Shown here: piece by piece, positions 1 to 64,000 of the stretch
Layout of the letters: each line of letters opens with the position of its first letter
How positions within the stretch are numbered: the first letter of the stretch is position 1
DNA from: a virus
Lineage: Duplodnaviria > Heunggongvirae > Uroviricota > Caudoviricetes
Virus record (IMG/VR): IMGVR_UViG_641736216_000007
DNA length: 64,000 nt
Reading direction: 5' to 3' (one strand)
Made by a program: the position numbers and the translations under genes
The notes under the pieces: model-generated
Database searches by the model: none
The model's input: only the letters and a program-made list of their open reading frames with translations
Told to the model about the DNA's origin: nothing

Positions 1-105
1 ATTTCCTTTTTACTAAAGAAATTAACTTTCTATAAAAATTCATATTTTTTTGATTATAAACAATATATCAAGCAATTTATAAAACAAAATAATCACTACT
101 ATAAT

Positions 106-411
106 TTATTCCCAATAAAAAATAATTTTTTTAGCTTTAGCTATATTACTATTTATATCTTCAATCAATTTTTTTATATTATTAAGTCCTTCTCCACCTT
201 TAATAACTTTACATTGTTCATAATAATCTTCATCAAAACTCTTTTTAATACTATAAAAACTTGAAAGTTCTATTTCAATCAAATCCTCTTGATTATAAAA
301 ATCAACAAAATTCTGAAAAAAATTAAATTCCAATTGATCCATACAGTTTGATTTTAAAAATACATCTCCTTCTATTTTATTTATAACTACATATATGTTA
401 TAGGAAAACAT
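106..411 (-). CDS. Hypothetical small protein (101 aa). Paralog of the ORF at 51218..51532.
   Basis: Intact ORF. Shares motifs with 51218..51532 (VVLKSEMLQPEFN / VFLKSNCMDQLEFN; C-terminal IYFLWE / IFYWE). No recognisable domain. Confidence 0.4.
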   Translation of the reverse strand: MFSYNIYVVINKIEGDVFLKSNCMDQLEFNFFQNFVDFYNQEDLIEIELSSFYSIKKSFDEDYYEQCKVIKGGEGLNNIKKLIEDINSNIAKAKKIIFYWE

Positions 412-1071
412 AAAAATTACCTCCTTTAATTTTTAAAAAGATATATGGGCCCTTTTATATCTCCTTTATTTGTTATTAATAATGATACTATTTTATTGAG
501 ATTTCTAAAATAAAGAATTGAAAATTTAAATATTGAAAATATTAATTCTCTATGATACTATGAAAATAAAAAGAGGTGAATTTCCATCTTAAAAAAGATT
601 AATTATCCATTTATAAAGGTTTTTATTGATAGTAAAAACAATGTACATTATGTAAACCATTTTGATAGCAAAAACAGTTATCCTAAACATTTAGACTGTG
701 TAGGTACTGATTTTATAGACTTTATATTACTTGATTTATCTAAATATAAAGAACAGTTAAAATTATATTATGATTATGATAAACAGAAAACTAATTTTTA
801 CAATCTACCTACAGATCGTTATGATATATATAACCTTATCTATAAAATAGCTAATATTATTAGTGAACATGAAATAGCACATTTTTATTTAATTGGTAAA
901 TTAAACAAAGTTTTTAACAGTAAAACTACTCTATTAGAACAAATAGATTTAGCTTTTAATATTTTAAATGAATTAGTTATACTTCAGGATATTTTCCAAG
1001 ATGGAGCAAACATATGTTTCGATACAGATTTCTCTACGACATTCAATAAAGTTGAAAGATTCCTTGTTTTT

Positions 1072-1677
1072 TTGGGAAAGTATCCACGTTATGCTAATTT
1101 TTCTTTAAATACTAAGTTTGCTATAACTGTTACAGAGAATGGGAAAATGGACTTTAACTCTGTTATGAATATAAATGACAAAAACATCAGTAATAAACGA
1201 GAATTAGCTTCTATTATAGGGGAACAATCTAATGGTAGAGTTAGCTTAATTAATTATATTATTTTAGAGGAATTAGAGGAATTTCTATTCTATGAATTTT
1301 CTGAAATGGCAAAACTTGGATTAATTGTAAGGAAATGCAATCTTTGTGGAAAATATTTCATATTAAGAAATAAGCACAATACTTTATTTTGTAACAGAAT
1401 TTATAAAAATAACTTTACTTGTAAGCAAATTGGTAATAAAGAATTATATAATAATAAACTTTCAAAAGACCCTGTACTTCAAAAATATGAAAAGATTTAT
1501 AAAGCCAATTATGCTAAAATGCAACGAGATGAAGCAAAAGAGATACATGGATTAAACAATGGAATAGCAAGAAATAAGTTTAAAAATTGGTCAAAAAAAG
1601 CACAACATTTGAGAAAGGAATACTTGGCTAAAAAGATTTCAGGTGATGATCTGGTGTTACATATAAAAATTAAATAG
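1072..1677 (+). CDS. Hypothetical protein with a Cys cluster (CNLCGKYF...CNRIYKNNFTCK). The ORF is probably longer at its 5' end.
   Basis: Track ORF starts with TTG. The same frame stays open back to ~580 with no stop in ~490 nt of AT-rich DNA, but has no in-frame ATG. A strong SD (AAGAGGTGA, 568-577) precedes it. In-frame ATG at 1147. A rho-independent terminator hairpin follows at 1676-1699. Confidence 0.4.
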   Translation: MGKYPRYANFSLNTKFAITVTENGKMDFNSVMNINDKNISNKRELASIIGEQSNGRVSLINYIILEELEEFLFYEFSEMAKLGLIVRKCNLCGKYFILRNKHNTLFCNRIYKNNFTCKQIGNKELYNNKLSKDPVLQKYEKIYKANYAKMQRDEAKEIHGLNNGIARNKFKNWSKKAQHLRKEYLAKKISGDDLVLHIKIK

Positions 1678-1699
1678 AGGGTGATAAAAATCACTCTCT
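1676..1699. terminator. Bidirectional rho-independent terminator hairpin between convergent genes
   Basis: AGAGGGTGATAAAAATCACTCTCT perfect stem followed by a T-rich run. Confidence 0.5.
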
Positions 1700-1710
1700 A
1701 TTTATCTATT

Positions 1711-2139
1711 TTATGAAACTAATTTAGTAAACATTTCTATTAATTCATTTTTTGCTACTCCAAATTCATCCCATTTTATATGGTTAAAAGATCTTATATC
1801 TTGCTTTAAGGCTTCTAAGCATATTGTGTAGTTCTGTTTTTCTACATATTCAAGTGCTAATCCATTTTGTTTAACTGCTTCAAGACATATTTCTTCTGTT
1901 TGCTCCTCTACAAATTTCAGAGCAATTCCATCCTGTTTTACCGCTTCTATACATATTTCATCAAGCTGTTCTTCTACAAATTGTAAAGCCATTCCACTCT
2001 CTTTTACCGCTTCTATGCATATATTTGGAGTCTGTTCTATTACATATTGAAGTTCAAACCCATTCTCCTTTACAGCTTTTATACACAACTCTTCAGTTTG
2101 TCTTCTTACTACATACAAACTATTTATATATTTAATCAT
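1711..2139 (-). CDS. DUF4116-type repeat protein (142 aa)
   Basis: Five tandem ~22-aa repeats of consensus EEICIEAVKQ(N/D)G(L/I)AL(E/K)(Y/F)V(K/E)EQT. Same family as 18235, 34622, 35109, 35472, 40806, 42489, 43636. Confidence 0.6.
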   Translation of the reverse strand: MIKYINSLYVVRRQTEELCIKAVKENGFELQYVIEQTPNICIEAVKESGMALQFVEEQLDEICIEAVKQDGIALKFVEEQTEEICLEAVKQNGLALEYVEKQNYTICLEALKQDIRSFNHIKWDEFGVAKNELIEMFTKLVS

Positions 2140-2190
2140 AATAAAATCTCCTTAAAATATATTAATTCAAATTAGAAATACTACTTATTT

Positions 2191-2736
2191 CTAATTAATA
2201 TCAGAATCTTTATCTATACTCTTTAAAGCTTTCACATACCATAAATTTTCTATATCACTATTACTAATCTCTTTTAAATCTTCTTCTCTTTCAATAACTC
2301 CCCAAAAACTTTCATTCCCATAAATTATTTCATTTAATTCAAATACAAATATAGCAGGGCTCATTCCAGAGTTTATATCTAATTCTTTTGTTTTAGGAGC
2401 ATAACTTATTGATAAGGAATTTGATAACTCTCCAAGATAAAAACCTAAATATGTTTTATTCTCATATTCTTTTTTACATGGTCTTACCTTAACAAATTTT
2501 CCTATTTTAGATTCCTTATAGTGACCTTTGTTTCTATATTTATTATTTATTTTATATACTTCAATTGGATATTCTATATTCATACTTCTATAGTTTTCGC
2601 ACATAAAATTTTCTTTAAATTCATTAGCTCCTACTGCTCCATCCATCTCATGTATTTTTATATATAATTTATTTCTTTCTAAAATTTCACAGTTTTTAAG
2701 AAATTGTTTAGAACAACTAAAACAATTTTTATCCAT
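2191..2736 (-). CDS. Hypothetical protein (181 aa). N-terminal CxxC...C.
   Basis: Intact ORF lying downstream of the Panacea/HAD cluster on the same strand. TTGATT-type promoter motif upstream at 2781-2804. Confidence 0.45.
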   Translation of the reverse strand: MDKNCFSCSKQFLKNCEILERNKLYIKIHEMDGAVGANEFKENFMCENYRSMNIEYPIEVYKINNKYRNKGHYKESKIGKFVKVRPCKKEYENKTYLGFYLGELSNSLSISYAPKTKELDINSGMSPAIFVFELNEIIYGNESFWGVIEREEDLKEISNSDIENLWYVKALKSIDKDSDIN

Positions 2737-2822
2737 ATAATTACACCTCTTTTTGTTTTGTATAATAAAATAGTAACATTTTTATTGTTTATAATCAACA
2801 AATTATTACTATTTTATTAGTA

Positions 2823-3182
2823 TTAAATTTTTTCCACATTAATTCTATCATTTACCCAATTCCCTTCTAATTTATCTATATCTAAATCCCACATTCCTCT
2901 ATTTATCATTTTAGAGTATGAAAAATCAGAAAAAGATAAGTCATCTATAATTAAATCGGGCTTCGGCATACAGAAGGCGATATAATCTACCAAATTCGCT
3001 TTATTAATTATTTCTTTTGTATAATTTAAACCACCTTTTGACCAAATTATTATATTAGCTTTTTTAGATAACTTTATTATGGACTCTATTGCTTTTGGAA
3101 AAAATGAATTTCCCATATCTGGAGTTATGGTATCATCTACATCTATATATATAGTTGCTAAGTCATCTTTATATTCTTTCAT
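2823..3182 (-). CDS. Small HAD-superfamily phosphatase-like protein (119 aa)
   Basis: HAD motif I DVDDTIT (DxDxT), motif II IIIWSKGG (S/T), motif III K (KPD), motif IV DD (LIIDD). Its start overlaps the stop of the upstream Panacea pseudogene (3182/3183), consistent with translational coupling. Confidence 0.5.
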   Translation of the reverse strand: MKEYKDDLATIYIDVDDTITPDMGNSFFPKAIESIIKLSKKANIIIWSKGGLNYTKEIINKANLVDYIAFCMPKPDLIIDDLSFSDFSYSKMINRGMWDLDIDKLEGNWVNDRINVEKI

Positions 3183-3704
3183 TTAATTCACCTCTTTCTC
3201 CTCTAACAAGAACTTTGGAATTAAAATACCATTATTTTCTTTAACCCAAAACTTTATATCTTGAGTTGGAATTGAACTATCACCTATTTTGTAATTCCAC
3301 ATAACAGGATAAGTATATAAAAGATATTTAACCAAATCCCAAGTATCTATATTTTTAGTAATATTAAGTACCTCTTCAATAACCTCTTTTTCTTCCTTTG
3401 TAAATAAATTGAAATCTATAGGGCAAAAACCTTTTATTATACGAAATTCAAATATTTTACTAATTTCAAACCAAAGCTTTGGCATAACTGGCTCATAATT
3501 TTAAGCTTCGAACCTTTCATCTAAATTTAAAAAGATGCTCTCATTATATAAATATAAATATTTTGCTTGAATTAAATACAATAACTTATTTAATCTCAAA
3601 TTATCTATTGCTTTATTCAATTTATTTTCACAGTACCATAGTACGTAGATTGCTACATCTTTGGCACTATATCTGGAATCCATAAAAATACTTTTATTTA
3701 CCAT
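3183..3704 (-). pseudogene. Panacea-domain (DUF4065) gene interrupted by a single in-frame TAA
   Basis: ORFs 3501..3704 (N-terminal DVAIYVLWYCENKL...LRLNKLLYLIQ) and 3183..3485 (C-terminal MPKLWF...) are in the same frame. The stop at 3501-3503 lies where the paralog 3715..4224 has the conserved Trp of FEAWDYGPTMPEIWF. Confidence 0.55.
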
Positions 3705-3714
3705 AAAAATCCCT

Positions 3715-4224
3715 CTATTCTTTACTTAAATTTAGCTTTTTATCTAATAATTCCTTAGATACCAATATCCCATTTCTTTTTTCTATATAGTATTCTATAT
3801 CAAATGAAGATATAGTTTGTCTACCTATAAAATGCTCTGGCTCCTCTAACCTTAAATATTCTATTATATCTTCAGTGCTTATATCTTTAGTAAGTTCTAT
3901 TACCTCCTCTATAGTATCTTTCTCTTTATCTTTCACTAAATCATTGTTTTTAGGTATGATGCCTGTAATTGGATTTGAATCAAATTCATAAAAAGTAAAC
4001 CAAATTTCAGGCATAGTTGGACCATAGTCCCAAGCTTCAAACCACTCAAATTTGTCATTAAAGATACTTTCTTTATATAAATAAAGATATCTCTCTTGAA
4101 TTAAATACAATAATTTTTGTAATCTCAAATTTGTAGATGGATTTTTTAATTTATTTTCACAATACCATAAAATATAATTTGCAATATCCACAGCATCATA
4201 ATCATTAAACTCTACATACCCCAT
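3715..4224 (-). CDS. Panacea-domain (DUF4065, PanA/SocA-like antitoxin family) protein
   Basis: N-terminal signature DVANYILWYCENKLKNP..NLRLQKLLYLIQ....F..FEAWDYGP. matches the KLQKLLY / AW.YGPV motifs of the GepA/DUF4065 family. 169 aa. Confidence 0.65.
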   Translation of the reverse strand: MGYVEFNDYDAVDIANYILWYCENKLKNPSTNLRLQKLLYLIQERYLYLYKESIFNDKFEWFEAWDYGPTMPEIWFTFYEFDSNPITGIIPKNNDLVKDKEKDTIEEVIELTKDISTEDIIEYLRLEEPEHFIGRQTISSFDIEYYIEKRNGILVSKELLDKKLNLSKE

Positions 4225-4453
4225 AAAACTTCACCTCTTTTATCTTAAATTTCGACCTCTCAATTTTCCATTTTTCTCAAGTTAGACTTATATTCTTCAT
4301 TTGTGATTAGCTCTTTACTCTGGCAAGAATTCTAATAACCAATCCATATAAAGTCATTTGTGCATATTAAAATTGGCTTATGTGGACAACTTTCTATATT
4401 ATCTACATACTTAGAATATTTACATTTTTACTCCTCCTTCTATAATTTTTCAT

Positions 4454-4924
4454 TTATTTTTCCATAGAGATCCAATACAAAAGATCCCATAGAGGAATCT
4501 CTTTTTCTTTGTGACCGCAATACGCTTTCCATACCTCGTCTTCCTGAGTTTCTTTTATTAAATCTTCAACATCTCTGTATACCAATGATGCTACCATCTC
4601 ATTTATAAATTTACTATCATCCTTAGTGGATATCTCAAAATATCTACATGGAAGAATTCCTGTTATATCTTCTACCCCATAATTATTGTAGGAATAATAA
4701 ACTTCGGGGAATACAATTCCATAAGACCAGGCCACCATGTAATTATCAAATAATAATTTATTAAATTTACAAATATATTTTTTTTGTATAAAATATAAAA
4801 TTCTTTGTAATTTAGAATTATTGATTGGATTTTTTAATTTATTTTCACAGTACCATAAAATATATTCAGCTACATCCATTGCATCATAATTAGGGCAAAA
4901 TCCAGTAAGATTAATAAATTCCAT
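4454..4924 (-). CDS. Panacea-domain (DUF4065) protein, divergent paralog
   Basis: AMDVAEYILWYCENKLKNPINNSKLQRILYFIQ...VAWSYGIVFPEVY. 156 aa. Confidence 0.65.
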   Translation of the reverse strand: MEFINLTGFCPNYDAMDVAEYILWYCENKLKNPINNSKLQRILYFIQKKYICKFNKLLFDNYMVAWSYGIVFPEVYYSYNNYGVEDITGILPCRYFEISTKDDSKFINEMVASLVYRDVEDLIKETQEDEVWKAYCGHKEKEIPLWDLLYWISMEK

Positions 4925-5040
4925 AAAATATCCTCCTTTAAAAATAATTATTATTTATATAAAACTTATAGACTTATTTTTATTATAGATTTGTACATAA
5001 TAAATAATTCACACATAAAACTATGTGTGAATTATTTAAA

Positions 5041-5910
5041 TTAAAAAGCTTCAGACTCTAATATTTTTTGAATACTTAATATTAACTCTTTTATTGCATT
5101 TATTTCATGGTCAGAAACATCTTTACTGCTTAAGTTCAACCAATCTAAGTATCTTTTATTTATATTATCACTAATAGAAATAAAATCTGAAAAACTATCT
5201 TTCAAGGAGATAATATCTTTTTCAAAATTTTCTGTGTCTATTTCTCTATATTTTATTAATTTGCCAAGAGGTACATTCCCTTTTTTTTCTAATATGTTAC
5301 CAACTTCTTGTATCAGTTGAAAATCTTCCATTTTTTTTAATAAGCATGTTAGATACATCCCAAATTTTATAATATCGGTTTCTTTTTTAATGAACCATTT
5401 CTCTTGATATTCTTTTTCCGAAAGCTTTAATTCTTTTTCTAATTTATCTATTAATGGTTTCTTATTTATAAACATTAGTTCATCAGAACTATCTCTTATC
5501 TCAATTATCAACTTATTTTTCTTTAATTCTATTTCTTTAATAATGCTTCTAAATTCTTCAAAACTTTTAAAAAATTTAGGGATATCTTCTAAATAATCGA
5601 TTTGTAATTCTCGTCCATCTTGAAAATATACTTTTTTGAAATTCTGTATTTCTATTTCTCCTATTTTATTAGTTTTTCCAATATATTTACCATCTCTTAC
5701 CTTAAGAAAATTCACTTTATTTTGGTCTATACTTAATACTAAAAAGCTTTTTGGATAATTATAATATAAGCTTTCTAAAGGCAGTCTGTCCATAATCTTA
5801 TAATTTTTATTCGAACCATTAATTACCTCAAGGCCACTACTTTTTGTATAAGATACTTTATTAAATAATCCTATTTTTATTCCTTCTAAATAATCAAATA
5901 TATATATCAC
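5041..5910 (-). CDS. Hypothetical protein (289 aa)
   Basis: Intact ORF. Consensus sigma-A-like promoter TTGACTATATAAAAT...TATAAT lies upstream on the minus strand (-35 at 5957-5962, -10 at 5934-5939). Confidence 0.5.
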   Translation of the reverse strand: MIYIFDYLEGIKIGLFNKVSYTKSSGLEVINGSNKNYKIMDRLPLESLYYNYPKSFLVLSIDQNKVNFLKVRDGKYIGKTNKIGEIEIQNFKKVYFQDGRELQIDYLEDIPKFFKSFEEFRSIIKEIELKKNKLIIEIRDSSDELMFINKKPLIDKLEKELKLSEKEYQEKWFIKKETDIIKFGMYLTCLLKKMEDFQLIQEVGNILEKKGNVPLGKLIKYREIDTENFEKDIISLKDSFSDFISISDNINKRYLDWLNLSSKDVSDHEINAIKELILSIQKILESEAF

Positions 5911-5933
5911 CTCATTTTATAATTATTACACTA

Positions 5934-5962
5934 ATTATAAAATTTGTATTTTATATAGTCAA
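5934..5962 (-). promoter_or_regulatory. Sigma-A-type promoter, subtype TTGACTATATAAAAT
   Basis: TTGACT, a 17-nt spacer, then TATAAT on the minus strand, upstream of 5041..5910. Confidence 0.5.
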
Positions 5963-6055
5963 TAAAAATTATAATTTTTCTAATAATTGTGTATATATAT
6001 TATATATTTTTAGTTTTATTTTAATATTTCAAGATAAATTTTAGGAGGTTTTATT

Positions 6056-6691
6056 ATGAATTTTAACAAGGATAATTTAGAAAAAAAAATTTTAAGACAT
6101 CAAATAATAAGAATTGATGGAAGTAATGTATTTTTTGAAGTTTTATCTAATGCTTTTCCAATAGGAAAAGTACAAATAAATTTTAGGAAATATGATAAAA
6201 ATGCAAATAAAGGTGAGAAATTTACTCAACAGGTAGATATATTTATAAACATAGAAAATGCCTTAGTATTGTGCCAAGATATATTATCTGGAAAAATAGA
6301 AAAATTAGCTGTTCTTTCTGAAAAGGAAGCTAAACAAAAAGATAGTAAGTATCCTCAGCCTATTTGGAAAAATTTAGGTGGTACATCTGTAAAAAAATTG
6401 AAAGAACAAAATAAAGAGAGAAAAGATGGCTATGCTCTATCAAGGATGTTAAAATTATCTCCTGGCAAAATTGGATTTTTATTTACAGCAGAAGAAGGTA
6501 AAGGAGAAGAAACAGATACAGGACTAATAACTCCAAGATATAATCAAAATCCTGATAGTAGAATTTTGGTCCCTTTAAATTCAGAACAATTAAAGACATT
6601 AGCTCTAATGATTAAGATACACATAGAATCTTATCTAACAATAAAATACAATCCATATTTTTCAAATTCGTATTGGGAAAATAAACAATAA
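6056..6691 (+). CDS. Hypothetical protein (211 aa)
   Basis: Intact ORF. SD TTTAGGAGG lies 8 nt upstream. Terminator hairpin at 6691-6708. Confidence 0.5.
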   Translation: MNFNKDNLEKKILRHQIIRIDGSNVFFEVLSNAFPIGKVQINFRKYDKNANKGEKFTQQVDIFINIENALVLCQDILSGKIEKLAVLSEKEAKQKDSKYPQPIWKNLGGTSVKKLKEQNKERKDGYALSRMLKLSPGKIGFLFTAEEGKGEETDTGLITPRYNQNPDSRILVPLNSEQLKTLALMIKIHIESYLTIKYNPYFSNSYWENKQ

Positions 6692-6697
6692 AAGAGC

Positions 6698-7363
6698 CTA
6701 TGGCTCTTTTATTTCTATATTATCTATTATTAATTGAATAATTGTAAAAATATTTATATTTATTATGTTAAATAAATCTATAGATAAATTATTTGTAACT
6801 ATTATAGCAAATATCATTTTTAGCACAAACCCCAAAAATCCAGTTACTATTAACCACTTAATATATTTCCTTATTTCACAAAAATTTTTATTTGCGAAAG
6901 AGATAAAAAATAATAAAATAAAAAACAGGGTTGGTATGAGGCATATAGCACTATTTACAACAAATAATAAACATATAGCTAATACTATAGATGTTTTTAA
7001 TAATAAGTTTTTATAGTCTCCTAATAGATCATAATTTTTAATTTTATACTCTATAAAATCATTGATTGATTGAGAAAGATTCCATATTACAACATTTGTA
7101 ACCTCATCATTTTTTTTTCTAAATTTTAATCTCCTGCCAATATAAATAGTTAAAAATATGCAGATAACACTATAAATAAAAAGCTCCCATTTAGCTACAA
7201 TAAAGGATGTTATTATTGAGATAATTAGTAAACCACAACATAACAATAGATTAGCGTCTATTTGAGTAAAAGGTATAAGCTTTTCCTCTAACATTTCTTC
7301 TTCTTGATTTTTTATATACTTTTCTTTTTTAATTTTCTCATCTCTATTTCTAATTATATTCAT
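6698..7363 (-). CDS. Integral membrane protein (221 aa, multi-TM)
   Basis: Several long hydrophobic segments. No recognisable family. Confidence 0.45.
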   Translation of the reverse strand: MNIIRNRDEKIKKEKYIKNQEEEMLEEKLIPFTQIDANLLLCCGLLIISIITSFIVAKWELFIYSVICIFLTIYIGRRLKFRKKNDEVTNVVIWNLSQSINDFIEYKIKNYDLLGDYKNLLLKTSIVLAICLLFVVNSAICLIPTLFFILLFFISFANKNFCEIRKYIKWLIVTGFLGFVLKMIFAIIVTNNLSIDLFNIININIFTIIQLIIDNIEIKEP

Positions 7364-7419
7364 ATTTATACTCCTTTCTTTTTATATATATTATTTAAAT
7401 ATATTTTTATTCATTTTCA

Positions 7420-7448
7420 TTGACTATATAAAATATAAAAATTATAAT
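7420..7448 (+). promoter_or_regulatory. Sigma-A-type promoter, TTGACT-17-TATAAT
   Basis: TTGACT at 7420-7425, TATAAT at 7443-7448, upstream of the LCP gene. Confidence 0.5.
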
Positions 7449-7485
7449 TAATATAATATATTAATTATAAAAGAAGGGAAAAATA

Positions 7486-8487
7486 ATGAAATCAAAAACT
7501 AAAAAAGTAATAAAATCAATATTTATTTTATTACTTATAGTAATAATGTTTATTGTTAGCTTCTTTACATCTTATACATTATCTAATAATAAAATCAAAA
7601 CAAAAGAGATAAAAGAAGATGCTATAAGTACAGAATCAAAAGAAAATAAATTTAAAAAAATAAATGGGATTACAAATATTCTCCTTTTAGGGACAGATGA
7701 AAGAAGTTCTAATGTAACAACAAGAACTGATACTATGATAATTCTAACTATAGACTCTGTAAACAATAAAATCAAACTAACTTCTCTTTTTAGAGATGCT
7801 TTAGTTAATATTCCAAACCATAATAAAGGAAAACTTAATCATTCTTATGCTTATGGTGGAGTAGACCTCTTAGAAAAGACTATTGAAGAAAACTATAACT
7901 TAACAATAGATAAATATGCTTTAGTTAATTTTAATGATTTTGTAAAAATAATAGATTTACTTGGTGGAGTTGAAGTTGAAATAAAAGAAGCTGAACTTAA
8001 AGACTTTAACAAACATCTAAAGGATATACCTAACAGCTCTAAAGAAATAACTTCTCCAGGGATAAAAACTCTTACAGGAGCTCAAGCATTGTCTTACACA
8101 AGAATAAGGTATAATTCTGGTGGGGAACAAGGAAGAACAGAGAGACAAAGAAAAGTTATTAGTTCTATGGCTAATAAAATGAAACATATTAGTATATTTA
8201 AATATCCAGCTATATTAAATTCAGTAATTAAATATATTGATACTAATTTAAGCTTTAAAGATATATTAAATATATTATATACAGCTAATAAAATAAATTT
8301 TAATGAAATTGAAACATTATCTATTCCTTTTGAAGAACTTTCTAAGTGTGGTAAATATAAAAATTATGGATGGGTTTTTCGAACTGATTTAGAATTAACA
8401 TCTGAAATATTAAATAATTATATATTTAAAGACATCCCCATTAACTTGAGTAATATAAATAAAAGAAACCTTATATTTATAGAGTAA
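7486..8487 (+). CDS. LytR-CpsA-Psr (LCP) family cell-envelope phosphotransferase
   Basis: N-terminal TM anchor, then NILLLGTDERS...RTDTMIILTID...LTSLFRDALVNIP...NHSYAYGG...IDKYALVNFNDFVKIIDLLGGVEV, which is the canonical LCP core. Confidence 0.85.
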   Translation: MKSKTKKVIKSIFILLLIVIMFIVSFFTSYTLSNNKIKTKEIKEDAISTESKENKFKKINGITNILLLGTDERSSNVTTRTDTMIILTIDSVNNKIKLTSLFRDALVNIPNHNKGKLNHSYAYGGVDLLEKTIEENYNLTIDKYALVNFNDFVKIIDLLGGVEVEIKEAELKDFNKHLKDIPNSSKEITSPGIKTLTGAQALSYTRIRYNSGGEQGRTERQRKVISSMANKMKHISIFKYPAILNSVIKYIDTNLSFKDILNILYTANKINFNEIETLSIPFEELSKCGKYKNYGWVFRTDLELTSEILNNYIFKDIPINLSNINKRNLIFIE

Positions 8488-8530
8488 CTTGCTTAGTATA
8501 TTTATTATATGCTACTATAATGATATACTA

Positions 8531-8818
8531 ATTAGGAGCTGTTAAATGTCAATAATCTACCTTTTTAAGGGCAGGCTTGAAATACTCTCCAAGTCGTATT
8601 GACCAGATTCAGTTTTTAAACTACATTATTGAGGTCATAACACCTATAAATGCTTCTCCAGTTTATGGGTACAAACAGTGTAATATGATATTAATCCTTA
8701 ATAATTTTATCAAGGATTGCAATTTGTTAATCATAGATATTTAAAACTAATACAAAAATGTAATGACCACAGATATGAGTTAAAGGCTCTTACTTAACAG
8801 AAATAGGGGGCAAGTTCC
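8531..8818 (+). repeat. Copy A of a ~290-bp repeated element, possibly a structured RNA leader
   Basis: About 88-90% identical to the reverse complement of 36133..36428. Ends at the AGGGGG SD and ATG of 8821..9090. Contains internal hairpins (e.g. AATCCTT-loop-AAGGATT). Confidence 0.55.
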
Positions 8819-8820
8819 TT

Positions 8821-9090
8821 ATGGAAGAAGAAGATAGAATTAAGAAAAGAAAAGATATTAAGGATTCAATAATTGGATTTGTAGTTAAAGTATTCATTAT
8901 GGGAATAGGCTTTATGTATATGAATGACCATATGGAAGCAGGCATATTGAATTTTTCTCTTCCATCTGGGAAAGAACTTTTTTCAATTAATGCTTTTCTT
9001 ATATTAAAATTTTTATTTAATTTAACATTAATTATTGAAGGTTTTACAATAATTGTTTCTATGATGAATTATTATATTGAAAATTTGTAA
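8821..9090 (+). CDS. Small membrane protein (89 aa)
   Basis: Two hydrophobic helices. Immediately preceded by repeat element copy A. Confidence 0.4.
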   Translation: MEEEDRIKKRKDIKDSIIGFVVKVFIMGIGFMYMNDHMEAGILNFSLPSGKELFSINAFLILKFLFNLTLIIEGFTIIVSMMNYYIENL

Positions 9091-9092
9091 AT

Positions 9093-9132
9093 AAAAAAGT
9101 AATACCAAATAAATGTCTGGTATTACTTTTTT
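9093..9132. terminator. Bidirectional rho-independent terminator
   Basis: GTAATACCA, a loop, then TGGTATTAC, followed by a T run. Lies between convergent genes. Confidence 0.55.
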
Positions 9133-9137
9133 ATTTA

Positions 9138-12100
9138 CTATTTCTTCTTTCTATTAAAGAATAAACCTACTAAAGATACTATTATTAAACTTAAAAAGAT
9201 AAATATTCCTTTATCTCCAGTAGAAGGATTATTCTCATCATTACTTTCATTATTGTTATATCCCTCAGAGTTATTGTTAGTACCATTTCTTTCTTCATTA
9301 TCAGGATCGTCTCTATAAATATATTTATTGTTTTCATCATCATCTTGTTTATATTGTTGTTGGATTTCTATATTCCCATTAGGTCTTATTATCGCTCCAT
9401 TTTTAGGTATTTCAATACTTCCATCTGATTTTATTATAATACTATTAGGAGGAACTACAATATTCCCTTCACCATCTATAGATGGTACTTTTCCATCTTC
9501 ACTTGGTCTTACTATTATACCTCCTGGCGTTTCTATACTACCATCTGGTTTTACTACATTTCCATTTTTATCTATATAAATATCCTTTTGCCCATCTCCA
9601 TCTTGATCTTTATCTATATTAGGTAAATTACTTGGAGGTAAACCTTCTTCATCCTGATCTGGTTGATTTGGTTTAGGTGGTATATGGTCATTATCTTCAT
9701 CTTCATTATCATTTTCGCCCCAGTCTGGATCTGGATTAGGCTTTTCTCCATCTGGATTTCCCCAATTTCCTTCATATACATAAACTGCTCTTCCACAATA
9801 AGAGGTATTCCCATCACTGTCAGTTACTTTGTAAGTAAGATAATAAATTCCTGGTTTTAAAGTGTTTACATATCCACTAAATTTTAATTTATTAGTAATA
9901 TATCCATCTTCCTCGTCATATACAATTATGCTATCATATGGATTAAATTCGCTTCCTACGGCTATATATGTAGGATATGCATATATTTGAGGGAATGCAC
10001 CATTTCCTTCCCAGTCTGGGCTTGGTTCCCCTGTTTCAGGACAATCTATATTGTTTGGAATAACATGTACTACTCTATTCCATCTAACTCTGTTGTCTCC
10101 TGAATCTCTTATAGAATAATTTACTATATAATCCCCTACTTTATTTGTATCTAAATTAGTTGTATATGTTACTTTAGAAGTTAAGTCGCCATCTTCTTCA
10201 TCTGTTACTTTTATTCCACTCATGACATCGTATTTATTGCCTACTTTTATATAAACTTCATCTGCATAATTTACTACAATAGGAGAATTATCAATTTTAT
10301 TAGGTTTTTCATTAGGAATATTTTCATTGTAATCTGCAACAACTATATTGCATGTTTCTTCTGTTAATTGACCTTTAAAATCCATAACACTATAGTTAAG
10401 AGTATATTCTCCTGTTTTATTTGCATCAACAAATCCATTAATTTTAATGTATCCAGTTAAATCTTCTCCAGCATAATCATAGGCTTTTATTCCTTCTAAT
10501 ACATTAAATTTACTATCTATCATAATCACTCTATTTTTTACACCTTCTATTGTTGGAGGTATAAGTTCATTTTCTTCATTGTTAATTTCCCCCAATTCAT
10601 AATGGACAAGTTGACCAGCATTCCCATAAGTATCATATGGGATAAAATGAATGTATTTATAATCTTCAGTATTAAATTCTATTGTATCCTTAGAAACAGA
10701 AGTTTTTATCGTTCCTGTATCTAAATTGTCTTCTCTTTTATTACTAAGTTTCCATTTAAAGTATTCAACTTCTCCTCCAAAATCTGTTCCTACATCCCAA
10801 TCTCTTCCTTCCTCATCGGTCATATCTCTTATTACAGTGTTGTCTTCTTTTAATCTCGTTCTAACCTGGTATGTTTCAGATACTCCTCTATCAACAGCAT
10901 CTATATTTAATTTTAAATAAGTATTATCATTGATATCTTTTCTTAAAAATTTATTACTGTTTAAATTGTTACCTTCTAAAACATCCATATTTTTATCTAT
11001 ATTTTCATCCACATTATTTTTATTTTCTAAATCGTTATATTCTAAAAAATTTTCTTCATCTATATTTTCTTCTTCTTCGTAATTTTCTTCATCTATGTTA
11101 TTTTCCTCTTCCTTTATTTCTGTTATGCCATTTATTTTTGGTCCAAAAATGTCTTTTGTATCTGTATCTGTAAAGCTTAGATCCTCTGTATAACCTATGG
11201 TTGTATAATATCCTTCCATGCTATTCCATTTTCGAACTTCATAAAAAACATCATCTCCTAAAACATTTTTATCCCAAGATATATCTACATTATTGTCTTC
11301 TTTATTAGGAGTAACTTTTATCTCCATATCTCCATGCACAAGGATATTTCTTTTTACTTCTCTTATATTCCCTTGACTATCCTCCACTTTATAAATTAAC
11401 TGGTATTTGCCATTTTTATTTGTATCAACTGAACCTATTATTTGTATTTTATTTGTTATATCTCCATCTTCCACATCATAAGCAGTTACTCCAGCAAGAG
11501 GATTAAAAGATTCTCCCTCTTTCACTCTTTTTGATGTTAAACCTTTAATAACAGGGATATAATTAGTATCATATTTGCCTGTTATTAGATGATGTATTGT
11601 CTTACTTACATTTCCATTCTTGTCTATTGCTTTAATGTGCAAGAATTTAGATTTATTATTTTTTATATCTATATCTTCTGCATTCTTTATATTAACAAAA
11701 TTCTTAACTTCTGTATTTTCTTTTTCATCTATAGCATAACTAAACCCAGCTAACCCTGATGTAACTTTACCATTTCTAATCTCGCTTGAATTTACCACAT
11801 TATTATCCTTGTCTAAAGCTTCCACAAAGTATCTATATGTTGTTCCTAAGTCCTTAGATATAACTTTAAGCTTAATATTATCTGAGCTGTCTATATCCTT
11901 ATTCAATTTTCTTAATATTTCTTTACTTAAAGAAACAACTTTTCTCGTTTTAATAGAATCTTCATTTATTTCTCCTAAATATGTTATAGCAGGAGAACTT
12001 GTATCTGTAGCAGTATTATCTATAAACTGTGTATCATTAAATGTCCCTTTTTCTTCAAAAGAAAATCCATTTTCATTTGTTCTATAAAGAACATATTTAA

Positions 12101-15100
12101 CAGCATTTTTAACAGGAGTCCAATTAACTTCTAAATTGTTATTCAACTCTGTTATGTCAATTTTCATATCTCCAATTACATGGACTTTTACAGTTTCCTC
12201 AGATTCTAATCCTTTACTATCTACAACTGTATATTTTACTTCATATACTCCTTTTTTAGTATTGTCAATTTCGCCTTCAATATTTATTTTATCAGTTAAG
12301 TTTCCATCTTCAAAATCGTAGGCAGACACACCCTCTAATTTATCAAAATTTTCTCCTAAATTAATAACTCTATTCCTACCTGGGACAGTTATTATTGGTT
12401 TATTGTTATAAGTATCATCTGAGAGTTTTATGTGTTTAGTTTCAGATTTGTTCCCTTTATTATCAATAGCATAAATATGAAGATAAGTATTATCTGTTAC
12501 ATTTTTAAACTCGAATTTACCATCTGTATTATTAACTTCTCCATTAATTTCTGTATTTGGATTTTCATCAACCTCATAATAGTATCCTTTAAACCCAGAA
12601 ATTGCAGTTGTCTTAACTATATTAGAATATGCAGTTTGGTAATCATCTTCATCATAACTTTCAACCTTATACTCATAATCCGAACCAATATCTTCAGTGA
12701 AAAACTCCATTTTAGCAGTTCTTTCTTTATTTAATATTAGAGAATATTCCATTTTCGGTGGAACTTTATCTTCTGCTAAATAACCACTAAGTATATTTTC
12801 TCTTAGATTGTCTTTAACTATCTCAAAAGAATCTTTTTCTTTTCTTAAAACTTTATAGTAATCAGCATTTTTATAATCATTCCAATTTAAAGTTATATTA
12901 TCATCTTTATTTTCTAAATTTAAAACAATATCTTGCTTAGATACCATATTGTCTATCTTTACACTGTCTTCATATCTATATACTCCATCAGAAGAACCAT
13001 TATCCATGTTTTCAAATTCTACTACAAATCCCTCTATGTCAGTCCAGACTGGATCTGGACTATTAACAGTGTCATTCCAAAGTCCACCTGAATTTTTAAT
13101 TGAAGACATATAATCTTCAGTCCCTCCTAAATTATTTGGTTCCCCAACACACCAATTTGTAAATTTGACTGGTTCACCTGTAACCCATTTCCATTTACCT
13201 TCTTCTTCCTCATCTGTTGCTCCGAGCCAAACTGTTTTCGTAGTTAAACAGTTAAATAAATCTAATTCATATTTAGACTTGATGGTAGCTAAATGCCCTT
13301 TTAAACCTCTGTATTCCATTTTTTCGGCTCTCTCTTTTGCATTTTTCCAAGTTATCCTTTTATCTTCTATAAATTGGTAGTAGTTCCCATTTTGAGGATT
13401 ATATATTATATCATCAACACTATTATTTTGCAGTCTTACATTAAATATAAAGCTTGTGCTATTGTCATGTTCAATTTTAATGGATTTTATTAGTTCTTCA
13501 GCTTCTTCAGTTGTATAATTTTCATTTAATATTATCTGTCGTTCTTTAGAATGTTTTTCTATCCCCTTATCTAAATATTTAATAGTCATACTGCTATTAA
13601 ATCCTTCACTTATATATAGCTTCATTCCATTTATTAACTCATCACTATTATTTGTAATAGATGCATTAGGAAATGTAGCAATAAATCTTTTTTTATCAGG
13701 TTCGCCTAATTTAATGTTCAAATAATCCAAATTTTCTTTTACGATTATTTCTTTTATAATTTTACTTTCTTGATTTTTACTATCTTTAACACTATACTCT
13801 ATACTCCATTTACCAAGAATATTTGTATCAAATTCATCAACTATTTTATTATCAGGATTTTTTATTACTACATTAATATCTTTAGTTAAATCTCCATCAT
13901 AATCATCTATGGCATTAATACCTTTCATAATATCAAACACTTTACCTTGTTCTATAGAAGTATTTCCTCCAACATTTAAAACTGGAGGTAAATCTTCAAA
14001 TATTCCAGCAATTGGAAGTGTAACCACTTCACTTTTATTTCCTGCTTTATCTACTGATACTATATGCACATATAACTTACTTGCTAATTCTTTAGCAGAT
14101 ATAAAACCATCTGTACTATTTACAACATCACCTAAAGAGATTGATGGTACAGAGCTATTACTTACTTCATAGCTAAACCCTTTAAATCCAGATTTTATTT
14201 CCACCTTTTCTTTATTTGATATATGTGTTATATCTCCATATTCAGAAATTCCTTCAATATAGTATTCATAAACAGAAGAAATATCTTCTGAATTAAAATT
14301 AATCCCTTGCTTTATTCCAGAGTTAAATAATTCATATGTTGGTGCTGTAGGTTTATTTATGTCTTTTTTATCTTCTTCAAAGTAAGTATCTTTTTGTTCT
14401 TTAATTATTTTAAAATCTTCTTCTTTTTCTTTTAATAAAATCTTATAATGGTCTATATCTTTGATATTATTCCAATCAAGCATAACCTTATTTTTATTCT
14501 TTTCAAAGAATGCATTTAAAACAATATCTTGTTTACATTCAATTGGTTTAATAGTTGCAGTATCTTCATACTTAAATTTATCTAAAGTATTAGGATAAGG
14601 CAGTTTTTCATCTAAGCCAAATTCTACAATATATCCATCTATTTTTCCCCCACTTGCTATATTAAAATCATCATCCCATAATCTCTGACTATCATTATAA
14701 GAAATAATATAATGTTGTTGTCCTAAATAATTATCTGGTCTACCAGGATACCAATTTGTGTAAATAAATGGTTCTTTTGTAACCCATTCCCATTTACCTT
14801 CTTCTTTTTCATCTGTACCCCCAAGCCATATACAATTAGCAGTTAAATTGTGTATTACTTCTTGTTCATAGGCTGAAGTTATTGTTGCTAAATATCCTCG
14901 AACACCTAAAAGTTCTTGTTTTTCTGCATCTACTTTTGCATCTTTCCAAGTTATACCTGGAGCAGAAATGAATTTATAATAATGATTATTTTCATAATTA
15001 TAAACTATATCATCAACTTCGTTTTTTCCTAATTTTACTGTAAATTTAAATTCTGTATTATTTTTATGTTCAATTTTTATAGATTTTACTAACTCTTCTG

Positions 15101-17147
15101 CTTCATTGAGGCTAAATTCTTTATTTATTTCTATTCTTTGATCTGTAGATTCTTTCTCTACGCCATTTAAAGTATAATGTATTTTAAATGAGTCTTTATC
15201 AAAAAACTCAGGAAAATACATTTTTAAACCATCTATTTTTTGTTGATCATCAACAGAATTTATTTTCGCATCAGGAAATTTCACGTATTTACTTGTAACA
15301 AGTTCTTTTCCTAAATCTATACTAACATTGAAATCTTTAACGACTTTTAGTGTTCTTAAATAGACTGTAGTATTATCTCCACTGTCTTTTACAGTATATT
15401 TAATTGTCCATTTTCCAAGTATACTTGTATCTAATTCAGATACTTTCTCTCCATTTGGATTCGTTATTTCAACATTTATTTTATTCGTCAAATCTCCATC
15501 TATAAAATCAGATGCTGTTACTCCAGCCATAACATCAAATTTATTGTTTTGTAAAATATCTACATTTGCACCCACTTTTAATTCAGGTGATTCATCTTTA
15601 AATATTTCTAATTTAACATCTTCATTTATATTACTATATCGAAGATACAGATTTCTCATATCTAAAGTAGATGAGCTAACAAATTTAATCTCATCATAGT
15701 AACCAGGAGCTAAATTGACCATTTCAGCTTCGTTTGAAGAATGTTTTCCTATATCTGTCCAAGTTCCATTCTTTAATCCTTTTACTATGATAATACTATT
15801 TCCATTTAAAAAATAGGCTCCATTTATATAAAGTTCTTTTGTATTCTTTAAAACTAATTGATTATCTGATCCAGATATAAAATATCCGCTACTTCCACTA
15901 AATACATTTTCTGCTGTATACTTATCATCCAAGGAATTCCCTTGTACTAATACTCCTTTTGGAACATCTTCCATAAAAGAAAAATTATCTGGCAATAATG
16001 TTATTTTTACATTATTCTCGACCTTATTATCATGATAAATTTTTAAACTTCTAATTATTTCATTTAATTCAGATTCATTACTTACAGTAATTTCACTATC
16101 TCCTTCTTTTTCATTATATTTACCATTTTGCGTATAAGATATTTTATTTTTATTACTACTGTTTTTAAAATTAATTAAAAGTTTTGCATTATCTCCTTTA
16201 GCTGATGCTTCTGTAAAAGAAATACTACCATCATTATTAATGCTTTTTTCCCCTAAATTAAGACTATATTCTGAACGATTGTAATTTATTTTTTCTCTAT
16301 TACTTTCTTCATTAAATTCTAATTCAGATATAGTACAAGAATCTACCCCAGAATGAGCTTGTTCTATTCGAATACCTTCATACTCTCCAGCTGTGACGCT
16401 TACTGTCTTTTTACTTTCATTTTTTTCAACCTCTGGAGTACCCTCACCTATTTTTGTCCAGCTACCATTTTTTAGTCCTTTTATAATAAATTTTTTATTT
16501 GCTTTAATAAGCACATTTTCTATATAAGTTTTATCTTCAAATAAAATAGTAAAAGTGCTATTGTTTTTATTTATTGCTCCATAGAAACTATCATTATTTC
16601 CATCTACAGCTCTTTCAGCTTTATATAATCTTGAAGGTACTCCTTCTACACTTTTATAAATTGGTAATCCACCTAATATAATATCAAATCCTAATTTTTT
16701 ATTATTTTTTGTATCTATCCTTAAAGTTTTCAAAACCTCATTTAATTCATTTTGCGTTCTAATAGGTATCTTTATATTTTTACCAATTAAAGTATTTTCT
16801 ACTGAATTTAAACTATAAGTAATAGTTACATTTTCGTATACATTTCTATTAAAATCAAATCGTAAATAAGTTGGATTATCTACTATTCCTTTTGCTTCTG
16901 GAAAAGTTAAAATACCATTTGTATCTACATACTTTCCCATATCTAATGAAAAACTTTCACTACTTTTCTCTTTGCCTTCGTTTTGTGTTTCTTTATTTAT
17001 AGAGTTATTCTCATTGTAAATTATTTGATTGTTACTATTTTTCATGTCTGCAAGTACATTATATGGCAAATTGGAACTTAGAATTGATGCAGAAAGAAAA
17101 ATCGAAATTATTTTCTTATTATTCACAAAACACACTCCTTTTTTCAA
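9138..17147 (-). CDS. Giant cell-surface adhesin (2669 aa). Signal peptide, multiple DUF5011/Ig-like domains, two C-type lectin-like domains and a C-terminal NPSTG sorting signal.
   Basis: - N-terminal signal peptide.
- Repeated Ig-like modules (GDLTNKINVE...GKWTIKYTVKDS).
- Two CTLD signatures: WLGGTDEKEEGKWEWV...NWYPGRPDN and WLGATDEEEEGKWKWV...NWCVGEPNN.
- A ~700-aa internal duplication.
- Asp/Asn/Pro-rich stalk.
- C-terminus NPSTG, hydrophobic segment, then RKKK. Confidence 0.85.
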   Translation of the reverse strand: MKKGVCFVNNKKIISIFLSASILSSNLPYNVLADMKNSNNQIIYNENNSINKETQNEGKEKSSESFSLDMGKYVDTNGILTFPEAKGIVDNPTYLRFDFNRNVYENVTITYSLNSVENTLIGKNIKIPIRTQNELNEVLKTLRIDTKNNKKLGFDIILGGLPIYKSVEGVPSRLYKAERAVDGNNDSFYGAINKNNSTFTILFEDKTYIENVLIKANKKFIIKGLKNGSWTKIGEGTPEVEKNESKKTVSVTAGEYEGIRIEQAHSGVDSCTISELEFNEESNREKINYNRSEYSLNLGEKSINNDGSISFTEASAKGDNAKLLINFKNSSNKNKISYTQNGKYNEKEGDSEITVSNESELNEIIRSLKIYHDNKVENNVKITLLPDNFSFMEDVPKGVLVQGNSLDDKYTAENVFSGSSGYFISGSDNQLVLKNTKELYINGAYFLNGNSIIIVKGLKNGTWTDIGKHSSNEAEMVNLAPGYYDEIKFVSSSTLDMRNLYLRYSNINEDVKLEIFKDESPELKVGANVDILQNNKFDVMAGVTASDFIDGDLTNKINVEITNPNGEKVSELDTSILGKWTIKYTVKDSGDNTTVYLRTLKVVKDFNVSIDLGKELVTSKYVKFPDAKINSVDDQQKIDGLKMYFPEFFDKDSFKIHYTLNGVEKESTDQRIEINKEFSLNEAEELVKSIKIEHKNNTEFKFTVKLGKNEVDDIVYNYENNHYYKFISAPGITWKDAKVDAEKQELLGVRGYLATITSAYEQEVIHNLTANCIWLGGTDEKEEGKWEWVTKEPFIYTNWYPGRPDNYLGQQHYIISYNDSQRLWDDDFNIASGGKIDGYIVEFGLDEKLPYPNTLDKFKYEDTATIKPIECKQDIVLNAFFEKNKNKVMLDWNNIKDIDHYKILLKEKEEDFKIIKEQKDTYFEEDKKDINKPTAPTYELFNSGIKQGINFNSEDISSVYEYYIEGISEYGDITHISNKEKVEIKSGFKGFSYEVSNSSVPSISLGDVVNSTDGFISAKELASKLYVHIVSVDKAGNKSEVVTLPIAGIFEDLPPVLNVGGNTSIEQGKVFDIMKGINAIDDYDGDLTKDINVVIKNPDNKIVDEFDTNILGKWSIEYSVKDSKNQESKIIKEIIVKENLDYLNIKLGEPDKKRFIATFPNASITNNSDELINGMKLYISEGFNSSMTIKYLDKGIEKHSKERQIILNENYTTEEAEELIKSIKIEHDNSTSFIFNVRLQNNSVDDIIYNPQNGNYYQFIEDKRITWKNAKERAEKMEYRGLKGHLATIKSKYELDLFNCLTTKTVWLGATDEEEEGKWKWVTGEPVKFTNWCVGEPNNLGGTEDYMSSIKNSGGLWNDTVNSPDPVWTDIEGFVVEFENMDNGSSDGVYRYEDSVKIDNMVSKQDIVLNLENKDDNITLNWNDYKNADYYKVLRKEKDSFEIVKDNLRENILSGYLAEDKVPPKMEYSLILNKERTAKMEFFTEDIGSDYEYKVESYDEDDYQTAYSNIVKTTAISGFKGYYYEVDENPNTEINGEVNNTDGKFEFKNVTDNTYLHIYAIDNKGNKSETKHIKLSDDTYNNKPIITVPGRNRVINLGENFDKLEGVSAYDFEDGNLTDKINIEGEIDNTKKGVYEVKYTVVDSKGLESEETVKVHVIGDMKIDITELNNNLEVNWTPVKNAVKYVLYRTNENGFSFEEKGTFNDTQFIDNTATDTSSPAITYLGEINEDSIKTRKVVSLSKEILRKLNKDIDSSDNIKLKVISKDLGTTYRYFVEALDKDNNVVNSSEIRNGKVTSGLAGFSYAIDEKENTEVKNFVNIKNAEDIDIKNNKSKFLHIKAIDKNGNVSKTIHHLITGKYDTNYIPVIKGLTSKRVKEGESFNPLAGVTAYDVEDGDITNKIQIIGSVDTNKNGKYQLIYKVEDSQGNIREVKRNILVHGDMEIKVTPNKEDNNVDISWDKNVLGDDVFYEVRKWNSMEGYYTTIGYTEDLSFTDTDTKDIFGPKINGITEIKEEENNIDEENYEEEENIDEENFLEYNDLENKNNVDENIDKNMDVLEGNNLNSNKFLRKDINDNTYLKLNIDAVDRGVSETYQVRTRLKEDNTVIRDMTDEEGRDWDVGTDFGGEVEYFKWKLSNKREDNLDTGTIKTSVSKDTIEFNTEDYKYIHFIPYDTYGNAGQLVHYELGEINNEENELIPPTIEGVKNRVIMIDSKFNVLEGIKAYDYAGEDLTGYIKINGFVDANKTGEYTLNYSVMDFKGQLTEETCNIVVADYNENIPNEKPNKIDNSPIVVNYADEVYIKVGNKYDVMSGIKVTDEEDGDLTSKVTYTTNLDTNKVGDYIVNYSIRDSGDNRVRWNRVVHVIPNNIDCPETGEPSPDWEGNGAFPQIYAYPTYIAVGSEFNPYDSIIVYDEEDGYITNKLKFSGYVNTLKPGIYYLTYKVTDSDGNTSYCGRAVYVYEGNWGNPDGEKPNPDPDWGENDNEDEDNDHIPPKPNQPDQDEEGLPPSNLPNIDKDQDGDGQKDIYIDKNGNVVKPDGSIETPGGIIVRPSEDGKVPSIDGEGNIVVPPNSIIIKSDGSIEIPKNGAIIRPNGNIEIQQQYKQDDDENNKYIYRDDPDNEERNGTNNNSEGYNNNESNDENNPSTGDKGIFIFLSLIIVSLVGLFFNRKKK

Positions 17148-17256
17148 AAATATATACCATTATATGTGTATATAAATTTTTAATAACAATTTATATGTTT
17201 TATATAAAATTTTTTTAGTAGTTCAAAATTTAATTATATTTTTTTATTTTTTATAT

Positions 17257-17499
17257 ATGATAAAAAAAATAATAAAGGAGAAAAATATGAATCAACTTAA
17301 ATTATCTAAAAAAATAGTAAATCATCTAATAAAAGCTAATATAGACTCCATTGAAAGTTTAAAAACAATGACATCTAACGATCTTTTAAAAATAAATGGT
17401 ATTGGACCTAAAAGCTTAGAAGAAATAAAACAAGCCCTTAGTTTACTCACTAAACCAGATAATATTACAGAAGGGATATTTACAAAAAAAGATATTTAA
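17257..17499 (+). CDS. Small HhH protein resembling the RNA polymerase alpha-subunit C-terminal domain
   Basis: LKLSKKIVNHLIKANIDSIESL...DLLKINGIGPKSLEEIKQAL fits the alpha-CTD pattern LSxRxxNxLxxxxIxTxxDL...GxKSxxEI. Confidence 0.45.
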   Translation: MIKKIIKEKNMNQLKLSKKIVNHLIKANIDSIESLKTMTSNDLLKINGIGPKSLEEIKQALSLLTKPDNITEGIFTKKDI

Positions 17500-17638
17500 A
17501 ATATGAAGGAAGAAAAAATTACCAACAAAATAAATCTATTGTCAATAAATTAAATGGAAGAGTTGTTTCTTTAGGCACTTATGTAAATGGTATTAAAATA
17601 GATAAGAGATATTGCATAATTAAAAACAATTAAAATTT

Positions 17639-17668
17639 AAAAGCTCAGCATAATGCTGAGCTTTTAAA
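17639..17668. terminator. Bidirectional rho-independent terminator
   Basis: AAGCTCAGCA-TAA-TGCTGAGCTT followed by a T run. Confidence 0.55.
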
Positions 17669-17672
17669 TAGT

Positions 17673-18215
17673 TCATTGTTTTAATACATTCTTTAACTTA
17701 AAAAATGTATCTTTTCTAAGAGAACTCAATTTTATTTTAAGCCTCTCTATCTCATTATTTTTATTTTCTATTCTCTTATATAAACGTCTTAAGCCTTTGC
17801 CTTTTTCTCTAATAGATTTAGCTCTATTTGGTGTTAATCCCTTATTTTTAATATTATTCATTTCTATTTTGATTAAATCAATTTTGTTATTTGTTAATAA
17901 TACATCTTTTTCTAATTCCAATATTTTATTCTTATGTGTTTCTCCAATAATACTGATATCCTTATTACATTTTTCCATAATCATATTAAGGTCAATTTTT
18001 CTAAAACAAGTTTTATTATAAGTATCCTTTCTTAATTCTTTGTATCTATTTTGGAAAAAAGGAAAGCCAGCACAATCTTTCCTTTTTTTATAACTTATTA
18101 TATAACAATCTTCATCAGGTGGATCAAATATAAAATATGCTTTATTTATATAAACCTCATTCCCATTAGTTATTACAAAAATTAATTCTTCTTTATAATT
18201 TAACTTTTCACTCAT
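17673..18215 (-). CDS. Hypothetical coiled-coil protein (180 aa)
   Basis: Intact ORF. The C-terminal half is Lys/Glu-rich coiled coil. Confidence 0.45.
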   Translation of the reverse strand: MSEKLNYKEELIFVITNGNEVYINKAYFIFDPPDEDCYIISYKKRKDCAGFPFFQNRYKELRKDTYNKTCFRKIDLNMIMEKCNKDISIIGETHKNKILELEKDVLLTNNKIDLIKIEMNNIKNKGLTPNRAKSIREKGKGLRRLYKRIENKNNEIERLKIKLSSLRKDTFFKLKNVLKQ

Positions 18216-18234
18216 AATAATAATCCTCCTTCTA

Positions 18235-19242
18235 TTATAAAAATTGTTCTAAAAAATCAAGATATATTTTCCTATGGACATTAATACCTTTCTCTAAATC
18301 AAAACCTCCATTTTCATTGTATATTCTATAAAGGAATTCCTCCTTAGTAATATTGTTTTGGCATCCTATAGTAAACAACCATCTTCCATCTATAAAAATA
18401 GCTATTACCTTTCTATTCCTAAAAGCTTCTTTTAAAATATTGTATTTAAACATATCTCTGTTTTCTATTAATTCAATACAAAAACCATCCATTTTTATAG
18501 CTTCTAAACAAATCTCATAAGTTTGGTTTTTTATATAAATAATAAGACTTGGATCATTTTTAATAGCCTTTTTAGCTCTTTCCTCTATTGTTCTTCTTAA
18601 TATATCCTTATCCTTTATTGCATACATTTTAGATAATCCTAAAAGTATTTCCTCTGTATATTTATCAATAAAAATAATGACATCTAAATTTTGCTTTATA
18701 GCAATAAGATATAATTTATTTTTATTATGGGCAGATAAATTATCATCTATATAAGCTATATTCCATGATTCTTGTTCAACTGCCCCTAAACACAAATTAT
18801 AAATTTGTTTATCTGTAAGCTTTAATAAATCCCAGTTCATATATTTTAAAACTTCTCCAAAGCTTGTTATTGCTTCAAGACAAATAAGATAGATTTGTTC
18901 ATTTGAAAGATTATCTACTATTTGAACCCAGTGTATATTCTTAAATGCCCAACAGTTACTCCTTACTGCCTCTATACATATCTCTACTATATCTTCTGTT
19001 TTTAAATTAAGCTTATTCCAATTTATATACTCTATGCTATCTCCATTTCTCCTTACAGCAGTTAAACACATTTGTTTAATTTCTTCTTCTAATAGAGCCA
19101 CGCTATCCCATCTTACGTATTCTAAAGCTCTTCCATTTTCCTTTAAAGCTTCAATACATACCCTATAATCTTGGTCCCTTATACACCTCAAACATACTCC
19201 ATTTTTCATTGATGTTTTTAAATCTATTTGATACTGGCTCAT
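18235..19242 (-). CDS. DUF4116-type repeat protein (335 aa)
   Basis: Repeats such as ICLEAIKMDGFCIELI, CIEALKENGRALEYVRWD and CLTAVRRNGDSIEYINWNKLNL. Confidence 0.55.
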   Translation of the reverse strand: MSQYQIDLKTSMKNGVCLRCIRDQDYRVCIEALKENGRALEYVRWDSVALLEEEIKQMCLTAVRRNGDSIEYINWNKLNLKTEDIVEICIEAVRSNCWAFKNIHWVQIVDNLSNEQIYLICLEAITSFGEVLKYMNWDLLKLTDKQIYNLCLGAVEQESWNIAYIDDNLSAHNKNKLYLIAIKQNLDVIIFIDKYTEEILLGLSKMYAIKDKDILRRTIEERAKKAIKNDPSLIIYIKNQTYEICLEAIKMDGFCIELIENRDMFKYNILKEAFRNRKVIAIFIDGRWLFTIGCQNNITKEEFLYRIYNENGGFDLEKGINVHRKIYLDFLEQFL

Positions 19243-19684
19243 AAGACTCTCCCCTTTTAATAGATTATTTTTATATAAACTTTCTAACTGTTTAATATAG
19301 TTTTATGTTAATATTTTTATAATCTAAAAAGATTGTTTTTATTAGGTTGTTTTATTTTTCATTTATTTTCACATCTTTTAAATATTATAAATTATTATTT
19401 TATTTATAATATATTTTTCAATATATACAAAAAAAAAGATTATATAATATAATCTTTTTTTGTATATATATTAAAACATTATTAGATGGCTTAATATTTA
19501 TTAATTAGTCATCTAAGTTCAGTTATTCTTTTAGGTTTAGGGCCTAAAAAAACCTAAAAAATTTGCCCTCAAGGATTCCACAGTGATGATTCTATCATTC
19601 TTACCCTAACTTAGAACCTATTTTTATCTTTACTTTATTCTGTTTTTCTAAAAAAACAAAACAAGAAGGTTTATAATAATTATA

Positions 19685-20011
19685 TTAATTATCTGTTTCA
19701 CATAAAAAACAAATTTCTTGTGATATACATTCACTCATAAAGTATATCTTTAAAAAAATACTTTTATAAGATATTTCAATTTGTTCATCTTTTATAAAAG
19801 AGAATATTCTCTCTAATAATTTTTTATAATTATTACCACTTAAGTCTTTTAAACTCTCTTTTTCTAACTCTTTTTTTATATAGATTTTCAATTTATTAAA
19901 AGACTTATAAAATTCACCCATGTTAACATTAGACTCACAACTATTTTTATTTTTTAAAGTTGTTACCATATTGTAAAGCTTGTCTATCTTTTCTATGTTA
20001 TATGTATCCAT
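19685..20011 (-). CDS. Hypothetical protein (108 aa)
   Basis: Intact ORF. Upstream promoter TTGATTATAAACAACAAAAATGATAAAAT at 20118-20144. Terminator hairpin at 19430-19462. Confidence 0.4.
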   Translation of the reverse strand: MDTYNIEKIDKLYNMVTTLKNKNSCESNVNMGEFYKSFNKLKIYIKKELEKESLKDLSGNNYKKLLERIFSFIKDEQIEISYKSIFLKIYFMSECISQEICFLCETDN

Positions 20012-20358
20012 TTATCTTTCCTCCAGTTATGTGTTTAAAATAAGCTTATAATTACTTAACTGTTAGTTATAATAACATATAAATTATATCATAACATAAG
20101 CTTTTTTATTCATTATCTATATAAAATTTTATCATTTTTGTTGTTTATAATCAATAAAAAAACCAATTTTTTTAATTTAATTTAAGGATAATAGTATTTT
20201 AAGATAAGTTAGATAGTGCTTATAGAGAGTTTAGAATATTAATACTAATGTATAGAATTGACTTTGTTTTATCTGAGAGATACTTAATTTTAAAAAAATA
20301 AGGAGTTTTCTTAAATTTATTTTCTAATCAAACTCCTTTTATTTACAAATATAAAATT

Positions 20359-20580
20359 TTATTCACTCTTAGCTTTTTTTCTATTTTCAAAAAAGCTTAA
20401 TCCAAGTTGAAATATTATAAATCCAGTTGTTATACCTAATGCACTTGTTGGTATTGATTTTATATTATCGAAATTTCTTAGAGCAGAAAAACATAATAAT
20501 ACTATAGAGGCAGTAACCATAAAAATAGCAACTGGTTTTAAAGGTATTGAAATTTTTATTTCTAATTCAAAATCCTTCAT
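20359..20580 (-). CDS. Small membrane protein (73 aa)
   Basis: Two predicted TM helices. Confidence 0.3.
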   Translation of the reverse strand: MKDFELEIKISIPLKPVAIFMVTASIVLLCFSALRNFDNIKSIPTSALGITTGFIIFQLGLSFFENRKKAKSE

Positions 20581-20673
20581 GATATCATTCCTTTCAGCTC
20601 AAATGGCTAATATATTTTAATTATATCATATTAAATAAATAAAGAATAGGACTATTCCTCCCGACCATAGTTA

Positions 20674-21009
20674 TTAAAATAGCCCTATCTCATCCAATGA
20701 ATCATAAATATAATCAAATTCGTCTAAGTCATTAAAATAGTTCTTAAGAACAAACAATGGAATATAATACACAATAGCATTATTATCCTTTATCTGTTTT
20801 ATTACTCTATATTTTTCGCCACCAAAAACAACATATTTTTTCTTCACATTATTATTAGATATATAATATATAACTAAATCATCTTTAACTTGTCTTAATG
20901 GACGTTTATAAGAAGGCATAGAAAAGATGTCTTCTACTTTCAAGCCTTCACCTATACTTTTTTTTAGGATCTTTTTTTCTTTTAATGCTTCAAGTAAATT
21001 GTTTTTCAT
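20674..21009 (-). CDS. Hypothetical protein (111 aa)
   Basis: Intact ORF with no recognisable domain. Confidence 0.4.
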   Translation of the reverse strand: MKNNLLEALKEKKILKKSIGEGLKVEDIFSMPSYKRPLRQVKDDLVIYYISNNNVKKKYVVFGGEKYRVIKQIKDNNAIVYYIPLFVLKNYFNDLDEFDYIYDSLDEIGLF

Positions 21010-21063
21010 TTTGTTTTACCCCAATTTCAATATCTTTAATACAGATATTTTCCTATTTTAAGT

Positions 21064-22602
21064 TTATATCATACTAATTTCTCTCTTATCTTTTTTTAAA
21101 GGTTCTGTAATTAATCCTAATTCTAATAATAACTTTGAATAAGATCCATATTTCTTAACTAAATATTTTATATGAACACCGCTGTCTTTAATATTTTGAA
21201 TAGTTGGGATTTTACCCAAAGATTGCGTCATTTCTAAAATTGCTCTCTTACTTTCTTCCAACTCTATATCTGTATATCTATTTTTTAAAGGCTCTGTAAT
21301 TAATCCTAATTCTAATAATAACTTTGAATAAGATCCATATATATTAATCAAGGAATTTATATGAACTCCATTATCTTTAAGGTTTTGAATAGTTGGGATT
21401 TTACCTAAAGATTGTGTCATTTCTAAAATTATTTTTTTACTTTCTTTTAGTTCTGTATTTGTATACTTACTTCGTTTTGGTAATTTAAGTATTGCTTTTA
21501 TTTCTCTCCAACTACCAAATTTCCTAAAAAATGTAGCAGTTTTTATTCCATATTCCTTAAGTTCACGTATAATTGGGGTTTTATCAAGTATCTGGTAAAC
21601 TTCCATTATTTCTTTCATAGTTTTATCTTTAAATTTTTTATCTTTTTCATCTTTAATAACTTTAGCTTTCTCTACAATAGCTTTCAAGTTAAGAACATCT
21701 ATCATGTTTTCATAACTTCCATAATAAGAAAATAAAATTTTAACTGGAATCTTATAAAAAACAAGACGAGCCATACTTGGTACTTTAATTTTATTTTTTG
21801 TTAATTTTATTATTTCATTATTAAATACTTTTATATCATATTCTTCTATTTTTAATTTTTTATATGCTTCTTTAAGGCTTCCATAAGTCTTTTTTAGTAG
21901 ATTAACATCTATTCCTCTTTTTTTCATAAGGAGCTCAGATGGTACCCTCTTGTATTTATCTTCATTTTTAATGTCTAATATTTCTTTTTTTATTTTTTCT
22001 ATCTTCTCTTCATCAAACTTAGAGACAATTGAATCTAAATTCAATTCTTTTTTTATTTTTTCCCAACTACCCATTACTCTCATTAACTTATTTATTTTTA
22101 TTCCATTTTCCAATAGTTGCTGGTAAGTTGGAATACATTTCTTGTTATTTGTCAAATCTAATATTTTTTCTATTATTCCCTCTATCTCTTTTATATTTGA
22201 TACTTTTTCCAAAAGAATTGCATTTTTATCCTTATTTTTTTCAAGGAAAGGATTTTCTATTACTATATCTGTTTTTAACTTATTCTTTACAGTACTCCAT
22301 TTACCATATTTTTTTATTAAAGGTTTTATATTTATATTATTTTCTTTAAGTTCTTCTCTATTAGGTATTTTACCTAATCTATCTCTTAATTCTTCAACTT
22401 CTTTTAATATGTCTTCTGCATTATTTGTTTTATCTATAAAGCCAAGATTTTCTAAAACTTTATTCCAACTTCCATAAATCTGAAATAATTGTTTTACATC
22501 AGAATTATTTAAATCACTGAAGCTTGGCACATAACCATTTTCACTTATAAAATCATTTATTATATTTTTTGTATATTCTACATATCCACTTGGTACAAAC
22601 AT
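21064..22602 (-). CDS. Homing-endonuclease-associated-repeat (HNH_repeat-like) protein (512 aa)
   Basis: About 8 repeats of the (Y/F)GSW(n)..L..LGL type (YGSWNKVLENLGF, MGSWEKIKKELNL, FGSWREIKAILKL, YGSYSKLLLELGLITEP). Contains a ~190-bp tandem DNA duplication at 21093-21472. Confidence 0.55.
   Translation of the reverse strand: MFVPSGYVEYTKNIINDFISENGYVPSFSDLNNSDVKQLFQIYGSWNKVLENLGFIDKTNNAEDILKEVEELRDRLGKIPNREELKENNINIKPLIKKYGKWSTVKNKLKTDIVIENPFLEKNKDKNAILLEKVSNIKEIEGIIEKILDLTNNKKCIPTYQQLLENGIKINKLMRVMGSWEKIKKELNLDSIVSKFDEEKIEKIKKEILDIKNEDKYKRVPSELLMKKRGIDVNLLKKTYGSLKEAYKKLKIEEYDIKVFNNEIIKLTKNKIKVPSMARLVFYKIPVKILFSYYGSYENMIDVLNLKAIVEKAKVIKDEKDKKFKDKTMKEIMEVYQILDKTPIIRELKEYGIKTATFFRKFGSWREIKAILKLPKRSKYTNTELKESKKIILEMTQSLGKIPTIQNLKDNGVHINSLINIYGSYSKLLLELGLITEPLKNRYTDIELEESKRAILEMTQSLGKIPTIQNIKDSGVHIKYLVKKYGSYSKLLLELGLITEPLKKDKREISMI
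21093..21472. repeat. Two tandem ~190-bp copies inside 21064..22602
   Basis: Unit 21093-21282 is about 90% identical to 21283-21472. It encodes the duplicated block ...SKRAILEMTQSLGKIPTIQN(L/I)KD(N/S)GVHI...YGSYSKLLLELGLITEPLK. Confidence 0.7.
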
Positions 22603-22869
22603 AAAATTTTCCTCCTTTTAATAAACCGTTCACTATTTTTTAATTCGCTTTTAAAATTTATATTCCTAATTTTAAAAAAAATTACCTATTTCGCAACTTA
22701 TTCATTTAAATATATGCATTAATTAAATTTAAATTTACTAAGTATCCAAAACTAATCAATATATACATTTTTATCTTATTCACTAATTATTATACCATAA
22801 CAATGACGAAAAAAATACTTGTAAAATTTTAAAATTTTACAAGTATTTTTTTCACTTTCGTTTTTTATA

Positions 22870-23427
22870 TTAAATTAATTGTAGTTTGTTTATATCATTT
22901 TCTTTTAGAAATAGTTCTATATTCTTATTATATATATATAACATTAGTTTTTTATTCTCTATTTTTGGTACTACAGTAATATCTTTGCTTTCAGAAAACA
23001 TAGTTTTATAAATTTCTGTAGTTTCTACTATTAAATTAATTTTAGCCAATTTTAAGTTTTCTTTATTTGATTTATACATATCCATTAGTGCTATTCTATT
23101 ACTTAAATAAAATTCTAACGCTGGATCTTCAACACATTGTTTCTTATCTTGTTTTACAGCTATTCCTAACATCTCAATTGTTCTATAAATATCATTAAGT
23201 GGTATATTAAACATAGATGAAAGTTCGGCTATTTCATCAACCCCAATTGCCCCTTTCTTTATTTTCTCACTCCAAAACACATTTAATTTATTTTTCTTAC
23301 AACTATCTTCTTTATTTTTATCATCATTAGTCTTAGGCTTAGATTCTATAACTTGAGCAATCAAACAACCAAAATCTTTCATCACTTTCTCTAAAGAAAT
23401 ACTTCCTTCATCATTTATTTTATTCAT
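22870..23427 (-). CDS. Hypothetical protein (185 aa)
   Basis: Intact ORF. Promoter TTGACTATAAACAATAAAAAATG-TATTAT upstream at 23460-23488. Confidence 0.45.
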   Translation of the reverse strand: MNKINDEGSISLEKVMKDFGCLIAQVIESKPKTNDDKNKEDSCKKNKLNVFWSEKIKKGAIGVDEIAELSSMFNIPLNDIYRTIEMLGIAVKQDKKQCVEDPALEFYLSNRIALMDMYKSNKENLKLAKINLIVETTEIYKTMFSESKDITVVPKIENKKLMLYIYNKNIELFLKENDINKLQLI

Positions 23428-23504
23428 AATAATACCTTCCTTTTCATTTTATATTATATATAATACATTTTTTATTGTTTATAGTCAATGTAATGTGTAT
23501 TATT

Positions 23505-24005
23505 TTATAATATTTTTTCCACTTTTCCATTTTTTAAATAAATTATTCTCTGATTATATGAACCTCTAAACTTATAATTAATAGATTTTTTGTCTAAATC
23601 AAACTTTCCATCAACCAAAACATCAATTAATCTAATAACCTCAAAAGATTTTGCTTCTTCATAATTATATCCAGTATATAACCATATATCAAAATTATAT
23701 TCTTTTAATTTTTCTCTAATGTCTTTAATGATGTACTCTAATTCTTCTTTTTGTAAAAGAGGATCTCCTCCACTAAATGTTATTCCTTTATAATAGCCAT
23801 TACATTTTTTATATTTATCTACTATAAAATTGATAACTTCTTCATTTGTGTACATAATACCATTATTTATATCCCAAGTTTCTGGATTATGACAACCTTT
23901 ACATCTATGCTGGCATCCTGCAAGAAATACAACTAATCTTAATCCTGTACCATCAACTATACTTTCAAATATACATTCTTCTTTATTCTTAGCTAAAACA
24001 ATCAT
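23505..24005 (-). CDS. nrdG: Anaerobic ribonucleotide reductase activating protein (radical SAM, NrdG)
   Basis: CxxxCxxC cluster LAGCQHRCKGCHN close to the N-terminus, GITFSGGDPLLQ, and a length of 166 aa typical of NrdG. Confidence 0.8.
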   Translation of the reverse strand: MIVLAKNKEECIFESIVDGTGLRLVVFLAGCQHRCKGCHNPETWDINNGIMYTNEEVINFIVDKYKKCNGYYKGITFSGGDPLLQKEELEYIIKDIREKLKEYNFDIWLYTGYNYEEAKSFEVIRLIDVLVDGKFDLDKKSINYKFRGSYNQRIIYLKNGKVEKIL

Positions 24006-24100
24006 ACTCCTCTCCCCTTATATCATCATTTAATATATTAATACTAATTTTTATATATTATAGGCAATGAACATATTAATAATTCATATAAAAATAATAA

Positions 24101-24140
24101 AATAGCAATTGATTATTATATATAATAGTCAATTGCTATT
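24101..24140. repeat. 40-bp near-perfect palindrome (AATAGCAATTGA-TTATTATATATAATA-GTCAATTGCTATT)
   Basis: 16-bp arms. Lies between the 24146..24934 stop and the nrdG start. Could be a terminator and/or an operator. Confidence 0.5.
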
Positions 24141-24145
24141 TTATT

Positions 24146-24934
24146 TTATATATTAAATTTTTCAACTCCAAAATCACCTTTATTAGAAGCTATTTTAGAA
24201 TTTGAAGCTCCTTGGGTTAAAATTCCCATTTTTAATTCTTCTAACCTACTTGCATTTCCTTTAAAATTTGACTTATTCTCTATTTCAATTCTTCTACATT
24301 CATCTATCCCTTCCATAATTTTTTTATAGGAAGTTTCTAATGAATCTAAACTAATTTGGCTATTGCCTGCTAACTTTGATATTCCAGGAGCTTGTTTAGA
24401 TAAATGCTCAGCATTTTGCATTAGAAAATCATTAGTCATATTTCTAACACTTTCAATATCTTTGTACATTTTTTCTTGTTTTTTCAATACTATCGCATTT
24501 ATTAAACATTGTTTGAAAATAGGTAAAGTAATTATAAAGGAAGATTTTATTGCTCTCATTAAGTCAAAATTTCCTTTTTGCATCTGCTGAAGCATTGGAA
24601 TATTCTGTAAGGATACATTCTCAGCTATTTTTAAATCATAGACCCTTTGTTCTAACATATCTCTATTATTTTTTAAAATATTAATCTTTTGTAAAGATAT
24701 ATTTTCTCCTGAGTTTAATGCTTTTTCTTCTAAACTTGGGATTAATTCATTGTCTAATTTTTCTAAAGCCATTTCGCCAGCTACTATATATTTTTCTAAG
24801 TCTCGATAGTATAGAATATTAGATTCATACAAGTTAGCTAAATTCTTTACTTGCTCTTTTATATCAACTTCATGTTTCTTTAAATCTAAATAAATTTTAT
24901 CAACTTCATTACCAACTGTTGTACATCTATCCAC
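24146..24934 (-). CDS. Coiled-coil protein, possibly toxic-anion-resistance (TelA)-like (262 aa)
   Basis: Alpha-helical. Its GTG start overlaps the upstream ORF's stop by 1 nt. Together with 24934..25290 the length (~380 aa) resembles TelA-family proteins. The family assignment is weak. Confidence 0.3.
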   Translation of the reverse strand: MDRCTTVGNEVDKIYLDLKKHEVDIKEQVKNLANLYESNILYYRDLEKYIVAGEMALEKLDNELIPSLEEKALNSGENISLQKINILKNNRDMLEQRVYDLKIAENVSLQNIPMLQQMQKGNFDLMRAIKSSFIITLPIFKQCLINAIVLKKQEKMYKDIESVRNMTNDFLMQNAEHLSKQAPGISKLAGNSQISLDSLETSYKKIMEGIDECRRIEIENKSNFKGNASRLEELKMGILTQGASNSKIASNKGDFGVEKFNI

Positions 24935-25290
24935 TATATTATCAAAAGAGTTTTGAGCTTTATTAAATACCTTTTTAAAAAAACCTTTTCCTCCTTTTGT
25001 AAGTCTTCTAAGTTAAAACCTTTAAATGTTTTATTTAATTTATTTAATATAAGCCCTATATCTTTTTCTTTTTGGATTTTTTGAGTTGTACTTAAAATTT
25101 CATTAGATAATCTGGAAATCGAATTCGCAGACTTATCTCCAAAGGCTAAAATATTTTCAATGTCACTTATGTCTATTTTAGTCATTATGCATTTCACATC
25201 TTTATCATTTCGTAGATTTAGTTTATATTCTTCTGTAAGTTTTACTGCATACTCATTAACTGATACCTCATTTAAAGCTAAACTTTCCAT
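24934..25290 (-). CDS. Hypothetical protein (118 aa), translationally coupled to 24146..24934
   Basis: Stop TAG overlaps the downstream GTG (TAGTG). Confidence 0.35.
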   Translation of the reverse strand: MESLALNEVSVNEYAVKLTEEYKLNLRNDKDVKCIMTKIDISDIENILAFGDKSANSISRLSNEILSTTQKIQKEKDIGLILNKLNKTFKGFNLEDLQKEEKVFLKRYLIKLKTLLII

Positions 25291-25316
25291 TTTTTTATCC
25301 TCCTTTTAATTATATC

Positions 25317-26144
25317 CTAATTAAAATATTTCATAAAAACTGCTTTTTCTTCTATTACATCTTTATCTATTCCCTTTAATAAAATTTCACATTTTTTTAG
25401 TTTATGAAAATTATTTTCTTCTTCTATAGAAAAACTCTTTTCATTTTGTGCCCTATAATTTAAATCATGAAGCAATTTCACAAATGTTAAAATTGCTTCA
25501 TTCTTAACCTTTATAACTTTTTCTTTTTCATTAAGACTATAATTTCCAGATATTATTTTATTATTTAATTTAACTAATTCCTCTAAATTCAAGAAAGTTT
25601 CAATTATAAGTATATAATACTTATTTTTACAGTTGACCTCTATATCCTCAACATAAGTACGAGTTTTATAATTTAAAATCGACCCATCTAAATTATTAAT
25701 AATAAATTTTTTTATACATAAGAAATCAATAAATTCAAACAAGATTTTTTCTCTATAGTTATTTAGATTATTTATTCCTTTTTTATAATCAGTATTTATA
25801 CAAAATAATCCAAGTATTGGTACTAAATACTTCCACTTAAAACAAATATCTAACTTATCTAATGTTATTCCTATTAAAACTGTTTTATATTCTTCAGTAA
25901 CTTCAATAATCTCTTTATTAATAGCTTTTTTTAATTTTACACAATTCCAAGCTAAAAAAATAAATTGAATAAACCTTGATAAAACTACAATAAAAAAAAT
26001 AAGTAAAGCTAAGTTTGTTGAAAACATTGATACAATCAAAAGGATTATAGAGTCTATCCCTATCCCAATTGATAGAAGTAACGGTCCCTCAATGTTCACA
26101 ATTTTATCCATTATTAGTTCTATTAATATACCTATTACAAACAC
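25317..26144 (-). CDS. Membrane-anchored hypothetical protein (275 aa)
   Basis: The N-terminal ~70 aa are hydrophobic (2 TM). The rest is soluble, with no known domain. Confidence 0.45.
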   Translation of the reverse strand: MFVIGILIELIMDKIVNIEGPLLLSIGIGIDSIILLIVSMFSTNLALLIFFIVVLSRFIQFIFLAWNCVKLKKAINKEIIEVTEEYKTVLIGITLDKLDICFKWKYLVPILGLFCINTDYKKGINNLNNYREKILFEFIDFLCIKKFIINNLDGSILNYKTRTYVEDIEVNCKNKYYILIIETFLNLEELVKLNNKIISGNYSLNEKEKVIKVKNEAILTFVKLLHDLNYRAQNEKSFSIEEENNFHKLKKCEILLKGIDKDVIEEKAVFMKYFN

Positions 26145-26283
26145 ATCCTTACTTTATATAGTCATTTTGTAAATATATTCCTATCATTTTTTGCATAATT
26201 ATATATTTATAGTTATAAATCCTATTTATAACTTACTATTTAATAAAAATTATAGCATTTATATTGTTTATATTCAACATATT

Positions 26284-26826
26284 TTATCTTTTTAGATATA
26301 TTTCAAGTTCCAACAATTTTTCTTTTGTTATTTTTCTTTTCTTATTGATAGAAAAAGCTTTTACATTACTCTCTTTAAAATTATCTGTTATAAATTTCTT
26401 TCTGCTAATTGGCTTTAATACATAATTCTTATCACTTATCTTATTTAGTTCTTTTTTTGCCATTTCAATATCATCAAATAAGTATGCTATATTTTCATGG
26501 CTTCCAGATATCTTATTTAAATGCCTCACAACAAGAAATTTTTTATTTAATTTATCCCAAATAGAATAGATTTTAGATTCATTTATAAACAAATTGTAAA
26601 ATTTAAAATTTTCTTTTTTCAATTGATTTTTATTGACTATATCTTTAACAGCGCCTTTTTTCCCATTTGTTAGCTCAACAATAATTCCTCCTTTTTTATC
26701 TTTTTTTGAAATGATAGTATCTACATACCCCCTTGTTAGTTTCTGCGACTCTTTGTCTTCTTTAGCCACAATTTCGACTAAAAGACCTTTAAATATATTA
26801 TCTAATTTACTTGTATCTACATACAT
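26284..26826 (-). CDS. Hypothetical protein (180 aa)
   Basis: Intact ORF with a Lys-rich N-terminal region. Confidence 0.45.
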   Translation of the reverse strand: MYVDTSKLDNIFKGLLVEIVAKEDKESQKLTRGYVDTIISKKDKKGGIIVELTNGKKGAVKDIVNKNQLKKENFKFYNLFINESKIYSIWDKLNKKFLVVRHLNKISGSHENIAYLFDDIEMAKKELNKISDKNYVLKPISRKKFITDNFKESNVKAFSINKKRKITKEKLLELEIYLKR

Positions 26827-27040
26827 TTATTTATTGCTATTTTATAAATAAATAGCAATATCTCACCTCCAGAACTTTATATTTTTGTTATATCTTATAA
26901 ATTATAAATATCAATTTTATTCTTTATATATGCACTATAAAACATCATATAAATTGAATAAAAAAAAATTATAGACACTATATTATCTAATAATAGTAAA
27001 AGTTTTTTATTTTAAAATTTATAAAAAAGGTGATGATTTT

Positions 27041-27469
27041 ATGTTAAAAGAGCTTAATGAAATATTAAAAAACTCTATTTTAAAAAAATTTCTAATTGAA
27101 ATTTTAAAAAATTATAAGATTATGGTAATAACGAAAGGAGAAAATGGTTATAAATACACATTGTACTCTTATACTGAATTAGAAGGTATTTATATAGAGA
27201 TAAGAGAGGGGATATCTTTTGAATACTTTGAATATTTATCTAAAAATGAACCAACAGAGTGTTTGAATTATTTAATATATAGTAATAATATGTATTACAA
27301 TAATGCAAATTTTAATACACTATATAATCTTATAAAAAAATTTAATCTAAAAGACATCAGCGATTTTTATAAGGTATTTAACTCATATAAAGAAGATGAA
27401 AGTGAAGCCTTAAAAGATTATATGTTATACAATAGCTCTATAAATACATATTTATTAAATAAGATATAA
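27041..27469 (+). CDS. Hypothetical protein (142 aa)
   Basis: Intact ORF. Confidence 0.4.
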   Translation: MLKELNEILKNSILKKFLIEILKNYKIMVITKGENGYKYTLYSYTELEGIYIEIREGISFEYFEYLSKNEPTECLNYLIYSNNMYYNNANFNTLYNLIKKFNLKDISDFYKVFNSYKEDESEALKDYMLYNSSINTYLLNKI

Positions 27470-27502
27470 GTTTTTTTACTTATATCTTATTTAATATTAT
27501 AA

Positions 27503-27802
27503 TCAAAATATATTCTCTATAATTGGGATTATAAATGTAGTATTATTTATCTTTAGCAATTCTATTTTATTCTCTTCCAATAAACTTTTTAACATATACT
27601 TTATAGCTGTTTTAGATACATTTAAGTTTATTGCCAAGTCTTTTATCTTATATTCTGTATAGCCTTCTGCCATATAAAAAATCCTACTTAGCTTTTCTTT
27701 AATAACAATATCACTTTCTTTGTTTAGTATTTCTTTTAATATTATAGAAATGTCACTATTTTTCTTACTGTAATTATATTTTATTAATTCTAATAATTCC
27801 AT
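27503..27802 (-). CDS. Small putative winged-helix DNA-binding protein (99 aa)
   Basis: Segment IKDLAINLNVSKTAIKYMLKSLLEENKIEL resembles an HTH recognition helix region. Confidence 0.3.
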   Translation of the reverse strand: MELLELIKYNYSKKNSDISIILKEILNKESDIVIKEKLSRIFYMAEGYTEYKIKDLAINLNVSKTAIKYMLKSLLEENKIELLKINNTTFIIPIIENIF

Positions 27803-28023
27803 TTATCTAATAATCAATTAAATATAGTTTTAGCAATTCAATTGACTATTTTCCTCCTCTCATTTTTAATACATTTTATTATTAAGTTATTAAATTTATT
27901 CTTTTTTAGTATAAGTAATAATATTAATATTTTAATAGTTACTATTATTCATATATTTATTATATTTTATTTCTATTCTGTTTAAGTATAATAAATATTA
28001 ACTTTGTGTTTGGAGGGAATTAA

Positions 28024-29025
28024 ATGAAAATAAAAAAGAAAATAATTAGTATAATGTCACTAATAATAATTGGAGCTAATCTATTGCCTGGAGTAGCATA
28101 TGCTACTCCAAAAGAAGACTTAGAAGAGAAAATCCAGATATTAAACAGTAATATAACCGATAATCTAATAAAAATTAAAGACTTAGAAGAAAAAATATCC
28201 ATTACAGAAAAAGAAATTTTAGATAAACAGCATAAAATAATAGATGTAAAAAAAGAATATAATACTAAAAAAATCCAACTTGAAATGTGCAATGATTCTA
28301 AATTAAGTAAGTCAATAAAAGGCAATGATTTTAAAGTATTAGAACTGATTTTAAAAAGTGACAGTGTAAGTGAGTTACTACAAAACATAGAACTTTCAAA
28401 GGCTATAATAAAACAAAACAACAAAACTTTAAAACTTTTAAATGTAAAAGAAAAACAACTAAATGAATTACAAGACTCATTAAAGAATGAATCAGAGAAT
28501 TTAAATAAGGATAAAAAGAATTTAAAAAAAGAACAAGAGTCTTTAAATAATTCTAAAAAAGAAGCTGAGCTTGCTTTAAATAATTTAATTCAAGAAGAAA
28601 AAATAAATCAAGTAAATCCAATAGAGTTTAAAGATTTAGATTTTAAACTTCCTGATCCTAATGCAACTCCATCTGAAAAAGCTGAACTATTAATAAATAA
28701 TGCAAAAAAATTTTTAGGTCTATCTTATGTTTGGGGAGGTACAACACCTTCTGGATTTGATTGTTCTGGATTAACACAATATGTTTATAGAAGCATTGGA
28801 ATAAATATACCAAGAGTTGCAAGAGACCAACAATTAGATGGAAAACAAATTAAAATTGATGAACTATTACCAGGAGATCTTATATTTTTTGGATATCCAG
28901 CTCATCATGTTGGCTTTTATATTGGGAACGGAGAATATCTTCATGCTCCTCGAACTGGAGATGTAATAAAAATATCTCAAATCAATTGGAATAAAGTTTC
29001 TTCTGCCACAAGATTTATAGAATAA
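28024..29025 (+). CDS. Secreted NlpC/P60 (C40) cell-wall peptidase with an N-terminal coiled-coil region
   Basis: Signal peptide. C-terminal domain LGLSYVWGGTTPSGFDCSGLTQYVY...GDLIFFG...HHVGFYIGNGEYLHAP carries the Cys-His-His catalytic core. Confidence 0.85.
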   Translation: MKIKKKIISIMSLIIIGANLLPGVAYATPKEDLEEKIQILNSNITDNLIKIKDLEEKISITEKEILDKQHKIIDVKKEYNTKKIQLEMCNDSKLSKSIKGNDFKVLELILKSDSVSELLQNIELSKAIIKQNNKTLKLLNVKEKQLNELQDSLKNESENLNKDKKNLKKEQESLNNSKKEAELALNNLIQEEKINQVNPIEFKDLDFKLPDPNATPSEKAELLINNAKKFLGLSYVWGGTTPSGFDCSGLTQYVYRSIGINIPRVARDQQLDGKQIKIDELLPGDLIFFGYPAHHVGFYIGNGEYLHAPRTGDVIKISQINWNKVSSATRFIE

Positions 29026-29051
29026 TTCATTTTTATTATTTTATTTTTTTG

Positions 29052-29080
29052 TTGACTATATAAAATTTTTTAACTATAAT
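29052..29080 (+). promoter_or_regulatory. Sigma-A-type promoter TTGACT-17-TATAAT
   Basis: Upstream of 29168..29896. Confidence 0.5.
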
Positions 29081-29167
29081 TAATAATATAAGATTAATAG
29101 AACTACAAACTTTTTTAAAATTTAAAATGAATAATTAAATAATAGTAAAGGATACATAGCATTCAAA

Positions 29168-29896
29168 ATGTTAGATTTATTTAAAAACCCAATAGATAAA
29201 AAAAAATTTGACAGTACCAATGAAATTTGGAATGAAATGCACTTTAATTCTCCTGTGAAAATTGGATATACAAGTAAACTTGTTAAAGAAAAAAAATTTT
29301 CAGATAAACTTGATTGGGCTAATTTTTACTTTGAAAGTGGAGAAAAAAGAAAAGAGTTGTTGAAATTAAATCCATATGATAAAAACATAAATCTTAATTA
29401 TGGAAGAACAAAAAAAGAAATTGCTAAAATAGGTTGTTACCTATATAAACATCTTTTGGAAACTGGTAATCCTTTAAAATTAACTAAAGAAGAATGTATG
29501 TTAACAGCTTATTTTCGTATAATTGGAGAGACTTGGAATGGTATAATCTGGAGAGAATCTAATACTAAAGATGTTTTATCAAAAAAGATAACCAATTTAG
29601 GTTATGAAGTTTCTTTAATTGACACACCAAGTGATTTTGATGTTTTATTTGCAGTTGATTATGAAATATACTTTAAAGGTTCTATTGTTTGTGGGATTCA
29701 GATAAAGCCCAAAAGTTATTCTACAAATAACTCTTATTTAAATAAAACAATAAAATTAAACGAAGAAAAGAACCAGAAATATAAAAAAAGATTTAATAGA
29801 GATGTTTATTATGTTTATGCAGAAACATCAGGGATAATTTTAAATGAAAATGTTATTCCAAAAATAATAAAAGATATAAAATCGAATCAGATCTAA
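29168..29896 (+). CDS. Hypothetical protein (242 aa). Possible PD-(D/E)xK-like nuclease fold; weak.
   Basis: DFDVLFAVDYEIYFKGSIVCGIQIK segment. The assignment is speculative. Confidence 0.4.
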   Translation: MLDLFKNPIDKKKFDSTNEIWNEMHFNSPVKIGYTSKLVKEKKFSDKLDWANFYFESGEKRKELLKLNPYDKNINLNYGRTKKEIAKIGCYLYKHLLETGNPLKLTKEECMLTAYFRIIGETWNGIIWRESNTKDVLSKKITNLGYEVSLIDTPSDFDVLFAVDYEIYFKGSIVCGIQIKPKSYSTNNSYLNKTIKLNEEKNQKYKKRFNRDVYYVYAETSGIILNENVIPKIIKDIKSNQI

Positions 29897-30256
29897 TTTT
29901 TTTAATTAGTTTTTTTACTTATAATTTATTTAATATTATATATTAATTTTTTTAATACACGATTAAGACATAATCAAAATTTCAAAAAATCATCACTCTA
30001 TAGTAATAAAATTATAGTTACATATCTATAATATCATGTATAAAGTAAAAATCAGGATACATTTTATGTAATTTTAATTTGCTTACCACTCATACAGAGT
30101 GTTTATATAGATATTAAAAAAGGAATAAATTATTATGTTGCCCCATCCATTTTTAACCTGGATGTTTATGTATATAAGGAGAAGTTAATATATGTTAGAA
30201 CTAAAAAAATATACCAGTTTATATACTTAAATAAGTATAGGCTGGTATATTTTTAT

Positions 30257-31060
30257 TTAATTATATATAATTTGTTTAAATCCAATATTTAGAATAAGTG
30301 TAATAAAATCATTTAGACTTATTTTGTATATCTTTCCTTCACTAAAAATCTTAATATAATCCACTTTTTCTCTCCCAATTAATGTAACTAAACTGTTACA
30401 TAAATGGTCCTTTGGTATGGTTGTTATTGGAAAGTCCTTACTTGAATTATCTATAATTTTATTTTTTTTACAGTAATTCTCTATTTCTTTTTCTTCTAAA
30501 AAAACTCTTATAAATTTTAAATCATTAGAATCTTTAAATATATTATATCTAATTACACAATTTAAAATGTCTTGTGCACATAATGTAGGATGATATATAT
30601 AATATATTTGTCCATTTCTAAACAATATATTATTTAATTTTCTAATAAGATTAATATTTTCGTCTTTAATTAGATCATTATTAAAATTTTCTGTTTTATT
30701 AAAAATATCTAAAATAGAATAATAATATGAATAATAATCTTTTTCTATTTTAGTATTAAAAACTATTCCAGATAGGCCCTTGTAAAATAAATTATTTAAC
30801 AATAATAATAATGCATTTAATTTTATTTCACTAAAGAACATAATTTTATCAATTTTATTATCCAATAAATATTTATTCGCTAAAGTTTCTTCTTCAAATA
30901 GAATTATGCTAATATAATCAGTTGAAGCAATTGGAATTATTACTGGTGAACCTTTTGTCTTAATAAAACTCAACATATAAAATTTATCTAAATTTAAAAT
31001 TTTATCTAATGATTCAGTATAAAAGTTATTATTATCACTAAATATTAATTTCTCTAACAT
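30257..31060 (-). CDS. Hypothetical protein (267 aa)
   Basis: Intact ORF immediately downstream of the PTH2 gene. Terminator hairpin at 30204-30256. Confidence 0.45.
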   Translation of the reverse strand: MLEKLIFSDNNNFYTESLDKILNLDKFYMLSFIKTKGSPVIIPIASTDYISIILFEEETLANKYLLDNKIDKIMFFSEIKLNALLLLLNNLFYKGLSGIVFNTKIEKDYYSYYYSILDIFNKTENFNNDLIKDENINLIRKLNNILFRNGQIYYIYHPTLCAQDILNCVIRYNIFKDSNDLKFIRVFLEEKEIENYCKKNKIIDNSSKDFPITTIPKDHLCNSLVTLIGREKVDYIKIFSEGKIYKISLNDFITLILNIGFKQIIYN

Positions 31061-31087
31061 TAAACATCACCAAACTTTCATGTTATT

Positions 31088-31495
31088 TTATAATAATTTT
31101 AAATTTCCTGTTATTTCATCTATTTTATCCCCTTTAGCTGGACCTATAGCCACTGCTGTTTTTTGTTTAACTCCATTAAATACAGTTAATCCTAAATCAA
31201 CAGTCATGTAAGCAGGGAGCTTCATTTCCATAGCTTTATTATATATATTTGTTAACTCCGACTCAGAATTTACATATAGACAAACTTTTTTAAATATCCC
31301 ATTTATCCAAACATCTAAATCAGAATGCTTTTCAATATCTAATATTAATTCATAGCTATTTTTATTAAGTTCTTTTCTTCTCATTGTTTCTAAAATAGCT
31401 CCCAAAGAAGCATGACTCCCTTGAGCGACCATTTTACCTTTTGGCATTTTTAAATCTTTTCTTATAATTATTACTTGTTTTATATTTTCTTCCAT
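31088..31495 (-). CDS. Peptidyl-tRNA hydrolase, PTH2 (archaeal/eukaryotic) type
   Basis: IIIRKDLKMPKGKMVAQGSHAS matches the PTH2 core ...RTDLKMGKGKIAAQCSHA. C-terminal VAIGPAKGDKIDEITGNLKLL matches the PTH2 C-terminus. Confidence 0.7.
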   Translation of the reverse strand: MEENIKQVIIIRKDLKMPKGKMVAQGSHASLGAILETMRRKELNKNSYELILDIEKHSDLDVWINGIFKKVCLYVNSESELTNIYNKAMEMKLPAYMTVDLGLTVFNGVKQKTAVAIGPAKGDKIDEITGNLKLL

Positions 31496-31626
31496 TTTTA
31501 TATCCTTTCTGATTTTTTAGTATATTTAATATAGATATTCTATTTGTGTTTTATAAATTATTTTTTTATTATATAATTGAATTAAGTTATTGTTTATTTA
31601 CTTAATAATAGACTTATAGGAAGGAG

Positions 31627-32289
31627 ATGAAAAATTTGCCTTTATTCGAAAATTTAAAAGATAATGTAATAAATACAATTACTTATAAAATGGATGCTCT
31701 ACAAGATGTATTTTCTTCCCCAGATAATTTCCTTCTTAGCTTTAATAAAAATACTATCTATGATATAGATTTATTATGTATGATAGGTTCAGTAAATAAA
31801 GAAGAATTGTATAAGGAATTATATTTTAAAAATATAGATGAAATAGTATTGTTGATTGAAAATAATTTAGACAAAATTGAAAACTTGATTGTATTAACCA
31901 GTATAAAATATGAAACAGGAGAATTTGAAATAACTATAGAATATAATGATGAAAAAATTTTTAATATAAATATTCCTGAAAAGTATTATAAATATGAATA
32001 CTCATATATAGAAAAATCTATATTAGAGTTAGAAAAAAACTTATCTATATTAAAGCTTAAACACAAGAGGAGCAGAATACATAAAGAAGATATACAAAAT
32101 CAAATAAATAAAGTAGAAACAGAATTAAGTAATCTTATACATAAGAAAAATAAATTAGATAGAATTACTTCTAATTTAAGTTCTTTCTTAAATGGATATA
32201 ATTTTTTAGACTTTAGAAGACTTTCTTCTCTTTTTTCTGATTCTGATAGTGATATCAGTGATTTTAATGACATATTATCTATTTTATAA
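31627..32289 (+). CDS. Hypothetical protein (220 aa)
   Basis: Intact ORF. Confidence 0.45.
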   Translation: MKNLPLFENLKDNVINTITYKMDALQDVFSSPDNFLLSFNKNTIYDIDLLCMIGSVNKEELYKELYFKNIDEIVLLIENNLDKIENLIVLTSIKYETGEFEITIEYNDEKIFNINIPEKYYKYEYSYIEKSILELEKNLSILKLKHKRSRIHKEDIQNQINKVETELSNLIHKKNKLDRITSNLSSFLNGYNFLDFRRLSSLFSDSDSDISDFNDILSIL

Positions 32290-32337
32290 AAAATCAATAT
32301 CTTAATAGCTAATAAAAAGATCTTATATGTCTTTTTA

Positions 32338-33477
32338 TTAGCTATTCCTTGTTAAAACAAACACATCTTGATTCGTTTTTAATGAGTATTTTTTCTTTAA
32401 ATTCTTATTCGGCTTTATACTTTTCCCGACAAATAAATTATCTTCAGATAATTGTTTCCACTTTTTATTAAAAGTAGATATACTTGTACTAACTTTCTCA
32501 GATCCCAAAATCCATTCTTTGGCCACTATATTGTATTCCTTTAGATAAAAATAGAACAATCGTTCTATTTCAACTATATGAGTATTTTTCTTCTTATTTT
32601 CATAAAAATATAAGTCTTGTTCTAAATTATATTCATCCTTCAAAATTTTATTTATTCCAGTTCTGTTTAAATTACAATCTTTTATCAATTCTTTTTTTGT
32701 ATATAAATCATTTGATTTTAATTCCTTAATAGAGATTTTTATACTTGGAATAAAGTATAAACAAACATTGCTCTTTATATCTAATTCATCTCTTATTCTA
32801 TCTGATTCTATTTTTTTAACTAATCCAAACAAATTATATAAGTTTATAGTTTTGGAAATTGTACTTATTGAATAATTTAAACTGTATTCTTTTTTTAGAT
32901 GTCTAAGCGATACAAAAAATAATTCTTTATTATTAAAAATAATAGACTCTGTATTAACTTTTTTTCCATAATTATTTAAAGCTATATATATATCAATTTT
33001 TTCTTTTAACATATTTTTTAGATACTTATCATCAATTAACAATTCTTCTATAATCTTTATATTTTCAGAGTACTTTTGTATTCCAAAATTATTCTTTATT
33101 TTTTCTCCAAATCCCTTTTCTATTAAAATACTTGAAATTTCGGTTAGTCTACAATTAAAAAAAATACAAAGTAAATCATATATATCTAATCCATATAAAA
33201 TATATCTTTTAGTAAAATATCTCATTTTACCATTAGCATTTCTACTTATCCAACAAAAATTATTGTCTATAAATTTACATTCATAAAATGTATCTATTTT
33301 CATATTTAACAATATGCTTATATCTATATTTTCTATATCATTTTCAGTTAAAAGCATTTCTTTTAAATAAACAACATTAAATATATCGGATAATTTATAT
33401 TGTATGTTCGCATATATTTTTTTCATATATTTATTAGTCAAAGTAAAAACACTTTTGTTTGATATTACACTATCCAT
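32338..33477 (-). CDS. Hypothetical protein (379 aa)
   Basis: Intact ORF. Confidence 0.45.
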   Translation of the reverse strand: MDSVISNKSVFTLTNKYMKKIYANIQYKLSDIFNVVYLKEMLLTENDIENIDISILLNMKIDTFYECKFIDNNFCWISRNANGKMRYFTKRYILYGLDIYDLLCIFFNCRLTEISSILIEKGFGEKIKNNFGIQKYSENIKIIEELLIDDKYLKNMLKEKIDIYIALNNYGKKVNTESIIFNNKELFFVSLRHLKKEYSLNYSISTISKTINLYNLFGLVKKIESDRIRDELDIKSNVCLYFIPSIKISIKELKSNDLYTKKELIKDCNLNRTGINKILKDEYNLEQDLYFYENKKKNTHIVEIERLFYFYLKEYNIVAKEWILGSEKVSTSISTFNKKWKQLSEDNLFVGKSIKPNKNLKKKYSLKTNQDVFVLTRNS

Positions 33478-34621
33478 CTTATTGGCCTTTTTCTATTTTT
33501 TTACTTAATAAATTTAAAACGTTTTCTAATCCCCCATACATATCAATGTTCATCCTTCCAAATTATTCTACATTTCTACTTTAACCTATAATTTTAATTG
33601 TTTTCACAGTATCCATTTTCAAACTCTAAATAGGATCTCTACCTCAATTCCATTATCCCAATTAAATATACTATAAATTCCTTATTATTTATAAATATTC
33701 ATATCCTATTTAAATTTTATATTGTTTATATAAAATTTAGTCATTATTAAAGTATAAAAACATCTTCCCTTTTATTCCTAACTTATATAAGGCTCCTACA
33801 GTCTTTTTTACAATATTTAGATAAGTAACATCCAAAGAACATTTCTAATAGCCTCTAAACTCATTCTAAGAATATATTTAAACTACTATAAATACTATTT
33901 AATTACTTACACTATATTTCTTTTTATAATTATTAAACATAAAACATATTTATATCTTTAATTATTATAGTTTTAATAATTTATTTTAATTAGATTTTTT
34001 TAATGAAAAATAAGAATAAGTATTTATTTTTAAAATATAAATTTAAAATTTACGATTTCCTAATATTACATATTATAAACATACAATAAATATCTACATA
34101 ATATTATAAATAAAACAATAAGAAAAAAGAGATGAATTTGGGGAGGGAGTTGTCACTATATATAGAAATCTCAACTAAGCTTGCTAAACAAAAGTTAAAT
34201 ATGCATAACTATAAGAGATAGCCTTAGCAATATAGCTAAATTTAATATTTGGGCATTTTAAATCCACTTTTTTATAAAGAATATTTATAGTAGCACTATG
34301 GACAATCTCTGCTCTTTGCTAAATTAATCATCTTTACACTTTATATATTACTGTTATAAATACTTAATGTCAAGCTTTCGTTGTTTATAAAAAACGCATT
34401 TTATATTTTTCAGAATATTCACAACCATTCAGAACAATAACCTATATTAATATACTAAAAAATAGTTTTTGTCAAGTTTATTTTAAAAAAAACCTAAAAA
34501 ACAAATGTACTCAAAAGTACTATAAATAAAAAGAACTATCTAAATTAATAGATAGCTCTTATTGTAAATTTCTTTTAATAAACAATAATTTAAAATAAAA
34601 CTTTGTATTAATAAAACCTAC

Positions 34622-35420
34622 TTATTTTTTGTTCTGCTTTACTGCTAATAGACAAAGTTCAGGAGTTTGATTTTTTACATATTTAAGAGCATATGGATTT
34701 TCTTTAACTGCTTCAAGACAAATTTTGTCCATCTGTCCATTTGTAAGTTTATCTAAATTTACAAATCTAAGTGCTAATCCATTTTGTCTTACTGCTATTT
34801 GACAAAGTTCATATATTTCCTCTTTAGTTAGATTAAATTCGCTCCAATTTACATACTCAAGAGCTAAACCATCCTGTTTTACTGCTTTAAGACACATCTT
34901 ATAACTTTGTTTTTCTATATACTTAAGTGCCAATCCATTTTGCATTACTGCTTCTATACATATTTCTTCAGTCTGTTCCTCCACAAATTCTAAAGCATGT
35001 CCATTTTGTTTTACTGCTTCAATACAAATCTCTGGTGTTTGTTCTTTTACATACCCTAAAGCCCATGGATTACTTCTAACTGCCAATAAACACATTTCTT
35101 CTGTTTGTTTATCTATATAAGATAAGACCATCTTCTCTTACTATGTCTAAATACAAATCATTAATATCTGCTTTAATCAAATTAAGCTCATTCCATTTTA
35201 TATGATGTAATGCAGAGTATCCATTTTGTCTTACTGCCTCTTTATAAATATTATAAAATTCCTCTTTAGTTAACGGAAGTATCCTCCATTTAACTAATTG
35301 TATTGCTTTACCATTATTTTTAATTGCCTCTAAGCATATCTCATAATCCTGTTCATTTATATATATTAAATTATATCCATTTTCTTTTACTTTTTCTAAA
35401 GCCAGTTCTCTCATAATCAT
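34622..35420 (-). pseudogene. DUF4116-type repeat gene split by a frameshift in a TATATA tract near 35118 (ORFs 34622..35131 and 35109..35420)
   Basis: The upstream ORF ends ...REDGLILYR* and the overlapping ORF starts MVLSYIDKQTEEMCLLAV. Adding TA (or removing 1 nt) restores the continuous repeat ...DGLILYIDKQTEEMC. Confidence 0.5.
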
Positions 35421-35471
35421 TTTTATCTCCCTTTTCAGTTCATAATATTCATTAGTAACCTTATTCTCTTG

Positions 35472-36095
35472 CTAAGAAATAAATTCTGATGCATACTTGT
35501 TTTGCTTTAATGCTTCAATACATATTTCCTTAGTTTGTTTTTTTACATATCTAAGTGCTAAACCATTCTGTTTAACTGCTTCTAAACAAATCTCTTCTGT
35601 TTGAGTATGAACGAACTCTAAAGCTAACCCATTTTGTCTTACTGCTTCTATACAAGTCCTCTTTATTTGGCCTCCTGTATGTTTAAGAGCTAATCCATTT
35701 TGTTTTACTGCTTCTATACAAATATTTGTTACTTTCTTTTTTACATATACAATTAAATTTCCATCTCTTCTTACTGCTTCTAAGCAAATTCTATCTGTTT
35801 GGATAGGAGCAAACTGGAATGAGTCTTCAAATTCCTGTATTGCTTTTAAAGTTATATTTTCTACTTGTTCTTTTGATAATTTATCTTTTAATAAACCAAA
35901 AGGTATATGTCTAAGATTTAACCCTTTATCCATAACTGCTTCTAAGCAAAGTTCTTCTATCTCCCACTCTGATAATTTATCTTTTAAATCTTTCCAATTT
36001 ACATATTTTATAGAAGAGCTATCATTTATAATTGCTTCTCTACAAACTTCATACGATTGTTCTTCTATCTCTTTTAAATAACTACCTGTTTCCAT
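35472..36095 (-). CDS. DUF4116-type repeat protein. Start probably at the ATG at 36095; the track ORF extends to a GTG at 36116.
   Basis: Repeats such as CIEAVKQNGLALKH, CIEAVRQNGLALEFV and CLEAVKQNGLALRYVKKQTKEICIEA. Preceded by repeat element copy B. Confidence 0.55.
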   Translation of the reverse strand: METGSYLKEIEEQSYEVCREAIINDSSSIKYVNWKDLKDKLSEWEIEELCLEAVMDKGLNLRHIPFGLLKDKLSKEQVENITLKAIQEFEDSFQFAPIQTDRICLEAVRRDGNLIVYVKKKVTNICIEAVKQNGLALKHTGGQIKRTCIEAVRQNGLALEFVHTQTEEICLEAVKQNGLALRYVKKQTKEICIEALKQNKYASEFIS

Positions 36096-36132
36096 AAAAA
36101 ATGCAAAAGGGGACACGCTACTTCAGTAGTGT

Positions 36133-36428
36133 GAGGAATTTACCCCTCTTTCTGTTAGGCAAGAGTCTTTAACTCATATCTGTAACCATCACCTTTTTGT
36201 ATTAGTTTTAAATATCTATGATTAACAAATTGCAATCCTTGATAAAATTATTAAGGATTAATATCATATTACACTGTTTGTACCCATAAACTGGAGAAGC
36301 ATTTGTAGGTGTTGTAACCTTAATAATGTAGTTTAAAACTGAATCTGGTCAATACGACTTGGAGATAACTTCAAGCCTACCTCTTTAGAGGTGGGTTATT
36401 GACTTAGACATCCTCCCTTATCCTAATT
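36133..36428 (-). repeat. Copy B of the ~290-bp repeated element, inverted relative to copy A
   Basis: Reverse complement aligns with 8531..8818 at about 88-90% identity, with small indels. Ends 37 nt upstream of the start of 35472..36095. Confidence 0.55.
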
Positions 36429-36549
36429 TAAAATATATTTAAATATTACATCTATGTTTACTTCATTATATATATTAAATTTATTTAGTATTCAAAAGCA
36501 TAAGGGAAAAAGAACATTATAATGCTCCTTTTAATATAATCTTCTTTGT

Positions 36550-39500
36550 TTATTTTTCTAAGTTTGATATTATATCCATTATAATATCTATTTTTATTTT
36601 ATATTTAAAGTATGATTTATGTATAAATGTTATATCTGTACAAATAAATCTTAATAATAAAGAATAAAAACCGTTTATATCATTTTTTAAAATTATTTTA
36701 AACACATGCTTAAATTTCTTAATATTATTTCTTGTGCCTACATCTAAATTAAATACAAGTGTTTCTAAATCAATATAATTAAAAAAATATTCATACTTAC
36801 TTTTTATTAGTTGCTCTGCTATTTTCCAATATTTATTAAAATCATTAAACAGTATTGAATTTATAAATCCAGCCATATTAGAACGTCTTTGACTATGAAT
36901 TGTACTATATAATAAGCAGGTAAATTTATCATCTATGAATATAGAAGTATCTTCAGCTTTTGAAATTTCAAAAGCTTCCATATCTGCAGAATACATAACC
37001 TGTTCAGGTATAGATACATAGTGTTTTATGTATATATCTTTAGAAATTATTTTTCCTTTCTTTAAAGATTCAATTATCTTATTGAAGTTTTTTAATTCTA
37101 TTTTTTTTTCTTTTTGATCTTTCTCAAAAAAAACCAACTTTTTCTCTATTGAATATATTTTTACGCTTTTATTGCTAAAATTAATAGTTAATTCACTTAT
37201 TGTGTCTTCTATACTTTCAATTAAACGCCTTGGTACATAAACATCATAATAACTCATAAATTCATCAAGTAAATTGACTTTGCTCAATAATAAAGTACTA
37301 ACTATTGTTAATACAACTTTACTTCCTTCTTCTATAATATTTGACATCCCTGATTTAAAAAACAAGTTTTTGTCTTTTAGTAAATAATCAATATTCCCAT
37401 TAACATTTTCTATCTGTGGAAGCAGATAATTTATAGGTAGTTCAAATCCTCCCATTGATTTATCTTTTCCTAAATAACCATCAAGACGTTTATTAAAATT
37501 ATCTATATCTTTTTGGAGTTCACGTATTAAATCATTGTCAGTGTTTTCAATTAAGTCCTTCTCATTTATTGAAAGCATTTTTATATTATCATCTTTTTCT
37601 TTAACTCTAATATTAAAACATGACCTTGTTAAAAAATCATATTTATTAATTATCTCTATTATTTTATATTCTTTTTGTTTAAAGTTAATTTCATCATTAA
37701 CTTTACTTCCTAAAAGTTCTATCCATAAACCTTCATTCATATTAATATGTAAACAACCAAATCGGATATCATTTATTCTGTAAAAAACTTCTTTATTTAA
37801 ACAAACTTTTAATTCTTCTTTACCTGATTTTAATATAATAACATCATCAAGTTCAACTTGTTTAATCAAATCTTTATGTTCTTCAAAATCAGATACGTTT
37901 TGTATTTCATTAGACAATAAAATTTGCCAAATTCTAATAGCTGAATCTATGTCCATATTGTTCATATTAAAAGCAATCTTATAACTTAATTCTCTTGCTT
38001 TAGTCACTTCTCCAAGTTTTAAATAGGTTTCACTCGCTGTCATTAAATACTGTAAATCTTTCTCATTGTTTAATATGTCGGCAAATTCCTTTAAATCAAT
38101 TAGTTCTTTATTTATTAATTTCATTCGTGTTAGTTCATTAAGCCAATATAATTTTTTAGTATTATTAAATGCTTTTTTTGCTATAAAGTAAGCTCCTCTA
38201 TATAGCTTTTTTTTAATATAAATAGAATAAATACCTCTCTCTACATATTCATTACAAGTATCAATGTAGCATCTTATATAAATATCTAAAATATCATCAA
38301 AATACGCCTCCATATTTTTACTTATTGTAATGGATATGTATCTCTTTAGAAATCTTATATCATAAATACTATTTTCTTTTACTATAGCCAAAGACTTCTC
38401 AGTATTATCCATATTCATATATTCATCTGCAACATCTAATAAAATAAGGTCTTTATTTTTTGTATTGTTAACAATCTTGTCTAAATAAAATTCACTCTTT
38501 TCCTTATTCTTCGAGTTAGCTTTAGCACGCAAAAAATCTATCAGATTTCCTTCTGCTTTACATTCTTTTTCTATTACATTAATTGTGTATTCTTCTCCAT
38601 ATAGATTCAATAGAGAAAAACCATATGCATAAAAAGCAAAGTCTATATTTTCTAAATAATCTCTATATTTTATAAATAATTCTTTTACTTTAGACCAATT
38701 TTCCATACATAAACAATTATTAATAACACTTGATATATATATATTAATATTACCATTATTTTCTAAAAGGTATTTACAAATCTTATCAGCTTCTTCATAT
38801 TTTCCATTTAAATTAAAAATATTTATTTTTAAAACATAAAATTCAGTATCTTTTTCAAATTTATCTGAAAGATTAGAAATCTCTTCAAGTGCTAAGCTCT
38901 TGTCACTAAATAAAATCATTTGAAGTTTATAATAAGATATTTCTCTAAATTGATTAAATTCCAATTTCTCTAAATTGATATTTTTTATTTCTTCGATACA
39001 GTCACTAAAAACAACCCTCTCACCCTCTGTGAGTTCACCAAGTTCTCTATCAATACTAAATACAGATAAGGCTTTGCAAAGTATATATTCAGCTTTATAT
39101 GTATCTCCTTTTTCTTTAATTTCAAATAAGAGTTTCTCTGCTTCATCAAATTTTTCAATTTTAATAAAAGATTTAGCTACATATAATTTTATCTCTGGTG
39201 CATCTAAATCCTTTTCATTGTTAAATCTTTCAATTAAAACATCATACTGTTTAGAAAAATATAAGTATTTAATTTCATTACTATCTATTTTTGAACTATC
39301 CATATCAAGACTTTCCCATGTAGATTTTAACTCTTTAAAAATACTATCACTTTGTGAAAAAGTAGCTATGTTAAATTTAACATTTAGAAACTCAGCCGTT
39401 TTATCTCCATATGCTTCAAGTTCTTTAAAATATTCAGATAATCTCTCTTGCTTATTTGTTAATAGTGCTAAAAAACAATTATATTGTAATAATTTTCTTT

Positions 39501-39759
39501 CAACAGCTTCGCTAAACCTATCTTGTTTTTTTCTATATATCCAGTTAATCTTATCCTCTATTTCTTCATATTCTTGCCTATCAAATAAAGACTCTATTTC
39601 ATCTAATTTATCCTTCATATACTCATCTACAATTTTTTCATTTTTGTAAGTATTTGATTCTTGTATTATAGTATTCCCACTTAAAATTACCCCATTTACC
39701 TTTTGTTCAGATATATTGTTCTTAAAAAGAAATCTACTTAATATTTTTTTTATTCCCAT
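36550..39759 (-). CDS. Large alpha-helical, TPR-like repeat protein (1069 aa)
   Basis: Long helical-repeat architecture with no catalytic motif recognised. The family is uncertain. Confidence 0.5.
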   Translation of the reverse strand: MGIKKILSRFLFKNNISEQKVNGVILSGNTIIQESNTYKNEKIVDEYMKDKLDEIESLFDRQEYEEIEDKINWIYRKKQDRFSEAVERKLLQYNCFLALLTNKQERLSEYFKELEAYGDKTAEFLNVKFNIATFSQSDSIFKELKSTWESLDMDSSKIDSNEIKYLYFSKQYDVLIERFNNEKDLDAPEIKLYVAKSFIKIEKFDEAEKLLFEIKEKGDTYKAEYILCKALSVFSIDRELGELTEGERVVFSDCIEEIKNINLEKLEFNQFREISYYKLQMILFSDKSLALEEISNLSDKFEKDTEFYVLKINIFNLNGKYEEADKICKYLLENNGNINIYISSVINNCLCMENWSKVKELFIKYRDYLENIDFAFYAYGFSLLNLYGEEYTINVIEKECKAEGNLIDFLRAKANSKNKEKSEFYLDKIVNNTKNKDLILLDVADEYMNMDNTEKSLAIVKENSIYDIRFLKRYISITISKNMEAYFDDILDIYIRCYIDTCNEYVERGIYSIYIKKKLYRGAYFIAKKAFNNTKKLYWLNELTRMKLINKELIDLKEFADILNNEKDLQYLMTASETYLKLGEVTKARELSYKIAFNMNNMDIDSAIRIWQILLSNEIQNVSDFEEHKDLIKQVELDDVIILKSGKEELKVCLNKEVFYRINDIRFGCLHINMNEGLWIELLGSKVNDEINFKQKEYKIIEIINKYDFLTRSCFNIRVKEKDDNIKMLSINEKDLIENTDNDLIRELQKDIDNFNKRLDGYLGKDKSMGGFELPINYLLPQIENVNGNIDYLLKDKNLFFKSGMSNIIEEGSKVVLTIVSTLLLSKVNLLDEFMSYYDVYVPRRLIESIEDTISELTINFSNKSVKIYSIEKKLVFFEKDQKEKKIELKNFNKIIESLKKGKIISKDIYIKHYVSIPEQVMYSADMEAFEISKAEDTSIFIDDKFTCLLYSTIHSQRRSNMAGFINSILFNDFNKYWKIAEQLIKSKYEYFFNYIDLETLVFNLDVGTRNNIKKFKHVFKIILKNDINGFYSLLLRFICTDITFIHKSYFKYKIKIDIIMDIISNLEK

Positions 39760-39772
39760 AATATTAGTCCCT

Positions 39773-40135
39773 TTATTTATTATCTTGTTTTATTTTATTT
39801 TTAGATATTTTTTTACCCTTAATAATTTGTTTATTATCTTCATTTTTCTTACTCTCACTTGATTGTGTTATTTCATTATTTAAGATATCTTTACCTTTAA
39901 TAATTTGTTTGTTACTTTTTTTGTTTCTATTTATTTTATTTTGACGCACCCCTATAAAAGTTAATACTACAGTTACTATCCCTATTACAATTGTACCTAT
40001 AGCTCCTATCTTGCTCCAATCTAAATTATCCATTATCTCACCTCTATTATAGAATATTTTTTCTCTATAATTAAAATTATATCCTAAATAAAATGTATAC
40101 TTCAACAAGTAATAAAAAGGTGCTTTTAAAAGCAC
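39773..40135 (-). CDS. Small membrane-anchored Lys-rich protein (120 aa)
   Basis: One TM helix followed by the internal repeat NKQIIKGK(D/K)I. Confidence 0.35.
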   Translation of the reverse strand: MLLKAPFYYLLKYTFYLGYNFNYREKIFYNRGEIMDNLDWSKIGAIGTIVIGIVTVVLTFIGVRQNKINRNKKSNKQIIKGKDILNNEITQSSESKKNEDNKQIIKGKKISKNKIKQDNK

Positions 40136-40148
40136 CTTTTTATTACAA

Positions 40149-40667
40149 TTATTTTTTTATATATCCTAAACTATATGCTCGATTTGAAGCATCTCTTTGA
40201 TTGACATTAAAATATTTAGAAACTTTATCTATATTAATTACACCATTTTCTTCGATAAGCTCAAATTCACTTTTAGGCATTAATAATGCAAGTGCAAACT
40301 CTTTAACTTGTTCTTCTTCTTGCAAATTTTTACTTTTATAAAATTCATTTATTTTCTGAGAATTCCATATATCATCATCTATATTATATCTCATGTGCAA
40401 AAATAAGTGTCCTAATGCTTTAGCTATATGCATATTGGATATATGATTGGATTGACCATAAGGAATTACTATTTCAAATTCATAATGATAATTCTTTAAT
40501 TTTCTAATATAAGAGTCTGAAAATTTACTTAAAGAATTATCTTTTTTAATTATTCCTCCCATTTTATCAACAACATTATTCATATCTTTTATTGGAATTT
40601 CAATCATATAAATGTCTATTATATCCTTTGTTAGTTCATTAATTAAATTAATATTCTTTTTATTCAT
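40149..40667 (-). CDS. ImmA/IrrE-family (DUF955) metallopeptidase-like protein with a degenerate HEXXH
   Basis: MHIAKALGHLFLH aligns with the ImmA AHELGHlllH motif with H->K and E->A substitutions. ...FALALLMPKSEF matches the family LLMP motif. Terminator hairpin at 40114-40144. Confidence 0.45.
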   Translation of the reverse strand: MNKKNINLINELTKDIIDIYMIEIPIKDMNNVVDKMGGIIKKDNSLSKFSDSYIRKLKNYHYEFEIVIPYGQSNHISNMHIAKALGHLFLHMRYNIDDDIWNSQKINEFYKSKNLQEEEQVKEFALALLMPKSEFELIEENGVINIDKVSKYFNVNQRDASNRAYSLGYIKK

Positions 40668-40805
40668 AATAATCCCCCTAAATATTTATAAATTTATATT
40701 TATTTTTATAAATAAATATAAATATTATTATTTTTTATAAAATAATATATTATTTTATGATTTTTATTAATATAAATATTTTTTATAAGTATTTTATATT
40801 TTTTA

Positions 40806-42476
40806 CTATTTATTTTCCAAATATTTTAAAAAATTTAAATACTCATCTTTTCGAGAACTTAAGATATAATATTTAAAAATATTTTCATCATTTACCAACA
40901 TCTTATAAAAATCTTCTACCTTAATTATTTCATCACACTCAAATACTAAATACCAAATATGGTCAAGTTTAAAGGCATTTATTTCTTCATGTCCATTACT
41001 ATTTTTAAATATCTTCTTTTCTATCTTATTTTTCAACTTAAGTTTTTTCAAATTTTCTTTTTTGTTTAATTCATTTAACATATCATCTTTAATAAAACTT
41101 AAGTTGACTAAGTCTCCTTTTATTGCTTCTATACATACTTCTACTGTTTGCTCTTTTACGTATTGAAAAGCTCTTTTGTCATTTTTAGTAGCTTCAAGAC
41201 AAATCTCCTCCGTTTGTTCTTTTACATACATTAAATACCATCCTTTTTGTTTTACTGCTTCTAAACATATTTCAGGTGTCTGTTTTTTTACATCTCTAAT
41301 CGCAAATCCATCTTGTCTTACTGCTATTAAACATATCTCTTCGGTTTGATTTTCCACATATTGTAAAATCATACCATTTTTTTTAACTGCTTCTTTACAT
41401 ATATCTTCTGTTTGCTTATTTACATATTTAAGAGCTTTACCATCTTGTCTTACTGCTATTAAACATATATTATGAGTTTGTTCTTTAACATACTTTAAAG
41501 CCAAACCGTTTTGTTTTACTGCTTCTATACAGATTTCTTCTGTCTGCTCCTTTACATACTCAAGAGCTAAACCGTTTTGTTTTACTGCTTCTATACAGAT
41601 TTCTTCTGTCTGCTCCTTTACATACTCAAGAGCTAAACCGTTTTGTTTTACTGCTTCTATACAGATTTCTTCTGTCTGCTTCTTTACATACTCAAGAGCT
41701 AAACCATTTTGTTTTACTGCTTCAAGACATATTTCTTCCGTCTGTTCTTTTACATACTCAAGAGCCAAACCATTTTGTTTTACTGCTAATAAACAAAGTT
41801 CTTCTGTTTGCTCTTTTATATATATTAAAGCTAAGCCATCATTTTTTACTGTTTCTTTATAAATTTCTTCTGTTTTGTTTTTTATAAAAAGCAAAGCTGA
41901 AATATCTTGTTTAATAGCTTCTATATAAATCTTATTTTTTTGCTTTTCTGTAATAAAAAATGAATCAAATTTTGCATATTGTAAAGCTAATCCATTTTGT
42001 CTTACTGCTATTAGGCATAAATTATAGTCCTGTTTTTTTATATCTTCTAAAATATATCCATTTTGTTTGACTGCTTCAGTGAATATATTATATATCTGTT
42101 CATCTGATAAATTTAATTTATTAAAATCTACAGCTTTTAGAGAAAATGCATTTTGTCTTACTGCTTCAAGACAAATTTCTTCTATTTCTTTAGCTGACAA
42201 ATTAAGTTCATTAAACTTTATATACTCAAGTGCATACCCATGTTTTTTAACTGCCTCTATACATATCTGTTTAATATCTATATCCGATAAGGCATATTTT
42301 TTAAAATCCACATATTTCAATTCTAAACCATTGTTCTTTACAGCACTTAAATATAAATTAAATACTTGTTCTTTTGTTAAATCTAATTTATTAACATCTA
42401 CAATATTTAAACTTTCTTTTTGTTCTGTAATTCTTACTAAATAGTTTTCGAATTTTTTACTATTCATATAATTCAC
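40806..42476 (-). CDS. DUF4116-type repeat protein (556 aa). N-terminal ~36-aa repeats, then 22-aa repeats and a distinct C-terminal domain.
   Basis: About 20 repeats, including four near-identical QTEEIC(L/I)EAVKQNGLALEYVKE units. SD AGAGGGAG and ATG at 42476. Confidence 0.65.
   Translation of the reverse strand: MNYMNSKKFENYLVRITEQKESLNIVDVNKLDLTKEQVFNLYLSAVKNNGLELKYVDFKKYALSDIDIKQICIEAVKKHGYALEYIKFNELNLSAKEIEEICLEAVRQNAFSLKAVDFNKLNLSDEQIYNIFTEAVKQNGYILEDIKKQDYNLCLIAVRQNGLALQYAKFDSFFITEKQKNKIYIEAIKQDISALLFIKNKTEEIYKETVKNDGLALIYIKEQTEELCLLAVKQNGLALEYVKEQTEEICLEAVKQNGLALEYVKKQTEEICIEAVKQNGLALEYVKEQTEEICIEAVKQNGLALEYVKEQTEEICIEAVKQNGLALKYVKEQTHNICLIAVRQDGKALKYVNKQTEDICKEAVKKNGMILQYVENQTEEICLIAVRQDGFAIRDVKKQTPEICLEAVKQKGWYLMYVKEQTEEICLEATKNDKRAFQYVKEQTVEVCIEAIKGDLVNLSFIKDDMLNELNKKENLKKLKLKNKIEKKIFKNSNGHEEINAFKLDHIWYLVFECDEIIKVEDFYKMLVNDENIFKYYILSSRKDEYLNFLKYLENK
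41518..41781. repeat. Four tandem 66-bp repeats (22-aa unit). Copies 1-2 are identical and copy 3 differs by 1 nt.
   Basis: Unit ACTGCTTCTATACAGATTTCTTCTGTCTGCTCCTTTACATACTCAAGAGCTAAACCGTTTTGTTTT at 41518, 41584, 41650 and 41716. Confidence 0.85.
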
Positions 42477-42488
42477 TCCCTCTAAATG

Positions 42489-42749
42489 TTATTTACCTGA
42501 TAGTATATTTAATTTCTTTATTTCTTCTTCTGTAAAGTCAACCTCTTCCCATTTTATACAATCTATAGCATCTTTATCTTGCTCAATAGCTTTTAAACAT
42601 ACTAAATATGTCTGCTTGTCTACAAATTGTAAAGCTTTTCCATAAATGCTAACAGCATCCAAACACATTTCTTCTGTTTGATCTTCTGAACTTGCTAATA
42701 ATCTTATGACCCAAGCATTATTCTTACTCATATTTCTACCTCTCTTCAT
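42489..42749 (-). CDS. Small DUF4116-type protein (86 aa)
   Basis: QTEEMCLDAVSIYGKALQFVDKQTYLVCLKAIEQ. A separate gene lying 12 nt upstream of 40806..42476. Confidence 0.45.
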   Translation of the reverse strand: MKRGRNMSKNNAWVIRLLASSEDQTEEMCLDAVSIYGKALQFVDKQTYLVCLKAIEQDKDAIDCIKWEEVDFTEEEIKKLNILSGK

Positions 42750-42867
42750 TTTATTTATATAAAAACTTTTTAAATTTAACTATTATACTATAAAATTAAT
42801 AAAACTATAATGTAAACAATCTCTTTTTTATAATAACAAAAAAAGAGATTGTTTACATTTTTATTTA

Positions 42868-43482
42868 TTAAATTTGATCTATACAAAGCTTTATATATTC
42901 ATACGTTTTGGGATTGTTTAATAATAATCTTTCTGGATTTATTAGATATTCTTCAAAAGATTGAGCAAAGTATTCAGACACATTTCTTAAATAATAGCTT
43001 TTATCTTTATCTTTATTTAATATTAAATTGTCTTTTTCTCTTTCATATATTTTAATAAATTCATTTTTATCCATATAAGATATTTCATCTACAAAATGCC
43101 CAAATTCATGTAATAAAGATTGTTCTGCCCAGTCTTTATTACTACTTAAATGTATTGTTTTATCAAAATAAACTCCAGACAATATGTAATTACTCAAAAA
43201 TCTTTCTTGAAGAGATTTATTCGTTATTTCTATTTTCATTTTATTTTCTATAAATTTCTCTATAATATTTTCAGGAATAACATCAAGATATTTATATACT
43301 TTGAATTGAGTATTGTAATCAACCCCATCTAACTCTATAAAAGAACTATAATCAAAAGCTTCACTTCTTATATGTTCTATTTCCAAGTCGGAAATTTCTT
43401 TATCTCTATAAGCATTAACTTCTGAGCTACAACTTATAAATAACAAAAATACAGTAATTATAAATTTAATTTTATTTAGCAT
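42868..43482 (-). CDS. Secreted zinc metalloprotease of the anthrax-lethal-factor-like / Pro-Pro endopeptidase (PPEP/Zmp1)-like family
   Basis: Signal peptide. HEFGHFVDE HEXXH motif with a downstream SEYFAQSFEEY (third-ligand Glu region). About 200 aa, like C. difficile Zmp1. Confidence 0.55.
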   Translation of the reverse strand: MLNKIKFIITVFLLFISCSSEVNAYRDKEISDLEIEHIRSEAFDYSSFIELDGVDYNTQFKVYKYLDVIPENIIEKFIENKMKIEITNKSLQERFLSNYILSGVYFDKTIHLSSNKDWAEQSLLHEFGHFVDEISYMDKNEFIKIYEREKDNLILNKDKDKSYYLRNVSEYFAQSFEEYLINPERLLLNNPKTYEYIKLCIDQI

Positions 43483-43635
43483 TAAAATAATATCCCTTAA
43501 TTAAAAATTATTAAAGGTATCTCCTTTCTTTATATGATTTTTATATTATAGTTTTTCAATTACTTTTTATTAAAAGTAATTGAATGACAACAAAAAGACA
43601 CTCTTATAATTAAAGAGTGTCATCTAAATAAAATC

Positions 43636-44070
43636 CTATATTATTCTTTTTGAATCAGCATTAATATCACAACCTACTTTTTCCCAGTTAAAATTTTTTA
43701 AAACTTCTTTGTCCTGTTTAACAGCTTCAAAACATAAATTCAACTTTTCTTCATCTGAAAAATTAAATTGTTCCCATTCTATATAAAATATAGAATGGCT
43801 GTTTTGTTTTACTGCTTCTAAACATAATTCATATACTTGTTTTTTTGTTAAATTTTTAAAATCTATAAATTTTAAAACCAATCCACTTTGTCTTACTCCT
43901 TCAAGATACAACATATATATCTGCTCTTTAGACAAATTAATATCATTCCATTTTATATCCTGTAAAGTAAATCCATTTTGTTTAACTGCCACCAAACATA
44001 TTTCATATGTTTGGTGGTCTACATGTTTTAAATAACTACTGAATCTACTTACTTTTTCAAAATCATTCAT
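43636..44070 (-). CDS. DUF4116-type repeat protein (144 aa)
   Basis: CLVAVKQNGFTLQDIKWNDINLSKEQ, CLEAVKQNSHSIFYIEWEQFNFSDEEKL. Terminator at 43597-43621. Confidence 0.5.
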   Translation of the reverse strand: MNDFEKVSRFSSYLKHVDHQTYEICLVAVKQNGFTLQDIKWNDINLSKEQIYMLYLEGVRQSGLVLKFIDFKNLTKKQVYELCLEAVKQNSHSIFYIEWEQFNFSDEEKLNLCFEAVKQDKEVLKNFNWEKVGCDINADSKRII

Positions 44071-44602
44071 ATTATCTTCTCCTTTTTTATTAGTTATTTA
44101 TATAAACTTATATTTTGTTTATTATAGATTTAGCTTAAATTTTATATAATTAGATACTTTAATAAAAACAAGAAAAAGACTACTTTAAGCTTAAAGTAGT
44201 CTTTTTCTTGTTAATTATTTATATTTGTATATTACATTATTGTCTACCAATTTCTTTAATAATTTTTCTATAAACAGCTTCCAAGAATTTTATTTTTATA
44301 TTTCTAAAATCAATCTCATTCAGGCTCTTTCTAACCAAGCCCTTACATACCTCAAAAAAATGTATTCTCTATTAAAATCATATACTCCAATAAGATTTTT
44401 CTCTTTAAATGGGTTAAAATACTTTTCATTTTCTTGCTTAATAGGTAAAAAATATGTTTCTATTCTGACTTAACTTTTAAATATACTGCACTTTCTCTAT
44501 TTTTTCATTTATTGTATGTTTTTCTTGATAAAATATTTTATATAAACAATAAACAACTTATATTTAATCATAATTTATAAGGATTTTTATTTATACTAAT
44601 AA

Positions 44603-45025
44603 CTAAATATTAGATTTTTTCATTAATAATCTTTTTTTATTTTTAATAAACTCTTTAGAATAAACTTCTAAAAATTTCACACTTTCATCTCTATATAGTT
44701 TCGAAAATAAACTTAATGCTATTTTTTCTTTTTTTATAATTCTAACACCTATATCTTTATCATCAAAACACATTATTTCATTAAATAAACTCTCATAAAA
44801 ATCAGAATTTTTTTTATAATATTCATCCTTATGATGTTCTTGCAAGAATTTATTAATTGTATATATATATCCTTCATATTCAAATTCAATTTGATTTTTA
44901 TTGCAAATTAATATTGATTTATTTATATCTACAGCTTTTTTAATATTATTCATTAACTCATTTTTTATTTTGTCACTTTTATGAAATTTAAAGTTTACTA
45001 TTTTCTTATATCTACTTAAAATCAT
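44603..45025 (-). CDS. Hypothetical protein (140 aa)
   Basis: Intact ORF. Confidence 0.4.
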   Translation of the reverse strand: MILSRYKKIVNFKFHKSDKIKNELMNNIKKAVDINKSILICNKNQIEFEYEGYIYTINKFLQEHHKDEYYKKNSDFYESLFNEIMCFDDKDIGVRIIKKEKIALSLFSKLYRDESVKFLEVYSKEFIKNKKRLLMKKSNI

Positions 45026-45043
45026 ATTTACCTCTTATAAAAA

Positions 45044-47095
45044 CTATTGTAAGCTTTCTTCTGTTACATTTATTATTTCTTCTTTTAAATCTATTGGATT
45101 ACCTATCTTCTCTTTTTTTAGATATTCATTGCTTTCCAGTTTATTTAGTGTAACTAATTGGACAAGATTGCCTAATGAATTACAGCTATCCATATTTCCA
45201 TTAGATATAACATTTTTAGGGACTATATCAACGTTTCCTTCTTTTATAGCTTCTGCAACTGCTATAGCAATTTCCTTTGTTATTAGAAGCTCTGCACTAC
45301 CATAAGCCTTTGCTTTTTCTCGATTGGCTGAAGCTATCGCTTTACCTACCTTTTCTTCTTTTTGTGCTTCTGCTTCTGCTAACGCTTTAATACTTTCTGC
45401 TTCTGCCTTTGCTTTTTCTGAAATTCTATATATCTCAGCTTCTACTTCTTTTTCTTTAATATATAGTTTTGAATCTGCTTCTATTTTATTTTGCTCTGCT
45501 TTTATCTTTGCCACTGCTTTTTGTGCTTCTGCATTATTTTTTTCTATACTAATATGGACTTCTGAACTTGTTAGATTATCTTGTTCATTTATTTTAGATT
45601 GTAGTTCTCTATATTCTCTTTCCTTTGCAGATGCTGTTTTTTTGGCCTCATATGTTTCAACTTGCTCTTTTGCTAATTGTCTATCTGCTAACTGTTCTAT
45701 AAGGGCTAATATCCTTTCATCCCCATTTGCTTTAGGAGTATCTATTAAAACTTCTTCTAATTCCAAATTAAATTTTTGAAATTCTTCTTTCATTATTTTA
45801 TACGACTCTTGGCTTATCTCTGTTTTATTTTGTAGTAACTCTAAAAAAGTTTTTGTCTCTGCAACTTGTTTAAAATAAGCAGATATAATAGGATCTAAAG
45901 TCTGGTCAACTAACTTTTGTACTGAACCAAATCTTTGTATTACAAGTGGTGCTTTTTTATAATCAATGTGGACTACTACTGAAAGTGGCAATAATGGTTT
46001 AAAACCATCTTTGGTAATAACACTTAATTCTTTTAAATGTCTATCATATTCATATTGGCCACATTCATCGCCTCTCCACTTTAACGCAAAGTTATCAGTT
46101 GGAATCTTTTCAATTGAGCCAGAATAAATATTAAAAGCATATTTGCCTGGCATTAAAGGATTTTTAAGTATCCCTCTGCATCCATCTTCTACTAACTCTC
46201 CATGAGTGTAAGATTTGCCAGAAACATCTTCTCCTTTTTGTCCAATATAAGAACAAACTACCCCAACTGAACTTATTTCTATTTCTTGTTTGGGTACAAT
46301 TTCAATTGATGCAAAAAGACGATTTATTACATATACCCCTTCTGTCAATACTTCATATTGTCTACCTTTATATCCTCCAGCTTTTAAAAATGCTTCTATA
46401 TCTTGGAATGAATTGTGGTATAAGTCAGGATTATTTTCATCATCTCCAACTATTGGTGCAATTAGATCTCCTTGCTTTAATGCTTTTCCTTCTTTAGTTA
46501 CTACAATTCCAAGATTATCTTCTTTATCATCAATGACTATTGGGTCAAAGCCATTTTTCTTAATTAACTCATCTTTCATCTTTTTGATATCTTCAATTTC
46601 TTTTTTATCTCCTATATTTAAAAAATAAGTTTCATTTTTTGTTAAGATTATAAATTCAGCTAAATTAAAAGCATAGGTTCCTTCTCTTAAAACAACTCTT
46701 TGAGGTCCTTTTTGACCTCCATTTTTCAAAAATGTTTTTGTATCTTGAAAATCATTACATGACACTGCTCTACCCAATATTTGCCCATTTTTTAAACTTT
46801 CACCTGAACGTGCGAAAACATAACCAATCTGTCCTTGTTTTATTGTAACTAATGGCTTTTTATGAACTTTGTAAAAAAGTCTATTCTTAAAATGTAATCC
46901 TGTTCTAAGAATATCAGCTTGAAAACCAGCTTCTCCATTTAAAGCTATAAGTTCACCTTCTTTTAAAAAGTTCTTTGAAAATTTTTTTTCAACAATTCCT
47001 ATTTCTCCGCTTCCGATAATCCTTGGTCCAATTAGTATAATCCCTAAAAATATGCAAATTACTAATGTAAATACAATAACCATAATATCAATCAT
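45044..47095 (-). CDS. Flotillin-like SPFH/band-7 protein
   Basis: N-terminal TM segment, then SPFH domain, then a long Ala/Glu/Lys-rich coiled coil (AEAEAQKEEKVGKAIA...). Best start is the ATG at 47095 with SD AAAGGAGAAAAA. The track ORF extends to 47167 but overlaps its own promoter (47136-47164). Confidence 0.7.
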   Translation of the reverse strand: MIDIMVIVFTLVICIFLGIILIGPRIIGSGEIGIVEKKFSKNFLKEGELIALNGEAGFQADILRTGLHFKNRLFYKVHKKPLVTIKQGQIGYVFARSGESLKNGQILGRAVSCNDFQDTKTFLKNGGQKGPQRVVLREGTYAFNLAEFIILTKNETYFLNIGDKKEIEDIKKMKDELIKKNGFDPIVIDDKEDNLGIVVTKEGKALKQGDLIAPIVGDDENNPDLYHNSFQDIEAFLKAGGYKGRQYEVLTEGVYVINRLFASIEIVPKQEIEISSVGVVCSYIGQKGEDVSGKSYTHGELVEDGCRGILKNPLMPGKYAFNIYSGSIEKIPTDNFALKWRGDECGQYEYDRHLKELSVITKDGFKPLLPLSVVVHIDYKKAPLVIQRFGSVQKLVDQTLDPIISAYFKQVAETKTFLELLQNKTEISQESYKIMKEEFQKFNLELEEVLIDTPKANGDERILALIEQLADRQLAKEQVETYEAKKTASAKEREYRELQSKINEQDNLTSSEVHISIEKNNAEAQKAVAKIKAEQNKIEADSKLYIKEKEVEAEIYRISEKAKAEAESIKALAEAEAQKEEKVGKAIASANREKAKAYGSAELLITKEIAIAVAEAIKEGNVDIVPKNVISNGNMDSCNSLGNLVQLVTLNKLESNEYLKKEKIGNPIDLKEEIINVTEESLQ

Positions 47096-47135
47096 TTTTT
47101 CTCCTTTTTTGAATTTTTTTATTATTTTTAATATA

Positions 47136-47164
47136 AATATATACTTTTTATTGTTTATAGTCAA
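47136..47164 (-). promoter_or_regulatory. Promoter TTGACTATAAACAATAAAAAGTA-TATATT
   Basis: -35, 17-nt spacer and -10 on the minus strand. Shares the 20-nt motif with 2781-2804, 20118-20144 and 23460-23488. Confidence 0.5.
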
Positions 47165-47198
47165 CAAAATTGCAAATTTATTTTTATGAAAATATTTT

Positions 47199-47534
47199 TT
47201 ATTTATTATTATAAATCCATACCCCTAAAAAACAACCAAGCTTCATAAAAGAAAAATATATTAATAAAAATATAAGATTTTTACATTCTAAAGAAATAAT
47301 TAATAGAGATATATAAGTTACAAAAGGGAAAATTAAAAAACTTTCATTTAAATTTTCTTTTTGTATCATGAGACCTTGTATAAAGAATAAAATAGGTAAC
47401 ATAAAGATGTTTAAAATAATTGATATTTGATTTATGCTATAAGCTGAAGTATTATTGATATTTATTTCTAAAAATAATATAGATAAAACAATTATAATTG
47501 ATGGTATAAATTTTCTCATAACGTCTCCTTTCAT
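47199..47534 (-). CDS. Small membrane protein (111 aa)
   Basis: Three hydrophobic segments. Confidence 0.3.
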   Translation of the reverse strand: MKGDVMRKFIPSIIIVLSILFLEININNTSAYSINQISIILNIFMLPILFFIQGLMIQKENLNESFLIFPFVTYISLLIISLECKNLIFLLIYFSFMKLGCFLGVWIYNNK

Positions 47535-47698
47535 TGTTTGTTATTATATCTAATTCATTATATAAAATGTTTACATTAATATAAGAAACAACGTAATAAT
47601 AGATTGCAAAATATATTTTATCTTCTAAATTAAAAAAGGTTAACACTATAATTTGGCGAATAGATTTAAATAGTTATTTTTTATAAAGGGTGATTTGA

Positions 47699-48904
47699 TT
47701 GAGGATAAAAAACTTTTTTAATATATTTAGGAAAAAAAGCTCTAAAGAAAAGCACATTAAAGTAATTGAAAGTTTAGATATTATACAAAGAATAATATCT
47801 GTAAAGTTTTTGGATGAATATATTTTAATTAATATTATTTTAAATTTAGATGATGAAATAATACTAATACATAAAATTTGCAACTCAATATGCCGTACTA
47901 ATTATAAATTTTTAGTTGATAATTCATATATATGCTTTAAATGTCATTCAATTTATTTAACTAATAAACTAAATAAAAACTTGCTTCTTTATTTTGACTA
48001 CAAATATGAGTTATTAGAAGCAGTTACAGATTACAATAAACCTGTAATGTTAATGCATAAATCATGTAAGAAAGTTTCTTATGTGAAACCTTCAGATGTA
48101 ACGAGAGATTATTACTGTAAATTTTGTAAACCTATTAATACACTTCCAAGATTTAAAGAGAAGGTATTAGAACTTACAGGTAATGAGTATGAAGTAACAG
48201 GTAGATTTATTTCAGCAAGTGAAAACATTTTAATGAAGCATACAAAATGCAATAAGGAATTTTTAGTTACTCCTCATGAATTCATTACTGGGAAAAGATG
48301 TCAGCATTGTTTAATAAAAAAGAAAACTGAAAGATTGCAAAAAAGGATATTTGAAAATTTTTCAGATGAATATATTCTAACGAGTAATTATAATGGGTTT
48401 TATGGAGAAGTTGAGATTTTACATTCTAAATGTGGATTTAAGTTTAAAACAGCACCTTATTTCTTAGAATTCAAAGAAAAGTGTAAAGTTTGTTCTCAAG
48501 AAGATTATTTAAAACAACTTAATAAAAATAATAATCTATCACAAGAAGATATTTTTAAAAAAGATATTTATGATTTTTCTAATAAAGAATTAATAGTATT
48601 AGATATGGAAGAAAAGCAATTTAGTGTATTTGAAAAAAGTTCAAAAGAAGTTTTTATTTTAGAAAAAGAAGCTTTTCTTAATCTTGAAGATAAAAATAAT
48701 ATCAAATATACTTTCATTAACTATCTATTATTAAAAAATAATCTTAACAGATATGTACTTGTCTCTGATTATGTAAACTTATTGACATATACAAAGTTTT
48801 TATGTAAAGAATGTGATAACTTGTTTTTAGCAAAACCAATAGATATAATAAATAGAAATAAAAAATGCCCAATTTGTAATGAAAAAATACATGTGAATGC
48901 TTAA
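47699..48904 (+). CDS. Protein with five tandem zinc-ribbon-like modules (401 aa)
   Basis: Repeated H.(K/S)C...f...P.......C..C units (HKSCKK...CKFCKP; HTKCNK...CQHCL; HSKCGF...CKVCS; CKECDN...CPICN). Terminator at 48911-48958. Confidence 0.5.
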   Translation: MRIKNFFNIFRKKSSKEKHIKVIESLDIIQRIISVKFLDEYILINIILNLDDEIILIHKICNSICRTNYKFLVDNSYICFKCHSIYLTNKLNKNLLLYFDYKYELLEAVTDYNKPVMLMHKSCKKVSYVKPSDVTRDYYCKFCKPINTLPRFKEKVLELTGNEYEVTGRFISASENILMKHTKCNKEFLVTPHEFITGKRCQHCLIKKKTERLQKRIFENFSDEYILTSNYNGFYGEVEILHSKCGFKFKTAPYFLEFKEKCKVCSQEDYLKQLNKNNNLSQEDIFKKDIYDFSNKELIVLDMEEKQFSVFEKSSKEVFILEKEAFLNLEDKNNIKYTFINYLLLKNNLNRYVLVSDYVNLLTYTKFLCKECDNLFLAKPIDIINRNKKCPICNEKIHVNA

Positions 48905-49145
48905 TAATATAAAAATACCTATTAATACTTTTTACAGTAATCAATAGGTATTTTTTTGATGTTATATATTTAGAGGGGTAAAATATATAACATTTGTCCA
49001 TGAACTCTATATATTACACAATAGTTACATTTATAATAAATAAACCTTGTACAATAACAATATTTTTTATATATTCACTTGAATGTTATAAAAGAAGTAT
49101 CTTTTGTATAGTATGTAGTATTAAAAATAAGAAAGGGGCTAAGTT

Positions 49146-50888
49146 ATGCATAAAAAATTAATATCCGCAATTTCGATAGGGCTAATTTTAGTTCAATTTA
49201 TCCCAACTACTTCATTTGCGGTAAATAAGGCTGATTATAAAAATAATCTAATAAGAAAAGAAAGCATAAATAATAATTTAATAAATCCAAATAAAAAAGA
49301 CATTATACCTGTATTATTTAATTCAGATACAATGCGAGAAATTGATAGAATTTTAGAATCCTTAGATAAATTAAGTTCAGATTTTAGTAAAAGTTTATTA
49401 ATAGATATATTTAAAATGGCAGTAAACTTACATACAAAATTAGATGATACTGACATCCAAAAGCATAAGGACTATGATCAGTTTGATTACATTTTCTTTC
49501 AAATCATTTATTTAGCTTTTGTTAATACTAATGGAAGTGAAAGGAATGAAATTTTTATAGACTTCATGGATGAAATGTATCTATCTTCTGCAAAAAGACT
49601 AAATAGTAATGATAAATATTCTTTTTTTCTTGATAAATATGGATTATACATCGGATATCAGTTGTCAGATTATTTTAAAGATGAAAGAACTAACAAAATA
49701 TTAAAAGGTGGAGCTTCTATGTTTATAGACTTACAAAGTTTTACTCCAACAGAAGAGTCAGGTAAAATTCCAGAAGATGAACTCCCATCAAATATTGACC
49801 CTACAAAACCAGATGGAGACAATAATTCTAATAAAGATGAACCTCCTATTTATATCCCAGATGAAATACCCGATAATGAGTTTAATAATGGAGGGAACAA
49901 TAATAGTGATGGAACATCTGATAATTACAACCCAAACTTAGATAACGGTCTAACTCCGGGAAATTCTTCTGATTTAACTTCTGATGAATATGTAAAAGAA
50001 AATAATAGTTGTACTAAAATAACTACAACATATGACTTAAATGGAAATATTGTAAACAAAAAGAAAACTAAAGCTCAAAATGGATTTTGCAACATATTTA
50101 ATTCTAATGTAGTAACAGGAGAAGTATGGAATAGAAATCATAATGGAGATTTGGCTTTAAATGTTTGGCAAAGTTTAAATGAAAATGAGTTAAATAAAGA
50201 AAGTAATCTTACCTTAAAGTTTACATTAAATAAAAATGCTGAAGATATTTATTATTATGATTCTGGCATAAATGTAAATTTAAATAAAACTGTAACTTAT
50301 AATCAAGTTAGAGATGTATTAAATCAAATTGCATTAAAAATAAAAAATGGTTACTTGATTGAAGATAGGAATAAATTATTATTTATTGCTGAAGGTAAAC
50401 CTTTGGTTATAGAAGATAAAAAAAACTCTTATTCAGATACTGAAATAAAAAGACTATTAAATACCTTCAATAACCTTTCTTTAAAAATAGAAGAAAAAAG
50501 TAAAACCAATGAACCAAAATTTAAAGACGAAAAACAAAATTCTACCTTAGATAAAATTTTTATAAATAATAAAGAAGTTAAATTAAAACATCCAGCTATG
50601 TTAAAAAATGGCATAATACAGTTCCCTATAGAAGAAATCGCAGAAGAATTAAAAATTAAACTTAAAATTAATAAAAATTTAGCTATCTTGAGCGATGATA
50701 ATAATGTAATTGAATATTATATTGGAACTAAAAAAATAAAAATAAATGGTGCTGAAAAATTAACTACAACTTCTTCTAAGTTAGAAAATAATATTGTTTA
50801 TGCTGAAATGAATGCTACACTTAGAGAATTTGGATTTAGTATAAATTTTAATGTATCTACTGATAAGATTTCTATACTTAAGAAATAA
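49146..50888 (+). CDS. Secreted protein with a C-terminal copper-amine-oxidase-N-terminal-like (stalk) domain (580 aa)
   Basis: Signal peptide. Asn/Asp/Pro-rich linker. The C-terminal ~100 aa (KHPAMLKNGIIQFPIEEIAEELKIK...NGAEKL) resembles the Cu_amine_oxidN1 fold common in clostridial surface proteins. Confidence 0.5.
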   Translation: MHKKLISAISIGLILVQFIPTTSFAVNKADYKNNLIRKESINNNLINPNKKDIIPVLFNSDTMREIDRILESLDKLSSDFSKSLLIDIFKMAVNLHTKLDDTDIQKHKDYDQFDYIFFQIIYLAFVNTNGSERNEIFIDFMDEMYLSSAKRLNSNDKYSFFLDKYGLYIGYQLSDYFKDERTNKILKGGASMFIDLQSFTPTEESGKIPEDELPSNIDPTKPDGDNNSNKDEPPIYIPDEIPDNEFNNGGNNNSDGTSDNYNPNLDNGLTPGNSSDLTSDEYVKENNSCTKITTTYDLNGNIVNKKKTKAQNGFCNIFNSNVVTGEVWNRNHNGDLALNVWQSLNENELNKESNLTLKFTLNKNAEDIYYYDSGINVNLNKTVTYNQVRDVLNQIALKIKNGYLIEDRNKLLFIAEGKPLVIEDKKNSYSDTEIKRLLNTFNNLSLKIEEKSKTNEPKFKDEKQNSTLDKIFINNKEVKLKHPAMLKNGIIQFPIEEIAEELKIKLKINKNLAILSDDNNVIEYYIGTKKIKINGAEKLTTTSSKLENNIVYAEMNATLREFGFSINFNVSTDKISILKK

Positions 50889-51217
50889 TAAAATAGATAA
50901 TTCGATTATTATAAAAAATTTAGTATTTATTCTTCAATAAAAATATCTAATATAAGTATTAGATATTTTTATTTTATATTATATTTCCATATTATACCAT
51001 TTTAAGTTATTTTTTTTATATTTAATCTATTATTTATAGGCTATTAAACTGTATAATCTAATAATTATATACTTATTCTAAATTTTTCTAAATATTTTTA
51101 ATAATACCTCATTATTTTTTATATAAAATAAAAAATAATCATAAATTATGATATAATTATATAAATAAGTATAAAAAGCATGTTTATCAAAAAGTATTGA
51201 GGAGAGTGATTTTTTAG

Positions 51218-51532
51218 ATGTTAAATTATTCGATAGTAGCAGAAATTAGTAATAACAACAGAGTTGTAGTCTTAAAATCTGAAATGCTTCAGCCAGAATT
51301 TAATATTTTACTAAATTATATCAATTTCTCTTTTTCTACAGAGAAAGAAGATTGTGTGGAAAGTGATTTCAATTCTTTTAATGATATCTATAATGATTTT
51401 ATTAAAAGTGATTATACAGAACACTGTAACTGTATAAAAAGTGAAGAGGGTATACATCATATTAAAAACTTATTTGATAATATAAAACTAAACATGCTTA
51501 AAGAGGACACTATCTATTTTTTATGGGAATAA
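51218..51532 (+). CDS. Hypothetical small protein (104 aa), paralog of 106..411
   Basis: See 106..411. Terminator hairpin at 51558-51597. Confidence 0.4.
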   Translation: MLNYSIVAEISNNNRVVVLKSEMLQPEFNILLNYINFSFSTEKEDCVESDFNSFNDIYNDFIKSDYTEHCNCIKSEEGIHHIKNLFDNIKLNMLKEDTIYFLWE

Positions 51533-51622
51533 TTAATTAAATATTTTATTTTACATAAAAAAATCTCTTACCTTAAACGCTAAGTAAGAGATTTTTTATT
51601 AGGGTTATTCAAAAATACTTAT

Positions 51623-52081
51623 TTATTCAAAACTTCTGAAATTCAAATTATTATTTGCATCCATATACATTTTAGAGCAATGGTAATGAATTCTATCAAA
51701 CATTTTTTTTTGTATTTTTAATCGTTTTAAAAATACTTTAAATAAGTTAATCTCTATTTTTAAATCTTCAATTTCTTCTTTCTTTGTAATATGTTCCATT
51801 TCTAAAAAAAAGCTTTTACTTATTTTTTCTGAGTAAATATTATCTGTTAATCCTATAAGATCTCCAAAATAATGGCTCCATAAGTTCGAATCAATTATTA
51901 AATGGTATAGATTTTCTAAATCATATTCATTGCAACTAAGATATTCTTCTAATGTTGTTTTATATCCTTCAAAAGATAATGATATATTTCTATCCTTAAA
52001 TAATTTCCCTACTTTTTTAGAGATTTCTATGAACTCTAATTGTCTTCTTAATATTTTCTTTGATTTTTTCATTATAATCAC
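51623..52081 (-). CDS. Hypothetical protein (152 aa), tandem paralog of 52085..52588
   Basis: Shared pattern ...F(E/K)GYK(T/N)T(L/V)(E/K)EY...(N/K)LW...YF...C-terminal HYHC/CHHHC. Confidence 0.45.
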   Translation of the reverse strand: MIIMKKSKKILRRQLEFIEISKKVGKLFKDRNISLSFEGYKTTLEEYLSCNEYDLENLYHLIIDSNLWSHYFGDLIGLTDNIYSEKISKSFFLEMEHITKKEEIEDLKIEINLFKVFLKRLKIQKKMFDRIHYHCSKMYMDANNNLNFRSFE

Positions 52082-52084
52082 CCA

Positions 52085-52588
52085 TTAACTAAAATTTGAA
52101 TTTGGCAACTTTAAGCAATTACAAGTACTCTTACAATGGTGGTGGCATTTATAAGAAAAATCTATTTTACTCTCTATTACTTTTAAAAAAGCTTTCAATG
52201 AATTTTTATTTTTTCTTGTTTCTACAACTGAAGCTTCTCTATTAGCAAATCTATCTCCTCTATTTACAGATTTCACGTCTGCTGTTTCAGATGCAATAGC
52301 AAACACCTCTTTCTCAGTTACCTCAGCATCTAAATATAGTTTTTCAATTACTGCTTGCATATTTGTAAAATACTCCCCCCACATATTAAAATCTCTACTT
52401 AATTCCCATAGTTTATTATAATCCTTGGAGTCAACTTCTCCATATTCTTTTACTGTATTTTTATAACCTTTAAAATTCAATTCTATGTTTAGAGATTGGA
52501 GATATGGATTTATTTCCTTAACTAATTTTTGAAAATAATCCTCTTCACCCCTAATAGGAAGTTCTGGTGGTCTTGCCAATTTAAACAT
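52085..52588 (-). CDS. Hypothetical protein (167 aa) with a C-terminal Cys/His cluster (KCHHHCKSTCNC)
   Basis: Paralog of 51623..52081. Only 3 nt separate the two genes. Confidence 0.45.
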   Translation of the reverse strand: MFKLARPPELPIRGEEDYFQKLVKEINPYLQSLNIELNFKGYKNTVKEYGEVDSKDYNKLWELSRDFNMWGEYFTNMQAVIEKLYLDAEVTEKEVFAIASETADVKSVNRGDRFANREASVVETRKNKNSLKAFLKVIESKIDFSYKCHHHCKSTCNCLKLPNSNFS

Positions 52589-52919
52589 CTCCTTTTTTAG
52601 TAAAAACTTATTTTATTTTTCATTATATTATATAAATTATTATTTAATTCTATGAAATAACAATTTATATAATATAAAAAAATGAAAATAAAAAATATTT
52701 TTCTAATATTTATAATAATAGTAAATTATTTTTTATTATTCATAAATATTTTATTTTTATTATAATTTATTTATGTTTTTAAATAATAAAAAATATTATT
52801 TCATATTTTTCCATATTTTTGTTAATACATTAGTAAGTATATAAGTTATACTAAATATTTAAAGCTTGTATAATATTAACAAATAAAAATATAAAGAAAG
52901 GTAGGAATATAATTAAAAA

Positions 52920-53429
52920 ATGAATTTAAATACACTAAAAAACAATAAAGGATTTACTTCTTTAGAGGTAGCTATATTTTCAATTATTTTACTTATTTGT
53001 ATTGCTGGAATTATGGATTTTCAAAATATGCAAAAAAAATTTAATTCAATATCTTCAACATCAACTTATATTACAAGGGTTGTTGGGCATCAAGGAGGTA
53101 TTAGGACCTCAGCCCCTTCTAATTATTTAGATAGTTATGTTACAAGTCAAAAACTATATCAAGATGTCAAGTATATTCTTGGAAAAGCTGGAATAGCTGA
53201 AGAAAAATGGAAAGTTTATATTAATGGATATGAATTATCCCCTGATTTATATATGCCTATTGTTGAAAGGGGAACAAATATTACTACTCAATTAAAATTT
53301 TCTTATGATTGGAACTTTTTATCGCAAATAATCCCTGTAAAAAAAGAACAAACAAAGGCATCTGTAAGAAATACTATATCTACATTTAAATTAAGAGAAT
53401 CGACTGATATAGACACAGAAATAAAATAA
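52920..53429 (+). CDS. Prepilin/TadE-like protein (169 aa)
   Basis: N-terminus NKGFTSLEVAIFSIILLICIAG resembles the class-III signal/TadE-like G-F-T-x-x-E hydrophobic segment. Confidence 0.4.
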   Translation: MNLNTLKNNKGFTSLEVAIFSIILLICIAGIMDFQNMQKKFNSISSTSTYITRVVGHQGGIRTSAPSNYLDSYVTSQKLYQDVKYILGKAGIAEEKWKVYINGYELSPDLYMPIVERGTNITTQLKFSYDWNFLSQIIPVKKEQTKASVRNTISTFKLRESTDIDTEIK

Positions 53430-53569
53430 TGGTATAATGTAAAGTGCTTTTAATACTATATAAGGACTCAACTTAAAGAGGTCTTGAGATTTCAAAAACT
53501 GAAAGTAGTTTTTAGCCTTAAAAATTTAAAAACTCTTGCTAATTTTAAACTTTAAGTTCTTGCTAAAAA

Positions 53570-53613
53570 CTAACTAAACAAAAGTAGAGTATTAATACTC
53601 TACTTTTGTTTAG
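53570..53613. terminator. Bidirectional rho-independent terminator
   Basis: CTAAACAAAAGTAGAGTATTAATACTCTACTTTTGTTTAG perfect hairpin. Confidence 0.55.
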
Positions 53614-54294
53614 TTAAGATTCTTTTATCTTTTCTATGACTTCTATAACATTTTCATTTTCTGTACTAAAAGTATAATTGTTACTAATATTATCTATATT
53701 TAACTGTATATTATCTATATCTTTATTCTTATTTATATCTCTAAACATTATGGAATAAGTCTTGGATTGACTAACTATTTTTTCTAAACTATTTATTTCT
53801 GGTATGCTAACATTAATTTCTGCATTATTATCTTTATACTTAATATTTGTTTCCTTAAATTTAGAAAGTTCTCTTGATTTTTCGATCGAAGGAACACTAA
53901 CAAAAGTTCCTACCTTTATAACACTTTCCTTTTTATCTATAATTACTTTGTTAGTTAAACCATCTACAAAAAACTCTTTCTTTAAATTTTTTGTATCAGC
54001 TTCTTTTGACACAAAAAATACTTTCAATTTATTTTGTTTCCAATGTTTACTTTTATTGAAAAGTTCATTAGAAAAATCTTTAATATCATTTATTTGCAGG
54101 TTCCCTCTTACTGTAAATTCTATATAATTGTTCTTTGTCTCTAAATCTTCAATCTTATAATCTTGGTTAATTAAACCTTGTAAATTATCAGAAGATATTT
54201 CTAATTCTTTACTAACTTTTCCACCTAAGACAAAACCCAAAATTATAGCTAATAAAGCAATTGCAATTATAATTTTATTTTTAAAGAATTTCAT
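53614..54294 (-). CDS. Membrane-anchored hypothetical protein (226 aa)
   Basis: N-terminal TM helix. Lies 20 nt downstream of the PBP gene on the same strand. Confidence 0.45.
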   Translation of the reverse strand: MKFFKNKIIIAIALLAIILGFVLGGKVSKELEISSDNLQGLINQDYKIEDLETKNNYIEFTVRGNLQINDIKDFSNELFNKSKHWKQNKLKVFFVSKEADTKNLKKEFFVDGLTNKVIIDKKESVIKVGTFVSVPSIEKSRELSKFKETNIKYKDNNAEINVSIPEINSLEKIVSQSKTYSIMFRDINKNKDIDNIQLNIDNISNNYTFSTENENVIEVIEKIKES

Positions 54295-54314
54295 TAAATA
54301 GCTCCTTTCAGTTA

Positions 54315-56918
54315 TTAAACTTTATTTTCATTATTATTAGTTTCAGTATCATCATTTTTATTATTGTTATTTTCTTGGCTGTCCTCAGTGTTGTTACTTT
54401 CATTATCTGATTCATTGTTTAATTCATTATTTAAATCTTCATTTTTAATTGATGTATCTTTTTCTACATTCTCTTGGACATTATTTTTAATCTGATTCTT
54501 AATTTTTTCTTGATATTCTCTCTCTTTTTTCTCTTTTAAATATTCTTCTTCTCTTTTTTCCCTATTTAATTGTTCCTTAATTTCATTAAAATTATCATTT
54601 AAAAATCTATATTCTTCTATAAGCTCATCATATATAGATTTTCTTTTTACATTATTTATACTATTTTTTACTTTTAAAAGAATTTTATCTATTTCTTTTA
54701 CTTGTTTTAAATCAATTAATTTATATTCTCTTAAACTTTCTATATCATTTTTAGCTTTTATTTCTCTAATAGTCTCTTCTTCTTCACTTAAACCAAATAT
54801 AATTCTGTATTCTAATTCTTTTAATCTCTCTTTTTGAACTTCAGCTTCATTATTCTTTCTATTTTTTTCAAGATCTAATCTCTCTTTTTTAATTGCGAAT
54901 TCTTGAGGTCCTAATGTCTTTAACTTACCATTTTTACTATAAACCTGATCTGGCTTTTTAAAATCTACATCTTCTTTACCTTCATGAAGTCCACTCATAA
55001 ATTTATTCCATATATATTTAACTGAATTTGACTCTAATGAAGATTGGTATGAAGGAATGTCATCTCCTATCCATACAGACATGGTATAATAAGGAGTATA
55101 TCCACAAAACCAAGCATCTTTATTATCATTTGTTGTTCCTGTTTTACCAGCTTGGTATTTATAATTATTAAGCTTAGCTTTATGTGAAGTTCCATGTTCT
55201 TTTTCAATACTACCTTTCAAAACGTCTGTCATTAAATAAGATGCGCCTGAATCATATACCCTTTTTTTATTTTTATTATTTTTGTAGATAATTTCTCCAG
55301 TTGAAATTTTTTTAATTTCTTTTACATTTGTAGGTTCTATAAATTCTCCATTCCTTGCAATTGTTGAATATGCACTTGCCATTTCAGTTGTCGTCGCTCC
55401 TCTTGTTAACCCTCCTAAAGCTATAGTAGGCGTTCTGTCTGTTGAAGTTAGATATTTAAAATTCATTTTAGCTAAATATTTGAGAGATTTCTCAACTCCA
55501 TTTAGTTTAGTTAACCTAAATGGTATAGTATTTGTAGAAATCTCAGTAGCATATCTCAAGGTTATACGTCCTTTATATCCATTATACCAGTTAGAAGGAC
55601 CTTTATTAATTGGTCTATCTTCAAACTCGTCATCTGGAGAATATCCTTTTTCAAATGCAGGTAAATACGAAATCAAAGGCTTCATAGTTGATCCAGGTTG
55701 TCTTGCTCCTATAGAAGCTCTATTAAATGTGTTTGATTTGCCTTCTTGAGTCCTACCTCCAACTATTGCTATTACTTCTCCAGTGTTGTTATCAATAACA
55801 GTAGAAGCAGATTGTTTCATATACAAACTATTAGATTTATTTATTTTTTTATATTTAATCATTTCCTTATTTATAATAGACTGAAGCTTATTCTGTAAAT
55901 CGAAATTAATACAAGTATTAATTTTATATCCACCATTAAGTAGTTCTTCTCTGCATTTTTTATATTCTGAAGAGTATAGATTTGAGTATTTTTTTCTTTG
56001 CTCTTCATTGTCAAACATATATCTGAATTGAAAACCATTATTTTTCATAATTTCTTCAGTAGATTTTTGTATTGCATACTCAACAGCATAATCATTAATA
56101 TTATTATCATAATATTTTTTTTTGACATTTAACTCAAGTATTTCTTTTTTTGCATTTAATTGTTCTTTTTCTGTTATAAATTTAGATTCATACATTTTAT
56201 CAATTATATTATTTCTTCGTTTTATAGCATTTTCTTTATTTAACATTGGATCATATAAAGAAGGATTATTTGGAATCCCAGCTAATAAAGCTATTTGAGA
56301 TACATTTAAATCTTTTGTATTTTTTCCAAAATAATACATTGATGCTGTTTCTACCGAATAACACCCATGGCCAAAATTAATATTATTAACATAAAATTCT
56401 AATATATCACTTTTTGAAAATTTTTTTTCTATTTCTTGAGCTATTACTGCTTCCTCAAGTTTCCTCCATATATTTCTATCCATAGATAAGAATATGTTTT
56501 TTGCTAATTGCTGGGTTATTGTAGAACCTCCTTGAAGGCTACCACCTTTTAATATAACCACTCCTGCCCTAATTAAAGCCTTAAAATCAATGCCGTTATG
56601 TTCATAAAACCGTTTATCCTCTACTGCAATGAAAGCTTTAAAAACATATGGGTTTATATCTTTATATTTCTGATAATCATATTCTCTAACCTTAAACTCT
56701 TTCAGTAATTTACCATTATTATCATATATCTTTGTTGTTTCCCTGTTATTAAAAGAATTCCTATCCATACTTTCAGTTTTACTATAAGCTCTTTCTATAT
56801 AGTTACTAATGTCATTTTTTAAATAAAGGTATATGAAAATGGAAGCTATAAGAGATATAATTAAAAAAATAAAAATAGATATAATAATAATTTTTATTTT
56901 TTTATTTTTTTTACTCAA
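54315..56918 (-). CDS. Class A penicillin-binding protein (bifunctional transglycosylase/transpeptidase, PBP1A-like) with a long low-complexity C-terminal tail
   Basis: GT51 motifs (EDKRFYEHNGIDF; GGSTITQQLAKN). Transpeptidase motifs STMK (SxxK), SNT and KTGTT. N-terminal TM anchor. Confidence 0.9.
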   Translation of the reverse strand: MSKKNKKIKIIIISIFIFLIISLIASIFIYLYLKNDISNYIERAYSKTESMDRNSFNNRETTKIYDNNGKLLKEFKVREYDYQKYKDINPYVFKAFIAVEDKRFYEHNGIDFKALIRAGVVILKGGSLQGGSTITQQLAKNIFLSMDRNIWRKLEEAVIAQEIEKKFSKSDILEFYVNNINFGHGCYSVETASMYYFGKNTKDLNVSQIALLAGIPNNPSLYDPMLNKENAIKRRNNIIDKMYESKFITEKEQLNAKKEILELNVKKKYYDNNINDYAVEYAIQKSTEEIMKNNGFQFRYMFDNEEQRKKYSNLYSSEYKKCREELLNGGYKINTCINFDLQNKLQSIINKEMIKYKKINKSNSLYMKQSASTVIDNNTGEVIAIVGGRTQEGKSNTFNRASIGARQPGSTMKPLISYLPAFEKGYSPDDEFEDRPINKGPSNWYNGYKGRITLRYATEISTNTIPFRLTKLNGVEKSLKYLAKMNFKYLTSTDRTPTIALGGLTRGATTTEMASAYSTIARNGEFIEPTNVKEIKKISTGEIIYKNNKNKKRVYDSGASYLMTDVLKGSIEKEHGTSHKAKLNNYKYQAGKTGTTNDNKDAWFCGYTPYYTMSVWIGDDIPSYQSSLESNSVKYIWNKFMSGLHEGKEDVDFKKPDQVYSKNGKLKTLGPQEFAIKKERLDLEKNRKNNEAEVQKERLKELEYRIIFGLSEEEETIREIKAKNDIESLREYKLIDLKQVKEIDKILLKVKNSINNVKRKSIYDELIEEYRFLNDNFNEIKEQLNREKREEEYLKEKKEREYQEKIKNQIKNNVQENVEKDTSIKNEDLNNELNNESDNESNNTEDSQENNNNKNDDTETNNNENKV

Positions 56919-57335
56919 TATTCTCTACTCCTTTTTAAATAATATATTTTATATAATCAATATATTTTTATAATTAATATAACATATTTTAACAAAAATC
57001 TAAACATAAAAAAATATATAAAAAATACCTACAAAAGTAGGTATTCCTTTTTTAAGGATATCGCCTGGTTCCCCAGGCAATACGGTCCCCTATATAAACT
57101 TAGGGGATTACATATTTATTTACTAACTTCAATTTCATAGGTCTTATTAAAAATTCCATTTAGAAATACCTCCAGTTAATATTTTACACTTAGTAAAGCC
57201 CTTTATTAAGGCAGAAAATTAAATTTTTTAATTTCTTACAATATATTATGCATATTCATAAATCTCTATAATTTTATTACTTATATTTTTCTAAAAAAGA
57301 TACTGATAATAATTTAGTTATTATCAGTATCTTTT

Positions 57336-59930
57336 TTAGAAATTAATCAGATTGTTAATTATAGAGTTTACTACTATTTTATCTATTTTAGCGTGGCAAA
57401 TAGGGCATGTTTCAACTTCTAACAAAAGTTTTTTATATATTTCTATTTTATTTATTAGATATTCCTTTTTTTGCTCAATATTATGTTTCATTTCTTTTCC
57501 TTGATTGAATATTATATTTAATTCTTCTTTTTGTTTTTCAATTATTTTTATCTTCTCTTTTTGTTCTTTTAAATTACTTAACTTAAGCTCAATATCCTCA
57601 ATGTCATTTAATTTGTATCTAATTGAATTAAATTTATCTATTCTATTTTTTATATTTTTAAACTCTTCCTCTAATATATATATATCCTTTAACTTTTTAG
57701 ATTTTTCTTTTATTGTCTCATTTATACTTTTTAAATCTTCAATTTTATTAATTTGTTTTTCTATATCCAATAAAACATTATATTGTTTTTTTAAATATTT
57801 ATACTTTTTGTATATATTTGTTTTTTCACTTTCAATCTTTTTGTATTCATATAATTTTTTTTCTTCTAATCCTATTTTCTCATAAGAGTCTTTTAGGTTG
57901 GACATTAATAAAGGTGCTTTATCGATTTCTTTTAATTCCTCTACTTTTCCTCTTAATTCTGTTCCTAATTTTAACACTTTAGTAAGTTCAGCAGATTTTT
58001 CTTCAAGAATTTTTATTTTAAAGAACTTATTAGTTAACAGTTCAAACATATCTGTAATTTTTTCTTTATTTTCAGTTAGCTTTAACACTTTCTTTTCTAA
58101 TTCACTTATACTTCTTTCTTTTTCTATTAACTCAAGAGAAAATTTAGATAACTTCTCTATTAACTCTTTTTTTAATTTAATCTCATTTAAAATACTCTCT
58201 ACCTTATAAATATTTTCTTCTAATTTAAAAACATAATTATAGCTTTCTTTTCTTTCTTCTAATTCACTTACTTCTTTTTCAATCACATTTTTTTTCATAT
58301 TTATTTTTTTTATATTTGAAGTCATTTCTTTTACTACTACATCTCCATATTGCGTTCCATATAAACTCCCTACCAATTTTGCTTTATCTGTAGAAGACAT
58401 ATTTTTACCAACGAAGAACCAAGGATCACCTTGATTAATAAAATTTACATCAACACTACTTTTCTCAGATAATTTGACTTTGTTAAATCCTAAAATCTCT
58501 TGAACTGTTGTTATTGCTTTTGTATTAAAATATTCTATACAACCTTTGTTTGGATCAAATATTTCATATCCATTTTTCCCTTTTCTTTTATTCCCATTTT
58601 TATCTTCATTGTTTTCTACTATCCTACTAATTACAAACCCATTACTTAAATATAATGTTATTTTAAAAAAGTCCTCTCCACTTAAAATATGATTTCTTGG
58701 ATTTTTAATATAACAATCATACACTTCTCTTATTGCTCTAAGTACCGCTGATTTACCTTGACCACTTACTCCAGATACAACGTTTAACCCTTCCGAAAAT
58801 TCAAACACAGCATGTTTAAAACAAGCAAAATTAATAATTTCTAATTCAGTTATGGTGTATTTCCCTTTCGAAGAAAAAGGGACTTTCATAAGCTTTATAT
58901 TTTCTACAATATTATTAACAGCTTGATCTCTTATGCTATCATCTATATTTTTATTTTTTGCAATGTTTTTTACTATATCAACTATATCTATCCCTTTGGC
59001 TAACTCTGCTTTATTCATTAAGCTTTTTACATCTTCTATTTTTTCTAATTTTTTTTCTTTTTTAGCTATTTTCTCTCTTGATAAAACTTCACTTCCCTTT
59101 TTAGCACAGGATAAAAAAATTGGTTTTAAATTTATTCCATTTTTATCTACTTCTATTAAAATAACTTTTGGCATACGATTAATCTCTTTAAGCTCCGCTG
59201 ATAATCGAAATGGAGAACCTGGATTAATAAATTTCTTCCCATTAATATCAATTTCATCGTAGCCAGTATGATCATGTCCATTTATTGTCAAATCTGCTTT
59301 AGTGTGAGCTATTTGAGAAACAACCGTATGTTTAAATTTCTTACCATAACTTTTAGGCATTAAGTATCCATGTACAAGATGGATGTGAAAATCTCCCAAC
59401 TTTTTATTAACGATATAAGCAGATTTATCTTCTCCATCTATGTTATGAGTATAAGGAGCTCCGGTTATTGCTAAAGAAAAACCTTCTTTATCCTTAAAAA
59501 TAACTGGATTTTCTTTAGTTGCAATTGTTATAGCTCCACAACTAATTAAAACATTTAAAGATGTCTCTTCTAAAGAAGAGATTTCATTCCCTATTAATTC
59601 ATGGTTTCCTATTGTTCCAATAACAGGAATAGAACTTTTTAGATCTTGTTCTATTTCTCTAAAAGTTGTCTCCCCTGTTTTCATTTGCAGTATTTTATTA
59701 TTTAATTGAGAGAACTTAAAGTCTTTAGCTAAAGAGGCAAGTTCCTGTTCTGATAATCTATCTGAATTAAGGAAATCTCCCATTTCCAGAAAAGCATCTA
59801 TTTTATATTTATTTGCTATTTCCATTATTTCTTTCGTCTTTTTCTGTCTTGTATCTTTAAAATCATCGATTCTACTCCATGGAGTTTTACTTGAATAATG
59901 CCAATCTCCCAAAACTAAAAATCTTAACAT
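57336..59930 (-). CDS. Fusion of an Mre11/SbcD-type metallophosphoesterase nuclease with a Rad50/SbcC-like N-terminal ATPase lobe, coiled coil and C-terminal CxxC hook. No Rad50 C-terminal half.
   Basis: All five phosphoesterase motifs (GDWH, GDFLN, GNHE, HLVHGY, GHDH). P-loop GVSGQGKSA. Q-loop-like INQGD. About 330 aa of coiled coil. Ends CPICHAKIDK. Confidence 0.6.
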   Translation of the reverse strand: MLRFLVLGDWHYSSKTPWSRIDDFKDTRQKKTKEIMEIANKYKIDAFLEMGDFLNSDRLSEQELASLAKDFKFSQLNNKILQMKTGETTFREIEQDLKSSIPVIGTIGNHELIGNEISSLEETSLNVLISCGAITIATKENPVIFKDKEGFSLAITGAPYTHNIDGEDKSAYIVNKKLGDFHIHLVHGYLMPKSYGKKFKHTVVSQIAHTKADLTINGHDHTGYDEIDINGKKFINPGSPFRLSAELKEINRMPKVILIEVDKNGINLKPIFLSCAKKGSEVLSREKIAKKEKKLEKIEDVKSLMNKAELAKGIDIVDIVKNIAKNKNIDDSIRDQAVNNIVENIKLMKVPFSSKGKYTITELEIINFACFKHAVFEFSEGLNVVSGVSGQGKSAVLRAIREVYDCYIKNPRNHILSGEDFFKITLYLSNGFVISRIVENNEDKNGNKRKGKNGYEIFDPNKGCIEYFNTKAITTVQEILGFNKVKLSEKSSVDVNFINQGDPWFFVGKNMSSTDKAKLVGSLYGTQYGDVVVKEMTSNIKKINMKKNVIEKEVSELEERKESYNYVFKLEENIYKVESILNEIKLKKELIEKLSKFSLELIEKERSISELEKKVLKLTENKEKITDMFELLTNKFFKIKILEEKSAELTKVLKLGTELRGKVEELKEIDKAPLLMSNLKDSYEKIGLEEKKLYEYKKIESEKTNIYKKYKYLKKQYNVLLDIEKQINKIEDLKSINETIKEKSKKLKDIYILEEEFKNIKNRIDKFNSIRYKLNDIEDIELKLSNLKEQKEKIKIIEKQKEELNIIFNQGKEMKHNIEQKKEYLINKIEIYKKLLLEVETCPICHAKIDKIVVNSIINNLINF

Positions 59931-64000: not shown

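What the first reader, a model, noticed from the sequence alone, without database searches (positions are those of the whole stretch)
8531..8818. About 290-bp element present in two inverted copies 27 kb apart, each ending at a gene start: candidate novel structured RNA leader or mobile regulatory cassette
8531-8818 (+) and 36133-36428 (-) are about 88-90% identical over ~290 nt. This is far above background for intergenic DNA in this genome. The copies are separated by 27 kb. Both lie in the same orientation relative to a downstream gene: a small membrane protein at 8821, and a DUF4116 operon at 36095. Both end in an AGGGG(G) SD-like tract just before the ATG. The differences between copies cluster in short blocks (GGTCATAACA vs GGTTACAACA; TGTAATGACCAC vs GGTGATGGTTAC; GGGCAGG vs GAGGTAGG). 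The conserved core contains hairpins (AATCCTT...AAGGATT). It matches no RNA family I can recognise: it is not RNase P, SRP, tmRNA, 6S, T-box or a c-di-GMP riboswitch. It could be a new cis-regulatory RNA, or a repeat family carrying a promoter plus leader.
Basis: seen in the sequence. Interest (0 to 1): 0.7.

Follow-up and report, generated by a model that had tools for sequence, protein, structure and literature searches.

The report
Gutted IscB transposon with guide-RNA remnant
The two repeats are small, gene-less leftovers of a known kind of jumping gene (an IscB "OMEGA" transposon of Clostridioides difficile) that still carry a damaged copy of its guide RNA, and they sit at gene starts because this transposon inserts next to the motif ATGGA/ATGAA, which is often a start codon.

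Summary
The repeat is real: 8548-8820(+) and 36403-36134(-) are 90% identical and occur only twice in the window. It is not a new RNA family. Rfam assigns both copies to HEARO (RF02033), the omegaRNA of the RNA-guided nuclease IscB. Copy B scores 85.2 bits (threshold 83); copy A scores 72.6, below threshold.

The window is part of a ~300-kb extrachromosomal replicon of C. difficile. On that replicon the left ~180 nt and right ~95 nt of the repeat flank an iscB gene in two ~1.66-kb elements. An intact 440-aa IscB copy exists in another strain.

The window copies are therefore internal-deletion, ORF-less (PATE/MITE-like) derivatives of an IS200/IS605-family IscB element. They keep:
- the omegaRNA end, minus 31 nt and minus all sequence 3' of the Rfam model;
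- the last 23 iscB codons;
- in copy B only, the other end's hairpin.

A related plasmid has both sites empty. All seven insertions of this lineage abut ATGRA, the reverse complement of TYCAT (published GstIscB TAM: TTCAT). This explains why the copies end at start codons. This is a new member of a known kind, of modest interest. In passing, several IscB subfamilies were found inserted in Shine-Dalgarno or start-codon regions.

The parts
8532..8547 (+). Left flank of copy A. This is the position an omegaRNA guide would occupy. It is the former 5'UTR of the 89-aa gene and carries its original SD, AGGAG (8534-8538), 9 nt before the insertion point.
   Evidence: Homology between copies starts only at 8548. 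The joined flanks rebuild SD-N9-ATG.
8548..8820 (+). Copy A: ORF-less mini-derivative of an IscB IS200/IS605-family element. It lacks the TAM-proximal end hairpin, so it is predicted to be immobile.
   Evidence: blastn against the full-length elements F1 and F2 on the same replicon; end alignments.
8548..8725 (+). Truncated omegaRNA (HEARO) scaffold of copy A. A 31-nt internal deletion lies near 8659-8667. An end-proximal imperfect hairpin lies at about 8556-8575.
   Evidence: Rfam RF02033 at 72.6 bits, E 1.3e-14, below the gathering score of 83. Full-length paralogues score 144-152 bits.
8726..8797 (+). Decayed remnant of the last 23 codons of iscB plus its stop codon (TAA, 8795-8797).
   Evidence: tblastn with intact IscB P0001: residues 418-439, 68% identity.
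8805..8810 (+). AGGGGG tract that follows the iscB stop codon. A 36-nt deletion of the end hairpin has placed it 10 nt from the host ATG, so it is the only SD-like sequence in range.
   Evidence: Alignment of right ends; sequence.
8821..8825 (+). ATGGA: the target-adjacent motif (TAM, reverse complement TCCAT). It is also the start codon of the 89-aa membrane-protein ORF (8821-9090).
   Evidence: ATGRA follows all 7 insertions of the lineage. ATGGA is present in the element-free pESW1602 site.
36404..36419 (-). Left flank of copy B (guide position). It is the former 5'UTR of the DUF4116 gene and carries its SD, GGGAGGA (36417-36411).
   Evidence: Nearly identical to the empty-site sequence in pESW1602 for about 110 nt up to the junction, and identical over the last ~40 nt.
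36096..36403 (-). Copy B: ORF-less mini-derivative with both end hairpins, so potentially still mobilizable in trans.
   Evidence: blastn and end alignments. Its first 118 nt are 100% identical to full-length copy F2.
36227..36403 (-). Truncated omegaRNA (HEARO) scaffold of copy B, with the same 31-nt deletion as copy A.
   Evidence: Rfam RF02033 at 85.2 bits (gathering score 83), covering model positions 1-211.
36155..36226 (-). Remnant of the last 23 codons of iscB plus its stop codon (TAA, 36157-36155).
   Evidence: tblastn with P0001: residues 418-440, 91% identity.
36114..36133 (-). TAM-proximal subterminal imperfect palindrome CACACTAC-TGAA-GTAGCGTG, 18 nt inside the element end. In TnpA terms this is the left-end hairpin.
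   Evidence: Shared by B, F1, F2, pESW1602 and L014; deleted in A and C. Fold.
36091..36095 (-). ATGGA TAM, which is also the annotated start codon of the DUF4116 gene (36095-35472).
   Evidence: The PGAP start at record position 298148 maps to window 36095. Empty site in pESW1602.

Best explanation
**Identity (shown).** Both repeats are miniature, gene-less derivatives of an IscB-encoding IS200/IS605-family (OMEGA) insertion sequence. The sequence resides on a ~300-kb extrachromosomal replicon of C. difficile.

**Full-length element (~1.66 kb), in order:**
1. One transposon end, starting GTCAATAA, with a subterminal hairpin 8 nt inside.
2. The omegaRNA/HEARO scaffold, which begins at that same end. 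Its guide is read from the flanking host DNA.
3. Further 3' hairpins and an SD.
4. iscB (440 aa).
5. A second subterminal hairpin and 18 nt.
6. The target-adjacent motif ATGRA (reverse complement TYCAT) in host DNA.

**Origin of the short form (shown).** One ancestral deletion removed the 3' hairpins of the omegaRNA and iscB codons 1-417. Another removed 31 nt inside the omegaRNA. The resulting ~300-bp element then spread to at least three sites: A, B and a third copy, C.

**Later decay (shown).** Copies A and C each independently lost the TAM-proximal hairpin.

**Why they end at gene starts (shown and inferred).** The element inserts immediately 5' of ATGRA (shown). Among sites where an insertion does not destroy a gene, that motif is mostly a start codon (inferred). 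The original SD of the host gene is left on the other side of the element.

**Present consequences (inferred).**
- The copies are mainly selfish relics with no dedicated function.
- They lengthen the 5' leader of the downstream gene by 273 or 308 nt.
- In copy A the hairpin deletion placed the element's own AGGGGG tract at SD distance from the ATG. This probably restores translation.
- The truncated omegaRNA is unlikely to serve IscB well as a guide RNA.
For: - **Rfam HEARO hits:** B 85.2 bits, A 72.6 bits. Full-length paralogues score 144-152 bits.
- **Split arrangement:** the left ~180 nt and right ~95 nt of the repeat flank iscB in two elements on the same replicon.
- **Protein family:** the repaired ORF matches NCBIfam guided_IscB at 373 bits against a cutoff of 175, and Pfam RRXRR plus HNH.
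- **Intact relative:** a 440-aa homologue at 92% identity lies in a complete element in another strain.
- **Remnant in the window:** only IscB residues 418-440 remain.
- **Single origin of the short form:** A, B and C share the same deletion junctions and the same derived substitutions.
- **Boundaries:** all copies have a sharp common boundary at GTCAATAA with unrelated left flanks, and ATGRA follows all 7 insertions.
- **Empty sites:** both window sites are element-free in pESW1602.
- **Published TAM:** GstIscB uses TTCAT, the reverse complement of ATGAA. PATE-like ORF-less elements that 'often encode omegaRNAs' are described (Meers et al., bioRxiv 10.1101/2023.03.14.532601).
- **Requirement for terminal hairpins:** the terminal omegaRNA hairpins are bound by the PLMP domain and are needed for full activity (PMC9640706, PMC9581776).
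Against: - No expression data are available, so neither the leader role nor the loss of guide-RNA function is shown.
- No tnpA (Y1 transposase) is annotated on the replicon, and the chromosome could not be searched. The agent that spread the short form is therefore unidentified.
- Copy A scores below the Rfam gathering threshold.
- Site B is not a clean insertion. The pESW1602 site has 32 nt between two ATGGA motifs that the window lacks.
- Start codons are over-represented among the insertion sites beyond a neutral TAM-only expectation: 4 of 7 observed against 4.8% expected, P about 2e-4. Selection or some additional targeting is needed to explain this and is not resolved.
Confidence: 0.88

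Rival explanations
1. The short copies are still working stand-alone omegaRNA genes. Transcribed from the host promoter, they would give a guide (the 16 nt of flank) plus scaffold. An IscB encoded elsewhere would use this in trans to cut the empty site and restore the mini-element by homologous repair.
For: - PATE elements that encode omegaRNAs to be used in trans are proposed in the literature.
- Copy B keeps both end hairpins, and its first 118 nt are 100% identical to a full-length copy.
- Copy A carries a substitution that restores a base pair broken by the 31-nt deletion.
- An intact IscB exists in some strains.
Against: - All sequence 3' of the Rfam model, where the terminal hairpins lie in the intact element, is deleted.
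- The 31-nt deletion removes one strand of a conserved hairpin, and HEARO scores drop by 60-85 bits.
- Truncating both terminal hairpins reduces activity in the related IsrB (PMC9581776).
- Both iscB copies on the BI1 replicon are frameshifted.
- Copies A and C cannot excise, because they lack an end hairpin, so there is no empty site to repair.
Confidence: 0.1
2. The element has been domesticated as a cis-acting 5' leader. It would supply the SD, and perhaps a structure-dependent control, for the downstream gene.
For: - In copies A and C, independent deletions (36 and ~42 nt) removed the end hairpin and brought the element's AGAAAGAGGGG/AGGGGG tract to 10 and 5 nt from the ATG.
- The host's own SD is displaced by 273 nt or more.
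- Copy A is present at the same spacing in the two contigs examined; 22 further contigs share the same neighbouring genes but were not inspected for the element.
Against: - The downstream genes are unrelated: a small membrane protein, a DUF4116 protein and a hypothetical protein.
- The orthologues in pESW1602 work without the element.
- Copy B has no SD in range of its ATG.
- No covariation is seen beyond the HEARO fold.
- Supplying an SD by accident is not regulation.
Confidence: 0.12
3. A new structured RNA family (riboswitch-like or sRNA) unrelated to known classes.
For: None beyond the conservation between the two copies.
Against: - Full-length match to Rfam HEARO.
- Physical continuity with iscB in the paralogous copies.
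Confidence: 0.01

Closest known systems
HEARO RNA (Rfam RF02033), the omegaRNA of IscB (OMEGA systems)
   Same: - Same fold and conserved loops (GUCAA...UUGACCAG, AUGCUUCNCCAG).
- It starts exactly at the transposon end, with variable flank in the guide position.
- In paralogous copies it lies directly upstream of iscB.
   Different: - In the window there is no iscB downstream.
- 31 nt of a conserved hairpin are missing, as is everything 3' of the Rfam model, the region holding the terminal hairpins in the intact element.
- Copy A falls below the gathering score.
PATE-like, ORF-less derivatives of IS200/IS605 elements (for example those related to ISGst1 and ISGst5 in Geobacillus stearothermophilus; Meers et al. 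2023)
   Same: - Transposon ends with subterminal imperfect palindromes and no protein-coding gene.
- They carry omegaRNA sequence.
- Multiple copies with unrelated flanks, next to a fixed TAM.
   Different: - This lineage is confined to Clostridioides megaplasmids.
- Two of the three short copies have lost one end hairpin.
- The omegaRNA is truncated.
- The mobilizing TnpA has not been identified.
GstIscB element of G. stearothermophilus (TAM TTCAT)
   Same: - Same TAM class: TYCAT here, TTCAT there, which reads ATGRA / ATGAA on the iscB strand.
- Same layout: HEARO at the TnpA-defined right end and the TAM beside the left end.
   Different: IscB relatives outside Clostridioides, including Bacillaceae (Anoxybacillus, Neobacillus), are only about 50% identical; GstIscB itself was not compared. 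No cleavage or excision data exist for the C. difficile element.
MITEs in general
   Same: Short, non-autonomous internal-deletion derivatives of an IS that spread in the same replicon.
   Different: There are no terminal inverted repeats and no target-site duplication. The single-strand 'peel-and-paste' family has asymmetric ends.

Membership tests
HEARO / IscB omegaRNA (RF02033) | Covariance-model score at or above the curated gathering score (83 bits) over the full model | tested here: met
   Copy B scores 85.2 bits over model positions 1-211. Copy A scores 72.6 bits, E 1.3e-14, below the threshold. Copy A is 90% identical to B and collinear with it.
HEARO / IscB omegaRNA (RF02033) | Located directly upstream of, and co-oriented with, an iscB ORF | tested here: not met
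   In the window only the last 23 iscB codons remain. The feature is met in the paralogous full-length copies F1, F2 and L014.
HEARO / IscB omegaRNA (RF02033) | Complete scaffold including the 3' terminal hairpins that bind the PLMP domain | tested here: not met
   The deletion junction lies at the end of the Rfam model (8725 / 36227). The hairpins seen in L014 (CAGTT-TCT-AACTG and a 12-bp stem) are absent. Their role is described in PMC9640706 and PMC9581776.
HEARO / IscB omegaRNA (RF02033) | The 5' boundary coincides with the transposon end, with variable guide sequence upstream | tested here: met
   All 8 copies and fragments start at GTCAATAA with unrelated upstream sequence.
IS200/IS605-family IscB element or its PATE-like derivative | Subterminal imperfect palindromes at both ends, with no terminal inverted repeats | tested here: met
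   Copy B has CCCACCTC-TAAA-GAGGTAGG 8 nt inside one end and CACACTAC-TGAA-GTAGCGTG 18 nt inside the other. Copy A lacks the second hairpin, so it meets this for one end only.
IS200/IS605-family IscB element or its PATE-like derivative | Insertion next to a fixed 4-5-nt target-adjacent motif, without target-site duplication | tested here: met
   ATGGA (6 times) or ATGAA (once) follows all 7 insertions. The motif is present in the empty sites of pESW1602, and no duplication is seen.
IS200/IS605-family IscB element or its PATE-like derivative | A Y1 (HUH) TnpA transposase available in cis or in trans | not testable with these tools
   No tnpA is annotated among the CDS listed for positions 1-300,000 of the BI1 record (289 features in the whole 300,869-bp record). 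The C. difficile chromosome was not available. iscB is rarely linked to tnpA (about 1.5%).
IS200/IS605-family IscB element or its PATE-like derivative | Presence/absence polymorphism at orthologous sites (evidence of mobility) | tested here: met
   Both window sites are empty in pESW1602. Conversely, pESW1602 has an element where BI1 has none.
IscB protein (NCBIfam NF040563) | Equivalog HMM score above the cutoff, with RRXRR/PLMP, RuvC and HNH regions | tested here: met
   The repaired F1 ORF scores 373 bits against a cutoff of 175 and matches Pfam RRXRR plus HNH. This applies to the paralogous full-length copies, not to the window.
Riboswitch or cis-regulatory leader | Consistent association with one functional class of downstream gene, and conservation with that gene across species | tested here: not met
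   The downstream genes are unrelated. The orthologous genes in pESW1602 lack the element.

The most novel reading that the evidence does not exclude
IscB-type insertion sequences may be adapted to land in the translation-initiation region of co-oriented host genes. Their TAMs, read on the iscB strand, are start-codon-like or SD-like:
- ATGRA in this lineage.
- ATGA in two viral-contig subfamilies.
- GTGA, the 3' half of GGAGGTGA, in a Geobacillus/Neobacillus-like subfamily.

The guide of an IscB omegaRNA lies outside the element on its 5' side. An insertion in an expressed 5'UTR therefore gets its guide, omegaRNA and iscB transcribed from the host promoter. Under this reading, the C. difficile mini-elements are fossils of that habit. 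Their secondary deletions re-create an SD-to-ATG spacing for the host gene.

Support:
- An SD-like 5-mer occurs in the guide position in 30% of 47 IscB loci, against 8.5% of control windows.
- In the GTGA subfamily, 9 of 9 joined flanks rebuild an SD followed by a start codon and an ORF.

Not excluded: TAM specificity plus purging of insertions inside genes would give the same pattern without any adaptation.
Probability: 0.35. Interest if true: 0.55.

Novelty: new member of a known kind. Interest (0 to 1): 0.33.

Why it matters
- **For this finding:** it removes a false lead. The element is not a new riboswitch-like RNA. It should be annotated as a truncated HEARO/omegaRNA inside a decayed IscB mini-transposon.
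- **For C. difficile biology:** the ~300-kb extrachromosomal replicons carry an OMEGA (IscB) element family. It includes intact, frameshifted and gutted members, and these rewire the 5' ends of several genes.
- **For OMEGA biology:** the lineage offers a natural series (intact, internally deleted, end-deleted) with a clear TAM (ATGRA).
- **Beyond this lineage:** the side observation that several IscB subfamilies sit between or inside the SD and start codon of host genes suggests how 5'-guided omegaRNAs obtain a promoter. If it holds generally, this would interest people who study transposon-encoded RNA-guided nucleases.

Tried and rejected
All four combinations occur among A, B, C, F1 and F2. 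The second block lies in the decaying iscB C-terminal codons.
- **Promoter and terminator scans around both copies:** promoter-like sites were not clearly above shuffled expectation (9 against 7.6±3.1; 10 against 4.3±2.3), and no terminator-like site was called.
- **Fold of the end-hairpin region:** not more stable than shuffles, z about -0.9. It is interpreted as a DNA hairpin for TnpA, not an RNA structure.
- **Exact-pattern scans for more copies:** species-representative genomes gave 0 hits in two scans. Viral contigs gave 0. Metagenomes gave 1 weak, unrelated hit, L011. Phage records gave no match.
- **'Next co-oriented ORF after iscB' proxy on 45 loci:** not discriminating. 41 of 45 were positive and there was no valid control, so it was dropped in favour of subfamily boundary alignments.
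- **Two papers not held:** the primary OMEGA paper was tried under a PMC id recalled from memory (PMC8929163, possibly wrong), and the original HEARO paper under PMC4140389, the id given in a review's reference list. Statements about them rest on secondary sources.
- **Literature on C. difficile with IscB or DUF4116:** nothing relevant to this element.

Full report
**1. Observation**

The two stretches were read and aligned. Homology starts abruptly at GTCAATAA, at 8548 on the + strand and at 36403 on the - strand. It runs about 270 nt at 90.1% identity (273 columns). A 26-nt core occurs exactly twice in the window, against none in 100 shuffles.

Copy A ends at 8820, directly before ATGGAA, the start of an 89-aa ORF (8821-9090). 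Copy B carries an extra 38 nt (36133-36096) containing the hairpin CACACTAC-TGAA-GTAGCGTG. It then meets ATGGAA at 36095, the annotated start of a DUF4116 gene.

**2. Known RNA family**

A gathering-threshold Rfam scan of the whole window gave one hit: HEARO (RF02033) at 36227-36403(-), 85.2 bits against a threshold of 83, covering the full model. A permissive scan gave the same family for copy A at 8548-8725(+), 72.6 bits, E 1.3e-14.

HEARO is the RNA found upstream of HNH-endonuclease ORFs. It is now known as the omegaRNA that guides the transposon-encoded nuclease IscB (Meers et al., bioRxiv 10.1101/2023.03.14.532601; PMC9755519; PMC13565253). In both copies, position 1 of the model coincides with the first homologous base.

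**3. Where the window comes from**

- A window protein, and the element itself, match C. difficile.
- The window is 99.9% identical to NC_017177.1, a 300,869-bp circular 'plasmid unnamed' of C. difficile BI1.
- Clostridioides sp. pESW1602 (306 kb) is a related replicon at about 80% identity.
- Positions 1-300,000 of the BI1 record were fetched and searched locally.

**4. The element is a gutted IscB transposon**

On the BI1 replicon, the left ~180 nt and the right ~95 nt of the repeat lie 1.3 kb apart in two ~1.66-kb elements:
- F1, record 152143-150484.
- F2, record 185825-184159.

In each, the two parts flank genes that PGAP names 'RNA-guided endonuclease IscB'. A third short copy, C (173137-173383), and a 65-nt fragment also exist.

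Translating F1 and F2 gives an IscB interrupted by two 1-nt deletions near ...IETV|KFDTQLI|NLNPSIEG.... The repaired 441-aa sequence scores 373 bits on NCBIfam guided_IscB (cutoff 175). It also matches Pfam RRXRR plus HNH.

An intact 440-aa homologue (P0001, 92% identical) lies on a 295-kb C. difficile contig inside a complete element (L014). Its junctions are ...GAATATGAAA|GTCAATAA and ...GCCTTTTTT|ATGAATATC.

In the window, only IscB residues 418-440 survive: 36226-36158 at 91% identity and 8726-8791 at 68%.

**5. Anatomy of the short form**

Alignments of the ends show that A, B and C share three things:
- The same junction between the end of the Rfam HEARO model and the last 23 iscB codons.
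- The same 31-nt deletion inside the omegaRNA, between two CAGTTTRT repeats.
- Derived substitutions around the junction.

They therefore descend from one deleted ancestor that then spread to at least three sites.

The 31-nt deletion removes one strand of a conserved HEARO hairpin. Scores fall from 144-152 bits (F1, F2, L014) to 85, 73 and 59 bits (B, A, C). The large deletion also removes the hairpins that lie between the Rfam model and the iscB start in L014. These include a perfect 12-bp stem.

Structural work bears on this:
- The terminal hairpins of the omegaRNA are held by the PLMP domain (PMC9640706).
- Truncating both reduces activity in the related IsrB (PMC9581776).
- The first hairpin is dispensable for cleavage and may serve mobility (PMC9581776).

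I infer that the short copies are poor guide RNAs at best.

pESW1602 carries an independent deletion derivative: the omegaRNA fused to the last ~520 nt of iscB. Internal deletion is therefore recurrent in this lineage.

**6. Ends and target motif**

All copies begin at GTCAATAA, after unrelated flanks. B, F1, F2, pESW1602 and L014 end ...hairpin-18 nt-TTTTTT, followed by ATGGA (ATGAA in L014). A and C have different deletions, of 36 and ~42 nt. These remove the hairpin but keep ATGGA.

The geometry matches the asymmetric subterminal hairpins of IS200/IS605 elements, an identification that rests on established knowledge of IS608-type ends:
- An 8-bp imperfect palindrome 8 nt inside one end.
- Another 18 nt inside the other end.
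- No inverted repeats and no target duplication.

Meers et al. place HEARO at the TnpA-defined right end and the TAM 5' of the left end. They report TTCAT as the wild-type TAM of GstIscB. ATGRA on the iscB strand is TYCAT on the other strand, so this is the same TAM class.

**7. Empty sites**

In pESW1602, the orthologous LCP / small-membrane-protein region and the orthologous DUF4116 region both lack the element.

- **Site B.** Removing the element in silico makes the window collinear with pESW1602: nearly identical for about 110 nt upstream and identical over the last ~40 nt (...TTAGGATAAGGGAGGATGTCTA), resuming at ATGGAAACAGG. The only other difference is a 32-nt stretch in pESW1602, bounded by two ATGGA motifs.
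- **Site A.** It is collinear but more diverged, and ATGGA is present in the empty site.

ATGGA therefore belongs to the target, not to the element.

**8. Why the copies end at gene starts**

The joined flanks rebuild ordinary ribosome-binding sites:
- A: AGGAG-N9-ATG.
- B: GGGAGGA-N7-ATG in pESW1602.
- C: AAGGA-N11-ATG.

The elements therefore sit between the SD and the start codon.

Four of the seven insertions abut annotated start codons (A, B, C, F1). F2 abuts what looks like the start of a frameshifted DUF4116 gene. On the replicon, 126 of 2605 ATGRA sites (4.8%) are plausible starts. Four of seven then has P about 2e-4, or 4e-3 with the most generous null.

This null ignores purging of insertions inside genes. 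Among TAM sites that do not interrupt a gene, start codons must be a large share, so TAM plus selection may suffice.

A further inference follows from the layout. The guide of an IscB omegaRNA lies outside the element on its 5' side. Only insertions downstream of a host promoter can make a guide-bearing RNA, which would favour retention in 5'UTRs.

**9. Consequences for the host genes (inferred)**

The insertion moves the host SD 273-308 nt away from the ATG. The element carries AGAAAGAGGGG just after the iscB stop codon.
- In B this tract is 48 nt from the ATG and can pair with CCCCUU around the hairpin.
- In A and C the hairpin deletions bring it to 10 and 5 nt from the ATG.

This looks like compensation that restores translation. 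It would at the same time immobilize the element. Promoter and terminator scans were uninformative.

**10. Wider check**

Eighty IscB loci were fetched from viral contigs. In 47 non-redundant loci with a recognisable omegaRNA 5' end, I scored the 20 nt just upstream for SD-like motifs:

| Measure | Upstream 20 nt | Control windows | Fisher p |
|---|---|---|---|
| SD-like 5-mer | 30% | 8.5% | 1e-4 |
| SD 4-mer core | 36% | 16% | 0.0014 |

Three subfamilies allowed both boundaries to be defined:
- **Two ATGA subfamilies.** They end ...G|ATGA. In 5 of 8 sites the TAM's ATG opens an ORF of 74-401 codons. Two sites have a canonical SD 5 nt upstream.
- **A Geobacillus/Neobacillus-like subfamily.** It ends ...TTTGTG|A. 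In 9 of 9 sites the joined flanks read (R)G|GTGA, an SD. A start codon follows 8-13 nt later and opens an ORF of 50-299 codons. In the same loci's flanks, only 7.7% of GTGA sites meet this criterion, giving P about 1e-10, again without a survival filter.

No held paper links IscB TAMs to host SD or start codons. I report this as a lead, not a conclusion.

**11. Comparison and verdict**

The window copies work like, and are members of, the class of PATE/MITE-like ORF-less derivatives of IS200/IS605 elements that retain omegaRNA sequence. That class is already described.

As HEARO RNAs they are truncated members:
- Copy B passes the curated score, and copy A does not.
- Neither has an iscB gene.
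- Neither has the terminal hairpins.

This is a new member of a known kind, of modest interest. The RBS-targeting pattern across IscB subfamilies is the part worth following up.

Noticed in passing
L020-L099 (IMG/VR IscB loci) and L016; Across IscB subfamilies, the DNA in the guide position is enriched for SD-like motifs: 30% against 8.5% in control windows. Where both ends could be defined, the TAM on the iscB strand is ATGA or GTGA, and the joined flanks rebuild an SD plus start codon of a co-oriented ORF (9 of 9 in one subfamily). No held paper describes this.
   Followed up: partly
L002 1-2730 (C. difficile FAFC01000080.1): In another strain, a 2366-aa TcdB-like large clostridial toxin gene (TcdB_N, glycosyltransferase, Peptidase_C80 and pore domains) lies directly upstream of the same LCP gene that precedes copy A. 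So a variant of this replicon carries a toxin gene next to the site.
   Followed up: no
BI1 record NC_017177.1 151380-151440 and 185060-185090 (L008): Both full-length iscB copies on the BI1 replicon are inactivated by two 1-nt deletions within the same ~30-nt stretch, but at different positions in the two copies. This could reflect independent hits in a hotspot or homopolymer sequencing errors in an old assembly.
   Followed up: partly
window 36404/36095 versus L013 1100-1135: At site B, pESW1602 has 32 extra nt (TGGACCAATTAGAGTATAATTTAGCAATGGTA) bounded by two ATGGA motifs. The extra stretch is in frame with the DUF4116 ORF and is preceded by a strong SD. It may be a deletion linked to the insertion, or an older difference.
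   Followed up: partly
window 8640-8668 versus 36312-36284: The 31-nt deletion broke one pair of the hairpin that carries the conserved AUGCUUCUCCAG loop; copies B and C have a C·A mismatch there. Copy A has a C-to-U change that restores the pair (U-A). The end-proximal hairpin also differs between A and B by one double change (C-G to U-A) that keeps the pair.
   Followed up: partly
window 33970-34563 and 34291-34516: Another repeat family sits in a 1.1-kb stretch of the window that has no ORF of 40 aa or more. Window 33970-34563 is 94.7% identical to BI1 130160-130762, which lies beside a TnpB gene. Window 34291-34516 is 91.7% identical to BI1 230740-230965. No Rfam family reached its gathering score there.
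   Followed up: no
window 21087-21465 and 41199-41959: There are internal tandem duplications inside two ORFs. One, at about 86% identity, lies in the 512-aa ORF 21064-22602. The other, at about 79% identity, lies in the DUF4116 ORF 40806-42476.
   Followed up: no
L004 5001-5760 (pESW1602): This is an independent internal-deletion derivative of the same IscB element. The omegaRNA is fused to the last ~520 nt of iscB, which is annotated as a 156-aa hypothetical protein. It is inserted where BI1 has an uninterrupted ~100-nt intergenic spacer.
   Followed up: yes
BI1 record outside the window (L006, L008, L009): The replicon encodes the following:
- a type I-B CRISPR-Cas set;
- a CBASS-like pair (DncV-like cyclase plus a SAVED protein);
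- T4SS and pilus genes;
- replication genes (DnaE, primase, ligase, NrdJ/NrdG);
- several dozen DUF4116 genes, often separated by long intergenic gaps.
   Followed up: no

What the first reader, a model, noticed from the sequence alone, without database searches (positions are those of the whole stretch)
9138..17147. 2669-aa adhesin combining bacterial C-type lectin domains, DUF5011/Ig-like modules and an NPSTG (SrtB-type?) sorting signal
Two canonical CTLD cores (W.G.TDE.EEGKW.WV...NW..GEPNN) are embedded in a ~700-aa module that is itself duplicated. Ig-like domains and a D/N/P-rich stalk follow. The C-terminus is NPSTG, a hydrophobic stretch, then RKKK. NPxTG is the motif used by sortase B substrates (for example NPKTG in Bacillus anthracis IsdC), not the LPxTG motif of housekeeping sortase. 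No sortase is encoded in the window. CTLDs on a sortase-anchored Firmicutes adhesin suggest a glycan-binding host or biofilm ligand.
Basis: partly seen in the sequence, partly recalled or inferred. Interest (0 to 1): 0.55.

Follow-up and report, generated by a model that had tools for sequence, protein, structure and literature searches.

The report
Plasmid-borne multi-lectin surface adhesin, C. difficile
This is a real 2662-residue cell-surface adhesin gene on a 300-kb Clostridioides difficile megaplasmid; it carries four sugar-binding domains on a long stalk, and its wall-anchoring signal (NPSTG) differs by one residue from the motifs the species' only sortase is known to cut.

Summary
Window 9138..17126 (-) encodes a 2662-aa secreted protein. 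Pfam finds 2 C-type lectin domains (CTLDs) and 7 PF16403 (ex-DUF5011) Ig-like modules. The C-terminus is NPSTG-D, 17 hydrophobic residues, then NRKKK.

New findings:
- The window is 100% identical to a 300,869-bp C. difficile BI1 (RT027) plasmid.
- The N-terminus adds two CBM32/discoidin-like domains. An unclassified beta-sandwich ("X") precedes each of the four lectin domains.
- The duplicated module is about 534 aa, not about 700.
- CTLD2 keeps the full EPN...E...WND calcium/sugar site in all 53 CTLD2 copies scored. CTLD1 is degenerate (RPD/Q/WDD).
- All 53 full-length homologues are from Clostridioides. Those found in the plasmid collection lie on plasmids of 62-306 kb. All end in [N/S/P]PxTG-[D/E], and N, S and P interchange at the first position.
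- No adhesin-bearing plasmid encodes a sortase. C. difficile has one chromosomal sortase, SrtB. It cleaves (S/P)PxTG peptides in vitro; NPxTG has never been tested.

Verdict: an uncharacterised, probably SrtB-anchored, plasmid-borne multi-lectin fibrillar adhesin. It is a new variant of a known kind and of moderate interest.

The parts
9138..17126 (-). CDS of the adhesin (2662 aa plus stop), identical to P0001 / RefSeq WP_009899514.1 'immunoglobulin-like domain-containing protein'
17135..17140 (-). Shine-Dalgarno sequence AAGGAG, 8 nt upstream of the GTG start at 17126
   Evidence: read directly from the sequence
17049..17126 (-). Sec-type signal peptide, aa 1-26 (MNNKK / IISIFLSASILSS / NLPYNVLA|D)
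   Evidence: Read from the sequence; no predictor was run.
15996..16949 (-). X1 (aa 60-151), discoidin/CBM32-like GBD1 (aa 162-277) and X2 (aa 288-377)
15624..15968 (-). Discoidin/CBM32-like GBD2 (aa 387-501)
14004..15572 (-). Repeat module 1: Ig1 (aa 519-597), X3 (602-699), CTLD1 (702-841; RPD...Q...WDD) and FB1 (858-1041)
12417..13970 (-). Repeat module 2: Ig2 (aa 1053-1131), X4 (1137-1232), CTLD2 (1235-1376) and FB2 (1390-1570)
13068..13145 (-). Calcium/sugar-binding loop of CTLD2: GEPNN LGG TEDY ... LWNDT (aa 1328-1353). EPN, E and WND are invariant in all 53 CTLD2 copies scored.
10587..12380 (-). Ig3-FB3-Ig4-FB4 (aa 1583-2180). FB4 carries an acidic E/N/D-rich insert.
9771..10541 (-). Ig5, Ig6 and Ig7 (aa 2196-2452), all PF16403 modules
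9231..9734 (-). D/N/P/G-rich stalk, probably wall-spanning (aa 2465-2632), with DGSIE.P..G.II.P-like short repeats
9141..9230 (-). Cell-wall sorting signal: NPSTG (9216-9230), P2' Asp, a 17-residue hydrophobic segment and an NRKKK tail
7486..8487 (+). Neighbouring LCP (LytR-CpsA-Psr) family gene, convergent with the adhesin. The pair is conserved in the related 306-kb Clostridioides plasmid. A functional link is not shown.

Best explanation
The gene encodes a giant fibrillar adhesin on a roughly 300-kb C. difficile megaplasmid.

Proposed mechanism:
- The protein is exported by Sec through a 26-residue signal peptide.
- Its C-terminal sorting signal (NPSTG-D, 17 hydrophobic residues, NRKKK) holds it in the membrane.
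- The chromosomal class B sortase SrtB, the only sortase of the species, then most probably cleaves between T and G and links it to peptidoglycan.
- A D/N/P-rich segment crosses the wall.
- About 1100 residues of Ig-like (PF16403) and unclassified ~185-aa 'FB' modules (no family or fold match) project a distal head.
- The head holds four lectin-type units, each preceded by the same small beta-sandwich (X): two CBM32/discoidin-like domains and two C-type lectin domains.

CTLD2 has an intact EPN/E/WND site. It is predicted to bind sugars with equatorial 3- and 4-OH groups (Man, GlcNAc, Glc, Fuc) in a calcium-dependent way. CTLD1 has lost three of the five calcium ligands.

The result would be multivalent glycan-mediated attachment to host mucus or epithelium, or to other bacterial cells.

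Shown here: the domain composition, motif conservation, plasmid location, and absence of a sortase on the plasmids.
Inferred: SrtB processing, calcium dependence, sugar type and the biological target.
For: Gene and domains:
- ORF, start codon and translation.
- Lectin_C x2 above the Pfam gathering score and PF16403 x7.
- CTLD2 matches solved animal CTLDs by sequence: mannose receptor 2.5e-14, MRC2 7e-13, MBP 7.5e-11, DC-SIGN. Its EPNN...E...WND aligns with MRC2's EPNN...E...WND.
- EPN...E...WND is invariant in 53/53 CTLD2 copies while neighbouring residues vary.
- X domain: AF2 pLDDT 94, a beta-sandwich.

Sorting signal:
- 53/53 full-length homologues carry [N/S/P]-P-x-T-G followed by D (52) or E (1), a hydrophobic segment and a basic tail, at the same distance from the C-terminus. 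Flanking sequence is variable.
- The closest homologues swap NPSTG for SPSTG.
- SPSTG, SPKTG and PPKTG peptides are cleaved by C. difficile SrtB in vitro (PMC4155245). Validated substrates read SPKTGD / PPKTGD (PMC4155245, PMC5569036).
- B. anthracis SrtB needs a P2' Asp (PMC11987632).
- srtB is conserved in all five lineages, including RT027 (PMC4155245). BI1 is RT027 (PMC4498292 abstract).

Location:
- 100% match to NC_017177.1.
- The identical protein appears in at least 45 assemblies and never on a contig longer than 1 Mb.

No sortase on the plasmids:
- None is annotated on the 300-kb plasmid or on pCd5_2.
- A class B sortase tblastn probe hit P. sordellii pCS1 plasmids (positive control) but none of the six adhesin-bearing plasmids.
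Against: - C. difficile SrtB did not cleave NPQTN, NVQTG or LPETG peptides (PMC4155245, PMC4371152).
- Molecular dynamics placed NPKTG less favourably than (S/P)PKTG (PMC5118464).
- In vivo, only SPKTG and PPKTG proteins are proven substrates. The SPSTG protein CD0183 is not processed, although that was attributed to its weak hydrophobic segment and short tail, which this protein does not share (PMC5569036).
- NCBIfam sorting-signal models did not fire.
- The CTLDs have only 1-2 cysteines, so the canonical disulfides are absent.
- There are no expression, localisation or binding data.
- The discoidin-like copy in the window is below the Pfam threshold (18.9 versus 27.8 bits), and its model is only moderately confident (pLDDT 67).
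Confidence: 0.6

Rival explanations
1. It is a conjugation (mating-aggregation) adhesin. The lectin head binds surface polysaccharide of recipient Clostridioides cells. This stabilises donor-recipient pairs for the plasmid's type IV secretion system, as PrgB does for pCF10 and the thioester adhesin does for pLS20. It is a sub-hypothesis about the ligand and is compatible with the best explanation's anatomy.
For: - All six homologues found in the plasmid collection sit on Clostridioides plasmids of 62-306 kb.
- The 300-kb plasmid carries PrgI-family, VirB4-like, coupling-protein, replication-relaxation and Tad-pilus genes.
- In pCd5_2 the homologue lies in the same orientation about 1.6 kb downstream of the MobP2 relaxase gene, in the same gene cluster. 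That plasmid has VirD4-like and pLS20_p028-family genes.
- Related 136-145-kb plasmids include the putative conjugative toxin plasmid pHSJD-312.
- Gram-positive T4SSs often rely on sortase-anchored adhesins (PMC10588982, PMC8092201, PMC7726212).
Against: - In the megaplasmid the gene is more than 180 kb from the T4SS genes.
- MOB-suite calls five of the six adhesin-bearing plasmids, including both examined in full, non-mobilizable.
- In P. sordellii pCS1-1, inactivating the plasmid's srtB had little effect on transfer (PMC5770547).
- No polymer-adhesin or thioester domain is present.
- No transfer data exist for any of these plasmids.
Confidence: 0.3
2. It is a host-colonisation adhesin. The lectin head binds intestinal mucin or epithelial glycans and gives plasmid-bearing strains an advantage in the gut.
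For: - CBM32 and EPN-type CTLD specificities (Gal/GalNAc; Man/GlcNAc/Fuc) fit mucin and epithelial glycans. The top structural matches are CBM32s of mucin-degrading enzymes from C. perfringens, Akkermansia and Bifidobacterium.
- The identical protein recurs in at least 45 assemblies.
- Authors of the toxin-plasmid papers listed this gene class as 'putative virulence factors' (PMC7454092, PMC6141592).
Against: - Homologues are equally present in environmental cryptic Clostridioides from soil and pond water.
- No experimental data exist.
- The head architecture varies greatly between homologues: 4-10 X domains and 2-6 discoidin-like domains.
Confidence: 0.35
3. It is not sortase-processed. NPxTG is a poor or non-substrate of C. 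difficile SrtB. The protein then stays tethered by its C-terminal transmembrane helix, or is shed, as shown for unprocessed CD3392 in a srtB deletion mutant.
For: - No cleavage of NPQTN or NVQTG by SrtB (PMC4155245, PMC4371152).
- Molecular dynamics disfavour N at P4 (PMC5118464).
- CD0183 and CD2768 carry cleavable motifs yet are not anchored in vivo. Unprocessed CD3392 stays in the membrane (PMC5569036).
Against: - Strict conservation of P, T, G and the P2' acidic residue in 53/53 homologues, within an otherwise variable low-complexity region, is hard to explain without a sortase.
- N, S and P interchange at P4 between close orthologues.
- A strong hydrophobic segment and a four-residue basic tail are present, unlike CD0183 and CD2768.
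Confidence: 0.25
4. It is an enzyme (the UniProt name of one homologue is 'Chitinase B') or a virion/tail-fibre protein of a phage-plasmid.
For: - Homologue P0048 is named Chitinase B.
- A survey lumped large C. difficile elements into 'phage/megaplasmid' clusters (PMC6807378).
Against: - No glycoside-hydrolase or other catalytic Pfam domain at E<=0.01.
- The 'chitinase' similarity is only to the Ig-like linker domains of Moritella Chitinase 60.
- No capsid, terminase or tail genes are annotated on the 300-kb record.
- A signal peptide plus a cell-wall sorting signal is incompatible with a virion protein.
Confidence: 0.03

Closest known systems
C. difficile SrtB substrates on mobile elements and chromosome: CD0386 / CD3392 (on CTn1 / CTn7), CD2831, CD3246
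   Same: Same species. Each has a signal peptide and a C-terminal xPxTG-D motif, a hydrophobic segment and a basic tail. All are adhesin-like multidomain proteins, and CD0386 / CD3392 are also carried by mobile elements (PMC5569036, PMC4155245).
   Different: Those proteins use SPKTG or PPKTG and collagen-binding / CnaB-type domains, and are roughly 1000 aa or less. This one uses NPSTG, has lectin-type heads (CTLD, CBM32-like), is 2662 aa and is plasmid-borne. No canonical PPEP-1 site (NPPVP) was found.
Fibrillar adhesins (Monzon & Bateman; PMC8286594)
   Same: It has distal adhesive domains, a tandem stalk of Ig-like repeats, and a C-terminal Gram-positive anchor. NPxTG is one of the alternative motifs that survey accepted.
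   Different: By text search, neither Lectin_C nor PF16403/DUF5011 is named in that paper's main text. Four lectin units, each paired with an unclassified X domain, are not a described head.
Animal C-type lectin CRDs: mannose-binding protein, mannose receptor / MRC2 CTLD2, DC-SIGN
   Same: Significant sequence homology (E as low as 2.5e-14). CTLD2 has the WIGL-like core and an EPN-N-x-G-x-x-E-D ... WND loop matching the calcium site-2 ligands.
   Different: It is bacterial, lacks the conserved disulfides (1-2 Cys) and is embedded in a sortase-type adhesin. CTLD1 is degenerate (RPD/Q/WDD). In many homologues the long-loop region of CTLD1 is deleted.
PrgB (pCF10) and the pLS20 thioester adhesin: conjugation adhesins of Gram-positive plasmids
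   Same: All are large, sortase-signal-bearing surface proteins encoded by plasmids with type IV secretion genes (PMC10588982, PMC8092201).
   Different: No polymer-adhesin or thioester domain is present. The gene is not inside the transfer operon in the megaplasmid. No mating phenotype is known.
CBM32-bearing surface glycosidases and proteases of C. perfringens (NanJ, GH84C, ZmpB)
   Same: The N-terminal domains share the fold and a weak sequence signal with CBM32. The PF16403 Ig-like modules hit the 'F5/8 type C domain protein' PDB chains 7js4/7jrm/7jrl/5kdj (not established to be ZmpB — the ZmpB entries seen are 7jnb/7jfs).
   Different: There is no catalytic domain here. It is a pure binding protein.

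Membership tests
C. difficile SrtB substrate (cell-wall sorting signal as defined by Donahue et al. 2014) | N-terminal signal peptide | tested here: met
   MNNKK, a 13-residue hydrophobic core, then VLA|D. Read from the sequence; no predictor was run.
C. difficile SrtB substrate (cell-wall sorting signal as defined by Donahue et al. 2014) | (S/P)PxTG pentapeptide 17-45 residues from the C-terminus | tested here: not met
   The motif is NPSTG, starting 30 residues from the end. P4 is Asn, not Ser or Pro. Orthologues have SPSTG, SPKTG or PPKTG at the same position. NPSTG has never been assayed.
C. difficile SrtB substrate (cell-wall sorting signal as defined by Donahue et al. 2014) | Hydrophobic segment followed by at least 2 consecutive basic residues | tested here: met
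   IFIFLSLIIVSLVGLFF (17 aa) followed by NRKKK.
C. difficile SrtB substrate (cell-wall sorting signal as defined by Donahue et al. 2014) | A sortase encoded in the same cell | not testable with these tools
   The chromosome of the source strain is not available here. The literature says srtB is conserved in all five lineages including RT027 (PMC4155245). None is present on the plasmid.
C. difficile SrtB substrate (cell-wall sorting signal as defined by Donahue et al. 2014) | Cleavage between T and G and linkage to peptidoglycan | not testable with these tools
   This needs a peptide assay or cell fractionation of wild type versus a srtB deletion mutant.
C-type lectin domain (Pfam PF00059) | Profile score above the gathering threshold | tested here: met
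   CTLD1 scores 34.0 bits and CTLD2 45.2 bits against 22.6. PDB CTLDs match CTLD2 at E as low as 2.5e-14.
C-type lectin domain (Pfam PF00059) | Calcium site-2 / sugar ligands (EPN or QPD, Glu, WND) | tested here: met
   CTLD2 has EPN, E (at +8) and WND, invariant in 53/53. CTLD1 does not meet this: it has RPD, Q and WDD.
C-type lectin domain (Pfam PF00059) | Two conserved disulfide bridges | tested here: not met
   There are only 1 (CTLD1) and 2 (CTLD2) cysteines, and 0 in several homologues.
C-type lectin domain (Pfam PF00059) | Calcium-dependent carbohydrate binding | not testable with these tools
   This needs a glycan array with and without EDTA.
Bacterial surface Ig-like domain (PF16403, ex-DUF5011) | Profile match | tested here: met
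   7 copies, E=1.4e-76. One copy matches the Ig domains of Chitinase 60 at 1.8e-15.
CBM32 / F5/8 type C (discoidin) domain | Profile score above the gathering threshold | tested here: inconclusive
   The window copy scores 18.9 / 16.9 bits against 27.8 / 28.2. 4 of 13 family representatives match, best 1.8e-7.
CBM32 / F5/8 type C (discoidin) domain | Galactose-binding-domain-like beta-sandwich fold | tested here: inconclusive
Fibrillar adhesin | Adhesive domain(s), tandem stalk repeats and a surface anchor | tested here: met
Gram-positive conjugation adhesin (PrgB / pLS20 type) | Encoded within or next to the transfer genes of a conjugative plasmid | tested here: inconclusive
   In pCd5_2 it lies about 1.6 kb downstream of the relaxase gene, in the same cluster and orientation. 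In the megaplasmid it is more than 180 kb from the T4SS genes.
Gram-positive conjugation adhesin (PrgB / pLS20 type) | Polymer-adhesin or thioester domain | tested here: not met
   No such Pfam hit.
Chitinase (name given to homologue A0A386JC21) | GH18/GH19 catalytic domain | tested here: not met
   No glycoside-hydrolase domain in Pfam. Similarity is limited to Ig-like linker domains.

The most novel reading that the evidence does not exclude
Clostridioides plasmids carry a private class of SrtB substrates marked by Asn at P4 (NPxTG in 39 of 53 family members). Their lectin head, with the invariant EPN-type CTLD, recognises a Clostridioides cell-wall polysaccharide. The adhesin would then make donor and recipient cells clump and drive the spread of large plasmids, including toxin-bearing ones. 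The P4 Asn would tune how, or how fast, the single housekeeping SrtB processes plasmid cargo compared with chromosomal (S/P)PxTG proteins.
Probability: 0.15. Interest if true: 0.7.

Novelty: new variant of a known kind. Interest (0 to 1): 0.45.

Why it matters
C. difficile has few proven sortase substrates, and its adhesion mechanisms are poorly understood.

This family is found on plasmids of three size classes, one of which includes a plasmid carrying tcdB and cdtAB. It is the largest predicted surface protein on the two plasmids read in full. It carries a perfectly conserved mannose-type calcium/sugar site.

It also offers a clean test of SrtB specificity. The Asn-versus-Ser/Pro swap at P4 occurs naturally between close orthologues, so one peptide assay and one fractionation experiment would extend or limit the accepted (S/P)PxTG rule.

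If the ligand turns out to be a bacterial surface glycan, the protein would be a candidate mating adhesin for plasmids whose transfer has never been shown.

Tried and rejected
- Exact look-up of the 2669-aa TTG-start translation found nothing, because the start codon was wrong. The 2662-aa form is on record.
- Whole-protein self-BLAST returned only the self hit. A fragment-against-whole BLAST replaced it.
- A word-indexed homologue search with CTLD2 alone returned only 2 proteins and was uninformative.
- The exhaustive representative search gave 23,203 CTLD relatives. None of the top 150 apart from P0053, a member of this adhesin family itself, had a sortase-type signal; one had a PEP-CTERM-like tail. 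The ranking favours multi-CTLD proteins, so this is a weak test. The few named top hits were environmental archaeal MAGs.
- The scan of GTDB representative genomes found only CTLD-only hits in Poribacteria, Prolixibacteraceae, Pontiella and a rumen Clostridiales MAG. In that MAG the CTLD protein is N-terminally membrane-anchored, not sortase-type.
- A regex for the sortase TLxTC signature over six-frame ORFs of the whole plasmid gave only spurious hits.
- A search for the canonical PPEP-1 site (NPPVP) found none. Only HIPPKP (aa 2481-2486) has Pro at P1, P1' and P3'.
- No riboswitch or other Rfam family lies upstream of the gene. No terminator-like site was found downstream.
- The FB module has no Pfam hit and no PDB sequence relative.
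- Kang et al. 2020 on SrtB specificity (PMC7076211) is not held in the library.
- A phage origin was considered and rejected (see rivals).
Full report

The window holds a single 8-kb ORF at 9138..17147 on the minus strand.

The longest ORF starts at a TTG, but an AAGGAG Shine-Dalgarno sequence (17140-17135) lies downstream of that TTG and 8 nt upstream of the GTG at 17126. RefSeq and the protein collection both use that GTG. The resulting 2662-aa product is identical to P0001 / WP_009899514.1.

Pfam finds PF16403 Bact_surface_Ig-like (the renamed DUF5011) seven times (E=1.4e-76) and Lectin_C twice. Scored alone, the two CTLDs reach 34.0 and 45.2 bits against a gathering score of 22.6.

The C-terminus is NPSTG (aa 2633-2637; window 9216-9230), then Asp, a 17-residue hydrophobic run and NRKKK. 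It is preceded by a 168-aa stretch in which D, N, P, G, E and I make up 71% of residues.

**2. Where does it come from?**

The first 25 kb of the window match, at 100% identity and full length, a 300,869-bp circular record: 'Clostridioides difficile BI1 plasmid unnamed' (NC_017177.1). The window runs across that record's origin.

Small indels exist. For example, the class A PBP at 54315..56918 is intact in the window but split into two CDS in RefSeq. The window may therefore come from a near-identical sister plasmid. The identical protein is on record in at least 45 assemblies. Ten of those contigs are 0.2-1 Mb and none exceeds 1 Mb, and the neighbouring genes are the same.

The name 'pCDBI1' in the literature refers to a 45-kb phage-like plasmid with 66 ORFs (PMC12291638), so I do not use it for this record.

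I read the whole annotation of the 300-kb record. It shows:
- plasmid partition and replication genes;
- Gram-positive conjugation-type genes (PrgI family, VirB4-like ATPase, coupling protein, replication-relaxation protein, a large peptidoglycan hydrolase);
- a Tad-like pilus locus;
- type I-B CRISPR-Cas and CBASS;
- about 50 DUF4116 paralogues;
- a set of envelope genes (LCP, signal peptidase I, PBP, NlpC/P60, three CWB2 proteins).

It shows no phage structural genes and no sortase.

**3. Anatomy**

A fragment-against-whole BLAST and family HMMs built from the 55 retrieved proteins give a very regular plan:

| Segment | Residues |
|---|---|
| Signal peptide | 1-26 |
| X1, GBD1 | 60-151, 162-277 |
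| X2, GBD2 | 288-377, 387-501 |
| Ig1, X3, CTLD1, FB1 | 519-597, 602-699, 702-841, 858-1041 |
| Ig2, X4, CTLD2, FB2 | 1053-1131, 1137-1232, 1235-1376, 1390-1570 |
| Ig3, FB3, Ig4, FB4 | 1583-2180 |
| Ig5-Ig7 | 2196-2452 |
| Stalk | 2465-2632 |
| Sorting signal | 2633-2662 |

The duplicated module (Ig-X-CTLD-FB) has a period of about 534 aa at 31-54% identity, not about 700 aa.

- *FB module.* This roughly 185-aa module has no Pfam or PDB relative, and I could not fold it.
- *Ig-like modules.* They match the Ig linkers of Moritella Chitinase 60 (1.8e-15). That explains why one homologue is misnamed 'Chitinase B'. No catalytic domain exists.

**4. The lectin domains**

CTLD2 is homologous to solved animal CRDs: mannose receptor 2.5e-14, MRC2 7e-13, MBP 7.5e-11, CD23, SP-D, DC-SIGN.

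Its loop GEPNNLGGTEDY...LWNDT aligns with MRC2's FEPNNFRDSLEDC...RWNDS. It therefore keeps Glu and Asn of EPN, the Glu eight residues later, and Asn-Asp of WND. From my own knowledge of MBP-A, these are the five calcium site-2 ligands that also hold the sugar's 3- and 4-OH. EPN is the mannose/GlcNAc/fucose/glucose-type signature.

Across 53 CTLD2 copies, EPN...E...WND is invariant while neighbouring residues vary.

CTLD1 in this protein reads RPD...Q...WDD. Some homologues have QPD...E...WND, the galactose-type signature. In many others the whole long-loop region is deleted. CTLD1 is therefore evolving freely and is probably not a canonical calcium-dependent lectin here.

The canonical disulfides are absent, with 0-2 Cys per domain.

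CTLDs as such are common in prokaryotes. The exhaustive search found 23,203 representative clusters at E<=1e-3. Among the 150 best, none outside this family (P0053 is a family member) has a sortase-type tail, though this is a weak test.

**5. The sorting signal**

All 53 full-length homologues end in x-P-x-T-G followed by Asp (52) or Glu (1), a hydrophobic segment and a basic tail. The counts are NPETG 25, SPKTG 9, NPSTG 6, NPPTG 4, SPSTG 3, NPNTG 2, and NPDTG, SPDTG, NPKTG and PPKTG 1 each.

The sequence just upstream is unrelated between subfamilies. P, T, G and the P2' acidic residue are therefore under selection, as expected for a sortase site. The nearest relatives of the window protein (86% and 74% identity) carry SPSTG where it has NPSTG.

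What the literature establishes:
- C. difficile has one sortase, the class B enzyme SrtB, conserved in all five lineages including RT027 (PMC4155245).
- It cleaves SPKTG, PPKTG, SPSTG and SPQTG peptides between T and G.
- It does not cleave LPETG, NPQTN or NVQTG (PMC4155245, PMC4371152).
- Molecular dynamics rate NPKTG below (S/P)PKTG (PMC5118464).
- In vivo, only SPKTG and PPKTG proteins are proven substrates. The SPSTG protein CD0183 and the SPQTG protein CD2768 are not processed, which was ascribed to their weak hydrophobic segments and short tails (PMC5569036). The present signal has neither weakness.
- B. anthracis SrtB, whose motif is NPKTG, requires a P2' Asp (PMC11987632). This family conserves that residue.

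No paper in the library mentions NPSTG, NPETG or NPPTG as a sortase motif.

No sortase is annotated on the 300-kb plasmid or on pCd5_2. It found class B sortases on 32 plasmids, including the P. sordellii pCS1 family as a positive control. It hit none of the six adhesin-bearing plasmids.

**6. Distribution**

Every strong homologue is from C. difficile or cryptic Clostridioides species, from both clinical and environmental sources. In the plasmid collection the gene occurs on six Clostridioides plasmids of 62, 69, 136, 145, 301 and 306 kb. The 145-kb one is pHSJD-312, a putative conjugative toxin plasmid (PMC7454092, PMC6141592).

In pCd5_2 it lies about 1.6 kb downstream of the MobP2 relaxase gene, in the same orientation within that gene cluster, on a plasmid with VirD4-like, pLS20_p028-family and Tad genes.

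GTDB representative genomes contain no full-length relative.

The head is modular. Homologues have 4-10 X domains and 2-6 GBDs, but always 7 Ig modules and 2 CTLDs.

The published plasmid papers mention the gene only as a 'chitinase' or 'lectin-binding' putative virulence factor (PMC6141592, PMC7454092).

**7. Mechanism, and how sure I am**

Most likely (about 0.6 for the full chain, higher for 'surface adhesin'):
1. Sec export.
2. Retention by the C-terminal signal.
3. SrtB cleavage at T|G and attachment to peptidoglycan.
4. A wall-spanning acidic, proline-rich segment.
5. A long Ig/FB stalk.
6. A distal multivalent lectin head whose conserved EPN-type CTLD binds Man/GlcNAc/Glc/Fuc-type sugars with calcium.

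The target is undecided between host glycans and the surface polysaccharide of other Clostridioides cells (mating or biofilm). The strict plasmid association, and the precedent of PrgB and the pLS20 adhesin (PMC10588982, PMC8092201), make the second option a serious rival. Against it, srtB inactivation barely changed pCS1-1 transfer in P. sordellii (PMC5770547).

A further rival is that Asn at P4 prevents sortase processing, leaving a membrane-tethered or shed protein.

**8. Novelty and score**

The kind, a sortase-signal fibrillar adhesin, is well known, and the protein is already in databases under generic names. What is new:
- the four-lectin head (2 CBM32-like domains plus 2 CTLDs, each with an unclassified X domain);
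- its restriction to Clostridioides plasmids;
- the predominance of NPxTG in a species whose sortase is documented only for (S/P)PxTG.

I rate it a new variant of a known kind, interest 0.45.

Noticed in passing
window 36227-36403 (-): A full-length HEARO RNA (RF02033, the IscB-associated omega-RNA) scores 85.2 bits, above the gathering score. It lies between a 1069-aa hypothetical gene and a DUF4116 gene, with no intact IscB next to it. The plasmid record annotates two short IscB fragments and a TnpB elsewhere.
   Followed up: partly
window 7486-8487 (+): An LCP (LytR-CpsA-Psr) gene lies convergent with the adhesin, 650 bp from its 3' end. The pair is kept in the 306-kb plasmid of Clostridioides sp. 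ES-W-0016-02 but not in pCd5_2. In Actinomyces an LCP enzyme glycosylates a sortase substrate (my own knowledge), so a functional link is conceivable but untested.
   Followed up: partly
window 54315-56918 (-), 28024-29025 (+), 49146-50888 (+); NC_017177.1 38564-39088 and 61221-67346: The megaplasmid carries its own cell-envelope kit. It includes a class A PBP (transglycosylase plus transpeptidase; intact in the window, split into two CDS in RefSeq), an NlpC/P60 hydrolase, a Cu_amine_oxidN1 'stalk' protein, signal peptidase I, a glucosaminidase and three CWB2 cell-wall-binding proteins.
   Followed up: partly
NC_017177.1 whole record (loci L001-L007): The 300-kb element holds about 50 DUF4116 paralogues. 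Many form long same-strand arrays between 97 and 188 kb. It also carries type I-B CRISPR-Cas, a CBASS pair (DncV-like plus SAVED), ClpX, FtsH, LigA, NrdJ/NrdG and DnaE. MOB-suite calls it non-mobilizable although PrgI, VirB4-like, coupling-protein and relaxase-family genes are present.
   Followed up: no
homologues P0012, P0014, P0022, P0024, P0025 versus P0001 aa 702-841 (window 14604-15023): Within one orthologous family the first CTLD occurs in three states: QPD/E/WND (galactose-type), RPD/Q/WDD (this protein), and a form with the whole long-loop region deleted. This looks like a canonical-to-compact CTLD transition captured among close relatives.
   Followed up: partly
window 16674-16949, 15996-16265, 15030-15323, 13431-13718 (-): The 92-aa 'X' domain (consensus L.LG....I.FPNA.G...I.Y.LNG.E...I.I....EL.EVLKSLKI....I.L) has no Pfam family and no close solved structure. 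It always sits immediately N-terminal to a lectin-type domain, in 4-10 copies per homologue.
   Followed up: yes
window 9669-9686 (-), aa 2481-2486: HIPPKP in the stalk has Pro at P1, P1' and P3', like the sites of the C. difficile Pro-Pro endopeptidase PPEP-1, which releases CD2831 and CD3246. The canonical NPPVP is absent, and HIPPKP is not conserved outside the closest homologues.
   Followed up: partly
window 17257-17499 (+): A stand-alone 80-aa RNA polymerase alpha C-terminal-domain-like protein (PF03118, E=6e-12) is transcribed divergently from the adhesin promoter region. RefSeq annotates a 115-aa version. It may be a regulator.
   Followed up: no
window 57336-59930 (-) and 21064-22602 (-): One ORF is a fused Metallophos plus AAA_23/SMC_N protein, SbcCD-like, in a single 864-aa product. 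The other is a 512-aa protein with homing-endonuclease-associated HNH_repeat units.
   Followed up: no
NZ_CP045225.1 15637-16116: This is the only Clostridioides record in the plasmid collection with a class B sortase gene: a 42-kb 'plasmid' from a pig isolate, 44% identical to S. aureus SrtB. It does not carry the adhesin. I did not check whether it is a true plasmid or a chromosomal fragment.
   Followed up: no
literature versus record NC_017177.1: Papers use 'pCDBI1' for a 45-48-kb phage-like plasmid with 66 ORFs (PMC12291638). Another paper lists pCDBI1 among the megaplasmids (PMC6807378). The BI1 record matched here is 300,869 bp and unnamed. The naming is ambiguous and could mislead plasmid-typing studies.
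   Followed up: partly

What the first reader, a model, noticed from the sequence alone, without database searches (positions are those of the whole stretch)
41518..41781. Perfect 66-bp tandem repeats inside a DUF4116 gene: a hotspot for copy-number variation
Copies at 41518 and 41584 are 100% identical over 66 bp, a third differs by 1 nt, and a fourth is diverged. Identity of this kind in ~23% GC DNA implies very recent expansion by recombination or slippage. The gene can therefore gain or lose 22-aa modules in frame.
Basis: seen in the sequence. Interest (0 to 1): 0.5.

Follow-up and report, generated by a model that had tools for sequence, protein, structure and literature searches.

The report
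Copy-variable 66-bp repeats in DUF4116 gene
A helical-repeat protein gene on a 300-kb Clostridioides difficile plasmid carries freshly duplicated 66-bp units whose number and content differ between isolates; this is real but is an ordinary way for repeat-protein genes to evolve.

Summary
Units 41518-41583 and 41584-41649 are identical; the third differs by 2 nt, not 1; the fourth is 58/66. The perfect period-66 tract runs 41503-41680.

The repeats lie in a 553-aa DUF4116 gene (40806-42467, minus strand) on the ~300-kb, ~24% GC C. difficile plasmid NC_017177.1. Each 66-bp unit encodes one 22-aa helix-helix rung of a confidently predicted alpha-solenoid.

Other isolates carry the gene with one, two or three copies of the perfect unit (531, 553 and 575 aa), with no other difference in 8-20 kb of flank. 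Further alleles have different unit numbers and contents and cannot be assembly collapses. One carries a ~100-bp patch matching a paralogous DUF4116 gene 125 kb away, which indicates ectopic gene conversion. A divergent lineage differs by two units between assemblies, one of them a closed plasmid.

The one-copy allele, found only in fragmented short-read assemblies, could still be a collapse.

About 29% of 97 unrelated DUF4116 loci also contain perfect unit duplicates, so this appears to be typical of the family. The protein's function is unknown. It has no signal peptide and no defence-system match. It is a new member of a known kind, of modest interest.

The parts
40806..42467 (-). DUF4116 repeat-protein gene, 553 aa from the ATG (556 aa from an upstream GTG at 42476). 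It equals WP_009899561.1 / CDBI1_RS20410 of C. difficile BI1 plasmid NC_017177.1.
   Evidence: ORF. Pfam PF13475, 276 bits, 11 stretches. 100% DNA identity to NC_017177.1, and the RefSeq annotation of the 1662-bp CDS. The exact 553-aa product was found on 18 contigs.
41518..41781 (-). The four homogenised 66-bp units of the finding. In gene order they are #2 (41716-41781), #3 (41650-41715), #4 (41584-41649) and #4 (41518-41583). In frame they encode AVKQNGLALEYVK(E/K)QTEEIC(L/I)E.
   Evidence: Identity matrix: 66/66, 64/66, 58/66. In-frame units and counts of synonymous and non-synonymous differences.
41503..41680 (-). Perfect period-66 tract of 178 bp (a 112-nt exact self-match at offset 66). 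This is the substrate for misalignment. One unit of it is missing in the 531-aa allele and one more is present in the 575-aa allele.
41412..41852 (-). Population-variable core of the array. It holds nearly all substitutions seen between C. difficile alleles: allele 2 has 23 SNPs here against 3 in the other ~7.1 kb compared. It includes the 84-bp patch 41544-41627 that is replaced in alleles 3 and 4.
41127..41984 (-). Full run of thirteen in-frame 22-aa (66-bp) units, residues 162-447. Each is modelled as a 10-residue helix, a 6-residue helix and a 5-residue loop, stacked into an alpha-solenoid.
   Evidence: Unit table. TRF period 66 and 132. AlphaFold2 model with pLDDT 93-99 over residues ~150-450, and its DSSP pattern.
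42083..42409 (-). N-terminal variant units with 90-bp (30-aa) spacing: DUF4116-like units carrying an 8-aa insertion. No near-identical copies.
   Evidence: the repeat finder family D5, four copies spaced 90 nt, 63-79% identity. Helix pattern at lower pLDDT.
40806..41126 (-). C-terminal non-repeat tail of about 106 aa with no family match and low model confidence. It is missing in the divergent lineage, whose proteins end ...QYVKLSL.
42489..42731 (-). Small DUF4116 ORF (80 aa from the ATG used in public annotations), 21 bp upstream of the gene on the same strand.
43636..44070 (-). A 144-aa DUF4116 paralogue in the same-strand gene cluster.
34622..36116 (-). Three further DUF4116 paralogues (34622-35131, 35109-35420, 35472-36116). 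They are potential conversion partners.
   Evidence: Unit-HMM scan of the six-frame ORFs. RefSeq annotation.

Best explanation
The repeats are the youngest units of a coding tandem array in a DUF4116 gene. The gene lies on a ~300-kb, low-GC extrachromosomal element of Clostridioides difficile.

Each 66-bp unit encodes one complete 22-residue helix-helix rung of an alpha-solenoid, so adding or removing a unit lengthens or shortens the solenoid by one rung without breaking the frame or the fold.

The central units were recently duplicated or homogenised, leaving a 178-bp perfectly periodic tract. Misalignment of this tract now generates alleles with one, two or three copies of the same unit. The most likely route (inferred) is slipped-strand mispairing or unequal sister-strand exchange during replication.

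The same core also exchanges ~100-bp patches with paralogous DUF4116 genes elsewhere on the plasmid, by ectopic gene conversion through homologous recombination. The array core is therefore a recombination hotspot in an otherwise almost invariant plasmid.

The protein is probably a cytoplasmic protein-binding scaffold. This is inferred from the absence of a signal peptide, the solenoid fold, and the fusion of DUF4116 arrays to F-box, RING and enzyme domains in other organisms. Its partner and role are unknown.

Shown: the repeats, the fold prediction, the allele series and the paralogue-matching patch. Inferred: the molecular mechanism of misalignment, the direction of the conversion, and the function.
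For: 1. Repeat anatomy.

2. Recency rather than constraint: 22/22 identical codons in the perfect pair against a 63% background.

3. Source: 100% identical to NC_017177.1, a C. difficile BI1 plasmid of 300,869 bp.

4. Allele series from independent assemblies:
- 553 aa, units 2-3-4-4-5: 18 contigs read that carry exactly this product, including the complete BI1 plasmid record.
- 531 aa, units 2-3-4-5: GCA_019426845.1 and GCA_900013725.1.
- 575 aa, units 2-3-4-4-4-5: GCA_900165485.1, on a 301-kb contig.
- Flanks are identical to the window: 0 SNPs in 20.5 kb for the 531-aa allele and 0 in 8.2 kb for the 575-aa allele.

5. Alleles that cannot be assembly collapses, because their longest internal exact repeat is 49 nt or less:
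- Allele 2 (GCA_002301955.1) has one unit fewer and 23 SNPs within 441 bp, against about 4 in the remaining 20 kb.
- Alleles 3 and 4 (GCA_033237665.1, GCA_018708585.1) have two diverged units where the window has #4-#4.
- The divergent lineage has 397 aa in GCA_030164385.1 and 441 aa in the closed plasmid CP061362.1, a difference of exactly two units.

6. Ectopic conversion. The allele 3/4 patch matches the paralogue CDBI1_RS19815 (NC_017177.1 166884-167936) at 94% over 116 nt, with only 2 mismatches across the ~100-nt core. It matches the orthologous site at 82%, and the flanks revert to the window sequence.

7. Donor pool: 8 DUF4116 ORFs in the window and at least 40 matching pieces on the plasmid.

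8. Fold: AlphaFold2 pLDDT 93-99 over the array, with each unit a 10-residue helix, a 6-residue helix and a loop.

9. Scaffold inference: homologues carry F-box, RING, AAA, YcaO and ADP-ribosyl-glycohydrolase domains next to DUF4116 (Pfam column).

10. Family-wide pattern: 28 of 97 unrelated DUF4116 loci contain a perfect 66-nt duplicate at offset 66, 132 or 198.
Against: - The one-copy allele differs from the window only by the 66 bp. It comes from more fragmented assemblies, where a 112-nt exact repeat can collapse.
- The sequencing technology behind the three-copy assembly could not be checked.
- Short-read contigs break inside the array in at least two assemblies (GCA_027752925.1: L008 and L036; GCA_018615795.1: L009), so assemblers do struggle here.
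- No within-strain (colony-level) variation data exist, so no rate can be given.
- The direction of the paralogue exchange is not resolved; outgroups are uninformative.
- No donor was found for allele 2's novel unit #15. The best match was 90.8%, at the orthologous site.
- Function is inferred only. There is no hit in PADLOC or PDB, and no literature on DUF4116 function.
- The family-wide figure of 29% comes from loci retrieved with patterns taken from this protein, and is biased towards long, consensus-like arrays.
Confidence: 0.8

Rival explanations
1. Assembly artefact: the copy-number differences, or the perfect repeat itself, are products of mis-assembly of a repetitive gene, and all plasmids really carry the same array.
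For: - Contigs end inside the array in GCA_027752925.1 and GCA_018615795.1.
- The 531-aa allele is exactly the window minus one perfect unit, with no linked SNP in 20.5 kb. It sits on 45- and 118-kb contigs.
- The exact repeat is 112 nt, longer than common short-read k-mers.
Against: - The two-copy state is reproduced on 18 contigs, including the complete BI1 plasmid record.
- The three-copy allele is an expansion, which collapse cannot produce.
- Alleles 2, 3 and 4, and the L015/CP061362.1 pair, differ in unit number or content and have internal repeats of 49 nt or less, so they assemble unambiguously. CP061362.1 is a closed circular record.
Confidence: 0.08
2. Homogenisation without expansion. 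On this reading the perfect #4-#4 pair did not arise by adding a unit. A pre-existing diverged unit, as still seen in alleles 3 and 4, was overwritten by its neighbour through intragenic gene conversion. The paralogue-like patch would then be ancestral, not imported.
For: - Alleles 3 and 4 have the same total unit number as the window.
- They differ from it by a single contiguous 84-bp patch (41544-41627) holding 25 of their 28 differences.
- The patch keeps the alternating 'LIAVR...' unit type seen further down the array.
Against: - The patch is 94% identical to a paralogue 125 kb away, with 2 mismatches in the ~100-nt core. This fits a recent import into alleles 3 and 4 at least as well.
- The 1/2/3-copy series on identical backgrounds shows that net gain and loss also occur.
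- The two readings are not mutually exclusive.
Confidence: 0.3
3. The identity is maintained by selection on the protein or on an RNA or DNA element, not by recent duplication, and copy number is functionally fixed.
For: The four units encode nearly the same peptide, and the consensus is conserved across the family.
Against: - Units with the same amino acids elsewhere in the array share only 63% of codons.
- Unit 228, which differs from the pair by one residue, differs by 8 nt, 6 of them synonymous.
- Copy number is not fixed in the population.
Confidence: 0.03
4. Programmed diversification. On this reading the gene is an expression site that is deliberately varied by cassette-like conversion from the many DUF4116 paralogues. 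This would tune a binding surface, for example against host or phage factors, in the manner of antigenic-variation loci.
For: - A paralogue-derived patch in alleles 3 and 4.
- Dozens of DUF4116 units on the plasmid.
- Variation concentrated in the array core while the rest of 20 kb is nearly invariant.
Against: - Only one clear ectopic event was seen.
- No dedicated recombinase or signal sequences were identified.
- The paralogues are intact ORFs, not silent cassettes.
- No signal peptide is visible in the N-terminus.
- Passive homology-driven recombination explains everything observed.
Confidence: 0.1

Closest known systems
In-frame coding VNTRs of Gram-positive proteins (e.g. the group B Streptococcus alpha C/Rib proteins, the Staphylococcus aureus Spa X-region and Sdr/Clf repeats). 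Recalled from my own knowledge, not tested here.
   Same: Tandem units whose length is a multiple of three. Near-identical DNA copies. Isolates differ by whole units while the reading frame is kept. Change is driven by slippage or unequal recombination. Useful as a typing marker.
   Different: Those proteins are secreted and wall-anchored, and are under immune selection. This protein has no visible signal peptide or anchor and is an alpha-solenoid. Its unit is a complete structural rung rather than a spacer or Ig-like domain.
TAL effector repeat arrays of Xanthomonas (102-bp, 34-aa helical-hairpin units). Own knowledge.
   Same: A helix-turn-helix unit stacked into a solenoid. Nearly identical DNA repeats. 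Repeat number and order are reshuffled by intra- and inter-gene recombination among paralogues carried on plasmids or mobile DNA.
   Different: There is no sequence or fold match (Foldseek TM about 0.1 to any PDB entry). The unit is 22 aa rather than 34 aa. There is no evidence of DNA binding or secretion.
Ankyrin-repeat genes of Wolbachia and its WO prophage, which vary in repeat number between strains. Own knowledge.
   Same: A helical repeat scaffold encoded in many paralogues on a mobile element, with repeat-number polymorphism between close strains. Eukaryote-like repeat family.
   Different: A different repeat family (ANK, 33 aa) and a different host biology. Here DUF4116 also occurs widely in free-living bacteria and in metagenomes.
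Other DUF4116 (PF13475) arrays
   Same: The Pfam match is far above threshold. An alpha-solenoid was predicted for the family in PMC8078820 and here. Perfect 66-nt unit duplicates are present in 28 of 97 unrelated loci.
   Different: No paper found mentions such variation.

Membership tests
DUF4116 (Pfam PF13475) repeat proteins | Match to the family HMM above the curated gathering score | tested here: met
   276.1 bits against a cut-off of 24.9, 11 stretches, E = 5e-84.
DUF4116 (Pfam PF13475) repeat proteins | Alpha-solenoid built from short helical units | tested here: met
   AlphaFold2 pLDDT 93-99 over residues ~150-450. Regular 10-residue helix, 6-residue helix and loop every 22 residues. 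Agrees with the trRosetta solenoid for the family in PMC8078820. This is a prediction, not an experiment.
In-frame coding VNTR (variable-number tandem repeat) | Unit length divisible by three, with two or more near-identical tandem copies | tested here: met
   66 bp = 22 codons. Identities of 66/66 and 64/66, and a 178-bp perfect tract.
In-frame coding VNTR (variable-number tandem repeat) | Length polymorphism between isolates in whole-unit steps, with the ORF kept open | tested here: met
   Alleles of 531, 553 and 575 aa that differ only by copies of unit #4. Also 397 aa against 441 aa in the divergent lineage. All are open reading frames. Caveat: the 531-aa allele might be an assembly collapse.
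In-frame coding VNTR (variable-number tandem repeat) | Variation arises within a strain at a measurable rate | not testable with these tools
   This needs colony-level PCR or long reads. The only indirect evidence is zero flanking SNPs between copy-number alleles.
Phase-variable contingency locus (on/off switching by repeats) | Repeat change shifts the reading frame or the promoter spacing, switching expression | tested here: not met
   The unit is 66 bp and internal to the ORF. Every allele remains in frame.
Cassette-based antigenic variation (expression site plus silent donors) | Surface-exposed product | tested here: not met
   The N-terminus MNSKKFENYLVRITEQKESLN has no hydrophobic signal segment (read directly from the sequence). 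No anchor or wall-binding domain in Pfam. No dedicated signal-peptide predictor was run.
Cassette-based antigenic variation (expression site plus silent donors) | Segmental conversion from paralogous donor copies | tested here: inconclusive
   One ~100-nt tract matches the paralogue CDBI1_RS19815. The direction is unknown, the donors are intact genes, and only one event was seen.
Diversity-generating retroelement target | Adenine-specific substitutions between a template and a variable repeat, with a nearby reverse transcriptase | tested here: not met
   Substitutions between alleles involve all base types (G>A, A>T, C>G, T>C and others). None of the 17 window proteins scanned against Pfam matched a reverse transcriptase. 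The whole plasmid was not scanned.
Known anti-phage defence systems (PADLOC-DB) | Match of the protein to a defence-system model | tested here: not met
   No hit for the DUF4116 protein. Only the neighbouring M78 peptidase gives weak RmrA/CapP-like hits, E = 4e-8 and weaker.

The most novel reading that the evidence does not exclude
The many DUF4116 genes of the C. difficile 300-kb element may form a recombination network. In it, unit duplication, unit loss and paralogue-to-paralogue conversion would continually re-tailor the binding surfaces of cytoplasmic alpha-solenoids. This would be a solenoid counterpart of cassette variation, possibly serving plasmid-host or plasmid-phage conflict. The high frequency of perfect unit duplicates across unrelated DUF4116 arrays would then reflect selection for evolvability, not merely neutral concerted evolution.
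Probability: 0.12. Interest if true: 0.6.

Novelty: new member of a known kind. Interest (0 to 1): 0.3.

Why it matters
Practical value:
- The array is the only difference found in 20 kb between otherwise identical copies of a poorly characterised 300-kb C. difficile element. It could therefore serve as a fine-scale typing marker for that element.
- It is also a known trap for short-read assembly: contigs break or may collapse here.

Biological value:
- It documents, with natural alleles, that DUF4116 solenoids evolve by whole-rung gain and loss and by exchange with paralogues.
- Freshly duplicated units are common across the family. This is a useful starting point for a widespread domain of unknown function, and it gives natural length variants for testing what the solenoid binds.

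It does not reveal a new mechanism.

Tried and rejected
- Exact look-up of the 556-aa GTG-start product found nothing. The public gene call uses the ATG (553 aa), which was found.
- The search for homologous proteins returned only generic DUF4116 proteins, at most 65% identity over part of the query and no orthologue. The listing of cluster members did not hold the sequence. Length variants therefore had to be recovered through neighbouring genes.
- The phage collection gave no DNA match. PHROGs hits were only DUF4116-type families of unknown function.
- Genome and metagenome scans gave no orthologue, only unrelated DUF4116 arrays. These were reused for the family-wide survey.
- The Foldseek PDB search gave only generic ARM/HEAT/designed-repeat resemblance at TM about 0.1. 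The PDB sequence search gave nothing.
- No defence-system membership was found in PADLOC.
- No donor was found for allele 2's novel unit #15 in the window, the fetched loci or PLSDB.
- The literature has three listed papers that mention DUF4116, none on function or variation. The name 'pCDBI1' in the two papers read that describe or list it refers to the ~45-kb plasmid FN668942, not to this 300-kb record. Nothing was found on the assembly FUQT01.
- Considered and rejected: an on/off phase-variation locus (the changes are in frame), a DGR target (substitutions are not A-specific), and identity maintained by selection (codon test).
Full report
**1. The observation**

Reading the sequence and comparing 66-nt units directly confirms that 41518-41583 and 41584-41649 are identical. 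Positions 41503-41614 equal 41569-41680, giving a 178-bp perfectly periodic tract.

The third unit (41650-41715) differs by two nucleotides (41681 and 41706), not one. The fourth (41716-41781) is 58/66.

Tandem Repeats Finder places these units in a 9.5-copy array of period 66 (41245-41873, 78% matches) and also reports a period of 132. The remaining units are only 37-55/66 identical to each other, so the four units are clear outliers.

**2. The gene**

The repeats lie on the minus strand in an ORF at 40806-42476. Public annotation starts it at the ATG at 42467, giving 553 aa. Pfam gives DUF4116 (PF13475) at 276 bits with 11 stretches.

In frame, residues 162-447 form thirteen 22-residue units. 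An AlphaFold2 model built on 61 sequences has pLDDT 93-99 over residues ~150-450. Every unit shows a 10-residue helix, a 6-residue helix and a 5-residue loop, which makes an alpha-solenoid with a 22-residue rung.

This agrees with the solenoid predicted for the family in PMC8078820. No solved structure is related by sequence, and by fold there is only generic solenoid resemblance at TM about 0.1.

The N-terminal ~140 residues carry looser 30-residue variants of the unit. The C-terminal ~106 residues are non-repetitive, match no family and are poorly modelled.

**3. Recency, not constraint**

Across all unit pairs outside the homogenised block, positions with the same amino acid use the same codon in 505 of 803 cases (63%). 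The perfect pair shares 22 of 22 codons.

Unit 228 encodes the same peptide as the pair apart from one residue. It differs from the pair by 8 nt, six of them synonymous.

**4. Source and neighbourhood**

The window is 100% identical to NC_017177.1, the 300,869-bp 'unnamed' plasmid of C. difficile BI1. It is 81% identical to pESW1602 of a pond-water Clostridioides sp.. It has no match among phage records.

In the two papers read that describe or list 'pCDBI1', the name refers to the ~45-kb plasmid FN668942. I found nothing specific on the 300-kb element.

The gene sits in a same-strand cluster containing:
- two small DUF4116 ORFs
- an ATLF-like metalloprotease
- an ImmA/IrrE (M78) peptidase
- a small membrane protein
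- a 1069-aa protein with no family
- an SPFH protein

The window holds eight DUF4116 ORFs, and the plasmid gives at least 40 matching pieces. No PADLOC model matches the protein.

**5. The population test**

The exact neighbours of the gene occur on dozens of public C. difficile contigs. Extracting the orthologous gene from them gave six C. difficile alleles and two forms in a divergent lineage. Each distinct 66-nt unit was given a number:

| Allele | Unit map | Protein length |
|---|---|---|
| Window (allele 0) | 2-3-4-4-5-6 | 553 aa |
| Allele 1 | 2-3-4-5-6 | 531 aa |
| Allele 5 | 2-3-4-4-4-5-6 | 575 aa |
| Allele 2 | 13-14-15-16-17 | 531 aa |
| Alleles 3 and 4 | 18/22-14-19-20-5-6 | 553 aa |

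The exact window allele is carried by 18 contigs read, including the complete BI1 plasmid record.

Alleles 1 and 5 have no other difference from the window. That holds over 20.5 kb for allele 1 and over 8.2 kb of flank for allele 5.

Allele 2 has one unit fewer and 23 substitutions within 41412-41852. It has only about four in the other 20 kb.

Alleles 3 and 4 carry 25 differences packed into 41544-41627.

In the divergent lineage, GCA_030164385.1 encodes 397 aa and the closed plasmid CP061362.1 encodes 441 aa. The difference is exactly two units, a 132-bp duplication. Both lack the C-terminal tail, and in CP061362.1 a TnpB gene lies next to the truncated gene.

Between the same conserved anchor units, the array therefore has 5, 6, 6, 7, 7, 7 or 8 units in different plasmids.

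**6. Could this be assembly error?**

Partly. The window's exact internal repeat is 112 nt and that of allele 5 is 178 nt. Short-read contigs end inside the array in at least two assemblies.

Allele 1 is exactly what a collapse would produce, and it comes from more fragmented assemblies, so I cannot exclude an artefact for it.

Alleles 2, 3 and 4, and both divergent-lineage forms, have internal repeats of 49 nt or less and should assemble unambiguously. Allele 5 is an expansion. The two-copy state is reproduced many times. The conclusion that unit number and content vary does not rest on allele 1.

**7. Exchange with paralogues**

The patch that distinguishes alleles 3 and 4 matches another DUF4116 gene of the BI1 plasmid, CDBI1_RS19815 at 166884-167936. 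That gene lies 125 kb away.

The match is 94% over 116 nt, against 82% for the orthologous site. In a three-way alignment the paralogue match has two mismatches over about 100 nt and ends on both sides where the allele returns to the window sequence.

This is the signature of an ectopic gene-conversion tract. Its direction is unresolved. Either alleles 3 and 4 imported it, or the window lineage overwrote it with a neighbouring unit, which would also create the perfect pair. Part of allele 2's novel unit resembles another unit of the same paralogue, but no close donor was found.

**8. Mechanism**

Shown:
- a perfectly periodic tract
- whole-unit gain and loss on identical backgrounds
- a paralogue-matching tract
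- variation confined to the array core

Inferred from general knowledge of repeat instability in bacteria (the work of Lovett and colleagues on tandem-repeat deletion, recalled and not checked here):
- Adjacent direct repeats of about 100 nt rearrange mainly by slipped misalignment or sister-strand exchange at the replication fork, largely without RecA.
- A tract copied from 125 kb away needs homologous recombination.

Because one unit is one complete structural rung, such events change solenoid length without unfolding it. This explains why they are tolerated.

**9. Function**

Function is unknown. I favour a cytoplasmic protein-binding scaffold, for three reasons:
- no signal peptide is visible
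- the fold is a solenoid
- DUF4116 arrays in other organisms are fused to F-box, RING, AAA, YcaO and ADP-ribosyl-glycohydrolase domains (Pfam column)

PHROGs contains DUF4116-type families, all of unknown function.

**10. How unusual is it?**

Among 97 unrelated DUF4116 loci retrieved from species-representative genomes and from metagenomes, 28 contain a perfect 66-nt duplicate at offset 66, 132 or 198, and 56 reach at least 63/66.

The sample is biased towards long, consensus-like arrays. Even so, freshly copied units are evidently common in this family. The finding is a well-documented example of a family-wide habit, not an oddity.

**11. Verdict**

In kind, this is an in-frame coding VNTR with paralogue conversion in a helical-repeat gene. 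That is comparable in behaviour to surface-protein VNTRs, TAL effector arrays or Wolbachia ankyrin genes, but in a different repeat family and in a protein that is probably cytoplasmic.

Novelty: a new member of a known kind. Interest: modest (0.3). Its value lies in typing a neglected C. difficile megaplasmid, in warning about assemblies, and in providing natural length variants of a domain of unknown function.

Noticed in passing
window 36096-36403 (HEARO hit at 36227-36403, minus strand): Rfam HEARO RNA (RF02033, the IscB-type omega RNA) scores 85.2 bits against a gathering score of 83, with no IscB/HNH ORF beside it. It lies inside a 308-bp segment that is present in the window but precisely absent in GCA_018708585.1 (L018); the shorter intergenic gap in the gene table suggests the same for GCA_033237665.1 (L012), which was not aligned. 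One indel boundary coincides with the 5' end of the RNA model. This may be a miniature, ORF-less mobile element.
   Followed up: partly
whole window; NC_017177.1 and CP061362.1: The window belongs to a ~300-kb, ~24% GC extrachromosomal element of C. difficile (about 5 points below the ~29% I recall for the chromosome). It recurs as ~300-kb contigs in many isolates and has an 81%-identical relative in a pond-water Clostridioides sp. I found no paper describing it; in the two papers read that describe or list 'pCDBI1', the name refers to the 45-kb plasmid.
   Followed up: partly
window 1711-2139, 18235-19242, 34622-36116, 42489-42731, 43636-44070; NC_017177.1 166884-168786: There is a large DUF4116 paralogue family: 8 ORFs with 57 unit matches in this 64-kb window and at least 40 matching pieces on the plasmid. 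C. difficile chromosomes also carry DUF4116 genes that are 46-59% identical.
   Followed up: partly
L038-L134 (unrelated DUF4116 loci from genomes and metagenomes): 28 of 97 loci contain a perfect 66-nt duplicate at offset 66, 132 or 198, with exact runs up to 138 nt. Recent unit duplication seems to be a family-wide property of DUF4116 arrays across phyla. The sample is biased by the retrieval patterns.
   Followed up: partly
window 40679-40805: An AT-rich, low-complexity tandem-repeat tract (periods about 20-30) lies between the DUF4116 gene and the M78 peptidase gene. Short-read contigs of three assemblies end here (L010, L019, L025, L026), and BI1 differs from the window by a 1-bp indel at 40736.
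   Followed up: no
L020 2652-3797 (CP061362.1 121214-122359): In the pond-water relative, an IS200/IS605 TnpB gene sits immediately downstream of the DUF4116 gene. That gene is truncated (ending ...QYVKLSL) and has no CDS listed in PLSDB's incomplete gene table. GCA_030164385.1 has the same truncation.
   Followed up: no
window 9138-17147 (minus strand): A 2669-aa ORF carries seven bacterial-surface Ig-like domains and two C-type lectin domains. It looks like a giant adhesin encoded on the plasmid.
   Followed up: no
window 54315-56918 and 57336-59930 (minus strand): The plasmid encodes a class A penicillin-binding protein (transglycosylase plus transpeptidase). It also encodes an 864-aa fusion of a calcineurin-like phosphoesterase with an SMC/AAA_23 domain, SbcCD-like in a single polypeptide.
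   Followed up: no
window 21064-22602 (minus strand); repeat at 21087-21446: An HNH_repeat (PF18780) protein gene contains a 189-bp tandem duplication at 87% identity. This is another coding repeat, though not a perfect one.
   Followed up: no
window 40149-40667 (minus strand): The ImmA/IrrE (M78) peptidase downstream of the DUF4116 gene gives weak PADLOC hits to RmrA and CapP models (E = 4e-8 to 2e-3). None of the flanking ORFs scanned against Pfam gave an HTH match.
   Followed up: no

Follow-up and report, generated by a model that had tools for sequence, protein, structure and literature searches.

Rad50 and SMC proteins are thought to need one chain that folds back on itself, the two ends making up one ATPase head and the middle forming an antiparallel arm. 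One gene in a 64,000-nucleotide stretch of viral-record DNA (the window) departs from this plan: its product joins an Mre11-like nuclease to the N-terminal lobe of Rad50 and ends at the zinc hook. A sequence-only reading had left three explanations side by side: a truncated remnant, a protein whose ATPase is completed in trans, or an anti-phage nuclease of unusual architecture. The product is 100% identical to WP_009899584.1, annotated 'AAA family ATPase', of the Clostridioides difficile BI1 megaplasmid pCDBI1 (NC_017177.1).

Domain content of the Mre11-Rad50N protein

The gene and its parts map to the window as follows.

57336..59930, minus strand: whole gene; Mre11-like nuclease, Rad50 N-lobe, helical arm and C-terminal zinc hook; 864 aa plus stop, ATG start
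59931..60015, minus strand: the gene's own expression signals; Shine-Dalgarno GGGAGG 8 nt 5' of the ATG, promoter-like TTTATA-18-TATAAT
59091..59930, minus strand: Mre11/SbcD-type phosphoesterase and capping region (residues 1-280, motifs I-V), from motifs, invariant residues, AF2 and Foldseek
58887..59075, minus strand: three linker helices (residues 286-348), from AF2 secondary structure (H286-307, H316-326, H331-348)
58356..58859, minus strand: Rad50 ABC-ATPase N-terminal lobe (residues 358-525), from Walker A (387-395), Q-loop Q500 and profile matches
57414..58355, minus strand: helical arm (residues 526-839) of about five 54-residue repeats, from AF2 helices, length variation and autocorrelation
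57339..57413, minus strand: zinc-hook-like CPIC (842-845) and short terminal helix (851-863), from invariant C842, P843 and C845 and profile matches
57292..57338, minus strand: intrinsic-terminator-like hairpin with a perfect 21-bp stem, beginning at the stop codon

All of the motifs named in the sequence-only reading are present at the mapped residues: the phosphoesterase motifs GDWH (8-11), GDFLN (51-55), GNHE (108-111), HIHLVHG (182-188) and GHDH (218-221), the Walker A GVSGQGKSA (387-395), the Q-loop INQGD (498-502) and the terminal CPICH (842-846). Pfam places Metallophos at residues 2-222 (E 1.8e-7, above the gathering cut-off) and AAA_23 at 363-633 (E 1e-7). Among 59 homologues at 32-94% identity, D9, H11, D52, N109, H110, H184, H187, H219, D220 and H221 are invariant or nearly so, as are G387, S389, G392, K393, Q500, C842, P843 and C845; no metal-binding residue, H184 and H187 included, falls below 90% conservation. 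Judging from this alignment, the conservation of the catalytic and hook residues is far above chance.

By sequence alone, the best PDB matches of the nuclease part are Vps29/YfcE-like, and its assignment to Mre11 therefore rests on fold and context. The AF2 model of residues 1-280 has pLDDT mostly above 90, and each of the best 50 Foldseek matches in the PDB is an Mre11/SbcD structure (E 1e-13 to 1e-10 over ~290-320 columns, target-normalized TM 0.4-0.62). The modelled fold is thus of the Mre11 type, a phosphodiesterase with a capping domain, and not that of another metallophosphoesterase. By analogy with T. maritima Mre11-Rad50 (PMC3175470), linker helices 286-348 may be placed like the Mre11 helix-loop-helix that binds the base of the Rad50 coiled coil.

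The family profile of the N-lobe matches M. jannaschii Rad50 residues 4-222 (5f3w_B) and the P. furiosus Rad50 N fragments 3qku, 1ii8_A and 1f2t_A, and NCBIfam Rad50 models align to it over their positions 3-95. At the C-terminal end, the profile finds two structures of the Rad50 hook, 6zff_A (E 3e-4) and 1l8d_A (E 2e-3), and Pfam PF04423 is recorded for one relative (P0118). The chain continues for only ~13-19 residues beyond the CxxC, placing the hook at the chain end and not mid-chain. A regex search found no signature or Walker B pattern anywhere in the 864 residues, and no C-lobe motif (signature, Walker B, D-loop or H-loop) follows residue 525.

The gene is complete as it stands

If the protein were a decaying remnant of a full-length Mre11-Rad50 fusion, its 3' half would have been lost, or might persist out of frame downstream. 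Full-length fusions do exist elsewhere (PMC3175470), and the window holds no C-lobe: the earlier statement that signature motif, Walker B and D-loop are absent from the protein and the adjacent genes holds within the window by regex, HMM and Pfam, and an HMM of the C-terminal-half family matched none of the window's ORFs. As candidates for an adjacent C-lobe gene, the 223-aa and 523-aa proteins upstream gave empty Pfam scans, and RusA and HPF are unrelated.

Several observations argue against decay. The stop codon runs straight into the 21-bp hairpin, which had escaped a consensus terminator scan (G+C rule) and was revealed by direct folding (dG -22.8 kcal/mol, z -9.66 against shuffles), and so no frameshifted continuation lies downstream. 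Positions 56919-57335 contain no ORF of at least 60 aa and nothing C-lobe-like, and an Rfam scan of the intergenic region 3' of the gene returned no match. A frameshifted C-terminal half, which the sequence-only reading had named as one result that would overturn it, is thereby ruled out. In C. difficile the gene is monocistronic, with its own Shine-Dalgarno sequence and, as a consensus match only in a promoter scan, TTTATA-18-TATAAT. Its architecture and catalytic residues are kept in more than 145 homologues. CP[IV]C is invariant among the 59, and in the wider family of 255 sequences, which reaches down to about 25% identity, 246 have CxxC within their last 45 residues and end just after it. 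Because the family conserves architecture, CPxC and catalytic residues, and the gene has its own Shine-Dalgarno sequence and terminator, the remnant reading is refuted in our view, and we consider it extremely unlikely.

A separate Rad50 C-lobe on the same plasmid

The earlier reading had suggested a search for a stand-alone gene for the C-terminal half of Rad50. Such a gene is present on the C. difficile plasmid, and we refer to its product as Rad50C. A third, small protein belongs to the same gene set.

NC_017177.1 192257-192925: Rad50C, WP_009899084.1, 222 aa; outside the window, 82 kb from the Mre11-Rad50N gene
NC_017177.1 264106-264423: small helix-turn-helix protein, ~90-105 aa

Rad50C carries a signature-like GGG (GG invariant), a Walker B DEP and an H-loop TH, the latter two invariant. 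The motif sets of the two halves are complementary, with only Walker A and Q-loop in the N-half and only signature, Walker B and H-loop motifs in Rad50C. The Rad50C profile finds Rad50 C-lobes as its best matches (3aux, E 2e-13) and aligns nearly end-to-end with the P. furiosus C fragments 3qkr_B and 1ii8_B, while NCBIfam Rad50 models match it at their extreme C-termini. A Foldseek comparison of its AF2 model (pLDDT 86) retrieves C-terminal chains from split constructs of SMC/Rad50 heads; the C fragments of P. furiosus Rad50 are among the nearest. An N-terminal helix of ~85 residues (AF2 H2-86) precedes the lobe, ~60 aa of it estimated to be coiled coil.

The whole plasmid encodes a single Rad50C homologue (E 3e-95) and a single homologue of the small protein (E 6e-15). 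Other plasmid genes labelled 'AAA family ATPase' were rejected as partners: they encode a PD-(D/E)XK-linked AAA protein, a MoxR-like AAA_5 protein, a RecD2-like helicase and a ParA/response-regulator protein. Inspection of a gene within a single window can thus wrongly suggest a defective enzyme if its partner has moved elsewhere on the replicon.

Linkage of the three genes in relatives

Among 72,556 plasmids searched by tblastn, the N-half occurs in 14 records and Rad50C in 13, all 13 of them shared (hypergeometric P 6e-53). The remaining N-half record, from Alkaliphilus, has a divergent Rad50C detected by HMM (E 2e-41), which brings co-occurrence to 14 of 14. A contig scan with narrow peptide patterns yielded 4 loci, too few for statistics.

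Most relatives have one operon, in the order Mre11-Rad50N, ~90-aa helical protein, Rad50C. The three genes are adjacent in P. polymyxa pSC2, Geobacillus pGspE55-1, C. baratii pCBJ, Aneurinibacillus and Bacillus sp. M6-12, and also in two Peptoniphilaceae MAGs, Alkaliphilus, a B. velezensis linear plasmid and the phages phBC6A51 and 0305phi8-36. Unfused four-gene versions occur in Bacillus phages and in Peptoniphilus, where the chromosomal order is cinA-recA-[Mre11|Rad50N|small|Rad50C]-miaB-mutS-mutL. In three relatives (P0296, P0300 and P0314) the chain continues past the arm apex straight into a fused domain that resembles the small protein. Together with the 222-aa C-lobe protein on the same plasmid, the 14 of 14 co-occurrence and the shared operon support the second of the earlier explanations, completion of the ATPase in trans.

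In C. difficile itself the three genes are spread over 84 kb and the N-half is monocistronic, so that stoichiometric co-expression is not guaranteed there. This dispersal bears on another possibility, namely that the N-half is a nuclease that acts without a C-lobe, its half-ATPase serving as a non-catalytic module for ATP or DNA binding and dimerization, and that Rad50C belongs instead to the HerA-like (DUF87) ATPase encoded beside it. The isolated N-half gene with its own Shine-Dalgarno sequence and terminator would fit this arrangement, as would the position of the Rad50C gene 8 nt upstream of the HerA-like gene; four taxa (C. difficile, P. polymyxa, Bacillus sp. M6-12 and Aneurinibacillus) have the HerA-like gene immediately after Rad50C. 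However, HerA-free loci (in Geobacillus, C. baratii, Peptoniphilus and phages) still have Rad50C directly linked to the N-half, and an invariant Walker A and Q-loop make little sense without a catalytic lobe. A lone Rad50 lobe I would, moreover, expose a hydrophobic interface that lobe II buries in heads like 1F2U. We therefore regard a self-sufficient N-half as very unlikely.

Genomic setting and the question of defence

The Mre11-Rad50N gene lies in a syntenic backbone common to megaplasmids of Bacillus, Clostridium and Clostridioides. Its neighbours encode a PBP, a CxxC protein, RusA (two genes upstream) and HPF, and the backbone is syntenic with that of B. cereus and C. botulinum plasmids in its topoisomerase, T4SS coupling protein and HPF genes. 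The HerA-like neighbour of Rad50C has HerA_Thermprot as its best NCBIfam match (E 2e-19, under the curated cut-off); neither the plasmid nor the examined loci have an annotated NurA. The plasmid also carries a CRISPR I-B system and a CBASS-like DncV/SAVED pair.

Could the protein be an anti-phage or anti-plasmid nuclease and not a repair factor, acting as both SMC-like sensor and effector in the destruction of invading DNA, in the manner of Lamassu, MADS or Wadjet? PADLOC matches Mre11-Rad50N to LmuB (PDLC03859, E 2e-12, residues 357-850), mad3, PtuA and GajA, and the HerA-like neighbour to mad8 and anti-phage HerA models; the CRISPR and CBASS-like loci on the same replicon also favour this idea. 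But the matches to LmuB, mad3 and mad8 are partial, that to LmuB (profile positions 2-491 of 611) reflecting the shared SMC/Rad50 fold, and no LmuA- or LmuC-like gene is annotated beside the Mre11-Rad50N gene. With sequence and structure taken together, every part resembles Mre11 or Rad50 most closely. The plasmid gene sits in conserved backbone, and chromosomal relatives are flanked by recA and mutS/mutL. The system is even found in phages, within their replication and recombination modules. A defence function, the third of the earlier explanations, is thus not favoured, and we think it unlikely.

A proposed three-polypeptide nuclease

Collectively, our data point with good confidence to an SbcCD/Mre11-Rad50-type ATP-dependent nuclease of three polypeptides that serves plasmid recombination and repair. 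In the large subunit, a single chain combines the nuclease of Mre11 with the Rad50 lobe for Walker A and Q-loop, the outgoing arm and the hook. The other lobe, with signature motif, Walker B, D-loop and H-loop, would come from Rad50C (~215 aa), where it follows the ~85-residue helix. The small ~90-105-aa helix-turn-helix protein may associate with the hook end. Together, the proteins would be expected to build a functional ABC ATPase head and, through its ATP cycle, to gate the active site of Mre11, giving the assembly both ATPase and nuclease activity. If assembled, the complex would be expected to bind and cut DNA ends, hairpins and blocked ends, like SbcCD. On the megaplasmid, its role would most likely lie in recombination, repair and replication, with the HerA-like translocase encoded beside Rad50C.

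An arm built of 54-residue repeats

The arm, with its 54-aa repeats and no descending coil, is to us the most interesting point of this system. Its profile shows autocorrelation at lag 54, and its length among family members differs by one block of exactly 54 aa. AF2 confidence dips at ~620, 650-668, 720-727 and 771-780. The possible trans partners of the ~310-aa arm total about 150 residues (Rad50C helix ~85, small protein ~75), and neither Rad50C nor the small protein changes in length where the arm has one 54-aa unit more or less. With no length-matched partner and no compensating length change, a canonical intramolecular antiparallel coiled coil cannot span the whole arm. A simple fold-back hairpin of the arm finds no support either, as the 54-aa indels are unpaired and lie away from the predicted break (646-668).

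As the descending helix is missing and arm length shifts by single 54-residue units, the Rad50N arms may instead pair in parallel. The geometry that we prefer has two parallel-paired arms that would share one Zn through their 2 x CxxC. More tentatively, and with the odds somewhat against it, the complex may belong to a new SMC/Rad50 architectural class: an M2R2 assembly with parallel Rad50N arms, one inter-chain zinc hook, a helix-turn-helix clamp and heads each completed by a detachable Rad50C, in which subunit exchange, for example hand-over to the HerA-like motor, could regulate the nuclease.

Comparison with known systems

Mre11-Rad50/SbcCD (E. coli SbcCD, the T. maritima, P. furiosus and M. 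jannaschii MR complexes, and T4 gp46/gp47) is among the closest known systems. Common to both are a phosphoesterase of the Mre11 type, in its fold and in its full set of metal-binding motifs, an ABC head divided into a Walker A/Q-loop lobe and a signature/Walker B/H-loop lobe, and a long helical arm with a CxxC hook. The present system differs in that Rad50 comes in pieces, the second lobe being a separate ~215-aa protein with a helix of only ~85 residues. A third, ~90-aa helical protein is encoded in the operon, the descending arm is mostly absent, the arm consists of 54-aa repeats and, in the clade of the megaplasmid protein, Mre11 is fused in front of Rad50. Rad50 has been cut at the hook and its pieces kept as conserved genes in chromosomes, phages and megaplasmids, with most of the return arm dropped, which offers a natural test of which parts of arm and hook the ATP-controlled gating of the nuclease needs.

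A head made of separate N- and C-lobe chains has a counterpart in the P. furiosus Rad50 crystallography constructs (1F2T/1F2U, 1II8 and 3QKR), which are active when reconstituted. Those two-chain constructs are engineered and lack arm and hook, whereas the split described here is natural and conserved, and retains the outgoing arm and hook. In the archaeal herA-mre11-rad50-nurA operon, Mre11-Rad50-type genes are likewise linked to a HerA/FtsK-family hexameric ATPase; here the host is bacterial, Rad50 is split, the HerA link has been seen only in the megaplasmid clade and NurA is not annotated. Lamassu LmuB and SMC-like defence ATPases share the SMC/Rad50-class N-lobe and helical arm, but where Lamassu has LmuA-type effectors the present system has the Mre11 nuclease, and its context is repair/replication or plasmid backbone.

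We found no description in the literature of a three-gene Mre11-Rad50 split, the one relevant report being that of Yoshida, Claverie & Ogata 2011 on fusions in Mimivirus (R555), a C. kluyveri plasmid, a Deferribacter megaplasmid and Bacillus phage 0305phi8-36 (gp8) (PMC3175470). As in our protein, Mre11 is N-terminal to Rad50 in one polypeptide, and plasmids and phages are among the carriers; most of those fusions hold a complete Rad50 (PMC3175470), whereas here the second half lies in a separate gene. For gp8, the authors noted that it "lacks one NTPase segment", which was not identified there (PMC3175470). We find that gp8 (769 aa) ends in a C-terminal CPTC, has the layout of the C. difficile protein and is accompanied by the same gene set. 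The missing NTPase segment is gp5 in the phage, as it is WP_009899084.1 in C. difficile, and the small protein is gp7-like, which explains this loose end. These assignments also correct the annotation of the ~215-aa Rad50C family, currently labelled 'ParA', 'chromosome segregation ATPase' or 'hypothetical', and of the ~90-aa proteins, labelled 'hypothetical'.

A complete gene for a Mre11-Rad50 half

The gene under study encodes the N-half, a protein in which a Mre11-type nuclease is joined to one Rad50 lobe, an arm and a CxxC hook. Its features and those of its product are:

57336-59930, minus: single ORF, ATG start, 864 codons
8 nt 5' of the ATG, minus: strong Shine-Dalgarno GGGAGG, from the sequence
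5' of the gene, minus: promoter-like TTTATA-18-TATAAT (promoter scan)
first base at the stop codon, minus: perfect 21-bp hairpin (dG -22.8 kcal/mol, z = -9.7 vs shuffles)
protein: phosphoesterase motifs I-V, present (motif check)
residues 1-280: Mre11-like domain (AlphaFold2, high confidence)
residues 286-348: three helices (AlphaFold2)
residues 360-525: Rad50 lobe I (AlphaFold2, high confidence)
residues 387-395: Walker A, GVSGQGKSA (motif check)
residues 498-502: Q-loop, INQGD (motif check)
residues 526-839: helical arm with periodic confidence dips (AlphaFold2)
residues 842-846: CPICH (motif check)
C-terminus: turn at the CxxC, then a last short helix, 851-863 (AlphaFold2)

The AlphaFold2 model, built from 59 homologues, has a mean pLDDT of 79.5, and every one of its 50 top Foldseek hits in the PDB is Mre11/SbcD (E 1e-13 to 1e-10, ~300 columns). 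Pfam places Metallophos at 2-222 and AAA_23 at 363-633, both over threshold. The family profile matched residues 4-222 of M. jannaschii Rad50 and, less significantly, 6zff and 1l8d, structures of the Rad50 zinc hook on its own. In NCBIfam/PADLOC scans, only the first ~40-100 positions of the Rad50, RecN, SMC, PtuA and GajA models were matched. Signature and Walker B patterns, sought throughout the protein, are absent, and the motif inventory of the sequence-only reading, which included this absence, is confirmed.

A frameshifted continuation of the N-half was rejected. The next downstream gene, for a PBP1A-like protein, begins only at 56918, leaving no space for one, and suggestive similarity is absent. 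The 418-bp spacer between the two genes holds 2-3 more terminator-like hairpins (57020-57110, both strands; 0.5 expected), and an Rfam scan of it gave no match. The PBP1A-like ORF (867 aa, 54315-56918, minus), with transglycosylase, transpeptidase and a long tail that is acidic and rich in Asn, is unbroken in the window; two CDSs are annotated for it in NC_017177.1, a circular 'plasmid' of 300,869 bp from Clostridioides difficile BI1. Identity to this plasmid is 99.93-99.96% for the window and 100% for the N-half gene. As 26 of the 28 differences are single-base indels, homopolymer errors in one assembly are suggested.

The split architecture is conserved

Searching 5.8 billion proteins gave 145 relatives. 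Of the 120 listed, most derive from large contigs of Clostridium, Bacillus, Paenibacillus and kin; nearly all have lengths of 796-919 aa and a query coverage of 97-100%, and five are fragments or match only in part (coverage 66-85%). Among 59 aligned sequences, with identities down to 32%, the nuclease metal ligands (D9, H11, D52, N109, H110, H184/187, H219, D220, H221), P-loop G387, S389, G392 and K393, Q-loop Q500, and C842-P843-x-C845 are invariant or at least 90% conserved. A CxxC lies within the last 45 residues in 246 of 255 family sequences. With architecture, catalytic residues and terminal CxxC thus kept, the proposal that the protein is a truncated remnant is wrong.

We also searched 1.84 billion cluster representatives exhaustively with HMMER, using residues 355-864, and obtained 1332 relatives (372 with E <= 1e-10). 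The best 150 form two classes, fused (776-960 aa) and unfused 'Rad50N' (430-530 aa). Barring three long outliers, taken up with the small protein below, their query-spanning alignments reach the protein end or nearly so, and no unsplit full-length Rad50 is among these 150, contrary to the case, raised in the sequence-only reading, of homologues that are always full-length SbcC.

The other lobe is encoded elsewhere on the plasmid

Annotation of the whole BI1 plasmid, with a Pfam scan of candidate ATPases, singled out one protein, which we call Rad50C:

NC_017177.1 192257-192925: WP_009899084.1, 222 aa, annotated 'chromosome segregation ATPase' (Pfam SMC_N)

Rad50C matches positions 60-216 of the 220 in SMC_N and carries a signature-like DSGGL, a Walker B NVFDEP and an H-loop STHD; GG, DEP, S163, Q185 and TH are invariant in alignments of 9 and 41 orthologues. 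The best PDB matches of its profile are Rad50 C-lobes (3aux, E 1.9e-13), and the profile aligns nearly over its full length with 3qkr_B and 1ii8_B, the C-terminal fragments of P. furiosus Rad50 made for crystallisation. The last ~90 positions of the NCBIfam Rad50 models are matched, and the AlphaFold2 model (pLDDT 85.9) shows a helix of 85 residues leading into a lobe II fold; its structural neighbours are C-terminal chains from SMC/Rad50/RecN heads built as two chains. By all these measures, WP_009899084.1 is a Rad50 C-lobe. A Rad50C HMM matched nothing among six-frame ORFs of the window, and its sole match across the whole BI1 plasmid was the Rad50C gene (E 3e-95); the standalone C-terminal-half gene sought at the suggestion of the sequence-only reading was thus found.

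The Rad50C gene is flanked (NC_017177.1 191049-194753) by a divergent gene for a YhaM-like OB+HD 3'-5' exonuclease and, 8 nt downstream, one for a HerA-like DUF87 ATPase. In B. subtilis, yhaM presumably adjoins the SbcCD-like yhaO/yhaN.

By tblastn against 72,556 plasmids, the N-half occurs in 14 records and Rad50C in 13, all 13 among those 14 (P = 6e-53); the fourteenth, Alkaliphilus pB6464, has a divergent Rad50C (HMM E 2e-41). The genes cluster in one direction, usually running from the N-half through a ~90-aa protein to Rad50C. Clusters of the three genes were found in:

Paenibacillus polymyxa pSC2, Geobacillus pGspE55-1, Clostridium baratii pCBJ
Aneurinibacillus, Bacillus sp. M6-12, two Peptoniphilaceae MAGs, Alkaliphilus
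phages 0305phi8-36 and phBC6A51, with extra genes interleaved
a linear B. velezensis element, with permuted gene order

Rad50C lies 5.7 kb downstream of the N-half in C. botulinum, 58 kb away in B. thuringiensis Bt407 and 82 kb away in C. difficile, where the genes are more scattered than at any other locus examined. In a Peptoniphilus MAG, an unfused four-gene system (L017 10001-13320) directly follows recA; stop and start overlap by 4 nt at both the Mre11/Rad50N and the small/Rad50C junctions, suggesting translational coupling. Given co-occurrence across plasmids and clustering in relatives, the proposal that the N-half completes its ATPase in trans is very probably right, with Rad50C as the partner.

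A probable third subunit and the arm

The small protein (77-107 aa) is predicted to form a helix, a G-x-x-P-E turn and a second helix, and has no specific Pfam family. Its gene directly follows the Rad50N gene at all non-C. difficile loci examined, with one extra ORF in phBC6A51. In C. difficile it lies ~10 kb from the N-half gene, just beyond the window:

NC_017177.1 264106-264423: small-protein homologue WP_009899104.1 (HMM E 6e-15)

The system is very probably a three-polypeptide Mre11-Rad50, with its largest subunit encoded in the window and its partners moved elsewhere on the plasmid. Mre11/Rad50 fusion proteins have been described in Mimivirus, eukaryotes, plasmids and Bacillus phage 0305phi8-36 (Yoshida, Claverie and Ogata 2011, PMC3175470); in the literature searched, the three-gene split is not described. 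The phage protein, gp8, noted in that paper as short of one NTPase segment, has the N-half architecture (769 aa, CPTC at its end); its missing segment is gp5 and the small subunit gp7.

Three metagenomic relatives (P0296, P0300, P0314) carry a small-protein-like domain joined to the N-half C-terminus behind a cysteine-free apex segment (hmmsearch E 8e-8 for P0314 and 9e-5 for P0296; by eye for P0300). The fusion speaks for a position of the small protein at the hook end, where it would form the start of a return arm. The apex segment of this sub-branch, which lacks the CxxC, has ~35 residues and looks strand-rich, and its hook may be zinc-independent.

We infer both the arm geometry and the biological role of the complex. 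Rad50C and the small protein together offer only ~150 helical residues vs ~310 in the arm, so a canonical intramolecular antiparallel coiled coil is impossible over most of its length. Family lengths are quantised, a block of exactly 54 residues being deleted (700-753) or inserted (at 732), while Rad50C and small-protein lengths are constant whatever the arm class. Lag 54 is strongest in the profile autocorrelation, on a par with the heptad. The boundaries between repeats coincide with the pLDDT dips and have a capping-box-like motif, h-x-x-[IL]-[DE]-K-x-E. The indel pattern lends no support to a fold-back hairpin. Most simply, two N-half arms would pair homotypically; parallel pairing would also join two CxxC motifs to bind one Zn.

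Genomic context

All parts point to an ATP-gated nuclease of the SbcCD/Mre11-Rad50 type. A role in defence might be read from partial PADLOC matches to LmuB (its first 491 of 611 positions), mad3 and mad8, but we put these down to shared folds, and the context favours recombination, repair and replication. The unfused Peptoniphilus version lies in the order cinA-recA-[system]-miaB-mutS-mutL; in phages the system sits within early replication and recombination modules, and PHROGs lists the two halves as 'exonuclease' (phrog_16465) and 'ATPase' (phrog_15167). On megaplasmids, the N-half belongs to a backbone segment syntenic across Bacillus, C. botulinum and C. difficile, with topoisomerase, T4SS coupling protein and HPF, and RusA is close by in C. 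difficile. A HerA-like ATPase comes next after Rad50C in four taxa of the megaplasmid clade, recalling the archaeal mre11-rad50-herA-nurA linkage.

Divergent from the N-half gene (60215-61970, plus) are genes for a 223-aa protein that has two pairs of CxxC and lacks a Pfam match, for a Holliday-junction resolvase of the RusA family and for the ribosome hibernation factor HPF in its long form; the neighbourhood of HPF, T4SS coupling protein and Mre11-Rad50N is kept in B. cereus and C. botulinum megaplasmids. The window also holds a HEARO RNA (RF02033; 36227-36403, minus; Rfam gathering-level match, 85.2 bits, full-length model), an RNA associated with IscB/HNH-type RNA-guided nucleases, and IscB fragments and TnpB genes are annotated elsewhere on the BI1 plasmid. 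Among the genes of this 301-kb replicon are T4SS and Tad-like ones and one for an Ig-like surface protein of 2669 aa; its MOB-suite type is nevertheless non-mobilizable. It further encodes dozens of DUF4116 proteins, type I-B CRISPR-Cas and a CBASS-like DncV/SAVED pair, as well as DnaE, primase, LigA, NrdJ, ClpX, FtsH and ParM.
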